Made by a program: the position numbers and the translations under genes | From: Mobula birostris | Lineage: Eukaryota | NCBI RefSeq assembly: GCF_030028105.1 | Contig: NC_092374.1 | Coordinates: forward strand, 32,497,016-32,561,015 | Reading direction: 5' to 3' | Length of the DNA: 64,000 nucleotides | Shown: positions 1-64,000 of the stretch, in pieces | Position numbering within the stretch: the first letter of the stretch is position 1 | Layout: each line of letters opens with the position of its first letter | The notes under the pieces: generated by a model | Databases searched by the model: none | What the model was told of the DNA's origin: nothing | What the model saw: only the letters and a program-made list of their open reading frames with translations

Positions 1-930
1 TGTCAGTTCAGATTGGCAACAACGTCTCCTCTGCAATCTCCATCCGAACAGTTGCACCACAGGGCTGTGAGCTTAGCCGCCTGACCTATTCACTTTGCAC
101 TTATGACAGTGTGGCTAAACACAGTTCCAATGGTATATTTAAGTTTGCTGATGATACCACTGTCATTGGCCAAATCAAATGAGCACATAGGCGGGAGATT
201 GAACAGCTGGCCGAGTGGTGCCTTAACAACATCCTCTTATTCAATGTCAGCAAGACCAAGAAGCTGATTATTGACTTCAAGAGAAGGAAACCAGAGATCC
301 ATGAGCCAGTCCTCATTGGGGCATCAGAGGTGGAGAGGGTCAGTAACTTTAAATTCCTCAGTGTTATCATTTCAGAGGACCTGTCCTGGCCCTAGCACAT
401 AAATGCAATTATAAAGAAAGCCCGGTAGCACATCTACTTCCTTAGAAGTTTGTGAATATTCTCCATGTCATCTAAAACTTTGACAAACTTCCATTGATGT
501 GCGGTGGAGAGTTTGTTGACTGGTGCATCACTGCCTGGTGCACCAGTGAGCATGAGTGGAAGGCCCTACAAAAAGTAGTGGATACAGCCTAATTCATCAT
601 GGGCAAAGCCACCCCACCACTGAGCACATCTCCGCAGAGCATTGTCGCAGGAAAGCAGCATTGATCATCAGGGAGCCCCACCACACAGGTCATGCTCTCT
701 CCTTGCTGCTGCCATCAGGAAGAAGGTACTGGTACCTCAGGACTCACACCACAAGGTTTGGGAACAGCTAGTACCCCTCAACCATCAGGATCTTCAACCA
801 AAGAGGATAATTCCACTCAACTTCACATGCCCCATCACTGAAATCTTTCCACAACAAATGTACTCACTTTCAGGGACTGTTCATCTCATGTTCTCAATAT
901 TTATTGATTATTTATTCTTTATTATTTTAT
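1..930 (+). mobile_element. Rex1/Babar-type LINE, degenerate 3' fragment
   Basis: RT motif KFADDTTVIG, then LNVSKTKKLIIDF-like and LLPSGRRY...RTHTTRFGNS C-terminal motifs; many stops. Confidence 0.8.
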
Positions 931-1994
931 TTTTACTTTCTCAGCTCAAGCTGGTAAAACCCGAGATATGGGCATAACCAAGCACACTCATTTCTCAATT
1001 GCTGGGAATCTTTTCCCTGGGTTTGTGTAGCAGAATAGTTTGTTCAGTCCTGATTGATGCTTGCATCAGTTGTGCCAAAACATAGTTTAGTTAAGAAGAC
1101 CACAATTTAGATTCCTTCAATATTTCAATTAAGTCATGGACTAAGTGCATAAAAAGGATTGAACACGACTTATAATATTGAAGAAGGAAAGAAGTCCAAT
1201 TTCTCTCTTACTTATAGGTGCCAAGACAAACAAATTGATAAAAAATTCTTGATGGCTCCAGCCAAGCCAGGAGACAGGATATCTGAAGAGTTAATTAACT
1301 TTAACAGCTGGGGTACGTCTTCAGATACAAACCATCTGTAAACTTTATTATAGTGCTAAATTGGGGCAATGCTAACTACAATGAGCATTAGGCAGGAACT
1401 GGGGAGAGTAGCTTGGGGGGGGGGGGGGCAAATCCATATCTGATGTGTGCGAGTCCTTTCAATGCCATCTGCTGAAAGTTCAGGACCAGCAATTGCCCAT
1501 GAGGGTAAAATACAAGGGTGACAAGATTCAGGAACGCTGAACGTAAAGGAATACTGTAATTTTAATAAAAATAAAGAAAACATTTGAAAGATTTAGGAAG
1601 ATAAAATTGGACAAGGTCCTTGATGAAATAAAAACTAGGAGGACTAAAAATGGTCATGAATGTCCTTGTCAAATAGGATTAATGATTAAGGAAATCCCCT
1701 AAGGCATTATATATGTACAGTAGATTGAATGCAGGAGGGTAAACAGGGAAAGGATGGGGTATAATCTTGATTATTCACATAGACTGGAGTTTCCCTGTCT
1801 GAAGCATATGACTCCCTTGGTGTGGGAAGGTGCTGTAGTGGTGGGTGGGTATGGTGGCAGGGGCAGGAGTTGGTGTGGGAATTATAGAGGTGGTCAAGTA
1901 GTAAAGGAGATGTTGGTGGTTTAATAATATTTAGGTAATTTAGTTAAAAATCCCACAGAAAATTTTATAGAACTACAAGTATACTCTCCCACAT

Positions 1995-3210
1995 CGGAGG
2001 CTGGTCAAGAAGGTTCAGTTGTTTGGCATTCAGGATGAGGTAGTAAATTGGATTAGACACAAACAAGAGAAAATCTGCAGGTGCTGGAAATCCAAGCAAC
2101 ACACACAAAATGCTGGAGGAACTCAACAGGCCAGACAGCATCTATGGAAAAGAGGACTGAATCTTTGCTGAAGGGTTTCGGCCCATTACATTGACGGTAC
2201 TCTTTTCCATAGATGCTGCCTGGCTTGCTGAGTTTCTCCAGCAGTTTGTGTGTGTAAATTGGATTAGACACCAGCTTTGTGGGAGAAGCCAGCAACTGGC
2301 AGTAGAGGGTTACCTCGCTAACTGGAGACCTGTAACTAGTGGTGTGCCTCATGGATCGGTGCTGAGTCCTTTGTTGTTTGACATCCATATCAGTGATATG
2401 GATGATAATGTGATTAACTGGATCAGCAAATTTACAGATGACACCTGGATTAAAGACAGTGACTTGCAGAGGGGCCTGCATTAGCTGGAAAACGGCTGAA
2501 AACTGGCAAATGGAAATTAATGGTAGGGCACTGAGGAATGTGGTAGAACGGAGGGATATGGGAATACAGGTCCATAATTTGTTGAAAGTGGTTTCATAGG
2601 TAGATAAGGTCACAAAGAAAGCTTTTGGCACATTAGTCTTCATAAATCAATTACTGAGTACAGGAAATGGGATGTTATGTTGAAGTTGTATTAGACATTG
2701 GTGAGGCCTAATTTGGAGTACTGTGTGCAGTTTTGATCCATACTGACAGAAAAGATGTGAATAAGGTTGAAAGACTATGGGGAAAATTTACAAGAATGTT
2801 GCTGGATCTGGAGGAGCTGAGATATGAGGAAAGATTGAATAGGTTAGGACTGTATTCTTTAGAATATAGAAGATTGAGAAGAGATTTGACAGAGGTACAC
2901 AAAATTATGAGGGGTACATGCAAGCACGATTTTTCCACTGAGGTTTGGTGAGACGATGTCCAGAGGTCATGGGTTAAGGGTGAAAGATGAGAAGCTTAAA
3001 GGGAACATGAGGGGAAACTTCTTGAAAGTATGGAATGAGCTGCCTGCATAGGTGGTGCATACAAGCTTGATTTCAACATTTGAGAGAAATTTGGATAAGT
3101 ACATGGATAGTAGGGGTAAGTTGATGGGAGTAGGCATTGAAATGGTTTCAAATGGACTCGATGGGCCAAAGGGCCCGTTTCTGTGCCGTACTATATGACT
3201 ATATGACTCT
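1995..3210 (+). mobile_element. CR1-type LINE 3' fragment, interrupted by a Penelope-like hairpin insertion
   Basis: WRPVTSGVPHGSVLSPLLF, SKFTDDT, YEERLNRLGLYSLEYRRLR; simple-repeat tail ACTATATG. Confidence 0.85.
2061..2253. mobile_element. Penelope-like (PLE) inverted pseudo-LTR hairpin mini-element with 18-bp TSD
   Basis: Flanked by the exact direct repeat GTAAATTGGATTAGACAC (2043-2060, 2254-2271). Internal inverted arms of about 55 bp; degenerate hammerhead core TTGCTGAAGGGTTTCGGCCC. Confidence 0.8.
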
Positions 3211-3294
3211 ACTGCTAGCTGTTCCTAATTACAGCTGCGACATTGTCAGGTGTTTAGAGGATTAGGGGAGGAGATCAAGAGCACCAAGATAATG

Positions 3295-3525
3295 ACAAAT
3301 AAAAAAAATTGCAAGTACTGAAAATCTAGAACAAAAATAGAAAATTCTGAAAGAGCACAGCAGATCAGGCAGCAGCTGTGGAAAGAGAAATAAGCTTCAG
3401 GTGGGAGATAGGAGACCTATAATCAAACTCTGATGGAGCTTATTGCACTGATTCTTTCCCCATTGTGCTTCTCTCTCCACAGAGGCTACTTGCACAGCTG
3501 AGTATTTCAGACACTTTCTGATTTT
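3295..3525. mobile_element. Older PLE inverted hairpin remnant
   Basis: Antisense PLE tail (agcagatcaggcagcagctgtgga) followed by a sense tail (tccacagaggctacttgcacagctgagtatttc). Confidence 0.55.
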
Positions 3526-3539
3526 ACCCAACTAATGCA

Positions 3540-4005
3540 CATAAGAACATAAGAAATAGGAGCAGGAGTAGGCCATGTGGCCCATCAAGCCTGTTCTGCC
3601 ATTCAATAAGATCATGGTTGATCTGGTCAGGGACGCATCTCCACCTACCCGCCTTTTCTCCATAACCTTTAATTCCCCTACTATATGAAAATTTATCCAA
3701 CCTTATCTTACGTATATTTGCTGAGGTAGCCTCCACTACTTCATTGGGGAGAGAATTCCACAGATTCACCACTCTCTGGGAAAAGCAGTTCCTCCTCATC
3801 TCCATCCTAAATCTACTCCCCCAAACCTTGAGTCTATGTCCCCGAGTTCTACTCTCAACTTCCAGTGGAAACAACTTTTCTGCCTCTATCTTATCTGTCC
3901 CTTTCATAATGTTATATGTTTCTGTAAGATCTCCTCTCATTCTTCTGAGTTCCAGTGAGTACGGTCCCAGCCGACTCACTCTGTCCTCATGGTCTAACCC
4001 CCTCG
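3540..4005 (-). mobile_element. CR1-type LINE 3' end
   Basis: Minus ORF LGPYSLELRRMRGDLTETY...TRGHRLK...FSQRVVNLWNSLP; TTCTTATG-type tail. Confidence 0.9.
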
Positions 4006-5289
4006 TCTAAATCAAATCCACAAAAATGCAGTATAACAATAAAACAAACAAAACCAACTGAACTGTGGATAACAAACTTACAATATTTTCCAGATAATAG
4101 ACTGCATTCAAATTATTTTTAAGCAATTTTAAAAAACATGAGCTACAAAAGGCATGTTTTGGGGTTCTGAAGCAGGTCTTAAATCCACAATTCTTCCTCC
4201 CTTGAAGTGAGAATAACTGTTACCAGTGATCAGATTATTCCGTAGAACTAATCATTATGTTACTTTAGCTCAGTATATGCACAAAACCTAAATCAGGACA
4301 AAAGGCCTGAATTTTCTGGCTGGTGAAAACTTCACTGGTAAATCAACAATAAATCTTATGCCACATGGACGGTTATATTTTCACTATAGTAAATATTCCA
4401 CTGGCACTATATGAAGCCATTCAATCAACTGAACTTAGTAATGAAAATCAATCAATTTGATGAGCAGGAATGAAATCTCTTGACTGTTTATGTTGGCAAA
4501 CAGTGTTGGAAAATGCACGCTGCCAGGAAGCAGAATGCTCTGTGAGATTGAGGAGGACTTCATTATTCATGAAGTGTTAACATGGCATTTAGCCATGTCT
4601 GGTACAAAACATAATTGCCTTATCCTTATAACATATAGAACTTTCCTAGCAGAAAGTAACAACGTTAGCAAATCCATAAATAGTTAAGCGTTTGCAGAAA
4701 TTTGTTAGTGAGTGATTAGATTCGCACTAACATTTCAGTGGAATGGGAAAATAAGATTCTGGGCTTTTGACCAAGATTTATATCAAAGATGATATCCGTG
4801 TGATCCTGCCTGAGATGGCAGCACAGCATCTATCAGCTAACAGTTCTGCTCTGAAGAAAGTGAAGTCCCGTTCATGAACTAATTGCTGGTATGCTAGATG
4901 TTCCTTCCGATTTACTTAACATAATAAAAAAAAAATGTAAAATCATTTTCTAAAAATCTTGCAGGAACTACAGAGAGATTGTTAATGTTTCAAGTTGATG
5001 ACCAGGTTAGAGTTTTGACACTTTTTAAGTAAATGCAGAGGTGAGTACAGATGGTAGCGAAAGAGTATGCGAGGAAAGGTCTAATACAGGATGGAAGAAA
5101 GAAAGAGTGATAATGCAAGGCAAAAGTGTCATGTTATGAGCTGATAAAGTTGCATCCAGAAGAGATGTAAGTAAGAATGGCAGAATCACAATCACAAATT
5201 GCTGAACACATGTTGCCTGACCTGCTGAGTATTGTATTTTTTTATCATCAATTAGGGACATGTTTTCATCTGAATTGTAGCAGTCAGTC

Positions 5290-6240
5290 TGACTGTGGGT
5301 TGGATGCAAGATAAGCTCAACACCTCGCTTGCACCTTATTGTTTCGGTTCCCAGGACTGGGACATCAGAGCAGACGTGCCTCAGGGTACCCAGCCCAGCC
5401 ATCTTCTTCAGCTGCTCATCAGTGACCTTTCATCTACTATAAGGGCAACTCCTATTCCACTTGAAGATCCTCAATAAATGAAGCATATCATATAAGACCC
5501 AGATGAGATTAAGGCATGGACTGTTAAATGGCGAGTACATTTGCTAACAAAATTTCCAGGCGATGATGTTCCCTAACGTAAGAGAGTCTAACAGCGACCA
5601 GTGATATCCTGGGGTCACCATTGACCAGAAACTCAAACTGGACCAGTTGCACACAAATCATAACTACATGTTGGGAAACCTGTTGGACGTGACTCCGTTC
5701 CTGATACCTAAGGTCTTCCCACCATCTTCATAGCAAAATTTGGGAGTTTGATGGAACACTTGCCATTTGTCTGGATGAATGCAACGTCACCTCTCAAGAA
5801 GCTGGACACCATTGAGGACAAACTTCATTGGTATCCCATCATCCTCCCTAAGCAAGTGTTCCTTCCATCACCAGAGCATACATTGCAATTTACAAACTGC
5901 ACTGCAGTTGCTCACCCAAGCAACGTTGATGACATGTACCAAGGCCAATGAACAAGGACAGAAGGTACACGGGGAATTGTCGGTGGGATAGTATGGAGAA
6001 GGTGGAGTGAAGGGACTGCTGTGCTGCTGTGTGACTCTATAACATTACCTGCAGATTCATGTCCAGGTTAGACACCTTTCTAACTTTGGAAACTTATTAC
6101 CAGTCCTTCTTCACTAGCTTTAACTCCCCAACACAGTGCAAACAACTTCACTGGAATGACCTCAGCAGTTTAAGACCATCTCTCCAAGGACAGTTGGAGC
6201 TGAACAACAAATGCTGGCCCTGGCATGACTCCCAGACCCC
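5290..6240 (+). mobile_element. Old CR1/L2-group LINE fragment
   Basis: ADVPQG-like motif, LGVTIDQKL and MEHLPFVWMNA segments; heavily decayed. Related sequence lies at about 16660-17500. Confidence 0.5.
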
Positions 6241-6273
6241 CAAAACCAATCCTTAAATATCTATTTCCTTATT

Positions 6274-6419
6274 TTAGTTCAGGACACTGTATTGCCGCTT
6301 GGTTTCGTATTTCTGGACATCTGTCAACAGCACATGAGGACTAGGTGAAGTCATTGAGGCTTCAGTGAAGAAGTAGACATGTTGGAGACACGACCCTGCT
6401 GAGCTTTTCCAGTCCAAAG
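6274..6419 (-). pseudogene. Probable last coding exon of the antisense decayed gene
   Basis: Strong acceptor acttttgtctttcttccag|CT, phase 1. Open to a TAA: LDWKSSAGSCLQHVYFFTEASMTSPSPHVLLTDVQKYETKRQYSVLN*. Confidence 0.5.
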
Positions 6420-6639
6420 CTGGAAGAAAGACAAAAGTTGGTGAGGTTTGATTCCTTAAAGCAGGAAGTCTGCATCTAGAATAAGACAAGTTAATTTTTC
6501 CCCATGTGGAGGAGGAAAATTTGAGGTGGATGTAGAGGTTGAGGAAATAACGTATGAAGGTCTGTGGTGGCACAACTGGGTGGGAACAGCAATGCAGTCA
6601 GCAGGGGCCATCATTTAATTTAATTGTAACAGGCCCTTC

Positions 6640-6840
6640 TAGCTCAACAAGCCCAGGCTGCCCAAATACACCCATGTGACCAGTACGTCTTTGGAATGTG
6701 GGAGGAAACCAGAGTGCCCGCAAGAAAAGCACGCGGTCGTGAGGAGAACGTACAAACTCCTTACAGACAGCGGCAGGAATTGAACCCGGGTCACTGGCAC
6801 TGTAACACTCATATGATAACTGCTACAGTACCATGTCCGC
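6640..6840 (-). mobile_element. tRNA-derived V-SINE
   Basis: Minus strand has the B-box GGTTCAATTCC and a V-domain-like GTTTGTACGTTCTCC...GGTTTCCTCCCACATTCCAAAGACGT. Confidence 0.8.
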
Positions 6841-7759
6841 CCGAGTAACAGAAGAGTTCTGTGTAACAACCAGAGTTCTGGGGTTGACAGGGCTAAGAGT
6901 TGCACTTACAGTGAAGCTTAAGGAGTAAGCACAGCCTTCAAAAATACTGCTTCTTCAGATCAGAGTCTGGTAGCAGCTTTTTTTATCCAATAAGGAACAG
7001 CTATGACCTAGCCAGGAAAAGAATATGGCAATAACCGATAGCATTTGTCAAAAGCCACCTCTAACTTTAATTTTGTTTAATTTTATGTTAACAGATTTAT
7101 AATTGAAGAATTCAAAGTCAGTGTATTAATCAAAGAATGAAAGAACTGTGCTGTGTTTAGCCACTTTTCCTATAAATATTAATAAAGAGAGTGTAATACA
7201 GTATATCCATAAAGGTGCAAAGCAACAAAAATGCCAGAACTGCCGTATTCAATTCTGATAATAAAATGCCATTTAAATTCACCATATAATACAACACTAT
7301 GACTCAGATATTAATATTTACAAATCAATATGGAATGAAAATGTCTGCAGGCCTCGCTGTGGGCAATGACACAGATGTGCAGAATTCCATCTAAGGCAGT
7401 GCTCTGTAACCGGACAGCACACGTCCACTATTCACGTGGAATATTGTGGCTCCAGGTTGAAGAACTGAATGCTTCAATATTTCATGGCAGCTTTAGCAAT
7501 GTCCCATAGTGACCTGTGAAATCCCCACACAAATGACATAAAGACAGTTGTAGACTAATTGTACCAAGTCCTCACCAGTTGTGGTCATTTCCATATTTAT
7601 ATAACCCAGGTGCAGAGATTAACAGACCTGGGAGTTCCTGGGCGAACCATCCAGGAGAAATCCACCAGAATATTGACTCCCATCATAACAAAGGACTCCA
7701 TAAGAGGAAAATGCATGGCATGCAGTTATTTTCTGGTAGCTTGGTAGTTTTTAACTGTA

Positions 7760-8276
7760 CACTCAGTAGCCACTTTATTAGGTACACATGCACGTCTGAT
7801 GGTTAATTTAAACATCTAATCAGCTAATCATGTGGCAGCAACTCGATATATTAAAGCATGAAGATACGGTCAAGAGGTTCAATTGCTGTTCAGACCAAGC
7901 ATCAGAATGGGGGAAGAACTGTAATCTAAGTGACTTTGATGGCAGAATGATTGCTGGTGCCAGATGGGATGGTTCGAGTATCTCAGAAACTGCTGATCTC
8001 CTGGGATTCTCACACACGACGGTTTCTAGCTGGAATTTATAGAGAATGGTGCAGGAAAAAAAAAAATCATCTAGTGAGCGGCAGTTCTCTGGGCAAAAAT
8101 GCCTTGTTAATGATAGAGGTCAGAGGAGAATGGCCAGACTGGTTCAAGCTGACAGGAAGGTAACAGTAACTCAACTAATCACATGTTACAACAGTGGTGT
8201 GTGGAAGAGCATCTCCGAATGCACAACACATTGAGCCTTGAAGTAGATGGGCTACAGCAGCAGAAGACCATGAACA
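7760..8276 (+). mobile_element. Tc1/mariner transposon remnant (left end plus transposase HTH region)
   Basis: TA|CACTCAGTAGCCACTTTATTAGG end; GKNCNLSDFDGRMIAGAR...SISETADLLGFSHTTVS...RGQRRMARLVQADRK. Truncated before the DDE domain. Confidence 0.8.
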
Positions 8277-9664
8277 TATGAGGCGAATCATCCCGGGTTC
8301 GAATCCAGCCGACCCCTTGTACACTTTCCATCCATGCTCTTTGATTGTGGGAACATCTCAATAGATGAGTGTAGTTATCTTCTTATGTGCAAGAGCCTGA
8401 AAAAAGGGTAGTAACTGTATTTCAACCTGGTGATGCGAGCTCTGGGGCACTTATACCTTCTACCTGATGGCAGCAGCAAGAAGAGAGCATGGTCTGGGTG
8501 GTGAGGATATTTGATGCTGCTTTCCTATGACAGCATTTCATGTAGATATCCTCAATGGTCAGCTAAACATACTACCTAATAGTTTTAAGTAGTTCCTACT
8601 TCCATGTTTCACCGCCTGTGATTTTCATGAACCAAATTTGATTTGAATTAAGACTCCAGTAGCCCCATAAATAGGTGTTTCCAAATCTGGAACTTAATAC
8701 TACTTTGAATTCATTGTTAGAAGTGGGAGGCTCCATTTTTTGAGTCATAACAACACAAATGATTTAAAGATAACTCACGCAACCAGATTAGAGAATGTGC
8801 CTGTCCATGGTTCACCAAAGAGCAGCAGTTATGACAAAAGTAATCCATACCTCTCTAATCTGTCAGCTAAAAGAGTTTATTGGCATTTGTAGCAAAAAGC
8901 CTTCGTAATGTAGCTGTATTCATTGGAAAATAGGAGTCTCAAAATCAATCCATCAGCTTGCTCAGTGAATGGTTAATTTTTTTGCCAGAGGGAATGTAAA
9001 AGACCACCCCATTTCCCAAAGGGTTTCACCAGTACCATAAACTCACAACTTCATGACAAGTCCCAGCTTAATACCAGAGGTGAAGTGAAAGTTAATGAAT
9101 TTGAAATCAATACAACGTTTAACGGAGAATAATATCAAGGAGGTCCGGTAAAGATGAAGTCACTGGAAATCCAGGGAATTGGTTGGAGTTATAGATTGCT
9201 CAAAGGAAATTAAATCCATCGCGAGTGGATTGCTGTACTCCACAACTGCAGTTTGCAGCTCGCGGTTCTCTCGGATACAGAACACCAGCAGGTTGTTCAC
9301 ATAAAGAGATGCCTCGGCTCAGGAGGCTGTTGATGCTAGAATCTGAAATATTCAGATTCCGATGGAAGAATTCAGCGGGTCTGGCAGCATCTCTGCTTCC
9401 CTCCAGCAAACCCTCAGTATGTTGCTTCAAATGGCCCAAGGCAGCAGTAAGCTGGCCCATCTAGGTCTCAGGCTCTCTGTTAAGGAAGTGTATCTACGTC
9501 ACAGTGAAGGAAGAGGTCTTCCAGTGCTAGTGACCATGTTATTAGCAAGGGAGTGATTGTACTGAGCAGGGTGCAGGGTAGATTCATTGGGACATTTTGG
9601 CTCTGAGGACATAGGTTGGGTTGGAGGAAAGAAAGCTGATTGGGGGATTAAAAAATTATGAGGA

Positions 9665-10425
9665 ACATAGAGTTATAGAGTCATAGAGAACTTTCAGCAC
9701 AGAAACAGGCCCTTCAGCCCATCTAGTCTGTGTCAAACTATTATTCTGCCTAATCCAATCGACCTGGCCCTGGCCCATAGCCCTCCTTAACCCTCTTATC
9801 CATGTAGTCACCCAAACTTCTCTTCAACGTTCAAACACAACCTGCATCCACCACTTGCGCTGGCACTGAGTAAAATAACACAGAAGTAGGCCTTTCAGCC
9901 CAAGTAGTCCAGTTAGATAGAAATGCCCACTCAGGCTAGTGCCATTCGCCCATTTCCCTCTAAACCTGTTCTATCCATGTACTGTACCTGTCCAACTATC
10001 TCTCAAATGGCATTATTGTATTGGCTCATCCACTTGCTTTAGCAGCCTGCTCCATATATTCACCACCCTCCCTGTTTAGAAATAACCCCTCAGGTGTCTT
10101 TTAATCTTTCCCCACTCACTTTAAACCTATGCCCCCCCCCCAGTCTTTGATTTCCTTTCCCCGTGATAAAACTGTGTGCATTCACTTTATCTATGCCTTC
10201 ATGATTTTATAAGGTCAACCCACTCTGCAGCAATTAAATCCTTAGCCTGCCCAACCTCTTGCTATAACTCATACCTCGAGTCCTGGCTACATCCTGGGGA
10301 ATCTTATTTGCACTCTTTCCACCTTAATGGTGCCTTTCCCAACAAACTAACCAAAACTGTACACAGCACACCAGGAGTGCCCTCGCCAACAACTGCAACA
10401 TAATGTCCCCATACTCAGTGCCCTA
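9665..10425 (-). mobile_element. CR1-type LINE 3' fragments
   Basis: Two stacked antisense CR1 3' ends with atagag-type tails. Confidence 0.7.
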
Positions 10426-10430
10426 TTCAC

Positions 10431-11323
10431 AGCAGGGTAGAAGCCTTTCTCCTTAACAGAGCATTTGGAACACCAAAGCATTGTAATGGATAGGCTGGCA
10501 TGAACATATTTCCACACTCCATGCCCTCAACCCTGTGATTCTGTGAGATAAATCCAAGTCAGATATGCTGTCCCTGAAGGCCCTCTAGGAATAAGCTCTT
10601 AGCAGGTAGACGTGCCTTTGCCTGCTGCTCTGATGTTGCTAAACTTGTCTGGGTGGCAGTCCAGTAATGCAATGTGTCAATGCTGGGGAAGCAAGAGTAG
10701 ATCACCAGCTTGGTGCTGGATAAAACTCCGTGTTTGTTGTAGCACAGTCTGGATTTTGGAAGGTGCCGATCAGCTGAAGTCACTACAGAAGGTCCCCAGT
10801 CAAGTATTCTGAAGTCTGCAGATCGTTCATCAGTGAGAAATCTGAAGGACGTTGATGGTGGCAGATGAGCAGAATTTCTGAATGATTGAACATTGCTGTA
10901 TTAATTTTCTAATGCACTTTTATTCAACACTTTAGACAGCGGGATCATAAATAGTCCAGCAAGTCTGGTAAGTTTCAAGGGAACACAGAAAACAGACCAG
11001 GTGAATTTCCAGAGAGTGAGAAAAGCAAACCCTGGTGGACTGGAGGAACTGAGGCCCTGGTGCGTTCACAGGAAGCGCAAGATAGGAGCCCCAGTAAGTG
11101 GCACGGGAGTGTAAGAACTGGAGCTACTGTGAGTCAGAGGAGAAAGTGAACCCAGTGACATGTCTACAGCGGTCACTTCCAAGATGGCGGTGCATACGGT
11201 AGCAGTGGCTTCCAGCCCTCCAGTCCAACTTGGAGGCAGAAACTTTTTCATTGTGTCAGAAGTGATCTTTTTAGGAGCAAGCCTGATACCAAAAGAAGGC
11301 GGGGCACACTCTCTGGCCCCATT
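10431..11323 (-). pseudogene. Large pseudo-exon of the antisense decayed gene
   Basis: tttctacatag|AAT acceptor, then about 297 codons in one frame with only 3 stops (TGA, TAA, TGA): NGARECAPPSFGIRLAPKKITSDTMKKFLPPSW...RFLTDERSADFRILDWGP...TKLVIYSCFPSIDTLHYW. Its 3' side abuts a CR1 insertion. Confidence 0.7.
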
Positions 11324-12405
11324 CTATGTAGAAATGAATGTTAATGTGACCAGTTACAGGTAAAATCACGTTTTAATCCCACAGCATTTAGCAATGTATG
11401 ATCTAATACCTGTGCTGAGATAGTTCAGGGCTTAACTCCCAATAGAAAATGAAATATTTATACCAGTTCACTTACTGGTAACTTAATGGTTCTTGCTAAC
11501 ATTATAAATCCATAAAATATTTCTGTATGACCTTATTTAACTGCACCATCCTACAATCACCTTTTCTTTGATACTACAGTAACTCTTGCTCAGTAAAATT
11601 CCAAGATGTTCTATCCGAATATTTGGAAATCCTAAATAGTTTGGCATCTGGCTACTTGGTGCTGATTCTCACATTAACGTTCACTTGGGCTATGGTTCGG
11701 GCATCTCCTTATACTGAATGGGGTCCCACACCCTCTTCCACTGACCAGGACCCTGGTTCCCATGCTTCTTTTCCACTTTCTGGGGTTCCAGCTCCTGCGA
11801 ACACTTCCACTCACCGAGTCCCAAATTCCCATTCTCTCCTCTGACTCACTGGTACTACAGTTCCCACACTCCATTCCCACTTCCAAAGACCCTAGTTCCT
11901 GCAAACCCTTCCATCACTGGGGTGACAGCTCCCATATTCCCTTCAACCCACTGAGGCCCTGTTTCCCACACTCCCTTTAAATTTGCCACTATCAAATCAT
12001 AATCAGAACCAGGTTTACTATCAGTAACACATGTGGTGAAATTTGTTGTTTTATGGCAGCAGTACAGAGCAATACCTGAAATATACTATAACTTATATTA
12101 TGAATGTATTCAGAATAAAAGATGAATAAGTATTGTGAAAAGAGAGTAAAAATAGTGAGGTAGTGTTCATGAGTTCATTGTCCATTCAGAAATCTGGTAG
12201 CAGAGGGGAAGAGTGCAGGTCCTCAGGTTCCTGTACCTCCTCTCTGATGGTAGTAATGAGAAGAGGACATATCCTAGGTGGTTAGGGTTCCTTATGTTGT
12301 TGGGTCTACAATAAACAATTCATGATTCCACTGCCTGATACGCTAAATAAAATTGTATGAAAGCATCAATACGACAACCTCCAGTAATCCCATAAATCTG
12401 CTCAC

Positions 12406-12628
12406 CCAGTACCACAAACTTTTGCCAGCTGAATTCATTTTTACTTTACTAAACACAAGATACAGCTGTTTACATGGATTGACTTCAGTCACTGAAATCT
12501 GACTCTAATGAAGTTGATACACTTCAGAATGATTTTGGGAATAAATTGATGAACTGATTGTACTTCCTAGATGCCTTTGACTCTGCGACTCCAAACATGT
12601 AACTTCAAAGAAGCTGGCAAAGCCATAA
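12406..12628 (-). pseudogene. Pseudo-exon of the antisense decayed gene
   Basis: ttttgcag|T...TGG|gtgagc; 223 nt, 74 codons with one TAG: YGFASFFEVTCLESQ...QLYLVFSKVKMNSAGKSLWYW. Its phase-0 end joins the 11323 exon in frame. Confidence 0.7.
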
Positions 12629-13249
12629 CTGCAAAATATGCATTCTTATCTGAATAAAACTGTCTAATAATAAAATAATTATAAGAGGCTCTTTCAATAT
12701 ACCAAGGAAACTGTAGAGAGATATACACATTTGTCAGGAGATGATGTAATGGAAAAATGTCACGACATACTCATTGCAGCTTAGTAACCTTAAAGTACTT
12801 GATTCTATTTTACTGATTATGCTGCAAGCACATATGTATCATTGTCCATTAATGAACTCAGTGTGTACTTCTTCTGTCACTTTAACATTGCACCAAAACT
12901 AAGGTTATTATTTCAAGATAATATTAAGAACTTGATATAATTTTGTCAGTATAATAAACCTTAGCTTTGCAGATTCAGTTACAAGTTTGTGATATTTTAA
13001 AACTTATTGTCATTATAGATTAATGGGGTGTAATGACTTGCTCTACTTTACATAATACTTATAAATTTGAAATTTGCTTTGCATTTTCACATTTTGTACA
13101 TTAAAGAGCAGATTTCTAATGTAGTTCAGAAGGTGACAAACCCCTAGAAAGAACTGGATATGTGACATCAAAATAGTGGAATTAAAAGAAAAAAAAATCT
13201 GGAAGAACTCAGCTGGGCAGACAGCATCTGTGGAAGGAGGAACAGAGGT

Positions 13250-14740
13250 AATATGGAGCAGATGGAATTTAATGCAGACAAGCCTATGATGTTGCACTTA
13301 AAGAGGTCAAACCAGGGTAGGGTGAACAGTGAATGGTAGGCCACTGAGGAGTGCAATAGAACAAAGAGATCTGAGAGTACAGATCCATAATTCCTTGAAA
13401 ATGGTGTAGAAAGCTTTTAGTGCATTGCCCTTCATAAGCATTGAGTACAGGTGTTGGGATGTTCTGTTGAAGTTGTATAAGATGTTGGTGAGGCCAAATT
13501 TGGAGTATTGTGTGCAGTTCTGGTCACCTTCCTATGGGAAGGATGTAAATAAGATAGAAAGAGTACAGAGAAAATTTAAAGGACGTTGCTCGGATTGGAG
13601 TTATGAGGAAAGGTTGGATAAGTTGGGGACCTTATTCTCTGGAACATAGGAGAACGAAGGGAGATTTGACAGAGACATACAAAACTTTGAGTGGTAATAG
13701 ACAGGGTAAATGCATGCAGGCAGGTTCCACTGAGGCTGGGTGAGACTAGAACTAAAGGTCATAGGATGAGGGTGAAAGGTGCTAGATTGCAGGGTAACCT
13801 GAGGGCGAACTTCTCAGGTTCCCTTTAAGTACTGAAGGGGATACTGCAAGAATGGAGTGAACTGCCAGTGGCACGGTGGATGTGGATTCGATGGCAACAT
13901 TTTAGCGAGGCTTGGACGGGAGGGGTATGCATGGCTATGGGACAAAGCAGACTAGTAGCTCGGCACAGACTAGGTTCCTGTGCTGTGGTCCTCTGTGATG
14001 CTGGTTGAAAATCTTTTATTAGAATGTGAATAAAAGATTGTCTGTCTAACAAGAAATGGAGAGTAGATATGCATGAATCTTTTCTGTGGTTGGCAAGAGG
14101 GAGCAAATGGTGTGCTGTAGGGATCGGTGCTGGGGCCTCAGTGTTTTACAACTTACATAAATGATGGATGACGTCTTCAACGTTATGAATGCTAAGTTCG
14201 CTGATGACAAAGAGATAGGTAGGAAAGTGAAGAAGACATAAATAGATAGCAAGCAAATTTAGATAGGTTGATGCATGAGCAAATACCTGGAAAATAGACT
14301 GTAATGTGGGAAAAATTGAAATTCTCCATAGATAAAGGAACACAAAAGAAAAACAAATTATTTAAATGATGAAAGAGTTCTGTGGTGTAGAGGGATCTAT
14401 ATAGAATTTGCAAAAGGGTTGCGTGTAAATGCATAAAGTAATTAAGAAAACTAACAGAATATTATTGTTTAATGGAACATAAGAGTAGGGAGTATATGCT
14501 TCAGTTATGGTGCATTGGTGAGATGACATTGGGAATTCTGTGCACACTATTGAAAGAAGAATGTGTGAGAGGCAGTTCAAAGAAGATTTACTAGATTATA
14601 TGCAGGGATGGATTGTCTTATAAGGAAAGGTTAGACATGCTTGGCCTTTATTCCTGAAGTTTAGTACAATGAGAGGGACTTGATGAATTGAAAAAAAAGG
14701 GTAATACACGAAAAAAAGATGAGTATCTTTTTTTCTTTGT
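13250..14740 (+). mobile_element. CR1-type LINE fragments
   Basis: LKLYKMLVRPNLEYCVQFWSP...IERVQRKF; a second, older copy with KFADDK at about 14190. Confidence 0.75.
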
Positions 14741-15278
14741 GGGACTGTGGATCATTTAGACCATGTGACCAATTAATCTACTAATCTACTACAGGAATGT
14801 GGGAGGAAACCAGAGCACTTGGAGGAAACTACCTGCTCATGGGGAGAATGTACAAATTCCTTACAGACAGACCTTTAACCTCACAATCTACCTCATTATG
14901 ACCTCACAGCTTATTGCTTGTCTGCATTGCACTTTCTCTGCAGCTATCACACCACTCTGCGTTACTATTGCTTTCCCTTGTGCTTCCTCACTGCACTGTG
15001 ACATGAATTGATCCATATAAACAGTGTGCAAGACAAGCTTTTCATCTATCTCAGTACGTGTGACAATAATAAAACAGTTCCAATTCTAGGGGAAATTAGT
15101 TTTGAACCCTGAGAGTTGTAGTGGGTACAGACAGATAAGGAGCTGCTCCTCAAGTTCACAGTGGACTTTTCTGGAAGAGTGTTGCCACAAATATCCAGTG
15201 GATCAGGCAGCCTCTGTGCAATAAAAAAGGCCAGCAATTTTGCAGGTTTTTGCTGAGTGTTTATGATATTGATGTGCA

Positions 15279-15292
15279 GCGCCCTCTGCTGG
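15279..15292 (-). promoter_or_regulatory. CTCF-binding motif
   Basis: The minus strand reads CCAGCAGAGGGCGC, a 14/14 match to the consensus CCASYAGRKGGCRS, and retains its CpG. Confidence 0.6.
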
Positions 15293-17944
15293 TGAGCAGT
15301 GTAACTTACAAGTACAAATAACAATTAGAAATGCAGTCTCATGTTAGTCTCATATACTGGTATGATTCGTTGACACTGTAAATATTACAAAGCTATAAAC
15401 ACATACTCTAAGTTAAATATAAATATGAAATATATTTGAGGTCTTTTTGGTACTGCTAATATTTACTTATAATTCTGGAATTTATAACATGAGTTATTAA
15501 ATTTGACTTACCAACTTTATCATAAGAACATAAGTACAATGTTCTTGAGTAGGATCAATCAGCCCCAGAAGATTCTTCCATTCAATAAAATCACAGTTAG
15601 TCCGATTTTGGCCAGAACAGGGATTTCCCATTCTCAACCCATAATCTTCTGTTTCCTTGTCACTGAAATATCTGCCAAAGCCTTATTTTTATTAGAGTCA
15701 ATGACTCTTCCTTCACAGCACTCTGGAATAGAGAACTGCAAAGGTTCACAACCCTGTGGGAGAAGAAATTCCTCCTCAGCTCCTTTGTTATGAAACTATG
15801 TTCCTAATTCCAGATGGCTTGTTGAGGGGAAATATTTTATCAGTAACTATCAGGTCATTCTCCTTCAGAGTCTTAGGTGTTTCAATAAGATCACATTATC
15901 ATGTCTTATGATTCTATAATTCAATGAGATCAGATCCAATTTGTCCATCCTCTCTTCATTTACCCCTTTAGCTCAAGAATCCTAGTGAATCTTTTTTGAA
16001 TGGCTGTGGTTGGCATCTGTCATAATCATCATCATAAGCCTGGGCAGAAGGTCTTCAAGATCCCCCTCTCGGCCTCACCAGTATAGTCCAAAGGAAAGCT
16101 TAAGAAGCAAAATGTTTGACACCAGCTTGGCTGCAGGAGCTGCCAGAAGGATGTTCCATGATATCCAGCAGCCTTACGGGATCCACTCTGGATTTGCTGT
16201 CTGGGTTCACTCCCATAGCCTTTGTCTCTCCTGAGGCTGCACACAAGGCAGTGGGGCTATTTGCCCATAGCTGGGGATCTGGTTCACAAGCACCAGGCCT
16301 GCCCACATGCCGGTGGGCCTGCGTGCTACGTGTGCAGGGGACAGACCTCCTCCCCGTCCTCTGTAGTTCAGACTGAGTCTGTCACCGTGTGTCCCCAGTG
16401 AGGAGGCACTACATGTGGCTTGCTGTTGGAGGGGCTATGTACTGGCAGGGAGAGATTTACACATTCAGCTCTCCTTTTCATGAGGCCACTAGCCAGTGGT
16501 GGAAGCTGAAAGTGAGAGTGACAAGCACTACCCACTTCACTACCACACCAGAGGCATCACGACAACCATTTTGACACCATTTTTTGAATTGCCTCTTCAA
16601 TTTAAGCATATCCTTCTTTAAATAAGAAGATTAAAACTCTGCTTTGTCCACACCTGCAATTAGAAAGAATCAGGCAACATTCAGGCATGTGCTAAGTGGT
16701 AACTTGTGTGAAATGACTACCTCCAACAAGAAAGAGTTTAACCACCTTCACTTGACATTTGTGAAGCTAATATTGCAGATGCTGAAAATCTGAAATAAGA
16801 ACAGAAAGTTTTGACAAGTCACACAACATCTGCTGAAGAAATTGAGTTGATGGTTCAGACACTGACCTTTCATTGGACCTTGTGTTTATATTAGTATTTA
16901 ACGAATTACTGTCATTTATTACCAATATTCACCAGAATGTCAACTGGACTTATGACATAAATGCTGTGGCAGAGCAATAGTTGGGTATCCTGCATCTCAT
17001 TCTGATGCCCATAGCCCTTCCACCATCTACAAGGCACAAGTCAAAAGTATGATGGAATCCTCTTTTTTGCCACGTAAATGAAGCTCCCACAACACTTAAG
17101 AACACCAGCAAGGGCAAGGAGAAGGTAGGCTGCTTGATTTTCACCCCCATCCACCACCCTAAACATTCAGTCCATTCACCAACATCAAGCCTTGCCTGGT
17201 GTGCCTATCTTCTCAGTAACACACTGCATTACTCATCTAGGCATCTCCCCAACAACTAACCTCTACCGGCAAGAAGAGCCAAGGCAGGTGGCACATGGGA
17301 GCACCATCACCAACAATGCCCCTATATCCAAGTTGCATACCTTCCCAACTTGGTTCCTTCATCGCTACTGGGTTGAAGCTCTGCATCTTCCTCCATAACA
17401 TCCTTGAGAAAATCCCTTCGCCAGAAGAAATGCGATTTCTCGTGTGGATGGGCAATAAATGCCAGCCCTGCCTCCGTAATCCAACTCCTAAAAAGTAAAT
17501 TATAAAAAGCAATAACAGTGCAGCTGACAGCAGGAAAATTTGGAGCCTTGATTTTAATTTCTAATTATATGACTCATTGACATTGTAAATAGCACAGAGA
17601 TATGAATAACTTATTCATAAATATTTAATGAATTTCGGGGCAGCAATTTTAACCCATCCTTTTTGACAAGGAGGAGATCAAGTTTGGGTTTAATGCACAT
17701 TTTACACTTGTCCAATTTTACTCTTCATTGAAATTAATGGAGAGCAATTGTGACAGGATGTAAAATGGATGCCTGGACTAAATTTTCTCTGATTCCCACT
17801 GAGTCTAGCTAAAATTGCAGCTTGTGAAAGCTTTTTAATGCCAGGGAAGATGTAACAGCAGAGCTTTAAGGGAAAATTTGAAGGCATGAGCAAAATGATT
17901 AAATGTTCTGTCATTTACAGCGAGGCAAAGGATGGAGGAGGTTC

Positions 17945-18310
17945 AAACACAAACAAGAGAAAATCTGCGGATGCTGGAAATCCAAGCAACGCACACAAAA
18001 TGCTGGAGGAACTCAGCAGGCCAGGCAGCACCTATGGAAAAGAGTCAACAGTCCATGTTTCGGGCTGAGACCCTTCAGCAGGGCTGGAGAAAAAAAAGAT
18101 TAGGAGTCAGAGTAAGAAGTGGGAGGAGGGGAGAAAGAAATACAAGGTAGTAGGTGATAGGTGAAACAGGGGGGTGAAGTAAAGAGCTGGGAAGTTGATT
18201 GATGAAAGAGATGCAGGGCTGGAGAAGGGGGAATCTGATAGGAGAGGACAGAAGGCCATGGAAGAAAGAAAAGGGGGAGGAGCACCAGAGGGAGGCGCTG
18301 GGCAGGTAAG
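17945..18310 (-). mobile_element. Penelope-like element 3' region/pLTR with a minimal hammerhead motif
   Basis: Pyrimidine-rich PLE 3' UTR. Minus strand CAGCC-CTGCTGA-AGGGTCTCAGCCC-GAAA-CATG-GACTG at 18049-18086. Confidence 0.75.
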
Positions 18311-18559
18311 AGATAGATAGGATGGAGGAGGTAGTATCTAGGAATGAACAATGGGAGATTAAAACAGGGAGAGACAGAAAAAAAGTAGGAAGTGAGAGGA
18401 ATGAAGGAAAATTAAGAAAGAGATGGAGACATGGAGAAAGAAGCCCAAGAAGGTGGAAAGGCAGCAAAGGTTTGCATTTGTATACCTCTTTTCTGATCTC
18501 AATGTCCGATTGTACATTAGAAACAGTTCAGTAATGTTTTAAAGACTGATTGGTGTTGT

Positions 18560-19120
18560 AGGGTGGTACAAGTAGCATTGTGGTTAGCGTGATCCTTTAG
18601 AGCACCAGTGACCTGGGTTCAATTCCCGCTGCTGTCGCATGGGGGTTGTACATTCTCCCCGTTACCACAAACAAGAGAAAATCTGCAGATGCTGGAAATC
18701 AAGAAACACACAACAAAAGACTGGAGCAACTCAGCTGGACAAGCAGCATCTATAGAAAAAAGTACACAGTCGACATTTTGGACTGAGACACTTCGGGCTG
18801 AGACTTGATGAAGGTTTCTCAGGTCAAAATGTTGACTGTTTGCTCTTTTCCATAGATGCTGCCTGGCCTGCTGAGTTGCCCCAGCATTGTGTGTGAATGA
18901 CTCCTTGCGACCCTGTGGGTTTCCTCCAGGTGCTCCTGTTTCCTCCCACATTCCGAAGTGGTATGGATGACGCTGTGAATGTGCTATCTTCATGCCAGAG
19001 GTGTGGCAACACTTGCAGACTGTCCCCAGCGTGACTATGTTGGTCGTTGATGCAAAACAATGCACTTCACTGTAGGTATGATTTGATGTTTCAATGTGCA
19101 TGTGCCAAATAAAACTAACG
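18560..19120 (+). mobile_element. tRNA-derived V-SINE interrupted by a PLE hairpin (about 18667-18897)
   Basis: A-box-like TAGCATTGTGG, B-box GGTTCAATTCC. The V-domain is split by an inverted PLE insert and resumes at GTGGGTTTCCTCCAGGTGCTCC. Confidence 0.8.
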
Positions 19121-20226
19121 TTAGCAATGCGAGAAAAATGTGCTAAATTATTGGGGAAACATTGCTGCTGTTAGTGGACATTTCTAGGTACTTGATCTTC
19201 CTTCTTTCCTTGAAATGAAACTGCTGAGCAGTGACCTGATGTTTATGACTGATATCAAGAAATCCTGACTCTCATAAGAACTGTTCAAGAGAGGAAATGT
19301 GCCTTTGGACAGACTTGAGATTTTTTTAAAATGTGATTTTTAAACCAAGCATTTTAAAATTCCCCGCAGAGGGGAATTTTACATTTGCTAGAAAAATAAC
19401 AAAGATAAGCTCAATGCATTTCTTCATCCGTTTCAGCAATGTTTGTGCAGGATTAGGTCCAATATTCACACATAGAAATTTGCATTGGATATCAATCAGG
19501 TTTTCCCTCACTTACTCAGAACATAGAACATAAAACAGCACAGTACAGGCCCTTTGGCCCATGATATTGTACTGAACTAATTAGCTAATGATGTCTAATT
19601 AAACTATTCCCTTCTTCCTGCACACAGTCCATATCCCTCCATTCTCTCCACATTCGAGGGCCTATCCGAGAGACTCTTAAACAACTCTATCAAATTTGCC
19701 TCCACCCTTGGCAGTGCATTCCAGACACCCACCAATCTCTGTGTAAAATAATTGCCCATATATCTCCTTTGAACTTACTCCTCTCACCTTAAACGTTTGT
19801 CCTCAGTGGACTGGGCCGTAATCAAGGACTCATCAGAGGACCTGAATGAATACACCACGGTTGTCACAGACTTTATAAAGCTGAGTGTGTCCCACAAAAT
19901 GATTCTGAGTCTTCCCCAACCAGATACTCTGGTTGAGACAAAAGACTGGAAACCTGCGGAGGGCTAGATCGGTGGCATTCCGGGCAGATGATTCAGGAAA
20001 GTACAAGAGGTCCAGACCTGACCTCCAGACAATTATAATGCATCTAAAGTGAATTTTTAGAATATTTAACACAATGGTTGATGTAGAAAAACTTTACCCA
20101 CATTAGACTGCATTAGGGTAGAAGGAATGCAATTGCAAATGTTAAGTTAATAGTCAGCTTCCAATGATTTAGTATTAGTGGATGGTCTAGCATTGAAAAT
20201 TAAAATAAATCTGTAGACCCAAATCA

Positions 20227-21260
20227 ACACACACAAAATACTGAAGGAACTCAGCAGGTCAGGCAGCATCAATGGAAATGAATAAAAAGGTGACATTTCA
20301 AGTCAAGTTTATTGTCATTTAACTACTTACACGTATATAATGTATACAGGAACAAGGCAACGTTTCTTTAAACCAGGCTGCAAACATATCACACGATAAC
20401 ATGAAGGTAAGGATAAAATCTGCAGATAAATCACACATAAATAACAAACTAAAGGGCATTAATATTAAATAGAACAGATTAACCAGGGACACATTAACTG
20501 TGATGCAGCGGGGCCGACTATTAACTAATGGCAGGCAGGAAGAAACTGCTTCTCATCCTGACTGTTTCTGTTTTTATGCATCGTAGTCTCCTGCCTGATG
20601 GTAGAAAGTCAAAGAGGATGCTGGATGGATGGGTGGGATCCTTGATAATACCAAGAGCCCTGCGAACACAGCGCTCCTGATAAATGTCCCCGCTGGATGG
20701 TAGGGAGACCCCTATGATCCTCCCGGCTGTTCTCACAGTCCTTTGTGGGGCTTCAGGTCCCACACTGGATTGCTCCCATTCCAGATGGAGATGCAACTTG
20801 TCAGGATGTTCTCAATGCTGCTCCTGTAAAACACAGTTAAGAGGGGGGGTGGGAGCCTTGCTTGCCTCAAACTTTTTAGGAAGTGGACGCGTTGCTGTGC
20901 CTTCTTGTTCAGGGAGGTGTTATTATGGGACCAGGTGAGGTCACCTGTGACGTGAAGGCCAAGACCTTTCATCAGGACTGGAACGGAAGGGGGAAGATGC
21001 CAGAATAAAAAGGTGGAAGGAGGGGAAGGAGGACAAGCTAGAAGGTGATAGGTTAAGGCAGGTGGAGGGGAAAGGTCAAGGGCTGGAGAAGAAAGAATCT
21101 GATAGGAGGGGAGAATGGACCATAGGAGAAAGGGAAGGAAGAGGGCACCCAGGGAGAAGTGATAGGTAGGTGAGAAGAGATGCAAGTTCAGAGTGGGAAA
21201 TAGAGGAAGGGAGGATTTTTTTTTACAGGAAGGAGATATCAGATTGAAGGCTACCCAAAT
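20227..21260 (-). mobile_element. Penelope-like 3' region split by a Rex1-type LINE (20300-20955)
   Basis: PLE UTR at 20956-21260 with CAGTCCTGATGAAAGGTCTTGGCCT; continuation GAAATGTC at 20292-20299. The insert encodes KKAQQRVHFLKSLR...FYRSSIENILT...FLPSGRRLR and has a (CTTGA)n tail. Confidence 0.8.
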
Positions 21261-21496
21261 GGATTATAAGGACCAACATGTCAGAACGGGGGCACAAGAG
21301 GAGGCCAGACCCTTATGTGTCTATTTGGCTCAATTAACTGGCCCTACTTCTGACCTGCTACTAATTCAATTACAGTTTCACTAAGGGTAAAGATTTGAAA
21401 AGGAGAAGGGAGTACATGTGCTAAAACCACATATGAGTGAAACTCAATGGGCCTGACTAAAAGCATGACATTTAGCGTGAGCAAATTTCCTCTTAC

Positions 21497-21793
21497 GTCA
21501 TGAAAGTGTGGTACCATTTGTTCATGTCTCAATGCTATTTGACAAGAAGATAGATAATATTTCAGGGATGATCTGAGAAAGTCCAGCAGAATTTCTTTGG
21601 GAACTTGAGAGGATTGTTCTGACGATCCAGTATCTCTTCCACTGATGTTATGATGGACATAATGGAAAGTCCCTGGAGGAGTCCACACTGGAAAGCATGT
21701 CAGTCAGCCCACGGTGGTAAGCAGTGATCCAGAACTTGTCTGGAAATGAGCTAGCAGGATATCTTGGCATAAGTGACGTTAGGTTCAGGATAT
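21497..21793 (-). pseudogene. Pseudo-exon of the antisense decayed gene
   Basis: tttctatag|A...AC|gtaaga; 297 nt. The phase 2-2 frame reads YPEPNVTYAKISC*LISRQVLDHCLPPWAD*HAFQCGLLQGLSIMSIITSVEEILDRQ..., with 5 stops. It joins in frame to the 22166-22106 exon (SGLIRKATEYLECGKKLVEK). Confidence 0.55.
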
Positions 21794-24700
21794 CTATAGA
21801 AACATGGAAGATGCAGACTCAGCCAACTACCTATACTTACATTTCCCATTGAGAAGGACTGACAAACTTCCCTCTACACCCAAGAGACACCCACAACAAC
21901 AGAGATCCCTTCCCAAACCTCCAGCTGACCTCTACTTTCAAAAGATTTATTAAACGGATTTTAAAGTTGTTGATAGTTCAAGCACATTACTACAATTAAA
22001 AAGCTCTTGAAAGTACTTTAACAACTCATAAAATGTTAAAAAAAATGAAAACATTAAAATGAAGTAAATTAAAATAAGCAGTCATCCATCCACTTTTTTT
22101 TTTACTTTTCAACAAGTTTCTTGCCACATTCAAGATATTCTGTGGCTTTTCGAATTAACCCAGAACCTGAAATACAATCAAAATGCTGGAAATACCTGTT
22201 TATTTTGTCAGTAGGTAGAAGTGCTGGTAGAGAGAGTTTTAATTAAATATGCTGTTCTACATGGACATTATGGCATATTCCCATGCCCCATTCTATTTGG
22301 TCTTATCAGTCTTCTGTGCTTTTGATGCAAATCATTCCAATACCATGAGGTATAGTTGGCAAATTTGTTCATTTTCTGACATAAAGAGAGAATTGAACTA
22401 TGGACTTCTGTAAAAATGGAACCTGTTCATTATTCAAGGATTCAAAATACCAGCAACTGCTGTTTTGTGAATCTCATAGTCCTGGCACACTTTTCTTCCC
22501 CCCGATCCCCAACCCTCTCCCCATCTACATCTCCTCCAATCGAACCAGCTGCAGATTACAAGCCTTCGCTCTCTTCTGCCTGCTGACATCGCTGCCACTT
22601 ACAGCTTTCAGTCTCTCTTGGTCACCTGATCGCAGACATTCCCTATGTTCTCTCCATCTTCTGCCTTCCTTGCCATATTAACATGCTCGCTTCCTGGAAT
22701 CTTGAGTCCCTTGGTTTCTCCTGAGAGCACCTGACCTCAATATTGCCAGCACTTCCTGTTTTTTATGCCCGGTTTCCAGCACCGGTAATTTCATTGTTAA
22801 TTTTCCTGTTTGGAACCGGCAATAAAGAAAAGGGCCTAAAGACTACAGTTGAGTTATTTATTTTCTTCATTTCCTATAAGGGTGATGCCAAGTACCAAGA
22901 TGCTAACTCACCTGTCATGATTAAAACAAAACAAATGGAAATCCAATTCCATTTTTTGCATTTTTGCCAAATTTAGGAAACAGTGAATATGTGATGTATG
23001 AATTTTACCATGAATCATGTTATATTAAAATTCTCCTGTGCATTGAAATAACAAAATGGAATCTAACTTGACTCTCATGGTGATATATGAAACTCCATGA
23101 ATATTTCTGCATATTTATCAGTGGAATAGTGCCCATCACTAATCCTCCTTCTGCCACAAGTTCAGGAGTGGGGATATTTGCCAATAATTTACCCACAACC
23201 CTGTGTACTCTTACCTTACCAAGACAGGTTTATATTTCTGAAGCTGCCTGGTGCACACCTTCAAAATTCAAAGTAAATTTAATATCCATGTACATCTATG
23301 TCACCCTGGGATTCAATTTCTTGCAGGCACTCACAAAGAAATACAACAGAATCAATGAAAACTTGCACATGAAGACTGACAAATAACCAATCTGCATAAG
23401 AAGACAATCTGTGCAGATACAAAAGAAATAAGTAAGTAATACTGTAAACATGAGTTGTAGAGTCCTTGAAAGTGAGTCCATAGGTTGTGGAATCTGTTCA
23501 GTGTTGAGGTGAGTGAAGTTATCCACGCTGGTTCAGAAGCCTGATGTCTAAAGGGTTATAACCTGCAAGTGATGGTATTCCTTTGAGCTTGTTGCCCTTA
23601 TTCTCCTTTATGTTGGCATGGCAGGTGCAGGAAGCTGTCTGAGTAGTTACAGAGGGCAGTACATTTTGTAGATAATACATACCGACCCCACCGTGCGCTA
23701 TTTGAATGGTTAGGGTGGTGGATAGATAAGTCTACTAATGTGGCACATCCTGGGAACTCCCAAGGTAGACTCAGCGTATCCCCAGAACCAAGAAGGTTAT
23801 TGTGGAGGCCAGAGGGCGGAAGTAGAAGTCGACTCTGCTCCTCACCATACTCTCAGAGCCACAAGTCCAACTAGATGCCAGTCCAGAGGGAGGGGGAGTA
23901 GGGGTGAAGCCAAGGCAAAAATAAGGCTGGGACCAAAGAACAGACCTGAAATTGATTGCAATTTCATGGTGCTCTTTGATCATAAGTGAGGCAGGAAGCA
24001 GCCACTTGGCCCTTTGTGCCTCCTCCCCCATTTATCAAGATCATATACTGTCCATTATATTTATATTATGTACTGTAGCATATCTTTCCTTTATCCCTCA
24101 GTATCGAAAAATCAATTGAAGTCTGCCCTGAATATACTTGCAATTGAGAGTCCACAGCCCTCTTTGTTAGAGAATGCCAGGGGCTGACTACCCTCTAGCT
24201 GAAACAATTTATTCTCTTCTTTGTCCTGAATGGCTAATCCTTTAGATTGGGACTGTAATCCATGGCTGGGGGAGATATCAACCCAGCATTCACTCTGTCA
24301 AACCCCTTAGGAAAATTACATGTATCACCTCTCACTTTCCCAAACTCGGAAGAATATCAACCTCTCTCCTCAGAGGACAATGTTGTCATCCTAGCAAAGA
24401 GTTGGTACAAGCATAAAGAGCAGTAACTTCTCTACAGTGGCCTCCCTCCCATGGAGACATATACAAACTTGATGTTGGATGGAGGGTGGGGGTTATTGAC
24501 AGGGGATTGAAGAAACATGTTTAACTTATTTATCTAGGGAAGTAGGAACAGAGAGCTTTTTAAAGAAAAGTCCCCTATTTTTTTTCCATTTTCTGAATGG
24601 TTTGTAAAAATAAAATGTGTTTCCTATGAGTGACCCTTAGATGTGGTTTGGATTATAGATCTGGCCATCCCTACAAAAATGTTGCACACCATTGTTGAAA

Positions 24701-25904
24701 TCATGACTATTTTCAAATGTACGCTCCGAGGTTGGCCTGTGGATGGCTACTCTTTTAAATCATCTGTGCTACGCTCACTATATTCCACAAATATTTACAG
24801 TTACGTCCAAAAACATATGCTTGATTCAGAAGCAGATGGGAGGGTGAAGACCTGGTTCGAGCTCTTGGCAGACAGGTTGTAAATCTGTAACTGGTAATGG
24901 TTTTGTGTGATGGACTGCTGGTTTCAGGATAAAATCGCTGACCAGCCGAACTCCCTGAGCAAAGCTGCAGTATCACATGCTCCCCGCAGATTAGTCCATA
25001 ATGTCAATGGGAAAGAGAGTTGAGCTGATGTCCAATACCTTCTGACTGGCTACAGCTCATCTTGTTCTACAACCCATGGCAAAATCTAAATCCTCATCAA
25101 ATTCACCCAGGTAACCCAAAGGAGATCAATTGATAGCATCATACACAAAGTGCTGGAGGATCTGAGCAGGTCGGGCAGCATTCGTGGAAAAGGGTAGACA
25201 GTCGATGTTTCTGGCCAAGGCCCTTCTTTAGGCCTGACATTTCATTTCATTACTTTACTAAGTTCATTCTTCAAACAGCCTTGAAGAGGAAGTGCAAAAA
25301 TCTAACATTGACACATCCTTTTCAAATCTTCTGTGGTATTTATAAACCCTATTTTGCTTATTCTAATGTTGTATTAGAGTGTAGAATTGTTAGTTTTCTT
25401 GTATTTTCCTTGTGGTTTGACTTTCCTGTGCTTGCTTGTATTTTTACATAATCATCTACAGTATATACACATTCAGTGAATTTTCCAGCAATTGTGGTAC
25501 AGTTGCTTCTGTATTTTTCTAGAAGCTTCTTAGTTTTCAGCAGCAGGTGTCACACCACTTGAATCTAGCTACTTTGTCACTTGAATTTTGTTTCCTCTGA
25601 GTATGAGACGACCACGATTACTTTTTCCTTTGGTTCTTGTGCTTTATTCACTCAGCTCCTCTTTCTTGTTCATTTTCTGCTCTTTTAGCACTTAACAAAA
25701 TGGCTGTAAGCAACAAGTTTTATGCCTCATTCTTGACTTCCAAAGCACCTTTGGATCACAAAAGTATCAGGGTCCAAACTCTTTGGAAGTAAGAGAGGTG
25801 ATCTCTTTGAAATGTTTAAAATTCTCACAGGGCCTTGACAAGGTAGATTTAGGAATAATGTCTGAGCTGAACTGTATGTTTAGAAACAAAGGGTAACAAA
25901 TTCT

Positions 25905-26310
25905 GTAGCAAGTAGTAGTAGTAATGTAATCACCTGCATTGAGTTTGATGTCCTCCCAAGGGCTTACTGCCTTAATGGAGAATGACTGTGCGTGACTTTG
26001 TTTAACGTAGGGAAACTGATGCAGACACCACATCATCCTTGACAGATTGGGGTCAGGTCCCAGTGGAATTGCACCCAAGATGACAGGGGATCCTTCACGG
26101 CTGCAGCCCTCACCGCCGTTATGATGCATCATCATCCTCCACCCGCTCCACCACTGAGTCCCTGGTTGGATCGCTCTTGTCTGGAGACTCCCCCTTGACC
26201 TCACGGCCACCCTACCAGGAGCGAAGCTCCGGGCAGCCATTGCTCTTAGGTTCTCGGCAACTCGCGTGCCTCTCCACCGTGACAAAGTAACCAGCCTCGG
26301 AGAGGTCTGT
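25905..26310 (-). mobile_element. RTE-clade-derived non-autonomous element
   Basis: The minus-strand 5' part (CTTTGTCACGGTGGAGAGG...CCTAAGAGCAATGG...CCTGGTAGGGT) resembles recalled RTE/Rex3/BovB 5' UTRs. (TAC)n tail; no ORF. Confidence 0.55.
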
Positions 26311-26736
26311 AGCAAGTAGGACAGAGATGGGAGACCATCCCTTTTCCTCCAAAGATGCTGCCTGGCCCAATGAATTCCACCAACTCCAGCTTTCCACCGT
26401 CGGTGGTCTTCTACATCTCTAGCTTGCGGAAATGGGAGGAAATTTTCTTCACCCACCAAGTTCAGAGTCTTTGGAATTCCCTACTCATGAGGACTGCGGA
26501 AGCGTGGATGTTGAGTATATCTAAGAGATAAGTTTATAGTTTTGAATATTAAGGGAAGCAGGGGATATGGAGTTAGTGCAAGAACATGCTGCTGAGTTAA
26601 AGATCAACCAGCATACTATTGAACAGCAGTGCCAAATGATATGCTCTTGTTTCCCTTTCCTAGGTTATGTCTGTAAATGTACATTTTTATCTGCCATGAC
26701 AACATAATGCCTTGGTTAAGGTTTCTACTGCTATGC

Positions 26737-27484
26737 TGTGAGGTATTTTATTTTAGCAGTTTGCTGTAAAAGCAGTGTGACCTGCTTCGGCTTCGGCTAA
26801 AGATAAGGAGCCAAGTTGTCCGACTTAGGAATGTTGCGTTAGCCAATCAGGATTGTGGGATGTGAGAGAATGTTCTAGAGAGCTGGAGGGAAGAGTTTTC
26901 TGCAGGAAAGTAGTCTTGTTTGGGGTCTTTCTGGCAGGAGGTGCGGAGAGAAGAGCACCAGGTCCCGTCCGAAAGGGGGACCCTATTGCAAGGAGTGCTT
27001 TGTGAAGCAGAGGATTCCAAGAAGGGAAGTTCTGCCGGTGGTTGGTGGTGAGAATTCGGTGCCCCGAGTAAAGCAATACACCCAGCTAACACAGAAATGA
27101 GCTCCAACGTTTACGTGCACATTTAGACTGGTTTAACTGTAATGGGCCCTTTTATCTTTCTTCTTTTTTTCTTTCTCTTTTAATTGTTCGATAAAGTTGA
27201 AAATTGGTAAATATATTTTCTTTATAATTTTATGCTAGTGTACGATCTGTCATTTCTGGGCTACCGATAACTGTGTATGGACAGTGTTAATACAAATGTT
27301 CAAATCGGGATTCCTTTAATCGGAACATCCTGACATTCCTATTTGGGTGAACCCCAGATCATACCGACCCTGGATATATATTGCTTATCAAAGGCAACCT
27401 TCTCATCGTTGAGTCACATGGCTGTCAGCAGAGTTAGCTCATGAGCAACGTTGGTGTACGAGCCCCAGTGAGAGGGCAGAAACA
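26737..27484 (+). mobile_element. Probable solo LTR
   Basis: About 750-bp CpG-retaining block starting TGTGAG and ending ACA, with a CCAAT box and a T-rich tract. No clear TSD. Confidence 0.45.
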
Positions 27485-28714
27485 ATTTAATTTCCCATTT
27501 GTCAGTATGGTTGACCTAAGTCCATTCCAAATGATTATGGCTTCGTTAAAATGACGGAATCATAACAGTGTTATGTCACACGAGAAGCCCATTTGGGCTG
27601 TCAGGTCAATGTCAGCCCCATTCCGTCACTCTTTTGTTATAGACTTAGAAATCATTTTCTTCCAGGTGAATTAGATTGAATAAAATTGAATTTGCTTTCA
27701 GAGATTAGAAAGGCACCATGTATTTCTCAAACACTCATTCCCTTTGACATTTACCTTAACTGACACTTCCTCACAAATACTCTCTCCTCTTCAACGTTCT
27801 TAAACACTTGTCGTACATTCATGTCTTCAGCATAACATTCTCTTCCTTGTGATTATGTCTCTTCCTGGTCTCTCCTACTCTTCGTAGACAACACTCAATA
27901 GACATACGTTGTTTTTCTATTAACTCACCATTCCCCAACTCTAACACTTTGTATTTACCCTTCCGTTGGGTTACTGTTTGCAACCATTCTTTCATCCAAC
28001 CAGGTCCCACTTAGCAGACCTGTCTCACTCAAACCCGCACATCCCCTCTTTTAATTAGAATCCACCAGATTACCTCCTCCCCCCCAACCTACCGCACCAT
28101 GCGTTGCCTCCCCCCACCCCATCTCACTCTTCCACTAAATCGTTCACAATCATTTTGTCCGATTAAAGATGTATAAAACATAAGTTGCCTTCTACATAAG
28201 TGCAAGTAGCCATTATTGATATTTCATACCACAGCCTTTGGCCTTGCTGCAGCATTTTCCAAGCTGCACAAATCCTACCAGGGATTCTGGGATGTAGAAC
28301 AAAGGGGATAGAAAGCCACGTTGTTGAAATATATCTCCTGGCAGACTCCTGGCCTGAATAACAACAAGTTACCACAGAGCTGACAAAATGAGTTCATCAT
28401 TAATCATACTGGCACATTTATTTCCAACAACACTTGTCTATCAAATTCAAAGTAATAAATGCTCAGGTGTCACGGCTCCTCGACAACCCACTTTTATCTC
28501 CTCCAGCTTCCCTGCTGAACTTTTCTTTTGGCCAGATATTGTAAAAGCTCCTGAGAAATTCTTCCTTCAAAGATTTAATTGAATTTGTACTTAAAGCAGA
28601 AGTACAAGGTTGTCCTCAGGGCCGATAGGCATGTGCTTATTTTTCTAGCCCAACTGATCAAAATCCAACACAATCCAGCATTCTCGTTGCTTGTGCGTGG
28701 AACGAAAATATTCA

Positions 28715-29175
28715 GTCCATGATGAGGCCACCCTCAGGGTGGAGGAGCAATGCCTCATATTCCACCTGGGTAGCCTCCAACCTAATGGCATGAATATCGA
28801 TTTTTCCTTCTGGTAAAAAAAATTCCCTCCCCCTCTCCTCTTCTATTCCTCATTCTGGCCTCTTACCTCTTCCCATCTACCCATCACCTCCCCCTTCCCT
28901 TTTTCTTATGGTCCACTCTTCTGTCCTATCAGATCTCTTCCCCTCCAGCCCTTGACCTTTCCCACCCACCAGACTTCACCTGTCACCTTCCAGCTCTCCT
29001 CCTTCCCCTCCCCCCAACCTTTTGATTCTGCTGTCTTCCCCACACCTTTCCAGTCCTGAAGGAGGGTCTTGCCCCAAACCATCTACCATTTATTCATTTC
29101 CAGAGATGCTGCCTGACCTGCTGAGTTCCTCCAGTATTTTGCTCGTGTTCCTCTGGATTTCCAGCATCTCTCGTG
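28715..29175 (+). mobile_element. Penelope-like element 3' end (GIY-YIG C-terminus plus pLTR)
   Basis: HDEATLRVEEQCLIFHLGSLQPNGMNIDFS is typical of the PLE endonuclease end. Degenerate hammerhead CAGTCCTGAAGGAGGGTCTTGCCCC at about 29051. Confidence 0.8.
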
Positions 29176-29316
29176 TCTATTTGTCAGCTCTTGTTTTATA
29201 TTAAACTGTCCAATGGGTGGACTCACAGGTTGTGAAAGATTGTAAGAGCTACAGATTAGTCTGAAAGGTGAGTCTCCAATTTCCAAATGCCTGACGTGCT
29301 ATCAAGTAATTAATTA

Positions 29317-29339
29317 ACACACACACACACACACACACA
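29317..29339. repeat. (AC)n microsatellite
   Basis: About 11.5 perfect AC units. Confidence 0.95.
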
Positions 29340-32260
29340 GACATATGATGCAGAATATGAGGCTGAAATGTTATTCTGTGTGTGTGCTTTGTCTCAGTTT
29401 GCACACCTTCAGTTCTACCCAGTGGGTTACAGGATCACACTGACTTCAGAGTTGAGTACGCAAATCTATGCAATTAACTGCCTCTGAGGGAATGCTGTAA
29501 CTGCTGAGGTTGTTTTTCAGCTGAGGTTTTAAATCGAGGCTCTAAATGTGCTCTAATATAAATATAAAATGAATTTTGCTTTGTTTTTTTGAAAATTCCA
29601 TTTCCTTTTGACCGACAAAATGGCACGGTTACCAAAACTGCTTCCTCGGACTCCAGTGACGTGTATTTTGCCATTGTCTCTGTAGAGTTTGCACATTCAC
29701 CCTGTGAATGCAGGGATTTTCTCCAGTTGCAGCACCTTCCTCCCACATTCGGTGAGTTAATTGGCCAGTCTGCAGATGAATGGTAGAATCTGGGAGGGTC
29801 AGATTATTATCAAAGTATGTATGGACTACCTTGAGGTCCATTTCCTTGCAGGCATTCACAGGAACATAAAGAAATACAAGAGAATTTATGAAAAACCATT
29901 CGTGAACAAAGATCATCAAACAACCAATGTGCCAAAGAGGACAAGTAGTTCAAATAACTGAGAACATGGAGTGGAAAAGTCCTTGGAAGTGAATCTGTGG
30001 GTTTGGAATCAGTGGTGGGATGAGAGCTGACATACTCAATGAGTCAAATGGCCTTCACCTAAGTCAAAAAGACATGCACAGATATATACAGTAGCTAGAA
30101 ATTATGTACAGCCTAGCACGAATGTTAATTTTACCAAAAAGATCATCTAAATTTCTATTTTTTGTCATCTTCAGTATTATGACTGGGAATGCCAAGAAAT
30201 GGAGTACTGATTTGGGGTTGTGGCCAAAACCACTCTCTGGTGATAGCAATCCTGTCAATTTTCTCACTGGCAGAATAGATCACAGATCAGGTTCAATATC
30301 AATTAACTCATGATATTTGACTGATACTTTGATAATAGGCCAGCTCAAGAAGAAGACTTGCACCTCTTTTGACAATCTACATCATGGGCTAATTTTCTAG
30401 TAGTCCGGGGCATGAGAAATTCACTACTTAAAGGTTCCCGGCCAATTTTATGTCCCTCCTCCCTTTTTGTCCCATATATACAATTATTTGGCGAGTCCGA
30501 AACACCATTGAACAGCAAGCAAACTCAAGCCAAGTGAAGCTGCCCCGAGCTGCGAGGTTATTACAATAAAAGTGAACCCGGTAAATCACGAGTAACACTG
30601 AACGGTGTGGTGACCCTATGACAGCTCCTAGAGCTGCTACCGTACAGCTTCCTCAGCCTGCGCTCAATCTGACCTCTGGTGTTGGCTGTGTGGAGCTCGC
30701 ACATTCTCCCTCTTACCACCTGGGATTCCTCAGGTTTTCACCCTCATCCCATCATGGGTTGGTAGGTCAGTTACTCACACTACGTTGCCCCCAGTCTGCA
30801 CATATCTGGTAGAACCTGATGGTTGGGAGACCAGGAGTTGACGGAAATGTGGAGAGAATAAAAATGGGATCTGGTAGAATCAAAACAAAATGTACCTGAT
30901 GGTCAGGCAGATTTGTGGGAGGTAAAGGCCCTTTACCTGTGTTTATCTCTCTTTTACTCTGTGGTGCTATTGAATTGGGGATTGTCGGTCATGGTGCAGT
31001 GTTCCCCAGCCCAGAGACTTCCTTATAGGGTAGTTACTGGCGTATTACGCAACAAAGGGAGGGAAAGGCAGCAGAAAGCAAAAGGTCGTAGCTGATACTG
31101 GAATCGAGATCAAATTCCAGAACTCTGAGAGAACTCAACGGGTCAGGCAACAACTTGAATGAAAAACAGAAAACTCTGGGGAAAAAAAGCAGATCAGGCA
31201 GCAGCTGAAACAAAAAAAAATGCCCGAAGAATGCAGTCTGTCGGGTAGTACCTAGAACAACCAGGACACTGGAAGAACTCGGTTGGTTGGGCAGTGTCTT
31301 TGGAGTTATTTGTTCCTCTTCAACAAAAAAAAACAGAGAATGCTGGAAGTTTCTTTGCCCCCATAGATGCTGCCTGGCCCACTGAGTTCTTCCAGAGTTC
31401 TGGCTGGTTTTTGCAAAGGGAAAGGCTGGCGATGAAGAGAGGAAGCCGAGGCCTATGTAGTCTGTCAGTACCCATAGGAGTCACGCTGTCCCCTATTCTA
31501 GATGCTACCTGACCCACTGTGTTCCCTCAGCATTCTGTTTTCAGCACTGCTGTCTCTTTTGTTTTCTCAAAGACAAAGGAAATTTATTATCTAAGTATGC
31601 ATATGTTACCTTGAGATTCATTCTCTTTCAGGAAAATAAAAACACAATAGAATATATGAAAAACTATACATAAACAAAGACTGACAAGCAATCAATGTGC
31701 AAAAAAAAAACTGTGCAAATAAAAAAATCATAATGATACTGAGAACACAAGTTGACAGTGAGTTTGTAAGCTGTGGAATCATAAACACAAGATATTCTAC
31801 AGATGCTGGAAGCAGTCATGATGGAATAAGCCAAAAGATCTAACTCTGCCCCTTTGTCTTGTGGTCTAAATACATCAGGGATATGTCGAGTAGGTGTGAA
31901 AGAGATCATAAAATTCAGGACATTGAGTTCCCATTTCGATCATGGTGGTCCTGATTAGTGAGATGCCTCCTAGAGAGTGTTCGGGTAAATGAGTGGCTTA
32001 AAACTGCAATTTATTACCCCTCTTCCACCTCCTACCCTCCCTACCCACCCCCCCCCCGGGGCTTTCCATTGTCGCGGGTGCAAAGAAACACATTTTCCAA
32101 AAGTTAGTATGAATCAATGTATTAACTAATTGTATGTAACTCCAGTGTTCAACTGGAATCATTAATTACTTTACTCTCCAAAGTTACTGCCTGGTTTTCA
32201 ACACTTCTTGTTTGCATTCCATGTTTCCAGAATCCCCATTATTTTGCCTTGACTCACTAT

Positions 32261-33001
32261 TGTCACGATCCCGATCATTAATTCCCTATCTTTCTCCTAA
32301 TTTCCTTTGATTGTGCCACGGTTCCGACCATTAATTTCCCATTTGCTTCTAATTCTCTTTGATGACGGCACACCTGGTTTCCATCAAGACCTGCAGCATA
32401 AGAACTCCGGCGTTACAACCACTAGTCGCCAGATCGTTGGTTTTGCCTGTGTGGTAATTAACATTTCCAGACCACTTAGGACCGTGTATTCTAAATTTTG
32501 CTCCAGTTTCATCTATGAAACTCCATCTCTCTGTGTCAAGGCTCTGTGTCAAGATCCCTCCTGTTTCATAGTCATAGTCATAGTCATACTTTATTGATCT
32601 CGGGGGAAATTGGTTTTCGTTACAGTTGCACCATAAATAATAAAATAGTAATAAAACCATAAATAGTTAAGTAGTAGTATGTAAATTATGCCAGGAAATA
32701 AGTCCAGGACCAGCCTATTGGCTCAGGGTGTCTGACCCTCCAAGGGAGGAGTTGTAAAGTTTGATGGCCACAGGCAGGAATGACCTCCCATGATGCTCTG
32801 TGTTGCATCTCGGTTGAATGAGTCTCTGGCTGAATGTACTCCTGCACCCCACCAGTCCATTATGTAGTGGATGGGAGACATTGTCCAAGACAATGTCTGT
32901 TTGCCGTTTGCTGTTCAACGTTCATGTCTGTGTACGCATCCTAACTCAATCTCCGTGCCTGTGTCCTACACCTGGGTTTGCTTCATTTGCTCACTGCAAC
33001 A
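32261..33001 (+). mobile_element. Gypsy-type solo LTR with a nested Rex1 3' end
   Basis: TGTCACG...GCAACA termini; near-perfect 5-bp TSD ACTAT/ACAAT; internal CACACCTG and CATAAG motifs. Confidence 0.6.
32567..32896 (-). mobile_element. Young Rex1/Babar LINE 3' end
   Basis: Near-identical reverse complement of 51725-52040; (TATGAC)n tail; CTGTTT duplicated at 32561-32566 and 32897-32902. Confidence 0.9.
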
Positions 33002-33695
33002 ACAATAGGGGAAGAATTCTGCATCAGTCTAGGTGAAGATCTCAGCCCGAAGGTAGACAGCCCATCTCTCTCCACTGCTGTTCCCTGAGCTCCCCCAGCA
33101 GTTCACTCTCTGCTCCACCTTACAGCTTCAGCAATCTCTTTATTACAATCCAAAATAATCTCACTAGTCCAGGTGACAAGAGGATTCATTGGTTGGAGTC
33201 AGAAGCAAAATAAGGACTTTTGTTTTGAACTGCATATGCTGTAAATCTGAAATAAAAAGAGAAAATGCTGGAACCAGCAGCATCTGTGGAAAGCAAAACA
33301 GATTTAATGTTTAGTTTAAAGAATACAGATACTGGCTGATCTGCTGAGTGTTTCCAACATTTTTTTTTAACAATCAAGTAAATGGATTTTATAAATTTCT
33401 TTCCATCAGATAGGTCAAAATTTAAGAGGTAAGAGAGAGTTGCTGCTACAGGCAAGTTTTTTTTTAATTGCATCTGTACCTCACTGTACTCGTGTGCACA
33501 TGACAATAAACTCGACTTGATTTGGGAAGATAAGAACGCCAAGCTTCGGAATATGCGGCTGCTGCAGAACTCTGGGATGTAGAGGGCGGAATGCGGGAGG
33601 TAGTGAGAGGACGACCGGGAGGGGGCGAAATATCGGGAGGTCGGGAGAAGATAGCCGGGAGGAAGCAAAATACTGTACAGGCTACTAAGAGTTCA

Positions 33696-34050
33696 GGAGA
33701 CGGCAGAGGGAATACCGGGAGGTCGGGAGACGACAGGGGGCGGGATACCGGGAGGTCAGGAGACGGCAGAGGGCGGAATACCGGGAGGTCGGGAGACGAC
33801 AGGGGGCGGAATACCGGGAGGTCGGGAGACGGCAGGGGGCGGGATACCGGGAGGTCGGGAGACGGCAGAGGGCGGAATACCGGGAGGTCGGGAGACGACA
33901 GGGGGCGGAATACCGGGAGGTCGGGAGACGACAGGGGGCGGAATACCGGGAGGTCGGGAGACGGCAGAGGGCGGAATACTTGGAGGTCAAGAGACGGCAG
34001 AGGGCGGAATACTTGGAGGTCAGGAGACGGCAGAGGGCGGAATACGGGAG
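33696..34050 (+). repeat. 33-bp G-rich minisatellite, about 10.5 copies
   Basis: Unit GGGAGGTCGGGAGACG(G/A)CAG(A/G)GGGCGG(A/G)ATACC repeated in tandem. It appears as an 11-aa periodicity in the overlapping ORFs. Confidence 0.95.
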
Positions 34051-34206
34051 CTGGAGAGAGGACGGCCGGGAGGGGGCGAAATAGCAGGAGGACGGCGGAG
34101 ACGATCGTCAAAGCTGCTGGCTGGGTCGGTTGCTAGGTGGCGCCGAAATCGGCCTTCGTGGTGGTTGTGAAAAGCTCCCGCTCACATTCTGGAGTTTCCC
34201 GGGGCC

Positions 34207-34220
34207 ATTGGATGACGTGG
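34207..34220 (+). promoter_or_regulatory. UPRE (TGACGTGG, XBP1/ATF6-type) with an adjacent inverted CCAAT box (ATTGG)
   Basis: Sequence ATTGG-A-TGACGTGG, 175 bp upstream of the ATG. Exact match to the UPRE consensus TGACGTG(G/A). Confidence 0.7.
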
Positions 34221-34320
34221 CCGCTGGCCCGGCTGGGAATCCGGGGCAGTCCGGCCCGCTCTGACACTCGAGCCGCAGGCTTGGGCCTTTGAGGCGCTTG
34301 GCCTGAGACGGTGACGCTGT

Positions 34321-34386
34321 ATGTCAGAATCATGTTGTGAGGAGTACCCCGAGAAAGCCACAGGCAGCCTCCCTTCCCCGGGCTGA
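34321..34386 (+). other. Candidate upstream ORF (MSESCCEEYPEKATGSLPSPG*), with a nested mini-uORF ATG-TTG-TGA at 34332-34340
   Basis: Translated directly; the stop lies 8 nt before the ZnT5 ATG. It is in the 5' UTR only if the TSS is upstream of 34321, which the sequence cannot show. Confidence 0.45.
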
Positions 34387-34394
34387 GAGCAAGG

Positions 34395-34465
34395 ATGGAG
34401 GAGAAGTACAGTAGCAACATCATCTCCAACGCCCGCTTGGGCCCTGTGGATGTGCCTGACTCCAG
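34395..34465 (+). CDS. SLC30A5: Zinc transporter 5 (ZnT5), coding exon 1
   Basis: ATG in strong Kozak context (AGGATGG). Translates MEEKYSSNIISNARLGPVDVPDS(R), matching the recalled ZnT5 N-terminus MEEKY...LGPVDVP. Donor AG|GTAAAG, phase 2. Confidence 0.93.
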
Positions 34466-35164
34466 GTAAAGTGAAAGGGAAACTGGCACGGTTAGTGCTT
34501 TAGCGCTCGAATTCATAGAGTTGGGATGAAAAGCGGTACAGCATCAGGTTATAAGCAGTGCTCTGCTATATTGTCTGATCTACGGAGCAGTGAATGCGTG
34601 AGAATATGGAAACACTGAGGAGCGCTTCCATTCTACCTGCGGTGTTATAGTATATGATATGTGTCACGTTACAGTCATACTGTAGTACTTCCCTTCCCAG
34701 CCAGAGGAGGTATAATCACTAATCTTCTGGATCACCCTACCAAGAGAAACCATTTTTGAAAGTTTTATTAAGTCTGAGGTCATCTTTCATTGCCCGCCTC
34801 CTTCAATCAAGTTTATATGTTCTGTCAAAGTGTCTGATTTCCATGACACCTGTGTTTTCATTTTAATATTTTGCACCCACACTCTGTTTCGAATTCCCAC
34901 CCCCCACCCCCGTAAATTATTTCTTGGCGATCATTGCAAGCATATTGGTTATCTTAACCTCTTAAACTCCAAGTAAATACAGATCACATTCTTGGAGTCA
35001 GTTTCATAACATAATCACCACATCAATCTGCTGACTCCTTCTTCTAAGTTCATTGTGCCAAATCATATCTGCCTTTGATACAGCTTCACAGATAACTGCC
35101 AAGTCTCTTTCCAGGTCAGCTCATGTGTCAACTGCACAGTTGCTCTCCATATCTGCCCCCTAAG

Positions 35165-35900
35165 TATGCCAGGTTTTGAGTATTGTGTGCAGTCCTGGTT
35201 GACAAATTATACGAAAGATGTAGCAGCTTTGGAGAGGTTTAACAGGACTTTGCCTGGATTGGATGTATTAGCTACAAGCAGAGGTTGGACGAACTTGGAG
35301 GCAGAAGAAACTGCAGAGGCAGGTGAATTATTTTTAGAGTGTCAGAGGTGAATGGGGTGACCTATAGAGAGACAGTATGTAAAATTATGGGAGGCATAGA
35401 TAAGCATCCTTTTCCCATGGAGGAAGTGTCAACTACTAGAGAGAATTGGTTTAGGGTGTGAGGGGGAAAGTTTAAAGGAGACTTACATGGCAATTTTATC
35501 TTACGCAGAGCGGTGGGTGACTGAAATATACTCCCAGGGGATGGGGTTGAAACAAATACCATAGCAATGCTTAAGAGGCATTTTATAGGCATCCGTTAGT
35601 CTCGTGAAACCATGGATTTGCCCCTTGGAAGGTTTCCAGGGCGCAGGCCTGGATAAGGTATGGAAGACCAGCAGTTGCCCATGCTGCAAGTCTCCCCTCT
35701 CCATACCTCCACTAGGGCCGATGCAGAGCAATGTGTGGTTAAGTGCCTTGCTCAGCTGAGGCTCGAACTAGCGACCTTCAGATCACTAGACCGACACCTT
35801 GACCACTTGGCCATGCGCCAAGGGGCATTTAAACAGCACATAAATATACAGGGAATAAAGGGATGAGGGCTGTCCACAGGCAGGGAGTGATGCTTTAGAT
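35165..35900 (+). mobile_element. CR1 3' fragment containing a tRNA/CORE-type SINE (35588-35819, minus strand)
   Basis: EYCVQSW...ALERFNRTLPGL. The SINE has A-box TGGCCAAGTGG, B-box GTTCGAGCC and CORE-like TGAGCAAGGCACTTAACC. Imperfect TSD AAG(A/G)GGCATTT. Confidence 0.75.
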
Positions 35901-36939
35901 TATCATCATGGTGGGCAGACAAGCCTGTTGCTACCCTCTGTTACACTGTTTTGTGTAACAGGTTGCTTGTCGTTTGATTAGGATCAGTGACTTTGAGTAA
36001 GAGTGGGTGCTTCTTTATATTTCTTTAGTTTACTCAATGTTTTAATTCATATGTAATGCTGTAAGGAGGTTTTTGTTATATTTTTATTTCATTTTATTTT
36101 ATATACGATTATTTGAACTGTTTAAGTGGTTCTTATCAGAGGCAGTTAAAATGAGTTTTAAAAATATTTGACTCTACTGGGTCGTCAAAAGGATATTGCA
36201 AAGCTGTGTTTTGGGATTCACTACCTGTGCCCTAGTCACTGCTCCTGGCCCACTCCACACCGTGGGAGGGCTGTCAGGTACAGATTCTCGGCTTAGCTGG
36301 CCCTCCATATCCAGAGCAGGTCACACAGACAGGTGAGCCTGGGAGTTGAGCTGGATCTGTGTGATCTGCCCCAGTAATTCCTCCAAGATCCAATAAACAG
36401 GATTCGACAGATTACTCAGCAGCCTGAGAAGGACTGTATACTACTTAAATGTCATTTAGTCTTAAAACAAACTCAATGTGATGACAACATTCCAATAACA
36501 TTTTTGATTGTATTCATAGCTGAGTATTTGTGTACTTGCTCTTCTGTAGCTGTTTGTAACGGTTTCCAGTCTCTCAGAAAACACCCAGATTTGTGATGTG
36601 GTTTGGTGGAAGACCTGGTACTTTTCACTAAAGTAAAACTTGCTGACTCGCATTATTCTGTTTCTTCATTTCCTATTTCCAGCCTGTCTAGATCACTGTA
36701 CTTCCTAACCTGCATTTATCCCTTCGATCAAATTACTAAATATTGAAAAGCTGAAACGTCGGGACAGAATGTCATATGAGAGCCATGGTAGTCAGAAAGC
36801 GTCATCTCTTTCCTTTAGTTTCATGCGTTTACTTTTGTTAATAATCTCTGGTGTGCAGCTTTACTCTTTTTATTATTTTACTTTTATTTAGAAACTCAGT
36901 GCGATGACAGGCTCTTTCGATCCAATGAGCCCACATCAC

Positions 36940-37100
36940 CCAATCACACCCATTGACAACTAACCTGCTAACCCATGCCCCTTTGGAATGTGGGAGGAAG
37001 TCACACCGCCCTGGGGAGAACATACAAACACCTTATTGACAACGGCAAAATTGGACCTAGGTCACTCTTGCTGTAATTGCATTATTTAACGGCTACAGTA
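36940..37100 (-). mobile_element. V-SINE remnant
   Basis: TTTGGAATGTGGGAGGAA...GGAGAACATACAAAC, as in the other copies. Confidence 0.65.
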
Positions 37101-37310
37101 CTTGGTTGCCCAGACACCCTCTGGAAGTCCATTCAGTGGCATACATCCCTGTCCACCATGCCTTACGCAAATAGAGTCAAATACTAAGGACTTGACTTTT
37201 CCTTCACAAATATATGCATGTCCTCTTTAATCAGCTCAATCATTGTGTCCCATTTGGTTGAATCCAGTTACCTCCTCAAGGCTGATGCCAATTTGACAGA
37301 TCTGTAGATA

Positions 37311-38787
37311 CAGGTTTCCCCCGCCATCCGAAGGTAGAGTGTTCCTATGAAACAGTTCGTAAGCCGGAATGTCGTAAAGTGAAGAAGCAATTACCATTTA
37401 TTTATATGGGAAAAATTTGTGAGTGTTCGCAGACCCAAAAAAATAACCTACCAAATCATGCCAAATAACACATAAAACCTAAAATAACAGTAACATATAG
37501 TAAAAGCAGGAATGATATGATAAATACACAGCCTATATAAAGTAGAAATAATGTATGTACTGTGTAGTATCACTTACCGGAATCGGGAAGACAGCACCGA
37601 GCACACTGATGATGGTGTGTTAGGCTGAGTCGTCAGAGGTTGGGGTGGTGCAGTGGACCTCAACCTCCAGGCTGCGGACCAATACCAATCCGCGAAGCAT
37701 GCAGGGGTGTAGCGGTGGCCAGGACGCACCCAACACATCTTTAAGAAAAAAGCCGAAATAAACAAGTTAATTAATTAGGTGTCGCCCGGCACCTAAATGT
37801 CGGCCCAGATCAGAGGCAACGCAATCAGCAATCGCCTCTGATCTGGGCCAACATTTACGTGCCAGGCAACACCTAATTAATTAGCTTGTTTATTTCGGCT
37901 TTTTTCTTAAAGGTGGGCTGGGTGCATCCCGGTTACCGCTGCACCACTGCATTCTTCACGGCAAAGTACCAGTCCGCGGCCCGGAGGTTGTGGTGGTGGG
38001 ACACTGGGGTATCATCTCATCGTCATCTGTTTCCATCAGGTCAGGCAGGTCATCTTCTATGTCTGCCTGCCTCGATGTCGAAGGTTGAGGTTCGTCGTCT
38101 ACTGTGGCTGATGTGGAAGGACTGCTTAGCCTCGCGCATTTTTCTATCATACAGTTCTTTGTAAGCACTCAAACCATCCTGCAAGTATGCCCTAAACCTA
38201 CGTACCCTTTCAAAATTAAAGTTGTACTTTTCTGCAATCATTGCAGCGAAAATCTCACACAGTTGCTTCACATTCAGTTCCTGGACGACTTCACTTAACG
38301 GTCAGTTCGCTACTGCGTTTGGTTTCGATTGTTATCCTTTCCTCTTCCAATTGCATCAGCTCTTCATTTATCAGTTCTTGGTCATGGGATGCCAAACCTC
38401 TTCAACATCATCTTCATCAATTTCCACAAGCCAAACTCACTTTATCCTTACTTCGTTCATCACGATCGAAATGCTTAATTACGTTTAGTTTTACGCTAAG
38501 TGTAACACCCTTATGAGCCCTTTTAGGCTTTTCTGATACCTTAGAACTCATCTTGCTAACGAATGCTCAAAATAAATCGACATAAAGTACAGATGCTCAC
38601 AGACATGTGTTTAAGCAATGCTGGCTAGAATGCAGTTCCGGGGGAGGAGCTTGACTGCTTTTTCCGCGCGCTGCCTTTTATCGTAACAGTGAAAACACCT
38701 TCTGTTAGCGAAAACAGGTAACTGATATAGGTCTTTCGTAACAGTGAGGTTTCATACAGCGAACGTTCAAAAAGCGGGGGACACCTG
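37311..38787 (-). mobile_element. Tigger/pogo-like DNA transposon, internally deleted
   Basis: TA|CAGGTTTCCCCCGC ... GCGGGGGACACCTG|TA terminal inverted repeats with TA TSD. Minus-strand transposase C-terminal remnant (NFERVRRFRAYLQDGLSAYKELYDRKMREAKQ, plus an acidic tract). Confidence 0.85.
37661..37990. repeat. Long imperfect palindrome (about 155-bp arms, 16-nt loop)
   Basis: The arm at 37661-37817 is the reverse complement of 37834-37990, e.g. AAGAAAAAAGCCGAAATAAACAAG / CTTGTTTATTTCGGCTTTTTTCTT. Confidence 0.92.
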
Positions 38788-39242
38788 TACCTGATTCTTC
38801 TTCCCTCCTTTGAGCATATTATCCAATCTAAAATTATGGATTCCAATTCTATTAAGCTTTGAAAAATGATGCCTTAACTACTTGGAATTTATTCTTAATA
38901 TTTGAATGTCCAAGTTCATACTTGAACATTTTAGATAAAATTAAAGCAACATATTGACTGAATGAGCAGCATGAGCACAATGCTTTATCACTCTACGTTT
39001 TTGATAAGCATTTGTATTATGTAGTGTATGAATTAGCACCACAGTTCCCATCTAACCACCTTAATTCTAGCTTTGTGATCAAAATTAAGAATGTGATTGG
39101 AAACAAAGGCTTTTCCCCTGGGGAAGAGGAATAACCTGGCCAGGGTGTATTCCAGAATAAGCTGATGGCCAAAGAATCCAGGTATTTCCTCTCCTGGCAA
39201 AAGAATTTATGGCAAGAGAGCAAGGAAAACTTTTTTAACACT

Positions 39243-42200
39243 TCAGATCGCGTCCAAGATATCCTGCAGTGGGAGGGAGAACAGCCAGAGGTCGTGGTAC
39301 ATATTGGTACCAATGACGTAGGTAGGGAAAGGGAAGAGGTCCTGATAAAAGGCTACAGGGAGTTAGGAAGGAAGTTGAGAAGCAGGACTGCAAAGTTAGT
39401 AATCTCGAGATTACTGCCTGTGCCACGCGACAGTGAGTATAGGAATAGATTGAGGTGAAGGATAAATGCAAGGCAAGGGGCAGGGATTCAGATTTCTGGA
39501 TCATTGGGACCTCTTTTGGGGCAGGTGTGACCTGTACAAAAAGGACAGGTTGCACTTGAATCCGGCGGACCAATATCCTGGCGGGGTGGTTTGCTAAGGC
39601 TACTGGGGAGAGTTTAAACTAGAATTGTTGGGGGGTGGGAACTGAACTGAAGAGACTGGGGAAGAGGTAGTTGACTCACAAGTAGAGAAAGCTTGGAGAC
39701 AGTGTGTGAGGGAGGATAGGCAGGTGATAGAGAAGGGACGCACTCAGATGGACGGCTTGGGATGTGTCTATTTTAACGCAAGGAGTATTGTGAACAAAGC
39801 AGATGAGCTTAGAGCGTGGATCAGTACTTGGAACTATGATGTGCTGGCCATTACAGAGACTTGGATGGCTCAGGGACAGGAATGGTTACTTCAAGTGCCG
39901 GGTTTTAGATGTTTCAGAAAGGACAGGGAGGGAGGCAAAGAAGGTGGGGGCGTGGCACTGTTGATCAGAGATAGTGTCACGGCTGCAGAAAAGGTGGACG
40001 TCATGGAGGGATTGTCTACGGAGTCTCTGTGGGTGGAGGTTAGGAACAGGAAGGGGTCAATAACTCTACTGGGTGTTTTTTATAGGCCGCCCAATAGTAA
40101 CAGGAATATTGAGGAGCAGATGGGGAAACAGATCCCGGAAAGGTGTAATAATAACAGAGTTGTCGTGATGGGAGATTTTAATTTCCCAAATATCAATTGG
40201 CATTTCCCTAGAGCAAGGGGTTTAGATGGGGTGGAGTTTGTTAGGTGTGTTCAGGAAGGTTTCTTGACACAATATGTAGATAAGCCTACAAGAGGAGAGA
40301 CCATACTTGATTTGGTATTAGGAAATGAACCTGGTCAGGTGTCAGATCTCTCAGTGGGAGAGCATTTTGGAGATAGTGATCATAATTCTATCTCCTTTAC
40401 AATAGCATTGGAGAGAGACAGGAACAGACAAGTTAGAGAAGTGTTTAATTGGAGTAAGGGGAATTATGAGACTATCAGGCAGGAAATTGGAAGCTTCAAT
40501 TTGGAACGGATGTTCTCAGGGAGAAGTACGGAAGAAATGTGGCAAATTTTCAGGGGATATTTGTGTGGAGTTCTGCACTGGTACGTTCCAATGAAACAGG
40601 GAAATTATGGTAGGGTACAGGAACTGTGGTGTACAAAGGCTATGATAAATCTAGTCAAGGAGAAAAGAAAAGCTTATAAAAGGTTCAGAGAATTAGGTAA
40701 TGTTGGAGATCTAGAAGATTATAAGGCTAACAGGAAGGAGCTTAAGAAGGAAATTAGGAGAGCCAGAAGGGGCCATGAGAAGGCCTTGGCAGGCAGGATT
40801 AAGGAAAACCCCAAGGCATTCTACAAGTATGTGAAGAGCAAGAGGATAAGACGTGAAAGAATAGGACCTATCGTGTGATAGTGGGAAAGTGTGTATGGAA
40901 CCAGAGGAAATAGCAGAGGTACTTAATGAATACTTTACTTCAATGTTCACTATGGAAAAGGATCTTAGTGATTGTAGTGCTGACTTGCAGCAGACTGAAA
41001 AGTTTGAGCATATAGATCTTAAGAAAGAGGATGTGCTGGAGCTTTTGGAAAGCATCAAGTTGGATCAGTTGCCGGGACTGGATGAGATGTACCCCAGGCT
41101 ACTGTGGGAGGCTGAGCCTCTGGTGATGATCTTTGCATCATCAGTGGGGATGGGACAGGTTCCAGAAGATTGGAGGGTTGCGGATCTTGTTCCTTTATTC
41201 AAGAAAAGGAGTAGAGATAGCCCAGAAAATTATAAACCAGTGAGTCTTACTTCAATGGTAAGTTGATGGAGAAGATCCTGAGAGGCAGGATTTCTGAACA
41301 TTTAGAGAGGTATAATATGGTTAGGGATAGTCAGCATGGCTTTGTCAAGGGCAGGTCGTGCCTTACGAGTCTGATTGAATTTTTTGAGGATGTGACTAAA
41401 CACATTGATGAAGAAAGAGCTGAAGATATAGTGTATATGAATTTCAGCAAGGCATTTGACAAGGTACCCCATGCAAGGCTTATTGAGAAAGTAAGGAGGC
41501 ATGGGATCCAAGGGGAAAGAGAAGGCAAGGAGTGGTTGTAGACGGGTCATATTCTACATGGAGGTCGGTGACCAGTGGTGTGCCTCAGGTATCTGTTCTG
41601 GGACCCTTACTCTTTGTGATTTTTATAAATGACCTGGATGAGGAAGTGGAGGATGGTTTAGTAAGTTTGCTGATGACACAAAGGTTGGGGGTGTTGTGGA
41701 TAGTGTGGAGGGCTGTCAGAAATTACAGCGGGACATTGATAGGATGCAAAACTGGGCTGAGAAGTGGCAGATGGAGTTCAACCCAGATAAGTGTGAGGTT
41801 GTTCATTTTGGTAGGTCAAATATGATGGCAGAATATAGTATTAATGGTAAGACTCTTGGCAGTGTGAAGGATCAGAGGGATCTTGGGGTCCGAGTCCATA
41901 GGACGCTCAAAGCAGCTGCGCAGGTTGACTCTGTGGTTAAGAAGGCATATGGTGTATTGGCCTTCATTAATCGTGGAATCGAATTTAGAAGCCGAGAGGT
42001 AATGTTGCAGCTATATAGGACCGTGGTCAGACCCCACTTAGAGTACTGTGCTCAGTTCTGGTTGCCTCACTACAGGAAGGATGTGGAAGCCATAGAAAGG
42101 GTGCAGAGGAGATTTACAAGGACGTTGCCTGGATTGGGGAGCATTCCTTATGAAAACAGGTTGAGTGAACTCAGCCTTTTCTCCTTGGAGCGACAGAGAA

Positions 42201-42570
42201 TGAGAGGTGACCTGATAGAGGCGTATAAGATGATGCGAAGCATTGATCGTGTGGATAGTCAGAGGCTTTTTCCTAGGGCTGAAATGGTTGCCACAAGAGG
42301 GCACAGGTTTAAGGTGTTGGGGCGTAGGTACAGAGGTGATGTCAGGGGTAAGTTTTTACGCAGACAGTGGTGAGTGCGTGGAATGGGCTGCCGGCAACGG
42401 TGGTGGAGGCGGATACGATAGGATCTTTTAAGAGAATTTTGGATAGGTACATGGAGCTTAGAAAAAGAGGGCTATTGGGAAGTCTAGTAATTTCTAAGGT
42501 AGGGACATGTTCGGCACAACTTTGTGGGCCGAAGAGCCTGTATTGTGCTGTAAGTTTTCTATATTCTATG
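39243..42570 (+). mobile_element. CR1-type LINE, 5'-truncated in ORF1, near-complete ORF2
   Basis: ORF1 SGNH-esterase motif VVVHIGTND. ORF2 APE domain (YFNARSI, ITETW, YRPP, MGDFNFP, LDLVL, SDH) and RT (QHGF, FSKAFDKVPH, GVPQ, KFADDT); few frameshifts; TTCTAT tail. Confidence 0.95.
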
Positions 42571-42890
42571 CTAATTTGTGATTGGTAATGTACTGTCTGA
42601 AAGTAGTTAAATCAATATCTTTCAAGTGGATTGAATACATATAATGAAGGGGAATACTTTGTCGAGCTGGGAATTAATGTGTTTCAGGTAAACTAGGGCT
42701 ACAATAAATTTATTGCCACTCCTTGTAAAATTGAGATGGAGATAATAAAACTTAACAATGAGGAGATAATTCAGTACTAGATAATCTATAAATCTACATA
42801 CATGCTTTATCTACAGTCTAAAAGTTATGAGTATTATACTGTGATTTAGAATTTGTCATATTAATTCATGAGTATCTCATCCATGTTTGA

Positions 42891-43028
<138 letters not shown>

Positions 43029-44347
43029 TAAGTTTAAACTGAAAGTAATTCAACATCATCCTGTGTACACTAAAGGTTGTTTATGTAAGACATGGGCAAC
43101 GATTGATATAGCGTAATTTTGTAACAATACAGTAACTTAAAATCCGTAAATCTGTTGGCATTCATGCAGAAGTTCATGAAAAGCTAACTAAAAAAGAATG
43201 GAAAGTTTCTATCCATGTGAAAAGTTTATCATTTTCTGTTGTGTTTTTTTTTTACCTGCGACAATGGAAAGCAAGGATAGAAAGGGAATGCTTAACTGGC
43301 TATATGGTAATTCATTAGGCAGAGGGGAGCTTAGTTGATTTTAGGAGTTGAGTTCCTTTCTAAATTCAATTAATTATCCTGCATGAAATTCCATTTGAAA
43401 ATGAGGTGTAGTCTCACTTTTGCCTTGTATCAGCAGCAGTGATGAGTAGAATCCCATATTTATTCTAGGAATTGTTGTAGTTTGTCTCATCTGGTATAGG
43501 AGGGTTTTCATAAATATGGGTGTATGAAGTAATTATGTCTTTTTACTTATGCCATTTATGATGGAGATTCATATAATATGAGGCAATTTGATATTCTTCT
43601 GTTAGTAATATTTTTGTAACTATCCTTTAAAGCCAACACTATATCTTTATTTACATTTTAGTCAGCTTTTAAAGTTCATTTAGTTTTCGTGCAAAGTAAG
43701 TTGTATTTACCTGACTTTTAAGCTATCAATTATATTCATTTCTCTGCCATTACAGTGTAACTCTTTACAAAATCTGTCAATAAGGAGTAATTTCTATATG
43801 ACTTATAAGAAAAATGCATTCAGCAGTGTGTATAGGTTTGGTTTTTGCTTCTCTTCTACTCAGATTGCTTATATGAAATTTCCAGCCTACTGGCTGTGAG
43901 AGCCCTCAGTTAAGTTAATCTGGGATTTTGAACCAAGTAAAACTCTTAATTCAACATCAGTTAGGAATGCCTATATGATAGTTAGTGTTAATTTCTATAG
44001 GAAATAGAAAAAATAATAAATGTTAGTGTTAAATCTTTGGCTAGAATTACCAAAGGTGACTCTGTCTTGTCTTCTGGGGAAAGGTAGATGTGAATCTGCA
44101 AAAACATTTACTCAATAGAGCAGTGACAGGGCCTTGGGTTCATTCAGTTGGAAAGTAAGAGGGAATTATTTAAGTGGAAAAGAGAGTTGATGGATTTATA
44201 AGAATATTAATCTCTGTTGTATCCACTAACCTTTATAACTGATTATGGATGAATTACTCAATACCAGCTTCTAGTTCACTTATCCAAGTTGGAAAATTAG
44301 GCTGTCCTTAAGCACTTATTCTATTCTCTCATTCTCTCTATTGTCAG

Positions 44348-44414
44348 ATCTGCAATATTCTTGGTTTTGTTCCAAAAACCGTTTTCTTCAGGCAAGCCAA
44401 TCTCAAGACGGCAG
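44348..44414 (+). CDS. SLC30A5: ZnT5 coding exon 3
   Basis: ttgtcag|A...CAG|gtgagt; 67 nt; SAIFLVLFQKPFSSGKPISRRQ. Confidence 0.95.
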
Positions 44415-44498
44415 GTGAGTTAAGGAGTGTTGCTGTAAGATAACTCCTACTGTCATTGACCATATCTTGCTCTAGCGTCAAATTTCTATATGTTAACT

Positions 44499-45232
44499 AA
44501 TTGAATTTGATTTCTTACATCCTTCACATACATGAGGAGTAAAAATCTTTACGTTATGTCTCCGTCTATATGTGTATGTGTAATCATAGTAATTTATTAT
44601 ATATAGTCAATGTACATAGAAATACACTCAGATCAGCGTGAGTTAATCAGTTTGATGGCCTGGTGGAAGAAGCTGTGCCGGAGCCTGTTAGTCCTGGCTT
44701 TTATGCTGTTGTACCGTTTCCCAGATGGTAGCAGCTGGAATAAACTGTGGTTAGGGTGACTCGGGTCCCCAATGATCCTTCGGGCCCTTTTTCACACCTC
44801 TCTTTGTAAATATCCTGACTCATGGGAAGTTCACAACTACAAATGCGCTGGGCTGTCCGTACCACTCTCTGCAGAATCCTGCGACTAAGTGAGGTACAGT
44901 TCCCATACCAGCCAGTGATGCAGCCAGTCAGGATGCTCTCAATTGTGCCTCTGTAGAAAGTTCTTAGGATTTGGGGGCCCATACCAAACTTCCTCAACCG
45001 TCTGAGGTGAGAGAGGTGCTGTTGTGCTTTTTTCACCACACAGCTGGTGTGTACAGACCCCGTGAAGTCCTCAGTGATGTGAATGCCAAGGAACTTAAAG
45101 CTGCTTAGGCTCTCAACCCCAGATCCATTGATGTCAATAAGGGTTAGCCCATCTCCATTCTTCCTGTAATCCACAACCAGCTCCTTTGTTTTTGCGACAT
45201 TGAGGGAGAGGTTGTTTTCTTGACACCACTGT
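44499..45232 (-). mobile_element. Rex1/Babar-type LINE 3' fragment
   Basis: WCQENNLSLNVAKTKELVVDYRK...FKFLGIHI...KKAQQHL...FYRGTIESILT. Confidence 0.9.
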
Positions 45233-45939
45233 GGCCAAATGACTTTCATTCTGTTTTGTGAATCCTCTATAGATGTACACAAGACAACACTGGCTTTGTA
45301 TAATGAATATTTCTTAGTTTCAGGTGTGATTCTTTGAGGCAATGCACTTTTTCTGTTCAGCATGATTTTATGCAATGATTTCATGTGATTCTGGTTCATT
45401 TCCTAGTCAATATTACTTAATAGAACATATCTTGGCATTAATCATAGAAGAAAAGTATGGTAAAATACAATGCTAAATAAAACTTCACTTCTTCCAAATC
45501 TGCAGTTAAATGGAAGTCAATTGAATATCACTAGGGTGAAGTGAACATTGCAAGAAAAGCCATTCTGCACTGCAATAACTAAAATTCTGAGTATATTGGA
45601 CTGTACTAAAGAATGTCACAATCCGTGCACAGAATACACATGTGTCTAGGAACATTTAGGTTCTTATTACAAATATATAGGTGAGAGGTTTCTTCATCCT
45701 TGTGTATGAGTAAACATCCAATAGTTTTACAGAAGATTTGCAATGGCCAATAGTAGGTGTATGAATGATTTTACAACTTGGTGCTCCTGTGTCTAAATGT
45801 CTTAAGTATGCCACGAAATAAATACCGCAGCATTTATTTTTTTTTGTTCCTTGTGGAACACCGTCAGACACCATAAGACAAATCAGACTTGCTCACAGGA
45901 TAAGCTATTTCATAATGGCATGATTCCCATAATCAGTTG

Positions 45940-46470
45940 GGGCATTGAGTGTAAGAGTTAGTAAGTCATGTTGCAGCTGTATAAACCTGATAAGGCTGCA
46001 TTTGGATTATTGTACTCATTCCTGTTCACTCCGTTACAGGAAGGATACGGAGGCTTTGGAATGGTTACAGAGGAGGTTCACCAAGATACTGCCTAGATTA
46101 GAAAAGATTATCTACAGAGTTTGAACAAGTTTGGATTGTTTTCCTGGAGTGTCAGGGTGTAGGGGGTGGGGTGGGGAGAGACCAGGTAGAAGTTGATAGA
46201 ATTGCAAGGCATAAATAGAGTGAAGAGACAGAGTCTTTTTCTCAGAGTAGAAATATCAAATACTAGAGGACATAACTAAGGTGAAGGGCGGGGGGGAGGG
46301 ACAGAATTTAAAGATTTGTAAGTTAGTTTTTAAACACCAAGCATGAAAGGCGCCTGGAAAGAAAGTGCTTCCAGGAGTGGAAGTTAAAAAGCATTTAACT
46401 TGCACCTGAACATGAACGTGCAAGGAATGGGTGGATCTGCATCAGTTTAGTTTGGCATCATGGTTGGTAA
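45940..46470 (+). mobile_element. Old CR1 3' fragment
   Basis: MLQLYK...HLDYC...LQRRFTKILPRL-like remnants. Confidence 0.7.
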
Positions 46471-47741
46471 TTTGATAGTTAATTGTATAGAGCAATGTCA
46501 TATAACTAGCAATATAGCTAACTTGTTAACTTGTATGAGTAATTCATTTTATTTATTGAATAACAAGTCTTCTAAGAGGTCATATGTTGGAAGTCATGTA
46601 GAATACTAAAGTACTGAGTGACTTTATTTTTGAAAATCATATTTGTTCTTTGTTGGTGTTGCAATAAGCGTAACCTTTTTATTTCCAGAGTCTCATTTGA
46701 ACAGTTAACTTATCAGACATGACATGTGCATCAAACAAAAACCCTCTGTATGTGTCTGTATAGTGTTACAATGATTCAATAGATAACTTTCTAGGAATGC
46801 AGACATATCAAGGAAGGATGCTGATAAAGGAACTACTGAGGAAGAACAGCATGGGAAAATAATGAGCTTTAATTGATAGTTTATTTATTTACCTTCATAA
46901 AGTTTTATCTCAGGATAATGGTTATGGATATGTGTGTGGTTGGTAGCACTGGTGCCTTTGAGTAAGCAAAGAGCTATCTAGGCACTAAGAGTTCTATGAA
47001 TGTCGAAGATTTTTCTGAAAGAGTGCACAAAATTCCCTTTACCAAGTAGTTTCTGCTTCTATCTGCTCTGACATGTACAGTATAATCAGAACTGATCTGG
47101 CATGCATAAAATAAATCTGACAAAGAAAGAAGCCCTTCTGGTTTTCTTAACAATAACCACATTAATTATTTTTTAAATAATTCATGGTATCATCAGAAAC
47201 AATTTCAAAGTAAGGTTATTCTTTTTACATATTTATCTCCAAGAATTGTATTTACTACAATAAGCTGTTATCCTTATAAAATCCTGTAATTTTTTGAAAT
47301 GTTTCTCACTGTTTATTCTTCGAATAATTTTCCTAACTTGCTATCCCATCGAATTTGTACCTTTCTTAATGTATGGATGTGTATGGAAATCAAACATCTG
47401 TATAAAATAATATGTTGGTTGTAGAATCTTTGTTTATAGGTTTATCCAGTATCTTGCAATCCTTATGTTATTACTTTAAAAATTGACATTTCCTTGAGAA
47501 AACTTGTCTTTTTGGAGAACTGCACTTGGAGAATTAATGCAAAGTTCTAATATATTTTTGGTAGCAGCAGTAGTCTAAAGGTGTCAAAATTGTTTTCCAT
47601 CAGATGCAAGCTTCAAAATCTTGATTTAGCTTGAGTTAAATTCCACTCTCTGGAGAATTTTAAAATGCTTTCCACCTGAGGCCAACATGCTACTTTGACC
47701 TTAAATTCTGCCAGCCTGCCAAGTTCTAATTCTAAACTTAA

Positions 47742-47972
<231 letters not shown>

Positions 47973-49020
47973 TAAGTATAAAAACAAAATGCGGATTATT
48001 TTGTTGCTTATTCATACCACAATCTGGTTTGTTCTGGTTTCAGTCATACAATGAGGAAAAATTACAGTGCATGCCAGGTTTTCTCGACATGAACTGGCTA
48101 TATTAAGTGTATTTTGGTAGCTTATGCAGAGCAAGATTGAGATGAGTCAGAGCAAAAGAAAAGATCAAAATTAAAGCTAGTAATCTTTAATGGCAATTTT
48201 TGTATAATTAAAGTGGCTGTTCTGAAATATGTTTATTTCAAAGCTATGCCAGGTTTGAATTATTTCTCGTTAAATCCTGTGAATGAGAAAACATTTATGA
48301 TGAGATCAATTAGACCTAGTTCGGGTTGGTCACAGCTCTGAGTTTCTCTATAACACAAATCCACTGAATTTACCTATCCTCCTTTGCACTTTGAGCTCAA
48401 CTTACTTTTTGAAATATTGTGGTACACTCTGTGTTGTGTGACTTTTGGAAGACATGTTTTAGAGACAGTTTACCACCTTGCTTTTAGCAATTGTGATCTA
48501 TTAAGTTTTCAATTTGTAATCACTATTAAAGTTTGAAAATTTCCCCCTTGCATGCTTACCATTCTACAGTTTTTGCCTCCATTCATTTTAGTGAACAAAA
48601 TAAATGGTATTTGTCAATGAATCAGTGGGAAATTCGTCCCTGCAGTAATTCAGTAGGTTGGTTGCAAGGTTATTAACTTGTTCTAGTTTTATGACACTTT
48701 CTTCTTTTCTACCTCTTGCTTCTTCAGCCTTGGTTTTTAGGTTCTTTTATGCCATACATCTATGCCTGCCCTAGGAAAATAACACACTTTTACAAATGCC
48801 TCTTCTTTAGCAGGGAATATGCAAATGCCTTAGTTTTTAAAGGTTACATTGACTCTCTTTTCCTCTGTAAACCCTTGTATTAATCAATAAATTCCTCATA
48901 ATCCAGCTAAAATCACATTCTGATTCTGTTGGAAAATGATATAACCCTTTCCGTTACTTTATGGTACAGTGTGTTAGTGCACCCTTGTGCTATGGCACTG
49001 CTGATCTTTGATGGTATTAA

Positions 49021-49224
<204 letters not shown>

Positions 49225-49707
49225 TAACTTTTTAGATACATTTGTAAAATATGTAGATGCATGTTGGTAAGCAATTTCATAACCACATTAAGTTTTGCAT
49301 AGCAAATTGTCTCTGAATTGAGGTATTAGTTGGTAAAAGTTTTTTCAGTTGACCAAAGTGTATAAAAGGAACAGATCTGTGGTAGGGGGAATTTATTTTA
49401 ATGACGTAAATGCATCTGAGATTGTGAAATGTTTTTGAAAAGATCTGTATATAGGTCAGTGGGAGTAGGCATTTAAATGGTTTTAGCATGGACTAGATGG
49501 ACTGAATAGCCAGTTTGTGCTTTTTTATGATTCTATAAATATTAATGTTGAATTATATAGTTTATTTGAAATATTTAAATTTACAAAAAAGGGCGTTTAA
49601 TTTTTTTTAATTGCCAATAGCATAATGGGATTGGGATAAATAATTAACAAATTAGGAGCAGGAGTAGGTTGCTCTGTCATTCAATAAGATCATAGTTGAT
49701 CTGATTG

Positions 49708-52038
49708 TACAACCAGAGGAGAGAGGACTCTGGATTTGATGTACGGTAACATTAAGGATACATACAGCTCCTCTCCCCTCCCCCCACTGGGAAGGTCAGA
49801 TCACAACCTGGTGCATCTAAAACCCTGCTAAGTGCCTCTGGTGAAGAGTAAACCTGCAACCTCAAGGACATTGAGAAAATGGTTGGAGGAGGCTTATGAG
49901 GTGCTCCAGGGTTGTTTTGAGGTGACAGACTGGCAGGCACTCTGTGAGCCACATGGAGAGGGTATTGATGGGCTCACAGAGTGCATCACTGATTACATCA
50001 ACTTCTGTGTGGACTACAATGTTCCGACAAGAACTGTCCTTTGTTATTCAAATAACAAGCCATGGGTAACAAAGGATATTAAGGACATCCTGAACACTAA
50101 AAAGAGGGTGTTTAGAGATGGAAATAGGGAGGAGCTGAGGACAATACAGAGGGACCTGAAAGCCAGGATCAGGGAGGCTAAAGACAGGTACAGGAGGAAG
50201 CTTGAGTGGAAACTCCAGCAGAACAACATGAGAGAGGTCCGGAGGGGGATGAGGACCATCACTGGGTTCCGGCAAACTAGTAACAGAGGAGCTGAAGGCA
50301 GTGTGGACAGGGCCAATGAACTTAACCTGTTCTTTAACAGATTTGACATTGTGGCCGCTGCCCATCGCCCATATGAGTCATCTGTTGTCGGCCCCCAACC
50401 AACACATATTCCACTCTCCCCTCCTATCCCTCCTCATAGGTCCCCACCCTGCTCTCATGACTATACCCCTTCCCCGCACGAAACCACCACGGTGGGCTTC
50501 ACAGTTCTACAGGTGAGTAGACAGCTGAAACGTCTTAACCCAAGCAGGCCCGGATGGTGTCAGTACCAGGGTGCTCAAAGCCTCTGCCCCTCAGCTATGT
50601 GGAGTACTTCGCCATGTAATCAACCTGAGCCTTAGGCTCCGGAGGGTTCCTGTACTGTGGAAGACGTCCTGCCTCGTCCCTGTGCCGAAGACGCCGCGCC
50701 CCAGCGGCCTCAATGACTACAGACCGGTGGCATTGACCTCCCACATCATGAAGACCCTGGAGAGACTTGTTCTGGAGCTGCTCCGGCCTATGGTCAGGCC
50801 ACACTTAGATCCCCTCTAGTTCGCCTACCAGCCCCGACTAGGAGTTGAGGATGCCATCGTCTACCTGCTGAACCGTGTCTACGCCCACCTGGACAAGCCA
50901 GCAAGCACTGTGAGGGTCATGTTTTTTGACTTCTCCAGTGCGTTCAACACCATCCGCCCTGCTCTGCTGGGGGAGAAGCTGACAGCGATGCAGGTGGATG
51001 CTTTCCTGGTGTCATGGATTTTTGATTACCTGACTGGCAGACCACAGTACGTGTGCTTGCAACACTGTGTGTCCGACAGAGTGATCAGCAGCACTGGGGC
51101 TCCACGGGGGACTGTCTTGTCTCCCTTTCTCTTCACCATTTACAGCTCGGACTTCAACTACTGCACAGAGTCCTGTCATCTTCAGAAGTTTTCTGATGAC
51201 TCTGCCATAGTTGGATGCATCAGCAAGGGAGATGATGCTGAGTACAGGGCTATGGTAGGAAACTTTGTCACATGGTGTGAGCAGAATTATCTGCAGCTTA
51301 ATGTGAAAAAGGCTAAGGAGCTGATGGTAGACCTGAGGAGAGCTAAGGCACCGGTGACCCCTGTTTCCATCCAGGGGGTCAGTGTGGACATGGTGGAGGA
51401 TTACAAATACCTGGGGATATGAATTGACAATAAACTGGACTGGTCAAGGAACACTGAGGCTGTCTACAAGAAGGTTCAGAGCCATCTCTATTTCCTGAGC
51501 AGACTGAGGTCCTTTAACATCTGTCGGACGATGCTGAGTATGTTCTACGAGTCTGTGGTGGCCAGTGCTATCATGTTTGCTGTTGCGTGCTGGGGCAGCA
51601 GGCTGAGGGTAGCAGACACCAACAGAATCAACAAACTCATTCATAAGGCCAGTGATGTTGTGGGGATGGAACTGGACTTTCTGACGGTGGTGTCTGAAAA
51701 GAGGATGCTGTCCAAGTTGCATGCCATCTTGGACAATGTCTCCCATCCACTACATAATGTACTGATTGGGCACAGGAGTACATTCAGCCAGAGACTCATT
51801 CCACCGAGATGCGACACAGAGCGTCATAGGAAGTCATTCCTGCCTGTGGCCATCAAACTTTATAACTCCTCCCTTGAAGGGTCAGACAATCTGAGCCAAT
51901 AGGCTGGTCCTGGACTTATTTCCTGGCATAATTTACATATTACTATTTAACTATTTATGATTTTATTACTATTTATTATTTATGGAGCAACTGTAACGAA
52001 AACCAATTTCCCCCGGGATCAATAAAGTATGACTATGA
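49708..52038 (+). mobile_element. Young Rex1/Babar LINE, 5'-truncated, about 2.3 kb
   Basis: NKPWVTK, DYRPVALTSHIMKTLER, FFDFSSAFNTI, GAP-GTVLSPFLF, KFSDDSA. Only a few stops or deletions. AATAAA plus (TATGAC)n tail; inserted in an antisense CR1 tail with short duplication TGATTGT. Confidence 0.93.
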
Positions 52039-52672
52039 TTGTTTGCATGCCTAGAAACCATTCATATCCTTGTTTATCAAGAATCCATCTACCTCTGCCT
52101 TAAAAAATATTAAGACTGTTTTCACTGCACCCTGGAGAAGTTGAAAAGACATATTATGCCTGTAGTTAACAAAAGTTTTCATTTATGTACTGCAATTGCT
52201 TTGAGAGAGGTAGCTGACGTTGCACAAACTTAACAAACCTGGAATAGATCTAGTCTGTAACTGATTGGTACTCAGTTACTAATGTGTTATATTTATTCAG
52301 CCTTGTGGCAGATTTCTAAAATCAGTAGCTTAAGTTTCTGGATTCTGAGAAATAAGTATTTTTATTTCTCGGAATCCAGGAACGTAAGGCTCTATAAACA
52401 ATCCAAAGATTAAACTACTCAATGACATTACTGATTATTTTGTGATATTCTAGATTGCTGGCATATTATTTGAATATATGAACACTTCTTTAAAAGCTCT
52501 TGATTTTCTTTTTGCTGTTGATTATGTTTTGGAAGCTTTGAAGAAAAGGGATCCCTAGGAAATGTATCAGTGTGTGTCTGAGATCTGAAGAATTTGAAAA
52601 CCACTGGTTTAAAGTTTTGCCTTAAGTAAAGATAAGTTGCTGATTTTCCATTTCATTAATCAAACTATGTAA

Positions 52673-53061
<389 letters not shown>

Positions 53062-54023
53062 TAATTTTATGCTGGCAACTCTTGAATCATCTTTAACTAG
53101 CATTTTTCACATTATTAATTTTTAAGTTTTCAAAAATTATTAAATGATACCTAAAACTACTTGATTTTAAACTTCTGATTTCCAACCTTATCAAGAAACT
53201 GTATCATACAGTATTTGAACATAATGGAAAGTAGCAAAACATTATGTACTTAATGTAGCATATTCATTTATCCATATGTATAGGTAGGATTAGGTAGGCA
53301 ATGTTATTTTTTAACTGTTTTCAATTATTTGTTTCCTTTGTTCGTCCCTGGCACTGTTACAAATTTAGAGAAACTTCTTTACTAATGGTGTCAAAAGTTG
53401 CATTCACTAATCTCAAATTTAATAAACTGCAGAAGCAAATGAGAGTAGCAATTTCATTTTCAGTAGAAAGTATAAGCTCTTATCAATTCAATCTTTAGAA
53501 AAGCTATTTTGAGATGGTTAGAACTTGCATGGTGTTGGCTGCAGCAGGCCAGCTCTAATGAGTTTTATAAATACAGTGATTTATTTGTAACTGTTTACAT
53601 GGCTCTTTCCAGAGCAAAAATTAAAATAGTTGACTAGCAGAATTACATAATTGATTTTTCCCATATGAGGAGTTGGCATTTTTGGTCAATGCATTCAAGT
53701 GAAAAACTGAATGCACCCTGATGTATACTCAAAAATACTGATTTGCTTTGTTCTCCTCCAAATAGCTAGCTAAGAATGACATGGTTAAAAGTTACAACTG
53801 TCTAGGTGGTCACCTTCATGATCTGAGGCAAAGATCGATGCAGTAGGTATCCAATCAAAATAGATGGCAAAAATATTAATTTTGAAAGATGGAAACAGGA
53901 TCATTTGTTTCTGAAAAGTACATAAAACAATTCAGGTTTAGATTATAGAACTTGAATTTACATTTTACATTTCTTTTCATGTCTTTAAAAATTCACCATC
54001 TCATTCACTTTTGTCTGCTTTAG

Positions 54024-54236
<213 letters not shown>

Positions 54237-55007
54237 TAAACAAATTAAGTGTTGATGACGAAGCAATTTATCATTCTCATAAATTGCAGTTTTACCTTTT
54301 TTGTGTATGAAATCATCTCTTCTTTCCCTTGATCTGTAATTTTAAACACTTCTAATGAATCAGCCCTCTGCCTTTTATTGCCATTGGTGCAGCGGCTTTT
54401 GATGTTATGTCAAATCTACTGGAGCTCAATACACAAAGCAATGCAATTCTATCTCCGCCATTAAGTCATTCCCTGTAACTGTCTGTACATTGTTGACTTT
54501 CTCTTTGATGTGGTGTCTTTTCCTATCCACACTGCTAAGAGCATCTGAAAATTTTTTCTACATCTTAAAAATTCACAAACTCACATTATTTTAGAGCGAA
54601 ATATGTATGCAGCAAACGTGTATTTTTAGGAGTGGCTGATTTACTAAATTATGCGTTCGACATCGGCCTGATGCCCTGTACATTCAACATTCCCATGGTG
54701 TACAGGAATTGAGTTTTAATTTTAAAAACCTCATTATGTCCACTAAGCATTGCATCCAAGAACATCTAATAGGATTTTTATGCCCTTCAGTTCTATTACA
54801 AAATGTATATTTTGGCAAGCGCTGACTATAAACGTTTGGGATAATTTATGTTTGCATTATTATTAGGGATATATCTTCTCTTAAGCTGCGATTTTTCATC
54901 TAGATTTGATTCCTTTTCCTTGAGGGGGCATAATGGTACCTTAGGTAAATAGTCCAATCATAGGGTAAAGTATTTTTCATATATCACATTTGGATGTGGT
55001 ACCATTT

Positions 55008-57175
55008 CTTTCTTTCTCAGTCTTTTTTATTAAGTTTTGAATTGATAAACATAATAATACAAAGAGATCGGGATTACATTAATAACGGTTAACGTGTACA
55101 GACACAGACTCCGAGTAACATATGTAATTAAAGCCTCCCAATCTCTTAATAACTGAACGTGAAAAAGATTCAATAAGTTTTATACAAAGAAAAAGTCCCC
55201 CTACACTAAAAAAAACAAAACAAAGACTGGGCTGCCATGTTTCATCAGTTAAAATCATTATTTGTCATTAACTCCGCTCCTCTATACACAAAAAAATTAT
55301 TGAAAAGGATTCAGAAAAGGTCAGCTTACATCTGATGAAAATGTTGAATAAATAGCCTCCAAGTTTCCTCAAATTTAACCAAAGGATCGATAGTACCACT
55401 CCTAATTTTTTGCAAGTTTAAACATGTTATAGTTTGGGAAAACCATTGAAATGTAGTAGGGGGATTAGAATCTTTCCATTTAAATAAAATGGATCTTCTG
55501 GCTATTAATGTAACAAATGCAATCAAACGGCAAGCTGAAGGGTATAAATGATTAGAGTCCCATCACTGGTGATCCAAAAATTGCAGTAATAGGATGAGGT
55601 TGTAAATCAATACGCAAAACTACTGAAATAATATTAAAAATGCCTTTCCAATATTCTTCCAAAAGAGGGCAAGACCAGAACGAACATATGTGTTAGGGAA
55701 GCTACCTCAGAATTACATTCGTCACAGACAGGATTTATATGACAATAAAAACGAGCTAACTTATCCTTGGACATATGGGCCTGATGAACCACCTTAAATT
55801 GTATCAAAGCATGTCTAGCACACATAGAAGAAGTGTTAACTAGTTGGAGAATTTTCTCCCATTTCTCTAGAGGGAAAGATACCTGAAGTTCTCTTTCCCA
55901 TTCATTCCTAATTTTATCAGATGTACCTAGACGTATTTTCGTAATTAAATCATAAGTAATTGCTATTAAACTCTTCTGATAGGGATTTAAACCTAAAATT
56001 TTTTCTGTAATTTCAGTTTGATGTGGTATCGGAAAAGTAGGTAAAACAACATTCAAAAAGTTTCTAATCTGTAAATATCTGAAAAAATGTGATCTAGGCA
56101 AATTATATTTATTGGACAACTGTTCAAAAGACATGAGACAGTTATTCATGAATAAATCACGAAAACATGTTATTCCCTTCGCTTTCCATAAAAGAAAAGC
56201 TTGATCAGTTCCGGATGGTTGGAAGAAAAAATTGGATATAATAAGACTTGATAGGATAAATCTATTCAATCCAAAAAATTGATGAAATTGAAACCACTGT
56301 GTTTAGTTTAGTTGTATGTATGTTCAGTTATTGGATTAATTGTTTGTTTATTCAGTTTAGTAAAAATAGAAGCCAATGAGAACCCCTGTACAGACTCACA
56401 CTCGAGGTTCACCCATCGTGGACTTTGAATTTCATCCAATTCTTGTGTCCAAAACATTAGATATCGAATATTAATTGCCCAATAATAGAATCTAAAGTTC
56501 GGCAATTTGAAACCGCCATCCTTTTTTGATTTCTGTAAATATTTCTTACTTAACCTAGGATTTTTATTCTGCCATATATATGAAGAAATTTTAGAATCAA
56601 TAATATCAAAAAAGGATTTAGAGATGAAGATTGGTACTGCCTGAAATAGATACAGAAATTTAGGTAAAATAATCATCTTAATAGCATTAATTCGGCCAGT
56701 CAATGATAAGGACAATGGGGACCATTTAGTAAGCTGTTGTTTAACATGATCAATTAAGGGTAAAAAAATTAACTTTAAATAGATCCTTATGCTGCTTAGT
56801 AATTTTAACACCCAAATAAGTAAAATAATCAGTAACCAGGCTAAGTGGTGATTGTCTATAGATTGGAACTTGCATATTTAATGGGACAAGCTCACTCTTA
56901 TTAAGATTCAATTTGTAACCAGAAAAACTACTAAACTGAGCAAGTATTGATGTTACTACAGGGATGGATTTCTCTGGGTTAGAGATGTATAGTAACAGGT
57001 CATCTGCATATAGTGATACCTTATGCGTCCCAATCCCATGAATAATGCCAAATATATTGGGTGAATCACGAAGAGTGATTGCCAAGGGCTCCAAGGCAAT
57101 ATCAAATAGTAAAGGGCTTAAAGATCAGCCCTGTCTAGTACCTCGAAAAAGCCTAAAAAAGGTGGGGGGGGGGGT
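55008..57175 (-). mobile_element. L1-clade LINE, 5'-truncated
   Basis: RGTRQG, LSPLLF, EPLAITLR, KVSLYADDLLLYI, GYKLNLNKS, FTYLG, GRINAIKM, C-terminal CxxC...H. A-rich tail; TACCATTT duplicated at 55000-55007 and 57176-57183. Confidence 0.92.
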
Positions 57176-57619
57176 TACCATTTATAAATATAAATGGAAA
57201 ATGTAATATGATTTTATAAAAAACAAAAAAAAAGCATTTATGTTAGAGTAAGTACCATTTGTCGACTGTTGAAGCAAGGAATATTTTCAGAACTCAAAAG
57301 TTCAAGGTAAATTTATTATTAAAGTTCATATATGTTACCATATACAACCCTGAGATTCATTTTTTACAGGCATTCTCAGTAAATAGAAAGAAACAAAGAA
57401 AAAATACTGGATATCACAATACATAACTTCTTACAAGTGAAAATCCATAAAATCATTTTCTAATGCAATACATGTCTGTAAATTCCTGAGAACTTCCTCA
57501 GCACTTTTTTTTGTAATACAGTTAGCTTCACAGTGGTAAAGAAAAGTTTAGTTATATTTTTACTATCTTTTCTTTAAGTTATCTTTATGCAAGGTTTTGA
57601 CTAATATTCAGATGTTTAA

Positions 57620-57979
<360 letters not shown>

Positions 57980-58184
57980 TAATTTTATGTTTAAATATTT
58001 AAAATAATGTAAAGTTCTGCAGAGGATGTGTCTATTCAGCTTACTAGCATGCTTTTTGCCAAAGCCATTCATTGTAATTACGTTTCCTTCCCCACATCAA
58101 ATTTTGTTTTTTGGTATTGGTCCCTTAACATTTAAATTACAGTATATTCTCTGCTGCAGAAGGAAAGCTTCATAAGTACATCTA

Positions 58185-58445
58185 GGACCAAAGGGCACAG
58201 CCTCAGAGAACATCCTTTTAGAACAGAGATGAGGAATTTACTTAGCCAGAATGTGGTGTGGAGGTCAAATTATTGGGTATATTTAAAGTGGGGATTGATA
58301 GGTTCTTGATTAATGAGGGCATCGAAGGTAATGGGGAGAAAAGGCAGGAGAATGGGTTGGAGAGAGATATTAAATCAGCCATGATGGAATGGCAGAGCAG
58401 GCTCAGTGGGGCAAATTACCTAATTCCGCTCCATGTCTTACGGTT
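58185..58445 (+). mobile_element. CR1 3' end
   Basis: RTKGHSL...RTEMR, IFKVGIDRFL; typical CR1 3' UTR. Confidence 0.75.
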
Positions 58446-59820
58446 TTATCATTTGTGTGTGAAAGCATTTCTCCTCTAGTGTATATCTTTAGCCTGTTTC
58501 ATCATTACATTGAGTGGAAATGATGAGTCACTATTTACCTGTTAAAACTCTTCTAAGTTCAGAGTGAAATTATTAAATCTCAGCACTACAGAATGATAAC
58601 AGCATGGAAGAAGGCCATTCGGCCCACTGAGTCCATATCAGTTTCATTTAATCTCCCCTTGATCCTCCAGATTGTTTCCTTTCAGATGCTTATTGCACCC
58701 CTGAATCTGTCAATTATGGGAAGATCATAGGGAGATTCTCCATATTTCCTTTTACATTCCTCAACATCTGAGGATGAAACACATCTGGACCAGATTTATC
58801 CAATTTAAACACAGCTAGTAGATCTACTTCATCTATCAATAATCCAAAATGTTAATAATGCCTTTGTTTTAAGGCTCCAGTAGTATCCTTTTAGGTAAAG
58901 ACAACTATAAAGTATTTATTAAGTACCTCAAACATGCTCTTTGCCCCCAAGAGTAATTTATTTTTGTTTTGTCTCTTCAATTAAAGCCCTTTTCTTACAT
59001 GCATTTTCCAGTGCTCATGTATACATAATATTCTTGGATTGTCTTTGACAGACTCTTCTCATACTCTTTCTTTACCCCTCCTATTTGCTTTTTCACTTCC
59101 CTTCTGTACTTTCTGTAATCAACCTGATCTCACTTGTGTTAACAACGGGGCATCTCTTTGTTCTAGTCATTCAGGGAGCTCAGGCTTTAATTTCCCTACA
59201 GATCTATTCTTATCCTTTCGAAATTGGATCTCCTATAATGGATTATTTTTATCCTAGTATAGCTGAAAACTTTTTCCATTACTGTTCTGAAGTGTATATT
59301 TTTATGCTCACTTCCCCCCCCCCATTAGTCTTAAAGTTGAAACAGTAAATTAGACAGGTGTACTATTTCTCACATATTTTAATTAAGTACAATATTTGCC
59401 TTTGCAGTGAATGATAAATTGAGCTTCACTCCTGTGCAACTCCACCAAGGAAGTTTATCTCCAGAGTATAATTTGTGTATAGTTATAGCTTATTAAAATG
59501 ATTCTGGTAAACAGTTATTATTTTCCTTTGCAGATTATACATCAACATCCAAATTCAAATATAGCCATAAAATTCTTGCCAAATATTCCTCCTTCAAACA
59601 CATCACTTACACCATTTGCTCATTACAGCTTCAGTATATTCCATGTATTAATCACAATCTGTACTAAGAAAAATGTGCTGTGTATTTTTGTAAAAAAGAA
59701 GCAGAAGCTTTTGATTCCTTTGCTTAAATGGTATTTGATAGTAAAGTTGGTGTAGACTTTTGTCTTGCTCTAATAAAATTTTGTGTCAAATTGTTAAATT
59801 CTGTTTGAAGGGTTTTAATC

Positions 59821-60039
59821 ACAAACAAGAGAAAATCTGCAGTTGCTAGAAATTGAAGCAACACACACAAAATGCTGGAGGAGCTCAGCAGGCCAGGCAG
59901 CATCTATGGAAAAAAAGTACAGTCAACATTTTGGACCCTCCAGTCCTACCGAAGGATCTGGGCCCAAAACATCAACTGTACTCTTTTCCATAGATACTGC
60001 CTGGCCTGCTGAGTTCCTCCAGCATTTTGTGTGTTTTGC
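59821..60039. mobile_element. PLE inverted pseudo-LTR hairpin mini-element with 16-bp TSD
   Basis: Exact direct repeat TTGAAGGGTTTTAATC at 59805-59820 and 60040-60055. Inverted arms of about 80 bp; degenerate hammerhead CAGTCCTACCGAAGGATCTGGGCCCAAAACATCAACTG at the turn. Confidence 0.85.
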
Positions 60040-60108
60040 TTGAAGGGTTTTAATCTTGTTTTTCTACTATTTTCTGTTGACAGAAACAAAGAAATTTAAA
60101 AAGAGTAA

Positions 60109-60414
<306 letters not shown>

Positions 60415-61629
60415 TGAGCAAAGATCTGTCTATTAACAAGGAAATTAGTGCAATGTGCCAAGCTCTCACTTGGGTTTCAGAATTGCAGTTGAAATTTTTA
60501 CCTTAAATTGCTTTGTTGTGAAATGAAATTGGTACTCCTTATCTATATTGGACCAGATTATCCTTGCCTTACCTAAAAATTAATTATGGGAAACTCATGG
60601 TGCACAATTCTTCTAGTGGCCATTTGTGTCTCAGTGACTGGTTTCACCACTACAGCCATTGCTTGAGATAAAGAAGGTTGTAAGCAGCAAGAATGGCATT
60701 GAGCCGTACTCCATAAGACCCCATCTAGAGATAGCCTTCCTTATTGTCTTTCTGTTAGGATCTGATCAGATGCATTTGGAAATGGTGTAAACATTTAAAT
60801 AATTAATTATTTAGTGGCAATAAATTCAAATGAACATTCAACCTGAATAATATAATTGAAAATAATAACTAAAATTTAGAGGTCTTTTGAATAAAAGCTG
60901 ATGAGCCTGTCCAAATTAATGGGACAAAGCCACATGTGCCAGTGACAGCTTACATAAAGTTGAGATGCCAGAAAGAGAGTAGTGGTGGGTCCAGAGATGG
61001 AGCAGGATGTAATCTAACCTTTCTTGCATTCTTTACTTCTGTGTAACAGTAGGGCACAGAAACTAAATATGTAGATATGTATGCTGCAGAAACAGGCATT
61101 TCTCTACATGTTAAAGACTGAAAGGAGACCAGAATTCGAGAATTTACATAGGGGATAGTATGTGGGTTAAAAAGTTTGCAGAGAAAGATGTTGTGAAGGG
61201 AATTAACCATAACAATGACAGCTTCAAATTTGTTGGTACTTGTAAATCAGCGACGGCAGGGATAATTAATTGGTATGGCACTGGAGAGGAGTTTCGGATT
61301 AACTGATATTGATGGGCAATTGAAAGTCAAGGCTGCACTGCAATAAAAAAAAACAAGGTGACAAAGGGAAGCTTAAAGGTTTCAGCAGAAGCAAGCTAAT
61401 GTATGGATACAGTAAAGATAGAAAAATTGTGCAGTAAACCAACCTTTTGCAATTCTTCCCAAAATCATTACTTTTTGCCCATTTGCTTCAAGCCTATCTA
61501 TTTATTCTAGGTGTGTTTAGCCATATCCTTGATATTGGTAAGAAAATCCAAAGATTGATTAAACTTCTTCAATGTTAACCTGGACATGAGCAAACAATCC
61601 AATGCAGAGTCATACTGTTTTTGTTTTAG

Positions 61630-61899
<270 letters not shown>

Positions 61900-61994
61900 T
61901 AGCAACTTGCAATGCTATTTCTGTTATTTGCAGGAAATAGCAAAGGGACAAATAACCATTAACTACTGATTAATTGTGAAAGAATATGTCAGTT

Positions 61995-62515
61995 GGAGCA
62001 CCTCCGCTCCATCAGCCCCAGTGAGACTTTCCCGGTGGCCAAACATCGTAGTTCCAATTTCAATTCCCTTTCTGACATGCCAGTCCATGGACCCCTCCAG
62101 TGCCAAGTTGAGGCTATCCTCAGAGTGGAGGTGCAACACCTTTATGTTCTATCTGGGTAGCCTCCAACCTGATGGCATGAATATCAATTTCTCCTTCCAG
62201 TAAAAAAATTCTCCCCTCCCCCATTCCTCACCCTGACCTTTCACCTTCACCTACCTATCACTTCCCCCTTGGTCCCCTTCCCCTTCTCTTTCTGTTATGG
62301 TCCACTCTCCTCACTATCAGACTCCTTTGTCTCCAGCCCTTGACCTTTCCCACCCATCTGGCTTCACCTATCACCTTCCTTCCCCTCTCCCACCTTTTTG
62401 TTCTGGTGTCTTCACCCTTCCTTCTGAGTTCTGAAGGAAGATCTTGGCCTGAAACATCAACTATTTATTCATTTCCGTAGATGCTGCCTGATCTGCTGAG
62501 TTCCTCCAGCATTTC
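61995..62515 (+). mobile_element. Penelope-like element 3' end (GIY-YIG C-terminus plus pLTR)
   Basis: PVAKH...FYLGSLQPDGMNINFS; hammerhead-like AGTT-CTGAAGG-AAGATCTTGGCCT-GAAA-CATC-AACT at about 62427-62462. Confidence 0.8.
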
Positions 62516-62972
62516 ATCGGTATAAAAGTTGCAGTATTCTGCCCAAGTTAAGCTGGTTGTACTAGAAAGTCATATGGTAGTATGGTACAGCTACTTTGTG
62601 AAATACAGTAAAACTCTGATAATCCAGCACACTCATGAGAGACTTTGATTGCAACTGGTAGATGTTCCAGATTGCTGAATATTAATACCCAAAGTGCTTT
62701 TTTTTTTAAGCTGTTACACAGTGTAGTAATAAGCTTTCTAGTGAATCTGTAGAGTTGAAATAGAGCATTGGAACTCAGGCCTTAAAAGTATATGGTACTC
62801 AGTGCCCCAGTGAGTTGAAAAAGAGGAAGACAAGGATCTGATGAGACAATGCCAAACCATTGAGATTTTCAATTAATCAGAGGCAGATTATCACAGTCTT
62901 ACTGTAGTTTCTTTGATTTTATCATTACTCGTTGATCTTAATAGTGATTCAGTAAATAAAATAAAATTGTAA

Positions 62973-63131
<159 letters not shown>

Positions 63132-63328
63132 TAATGCTTCTTGAGTGTATGTACAATATTTAAGTGTTTGTGTGCAACTAGCCTGGAAAAGTTATGGTTT
63201 TTCAATTTTACTGTATAAATATAGTCAGAGGTATTTTTTCTCTTTTCAATATTATATATAGTAAATGTTTTGATCATATCAGTATCAATGTGAAACATGT
63301 TGAAGTCTTTCAGTGTAAATTTAAATAA

Positions 63329-63646
<318 letters not shown>

Positions 63647-64000
63647 TAATTGAGTAATTTTATGCTGAACACAACCTCGTAAATAATAATTTGGACATTA
63701 ATGTTTTATTTTAAGTATAATTTTATAGTAAAAAATGTCTTTCATATGAAATTTTTAATTGTGTAAGGGTATTTCTGTCAAACTTAAATCCATGAGTTAG
63801 AGTTACAGAATGATACAGTATAAATAACAAATACTGGTATTTTCCCCCTATATTTGAGCTAATCTGTCTCTCTCGCCCCAACCTCAGTGTGCCTTCCATC
63901 ACTCAATACTTAATGTTAAGTGAAATGCAAAGTTATCCATTCTTTCACCTTGTATTTAAAGACTATTTGACATTTTTTTCCAAAAAACTCAACATTATGT

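Follow-up and report, generated by a model that had tools for sequence, protein, structure and literature searches.

Penelope-like retroelements typically occur as inverted truncated copies carrying a 30-40-bp tail on one side only (PMC8557442, Fig. 2 legend; PMC3846280), and the origin of such inverted, one-tailed insertions has been called unresolved (PMC8557442). In Pen2a_Av of the rotifer Adineta vaga, the inverted terminal repeat is 37 bp shorter than the full one, with an optional 31-bp tail on one side (PMC3846280). The Poseidon enzyme of the anole Anolis carolinensis cuts and extends both strands in vitro, is predicted to form a dimer, and uses two internal start sites that delimit the tail; uncut RNA serves as a template, and 5′-shortened templates give shorter products (PMC11167929). 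Pairs of hammerhead ribozymes lie 100-700 bp apart on opposite strands in Schistosoma (PMC4209133), and non-LTR retrozymes have been reported in the single cartilaginous fish sampled (bioRxiv 10.64898/2026.07.22.740005).

Analysis of a 64,000-nt stretch of Mobula birostris DNA (the window) revealed what is most likely a much shorter form of this arrangement. On balance, a 193-bp insert at 2061-2253 (hairpin A) probably consists of a pair of unequal copies, head to head, of the terminal 100-140 bases of a likely Penelope-like retroelement, enclosed in one target duplication and made in a single event in which both cut strands primed short cDNA. An exact 18-bp direct repeat flanks the insert (2043-2060 and 2254-2271), and its inverted arms (2089-2157/2197-2265) extend over 69 nt with 87% complementarity. 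The RNA of the insert folds into a single long hairpin (z = -13.1; 0 of 200 shuffles equally stable), and a miRNA gene at this site was considered and rejected. Element positions are numbered on a linear copy in the window (copy D, position 1 = 17948). The features of the locus are as follows:

1983..2445, plus strand: host LINE reverse-transcriptase fragment, presumably of CR1 type, split by the insert; the LINE extends past 2445
2043..2060, plus strand: left copy of the 18-bp target-site duplication; its final 3 nt double as the first 3 nt of the element
2058..2154, minus strand: tailed arm of hairpin A, positions 1-97 of the element end, element sense on the minus strand
2058..2098, minus strand: one-sided tail of ~41 nt, outside the inverted repeat
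2155..2165, no strand: centre junction, a clean fit to neither arm
2166..2255, plus strand: tail-less arm, positions 133 to ~42-44, element sense on the plus strand, with a decayed hammerhead remnant at ~2160-2200
2254..2271, plus strand: right copy of the 18-bp target-site duplication

The reading frame of the host LINE is the same on either side of hairpin A, giving V-N-W-I-R-H each time; its right flank has a match to Pfam RVT_1 (E 1.4e-5, under the curated cut-off). Because the uninterrupted host frame requires only one copy of the repeat, the 18-bp repeat is a true target duplication. A second CR1 at ~41464 is missing the sequence around the insertion point, which makes it unusable as an empty site, and a copy at 51009, which we take to be L2-like, carries the homologous motif once. 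At the right end of the insert, 9 of 12 target bases are identical to positions 32-43 of the element (background 74/127,976). The few nucleotides of the centre may be the remnant of positions 134-140 after a central deletion.

The same design recurs at two further sites, and related linear copies give the layout of the parent element:

18655..18912, no strand: hairpin B, within a SINE, insert 18667-18900, decayed 12-bp duplication; tailed arm 1-129 plus a 10-nt re-copied piece, tail-less arm ~135-45
59805..60055, no strand: hairpin C, insert 59821-60039 (219 bp), exact 16-bp duplication 59805-59820/60040-60055; tailed arm 1 to ~119 (59820-59938), tail-less arm 142-36 (59938-60042)
17929..18332, minus strand: linear copy D, insert 17943-18318, 14-bp duplication (17929/18319), with tail, hammerhead remnant and ~230 nt of pyrimidine-rich UTR
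28706..29170, plus strand: older linear relative with an ORF end bearing GIY-YIG-like C-terminal residues, UTR, hammerhead remnant and terminal arm; it fixes the sense strand
61970..62514, plus strand: older linear relative whose endonuclease-like ORF end is longer and frameshifted

Four matches to a 22-nt start motif were found in the window at no more than 3 mismatches, against none in 100 shuffles; three mark the hairpins and the fourth (17949) is copy D. Five exact repeats of at least 14 nt, spaced 50-600 bp, occur in the window outside one minisatellite, and three of these flank copies A, C and D; pairs of random 30-nt zones shared a 14-mer in 84 of 200,000 draws. At hairpin B, an exact flanking repeat of at least 6 nt was sought and is absent. 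The decayed 12-mers there (18655-18666/18901-18912) are identical at 8 of 12 positions, and a paralogous SINE (6689-6805) crosses the insertion point with a single copy of the repeat. The duplications thus measure 18, 16, 14 and ~12 bp, with a single copy at the empty-site equivalents of A and B. The hairpins range from 193 to 234 bp and account for three of the four copies with the same tail in 64 kb; a solo tail-less arm spanning position 38 to ~139 lies near 25135.

A preliminary description of this DNA, made from the letters alone, had named the three hairpins. Its exact 18-bp duplication and the splitting of a CR1 agree with the single-copy host frame, which resumes beyond the insert, and with the sub-cut-off RVT_1 match on the right side. 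The recurrence at 59821-60039 with a 16-bp duplication was recovered exactly, and the start motif it gave for the three hairpins extends to copy D, which it had not cited. Its view of the insert as made only of two inverted copies of the terminal sequence holds for the inversion, but the arms are unequal and a few centre nucleotides fit neither; at ~18667-18897 the hairpin is present (18667-18900) with a duplication that has decayed.

Some neighbouring features deserve separate mention. Copy D contains an exact 14-bp repeat (18078-18091/18213-18226), located between the 5′ border of the ribozyme and the UTR, which could be a template-switch site. Exon-like frames of a zinc-transporter gene, presumably SLC30A5-like, occur at ~60263-60340 and 61636-61790, and its introns hold hairpin C and the 62-kb relative. 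Another exact 14-bp direct repeat (25902-26319) surrounds ~390 bp of GC-rich sequence and adjoins a Penelope-arm remnant at 26348-26382. A GC-rich minisatellite spans ~33615-34080 with a 33-bp period and is flanked by an 18-bp repeat (33615/34066).

Read on the strand opposite to that of the numbering on copy D, the element consists of a pyrimidine-rich UTR, a hammerhead remnant (~100-140), an arm of ~60 nt, a CA/TG-rich run (36-50) and the terminal tail. The hairpin family is 72-84% similar in DNA over UTR and arm to the older ORF-bearing relatives, whose ORF-end frames contain EH, two further H, E and a terminal N in order. The GIY-YIG endonuclease of Penelope-like elements carries conserved R, H, E and N residues after its core (PMC8557442). 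These ORF ends match a piece of a stingray RECQL5 gene model at 56-78% identity, the piece starting with YIGE; two of the three protein matches were to repetitive proteins and were dropped. The RECQL5 piece appears as an exonised endonuclease-like ORF end in the gene model (protein P0005, residues ~487-563), and the match is a weak sign of a ray or a relative as host. Pfam, homologue, Atlas and PDB searches with the endonuclease-like ORF ends of the relatives returned no confirming match, the predicted fold, with a pLDDT of 41.6, was unusable, and no ORF piece with a Penelope-type reverse transcriptase was identified in the window. Since these libraries do not confirm the endonuclease, the identity of the element is drawn from motif and anatomy rather than from a database match, and on those grounds we consider a Penelope-like element highly probable.

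The hammerhead of the hairpin family has a minimal type I layout and survives only as a remnant. Scanning both strands of the window revealed no intact core, and Rfam gave no match at the gathering score, hammerhead included, with only sub-threshold matches to generic or miRNA-type hairpins. The first box is intact at ~20985 (minus strand) and the GAAA box is present in copy D; the majority contig loose end at 18045 keeps GAAAC-GUC (second box and cut triplet) and stem I. An active ribozyme at the hairpin A locus was rejected, the core being decayed. As in the dispersed minimal hammerheads of truncated Penelope elements, stem I is short, an extra base precedes stem II and stem III is palindromic (PMC4209133). 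Unlike the hammerheads of that report, the whole motif lies in one arm only, every copy in the window is decayed, and core position 6 is C in copies A, C and D, with A in copy B. A linear relative at 20962-21290 (minus strand), whose first ribozyme box is intact, loses similarity near the cut site and has neither arm nor tail, an ending that may reflect chance or a later deletion.

Weak inverted arms are also found at 3.36-3.50, 31.3-31.4 and 33.26-33.37 kb (E 4e-4, 0.11 and 0.011, respectively). The segments 3290-3530, 31330-31401 and 33250-33368 are probable older hairpins of related subfamilies, with other tails and no clear duplication, which suggests that older relatives also made hairpins. 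A target-duplication search around six older copies yielded one weak candidate.

In all three fully readable hairpins (n = 3), the tail occurs only on the left arm and measures 36-44 nt, as in one-tailed inverted truncated copies, while positions 133-142, the 5′ border of the ribozyme, are reached only by the right arm. Neither arm therefore contains the other, and the structure is not obtainable by simple self-copying of one cDNA. The three centre junctions are all different (0 of 3 pairs share one), and the idea that the turn always falls at the ribozyme cut site was rejected because the tailed arms end at 97, ~119 and 129 and the cut site lies at ~106-107. Over a 53-nt core, arms differ at 4-5 positions within one copy (5 of 53 in hairpin A) and at 2-6 positions between copies, as measured with the left arm of B, which is out of register, omitted from the distance table and read separately. 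No arm-specific diagnostic changes common across copies were found among the six arms aligned in register. A 2-nt indel and the first ribozyme box distinguish hairpin B from hairpin C, and at the indel both arms of each copy agree; this concordance points to separate births, and from the aligned arms the two appear to derive from different parent variants. Target ends overlap the element by 3, 1, 1, 0, 2, 0 and 3 nt, or 10 nt over seven junctions (P 0.002-0.007 under a geometric null), a count for which borders were chosen after inspection of the data and copy D was the sole reference.

Comparison with the published systems places the locus close to Pen2a_Av. Like the head-to-head insertions of that element, the hairpins combine a shortened inverted repeat, a one-sided tail, one duplication around the unit and a variable overlap at the inverted junction (PMC3846280). 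In contrast to Pen2a_Av, the arms enclose nothing, which leaves a unit of only ~200 bp with no ORF, and the duplications are 12-18 bp rather than the 8-10 bp described for the rotifer (PMC3846280). The hairpins also resemble Poseidon in having two termini that delimit the tail, a hammerhead ~70-110 nt upstream and cDNA that passes an uncut ribozyme site, and the activity of the anole enzyme would give two arms (PMC11167929). For Poseidon, start sites without homology to the cut DNA are reported, in contrast to the 0-3 nt shared at the hairpins; joined two-armed mini-hairpin products are not described for Poseidon in vitro in the available part of that report (PMC11167929). Animal non-LTR retrozymes are similarly small, non-coding, derived from Penelope terminal repeats and related to hammerheads, but they are tandem direct repeats in which every unit carries a ribozyme, in contrast to the single inverted units without an intact core seen here (bioRxiv 10.64898/2026.07.22.740005). 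Direct tandem units with a complete hammerhead in each were not found in the window.

Assembled contigs from four organisms (runs X1, X5, X9 and X20, out of 23 runs listed; 121,832-173,913 contigs per run) were mapped on copy D. Their numbers reveal a very abundant repeat, in terms of contigs rather than copy number. Contigs cross from flank to element at both borders of copy D in X1, X5 and X9, and in X20 at the right-hand border; no empty allele of copy D was seen in the four organisms. All four runs show a pile-up of heterogeneous AT-rich loose ends before 17992 (1,401-2,596 contigs per run, agreement 0.36-0.38), and 1,220 contigs end similarly before 17948, listed for X5 only; these pile-ups match the two element termini. 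The 17992 pile-up and the ends of the centre joint described below adjoin changes private to copy D (e.g. 17991), which blurs their positions by several nucleotides. In X1, contig depth falls ~6-11-fold from the arm (18031) to the UTR (18202-18213), where depth again does not give copy number. Pattern scans of metagenome, viral and prokaryotic genome contigs gave no matches.

Three strand-changing joints occur among the 15 of 1,668 joints listed. The centre joint 18045/18082 (positions 98/135) is carried by 10, 10, 3 and 4 contigs in the four runs, at a depth of 9-13 each against a single-copy depth of 6-13. The best-supported opposite-strand joint among those listed is tail to tail, 17948/17992, with 12, 14, 11 and 21 contigs (58 in total), followed by 17950/17992 with 10, 8, 2 and 5 (25 in total); both are found in all four organisms at about single-copy depth. 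Such tail-to-tail joints could arise from hairpin units in tandem, from repeated insertion at a single site, or from a circle that was inserted again. Of the 15 joints listed, out of 1,668 across the four organisms, none is a multi-copy junction of a hairpin. Multi-copy junctions can register, since one X9 contig shows a linear deletion derivative at a depth of 239, but contigs are short and fragmented in repeats and some joints went uncounted, so that this absence is moderate evidence only. X9 joints at 18043-18245 and 18195-18246 and an X5 joint from 18028 to 17988 reach depths of 239, 171 and 288, respectively, against ~8 for single copy, and are possible lineage-specific deletion or tandem derivatives of the element.

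In LINE-1 twin priming, both cut target strands prime cDNA, which leaves an inversion inside one target duplication. The second primer there anneals upstream on RNA that has not yet been copied, so the two parts do not overlap; in the hairpins, both arms instead copy the same stretch from two fixed start zones. In the sequence of events that we favour, the endonuclease of the element would nick the two strands 12-18 nt apart, a geometry suggested by the duplications. One 3′ end would then prime at the outer start site to give the tailed arm, and the other at the CA-rich site 36-45 nt further in to give the tail-less arm, as the two termini imply, with priming presumably aided by 0-3 nt of target homology. 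Both cDNAs would stop in the hammerhead or at its 5′ border, within the observed stop zone of 97-142, either by run-off at the RNA 5′ end or by stalling. Repair would join the converging cDNA ends, an origin from which junctions are expected to differ from copy to copy, as the three do.

We favour such two-strand priming because it accommodates the true duplications, the unequal arms in 3 of 3 hairpins, the three junctions and the two parent variants; because the same family made linear copy D and the solo tail-less arm at ~25135; and because contig loose ends fall at two termini, the ends show homology, and the anole enzyme has the matching in vitro activity. The right-longer asymmetry of the centre (3 of 3) could also come from a perfect fold-back palindrome that later lost part of its centre. 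This belongs to the main rival reading, which we judge unlikely, though worth keeping in view, and in which a cDNA (or antisense template) folds near the ribozyme, copies back and stops at the CA-rich site; later centre deletions would vary the junctions and the copies would still be independent insertions. Fold-back has been proposed for head-to-head Penelope structures with junction palindromes (PMC3846280 Discussion), and the available part of PMC5753468 makes no mention of palindromes. In the centre of hairpin A, both arms can be read as having run to 139-140, the left one then losing sequence between AG dinucleotides; stem I of the ribozyme offers a ready 5-bp inverted repeat, and the two arms agree on the 2-nt variant in B and in C. 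Set against this, a deletion on the same side is needed in 3 of 3 copies, and fold-back gives no reason for the shorter arm to end where solo linear copies begin, nor for the match of that end to the second start site of PMC11167929. Whether through two-strand priming or fold-back, the hairpins very probably arose independently, and each is probably a now inactive insertion product with no hairpin master.

The preliminary description had offered two origins. The first, a stereotyped end product of Penelope-like retrotransposition, fits both the data and the literature. The second, a self-propagating, ribozyme-bearing, MITE-sized retro-family, fares poorly: no intact hammerhead core was found on either strand of the window, breakpoints are unique to each copy in all three window hairpins, the finding that the description itself had set against such a family, and the six arms aligned in register have no diagnostic changes in common across copies. 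In its fuller form, a hairpin master would give rise to transcripts, possibly tandem or circular ones cut by the hammerhead, that Penelope proteins re-insert in trans in the manner of a retrozyme or SINE. The narrow range of sizes, the density of hairpins among same-tail copies, the great abundance of the repeat in contigs and the tail-to-tail joints, which tandem hairpin units would produce, all speak for it, and non-autonomous Penelope derivatives do exist (bioRxiv 10.64898/2026.07.22.740005; PMC8557442). We nevertheless hold it to be improbable in view of three junctions in three copies, two parent variants, the lack of common arm-specific changes, the lack of a multi-copy hairpin junction among the joints listed, tail-to-tail contigs at near single-copy depth, and a window with no tandem unit, although a minority subfamily that propagates itself is conceivable. 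A MITE moved by a cut-and-paste DNA transposase is suggested by size and a strong inverted repeat, but that repeat is non-terminal, with 36-44 nt outside it on one side only, duplication length varies from ~12 to 18 bp, and the same sequence also terminates longer linear elements that have a UTR and the end of an ORF; the one-sided tail and variable duplications led us to reject this very improbable origin. The probability of a chance repeat or assembly artefact is practically negligible. Site A does lie inside a LINE, a place prone to assembly errors, and contigs were mapped at copy D only, but its arms differ from each other, two other sites show the design, each with a duplication of its own, and a single repeat copy is all that the host frame and the SINE paralogue require.

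Two-strand priming, the preferred reading, does not predict the tail-to-tail joint 17948/17992. As a long shot, some hairpin units may have been joined tail to tail into tandem or circular forms, bringing two same-strand minimal hammerheads next to each other for cutting as a dimer, in which case the scar would represent the birth stage of a hairpin-shaped retrozyme spread by Penelope proteins in rays.

The architecture itself is already in print and the locus is inactive debris; the stub is most likely what the published head-to-head Penelope insertion, with its one-sided tail, becomes at its 5′-truncated, ORF-less limit. Literature searches found no paper on mini-hairpin stubs in cartilaginous fish and no match for twin priming applied to Penelope; most subscription journals lay outside both searches, as did, for the stubs, Repbase and Dfam, which may catalogue such repeats. 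The stubs may be mis-annotated as MITEs or miRNA hairpins, given their sub-threshold miRNA-type matches in Rfam. They are short enough to show both target junctions and the centre junction together. With so abundant a repeat in this lineage, the stubs of a single good assembly could serve to tell two-strand priming from fold-back. Their residual value is as a natural data set on how Penelope inversions form, together with the tail-to-tail joints that still call for an explanation.

Follow-up and report, generated by a model that had tools for sequence, protein, structure and literature searches.

A 64-kb stretch of A+T-rich animal DNA, full of repeats of shark- or ray-like appearance and with LINE remnants (hereafter the window), carries a mutated minimal type I hammerhead motif at 18049-18086 on the minus strand. 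Weighing all the evidence, we consider it probable that this motif belongs to the end repeat of a likely Penelope-like element (PLE), that an intact source motif would cut slowly at its GUC triplet as a dimer helped by a protein, and that the copies in the window are inert. What the DNA itself shows is the motif with its layout, family-wide conservation, and decay, as well as the insertion anatomy of tail, inverted arms, and target duplications. The hammerhead core also appears to be polymorphic at the family level, with A6 or C6, which the original prediction had missed.

The 38-nt motif at 18049-18086(-) is decayed, with four of five pairs left in helix I and four of four in helix II. It is composed of the helix I 5′ strand (18082-18086, with a private change at 18083), the core box from C3 to A9 (18075-18081), which reads CUGCUGA with C6 at 18078, a bulged A and a helix II of 4 bp with a 4-nt loop (18062-18074), the GAAA box with the helix III remnant (18058-18055) and position 17 at 18054 (18054-18061), and the helix I 3′ strand (18049-18053), all on the minus strand. 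From the sequence, the cut site is predicted between 18054 and 18053. Four defects are seen, namely A6C, G at position 17, ACAU replacing the ACGU palindrome, and one broken helix I pair. A G at position 17 breaks the NUH rule for hammerhead cut sites. The family motif has four CpG sites (helix II, G12, helix III, and C17), through which ordinary methylation decay destroys it. Folding prediction on its 154-nt context gives a lowest-energy fold without the hammerhead motif. The host repeat (17947-18336(-)) is read as a 5′-truncated PLE end containing a pyrimidine-rich tract, the hammerhead, and a 3′ segment. Contig loose ends and arm mapping define a tail of ~44 nt (17948-17991(-)), bounded by the family's two common 3′ ends at 17948 and 17992.

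All seven copies named in the original prediction are present with only small coordinate shifts. Aside from the 18049 copy, they are located at 20957-20980(-), ending after helix II; 25199-25236(-), with G5A; 29051-29088(+); 59941-59978(+), with C6; 62426-62463(+); and about 18802-18838(+), with one additional base in helix II. Three further arms hold the motif or part of it, at 2160-2197(+), 18767-18790(-), and 59920-59935(-). Ungapped matches to the 18049 copy of at least 24 of 38 positions number seven in the window, self included, versus 0.03 per shuffled window (30 shuffles, bases permuted inside 200-nt blocks). A profile search of the window with an E limit of 0.1 yielded 25 segments of the family, 23 of which total 3309 bases, or 5% of the window. 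The copies differ in extent. The 3′-truncated copy at 20957-21300(-) has an intact CUGAUGA box at 20957-20980 and no GAAA. One short copy (25128-25240(-)) begins at helix I and includes the 25199-25236 motif, and another (20211-20307(-)) begins inside the motif, from about G12. The longer copy at 28713-29169(+) contains an ORF end (28718-28816), a pyrimidine tract, and the 29051-29088 motif; the longest one at 61990-62519(+) contains a broken ORF end (about 61996-62203), the tract, and the 62426-62463 motif. Older, more diverged relatives of the 3′ segment are found at 16774-16882(-), 33017-33106(+), 33230-33363, 3308-3384(-), 13194-13235(-), 26336-26425(+), 31361-31540(+), and 9328-9395(-), two of which retain a trace of the motif with a different helix II sequence.

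We then derived a consensus from ten window arms. At four sites the arms show TG as well as CA, the two products of CpG decay, and CpG was restored there; one further site was kept at its plain majority (TG in six of nine, no CG). The resulting CpG-corrected column majority equals the 38-mer proposed earlier letter for letter, and contains the claimed CUGANGA and GAAA boxes along with helix I, helix II, and a helix III that is palindromic. Its layout, with a bulge between A9 and G10.1, the G10.1-C11.1 pair, and palindromic 15.2-16.2, agrees with that of the minimal hammerheads described in 2014 (PMC4209133), in line with the type I minimal reading. The consensus carries C3-U4-G5-A6-N7-G8-A9, G12-A13-A14, A15.1-U16.1, and H17, but no single window copy does. 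As had been predicted, every copy is altered: none of the ten arms, three of which are partial, fits the full core pattern. One of these changes, A6C, is probably not private decay, being common to three of the eight informative window copies and to a large share of the public contigs described below. In the six full-length copies, CpG bases are altered in 21 of 48 cells and non-CpG bases in 29 of 175. The ACGU palindrome of helix III is kept in none of nine window arms (six CA, three TG).

The predicted pairing probability of all nine helix I and II pairs in the consensus is 0.88-1.0, and its helix II is capped, with the G10.1-C11.1 pair and a bulged base after A9. In nine aligned copies, 73.8% of cells pair, compared with 26-43% when the partners are slid by 1-3 columns. 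The covariation score of these nine related, decayed copies is 0.228 (4 of 500 shuffles as high); two-sided change occurs in just three pairs (125 of 500), and the G-C to A-U changes are explicable as two decay events, which weakens the covariation count.

Family-wide conservation was inspected in public contigs. Those of 4 of 24 listed runs were mapped at 80% likeness on 17930-18345 with the C6-bearing 18049 copy as the reference, yielding 151,744 (X1), 178,102 (X5), 117,812 (X10), and 11,129 (X19) contigs. Run X1 is possibly from the same sample as the window, and X19 is RNA by guess only and hence says nothing on expression. The shares given here are summed depth on one reference rather than copy counts, with some differences uncounted and 40 of 62 variant rows listed. 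At position 17, C accounts for 59-68% of depth and U, which arises by CpG decay, for 23-38%; helix I is restored at 18083 in 92-96%, and G12A occurs in 25-34%. Among the 40 of 62 variant rows listed, none falls at C3, U4, G5, G8, A9, A13, A14, A15.1, or U16.1. In three of the four runs (1006, 1116, and 760 contigs, 58% agreement), the commonest loose-end consensus at 18045 has an intact helix II, the GAAA box, the ACGU palindrome, the GUC triplet, and the 3′ strand of helix I. Hence, the public contigs as well as the window consensus keep the CUGANGA and GAAA boxes, on whose presence in the family the original prediction had staked itself. Both 3′ ends of the family show up among the loose ends, flanked by AT-rich sequence of low agreement; 17992 is seen in all four runs, and 17948 is listed for X5. 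Summed depth relative to single-copy depth, which does not equal copy number, is ~10^6 over the 3′ segment and 3-6 × 10^4 over the motif. This drop was rejected as evidence of truncation, as the depth climbs again upstream. No 5′-truncation peak at the cut site is seen among the 24 loose ends listed (2232 more are unlisted).

The core position 6 behaves differently from the other changes of the reference copy. A6 at 18078 is found in 46%, 46%, 53%, and 68% of depth in X1, X5, X10, and X19, respectively, and C6 likely makes up 35-50% of the mapped family depth. In the three large runs, five other changes (17969, 17991, 18031, 18046, and 18083) revert in 88-97% of depth, which indicates that reference bias is small, and 18054 reverts in 96-97%, compared with only 46-53% at 18078. 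No G>C change occurs in the variant table of these runs, and its two unlisted G>A rows most likely reflect the CpG partners 18057 and 18067. The three C6 copies in the window share a single 3′ sequence type (three of five there, none of three in the other type). These observations argue against C6 being ordinary private decay whose excess is an artefact of short contigs mapped on a C6-bearing reference. We regard such an artefact as unlikely while giving it some weight: the reference is itself a C6 copy, the contigs are short and had to reach 80% likeness, depth is summed instead of copies counted, 22 variant rows are unlisted, and the sharing of C6 within the window is not significant on its own (p 0.11-0.5 over all sites). 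Our preferred explanation is that A6C in the 18049 copy was probably inherited from the source element, and that a large subfamily has likely spread with the C6 core.

C6 may also matter for activity. The folding model predicts that the A6 monomer is most stable with G5-G8 zipped onto 15.2-17, which places the core against the cut site and leaves an open-fold probability of 0.02; a helix III of 4 bp formed between molecules contributes only -1.7 kcal/mol. C6 removes the locking pairing and raises the predicted open fold to 0.39. The literature searched (Repbase, Dfam, and most subscription papers lying outside its scope) holds no C6 core in a PLE, and within the same scope a natural C6 hammerhead was found only for phage Bcep176. 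Searches of it for the motif letters and for CUGCUGA with hammerhead returned no description of the repeat family in the window, Repbase and Dfam again being outside the scope. The Bcep176 hammerhead has the A6C change and a rate under 0.1 per minute (Perreault 2011, PMC3088659). The A6C hammerhead prefers Mn2+, and an engineered A6C ribozyme cuts over 10,000 times as fast with Mn2+ as with Mg2+ at 300 μM (Naghdi 2020, PMC7151607). The family in the window has C at core position 6 in common with Bcep176, but the latter is a single phage ribozyme that works as a monomer, whereas the former is a minimal motif in a high-copy animal retroelement. By analogy, we tentatively propose that a huge PLE subfamily amplified with a C6 core might carry a tuned rather than a dead ribozyme, slower in Mg2+ and favoring Mn2+.

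Whether the motif cuts at all has an alternative answer. It could be a hammerhead by ancestry that performs no cutting now and is kept as a structure, for protein binding or as a reverse transcription stop, or as an overlapping signal such as a splice acceptor or ORF start. A6 is missing in about half of the mapped depth, ten window arms cross the cut site, and the pyrimidine tract ends in CAG at helix I in three of four long copies. Furthermore, in the Poseidon element of Anolis carolinensis (PAc), hammerhead mutants are reported to leave in vitro insertion unchanged, and no RNA-seq reads start or end at the cut site (PMC11167929). Nevertheless, we judge this explanation improbable, as the other core positions are conserved across more than 100,000 contigs in each large run, protein-assisted cleavage depends on C3 and G8 (PMC11167929), and the natural C6 hammerhead still cuts, best in Mn2+ (PMC7151607). 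What the arms do imply for the preferred reading of a slowly cutting source is that their templates were uncut or religated, since all ten read through the predicted cut site. The probable large C6 subfamily suggests that fast cleavage is unnecessary for copying. Hammerhead cleavage is dispensable in vitro (PMC11167929), and the role of PLE hammerheads is described as still open (PMC8557442).

The repeat that hosts the motif is, judging from its sequence, a very abundant and likely Penelope-like retroelement. The PLE host had been claimed at the outset; insertion anatomy and a by-eye ORF-end match speak for it, but database searches named no PLE protein. Three copies are head-to-head palindromes. 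The first (2043-2271) has a long arm at 2058-2156(-), a short arm at about 2165-2254(+), and the C6 motif at 2160-2197, and is flanked by an exact 18-bp target duplication (2043-2060 and 2254-2271). The second (59805-60055) has the C6 motif at 59941-59978(+) and a partial motif at 59920-59935(-) between exact 16-bp duplications (59805-59820 and 60040-60055). The third (18666-18897) has a motif at about 18802-18838(+) and a partial one at 18767-18790(-). No clean target duplication was found for this third palindrome, and no convincing one for six solo copies. The third palindrome interrupts what we take to be a tRNA-derived-SINE-like repeat at 18570-18960; ARAGORN found no tRNA. In each of the three palindromes, the antisense arm is the long one and the sense arm falls short of it by about 40-45 nt, corresponding to the tail, and each turns inside or beside the motif. 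PLEs are reported to have an inverted 5′-truncated copy and a 30-40 bp tail at one end (PMC8557442, PMC3846280); the inverted arms are alike here, and the tail of about 40-45 nt slightly exceeds the published length.

Two copies continue upstream via the pyrimidine tract into an ORF end, and a third reaches a short ORF remnant. The ORF ends at 28718-28813 and 61996-62200 follow the pattern EHL...PVA.H...EEQCLI...L.P.GMN, which we take to resemble Neptune or Naiad endonucleases more than that of Poseidon. Its EEQCLI...L.P.GMN part aligns by eye with EDQCII...LYPDGLN at the end of the GIY-YIG domain of Naiad-2_Dst (PMC8557442 supplement), and Naiad endonucleases are described as indistinguishable from Neptune ones (PMC8557442). 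Word-index, Pfam, and PDB searches found no PLE protein for the ORF remnant. HMMER over 1.84 billion proteins returned two matches, both rejected as tandem-repeat junk, and the ESM Atlas gave a sub-threshold GIY-YIG lead of 0.79, with all leads below 0.9. The antisense reading frame that spans the motif, used as a query, had no match, and the motif pattern had no match in metagenome (two), viral (one), and prokaryote (one) contig sets. The window contains no telomerase-like reverse transcriptase domain or full-length element of this family, its copies being too short; the ORF part with the Neptune-clade CX2-5CxxC RT-EN linker is likewise absent, and with truncated ends only, no direct pLTRs in partial tandem around an ORF are present.

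At the other end of the element, most copies have an ATG at 18031, and the first long open frame starts about 22 nt past the cut site. This frame in the end repeat is likely the start of the element ORF; in PAc, the ORF starts at stem II instead (PMC11167929). A second pyrimidine tract with YAG immediately precedes an ATG whose frame stays open for about 28 codons, up to the tail end (17947-18035(-), with equivalents at 2058-2150(-) and 59818-59900(-)), a context kept in older, diverged copies. The upstream tracts at 18082-18125(-), 20976-21020(-), and 29010-29056(+) end in CAG exactly at the helix I 5′ strand, like a 3′ splice site, in three of the four long copies, and the 18049 copy also has branch-point-like CTGAC/CTAAT. 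In Drosophila virilis Penelope, an intron end is reported at helix I (PMC4209133). No splice joint was seen in the mapped contigs.

Of the 11 arms measured, eight span 69-129 nt and terminate within the motif or beside it, and none is between 130 and 385 nt; an exponential test on arm lengths gives p 0.0004, which is indicative only as the limits were set after seeing the data. The palindrome turns and the 69-129 nt arms suggest that reverse transcription often stops at the motif. In the contigs, head-to-head joints recur at 18045/18082 and 18030/18077 in several runs, the former being the best supported with 10, 13, and 3 contigs in X1, X5, and X10. The 18045/18082 joint fits a join at helix I, which may stem from run-off where the RNA was cut, from nothing more than microhomology, or from a subsequent deletion. 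Opposite-strand joints between 3′ ends (17948/17992, 17950/17992, and 17951/17984) are present in three runs and are perhaps tail-to-tail neighbors, either tandem palindromes or insertions into the family's own end.

Clustered arm lengths and recurrent joints would also be expected if the short copies formed a non-autonomous family of their own, retrozyme-like or a MITE-like palindrome, rather than being truncated ends of an autonomous PLE. We find this very doubtful. The three palindromes have three different junctions, three copies extend into the ORF end, and the arms differ by the tail with no equal-arm terminal inverted repeat. Non-LTR retrozymes share the type I hammerhead and PLE derivation with the family (Cervera and de la Pena 2020, PMC7229834; Li et al. 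2026, 10.64898/2026.07.22.740005), and are reported in one chondrichthyan genome (10.64898/2026.07.22.740005). They are head-to-tail tandem repeats (PMC7229834), whereas the window copies are solo or head to head. Identity with a tandem retrozyme was rejected, as none of the seven tandem arrays in the window is the hammerhead unit.

A chance hairpin in an ordinary repeat is a negligible prospect: although the motif is short, its bare core pattern also matches three unrelated A-rich places in the window, and an Rfam search of the window at E up to 5 gave 11 matches without a hammerhead family, in the consensus all 11 bases of the core fall in register with the two helices, the bulge, the pair G10.1-C11.1, and the palindrome, and the motif sits where PLEs carry hammerheads.

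The reading of a PLE end with a slowly cutting source motif can be put together as follows, by analogy with PAc (Frangieh et al. 2024, PMC11167929). The element protein would nick both target strands 16-18 bp apart, and reverse transcription would start at two internal sites about 44 nt apart. As in PAc (PMC11167929), the hammerhead would lie upstream of two reverse transcription start sites that define the tail, and both target strands would be extended with uncut RNA as template. Copying would run across the hammerhead on this uncut RNA, and pairs of short cDNAs, each primed from a different target strand, would often be linked head to head at or near it. The source motif would likely cut at GUC slowly, as a dimer via the ACGU helix with the element protein helping, as in the Schistosoma minimal hammerheads and PAc. 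After insertion, decay of the four CpG sites (helix II, G12, helix III, and C17) would destroy the motif. Compared with the minimal hammerheads that metazoan PLEs carry in their pLTRs (described by Cervera and De la Pena in 2014, PMC4209133), the type I layout and the 5-bp helix I are in common, and so is the occurrence mostly as single motifs in truncated copies, with some opposite-strand pairs and thousands per genome. Helix II is of 4 bp here versus 7-8 bp in the Schistosoma families, and the core variant is C6 here versus U3-A8 there (PMC4209133). Shark names have no match in two supplementary files of that paper.

The window has other features beside this family. The palindromes have sub-threshold Rfam microRNA matches at 18736-18869, 2103-2251, and 59893-60004 (MIR9408, MIR8562, and mir-2131). 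Broken LINE ORFs unrelated to the hammerhead repeat are located at 39646-42373(+), 49832-51902(+), 44701-45402(-), and 55634-57124(-), with Pfam endonuclease, RVT_1, or ALKBH8_N matches. A purine-rich 33-bp tandem repeat at 33689-34050 has 11 copies with 90% matches and is open in several frames. The opposite-orientation 313-bp pair at 32578-32890 and 51727-52038 is 93.6% identical and the youngest-looking dispersed pair in the window.

The finding adds one host to the 2014 rule that PLE end repeats bear minimal hammerheads and that most genomic copies are dead. If transcribed, the palindromes would fold as long hairpins that could be mistaken for microRNA genes. If the reading of a tuned C6 core is true, the clustering of head-to-head junctions at the motif may trace reverse transcription stops or RNA cuts. 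Likewise, a single genome with sister subfamilies of the A6 and C6 types would offer a natural test of the role of cleavage in transposition, in which two co-existing high-copy subfamilies one core base apart could be compared in cleavage rate, copy number, age, and junction pattern.
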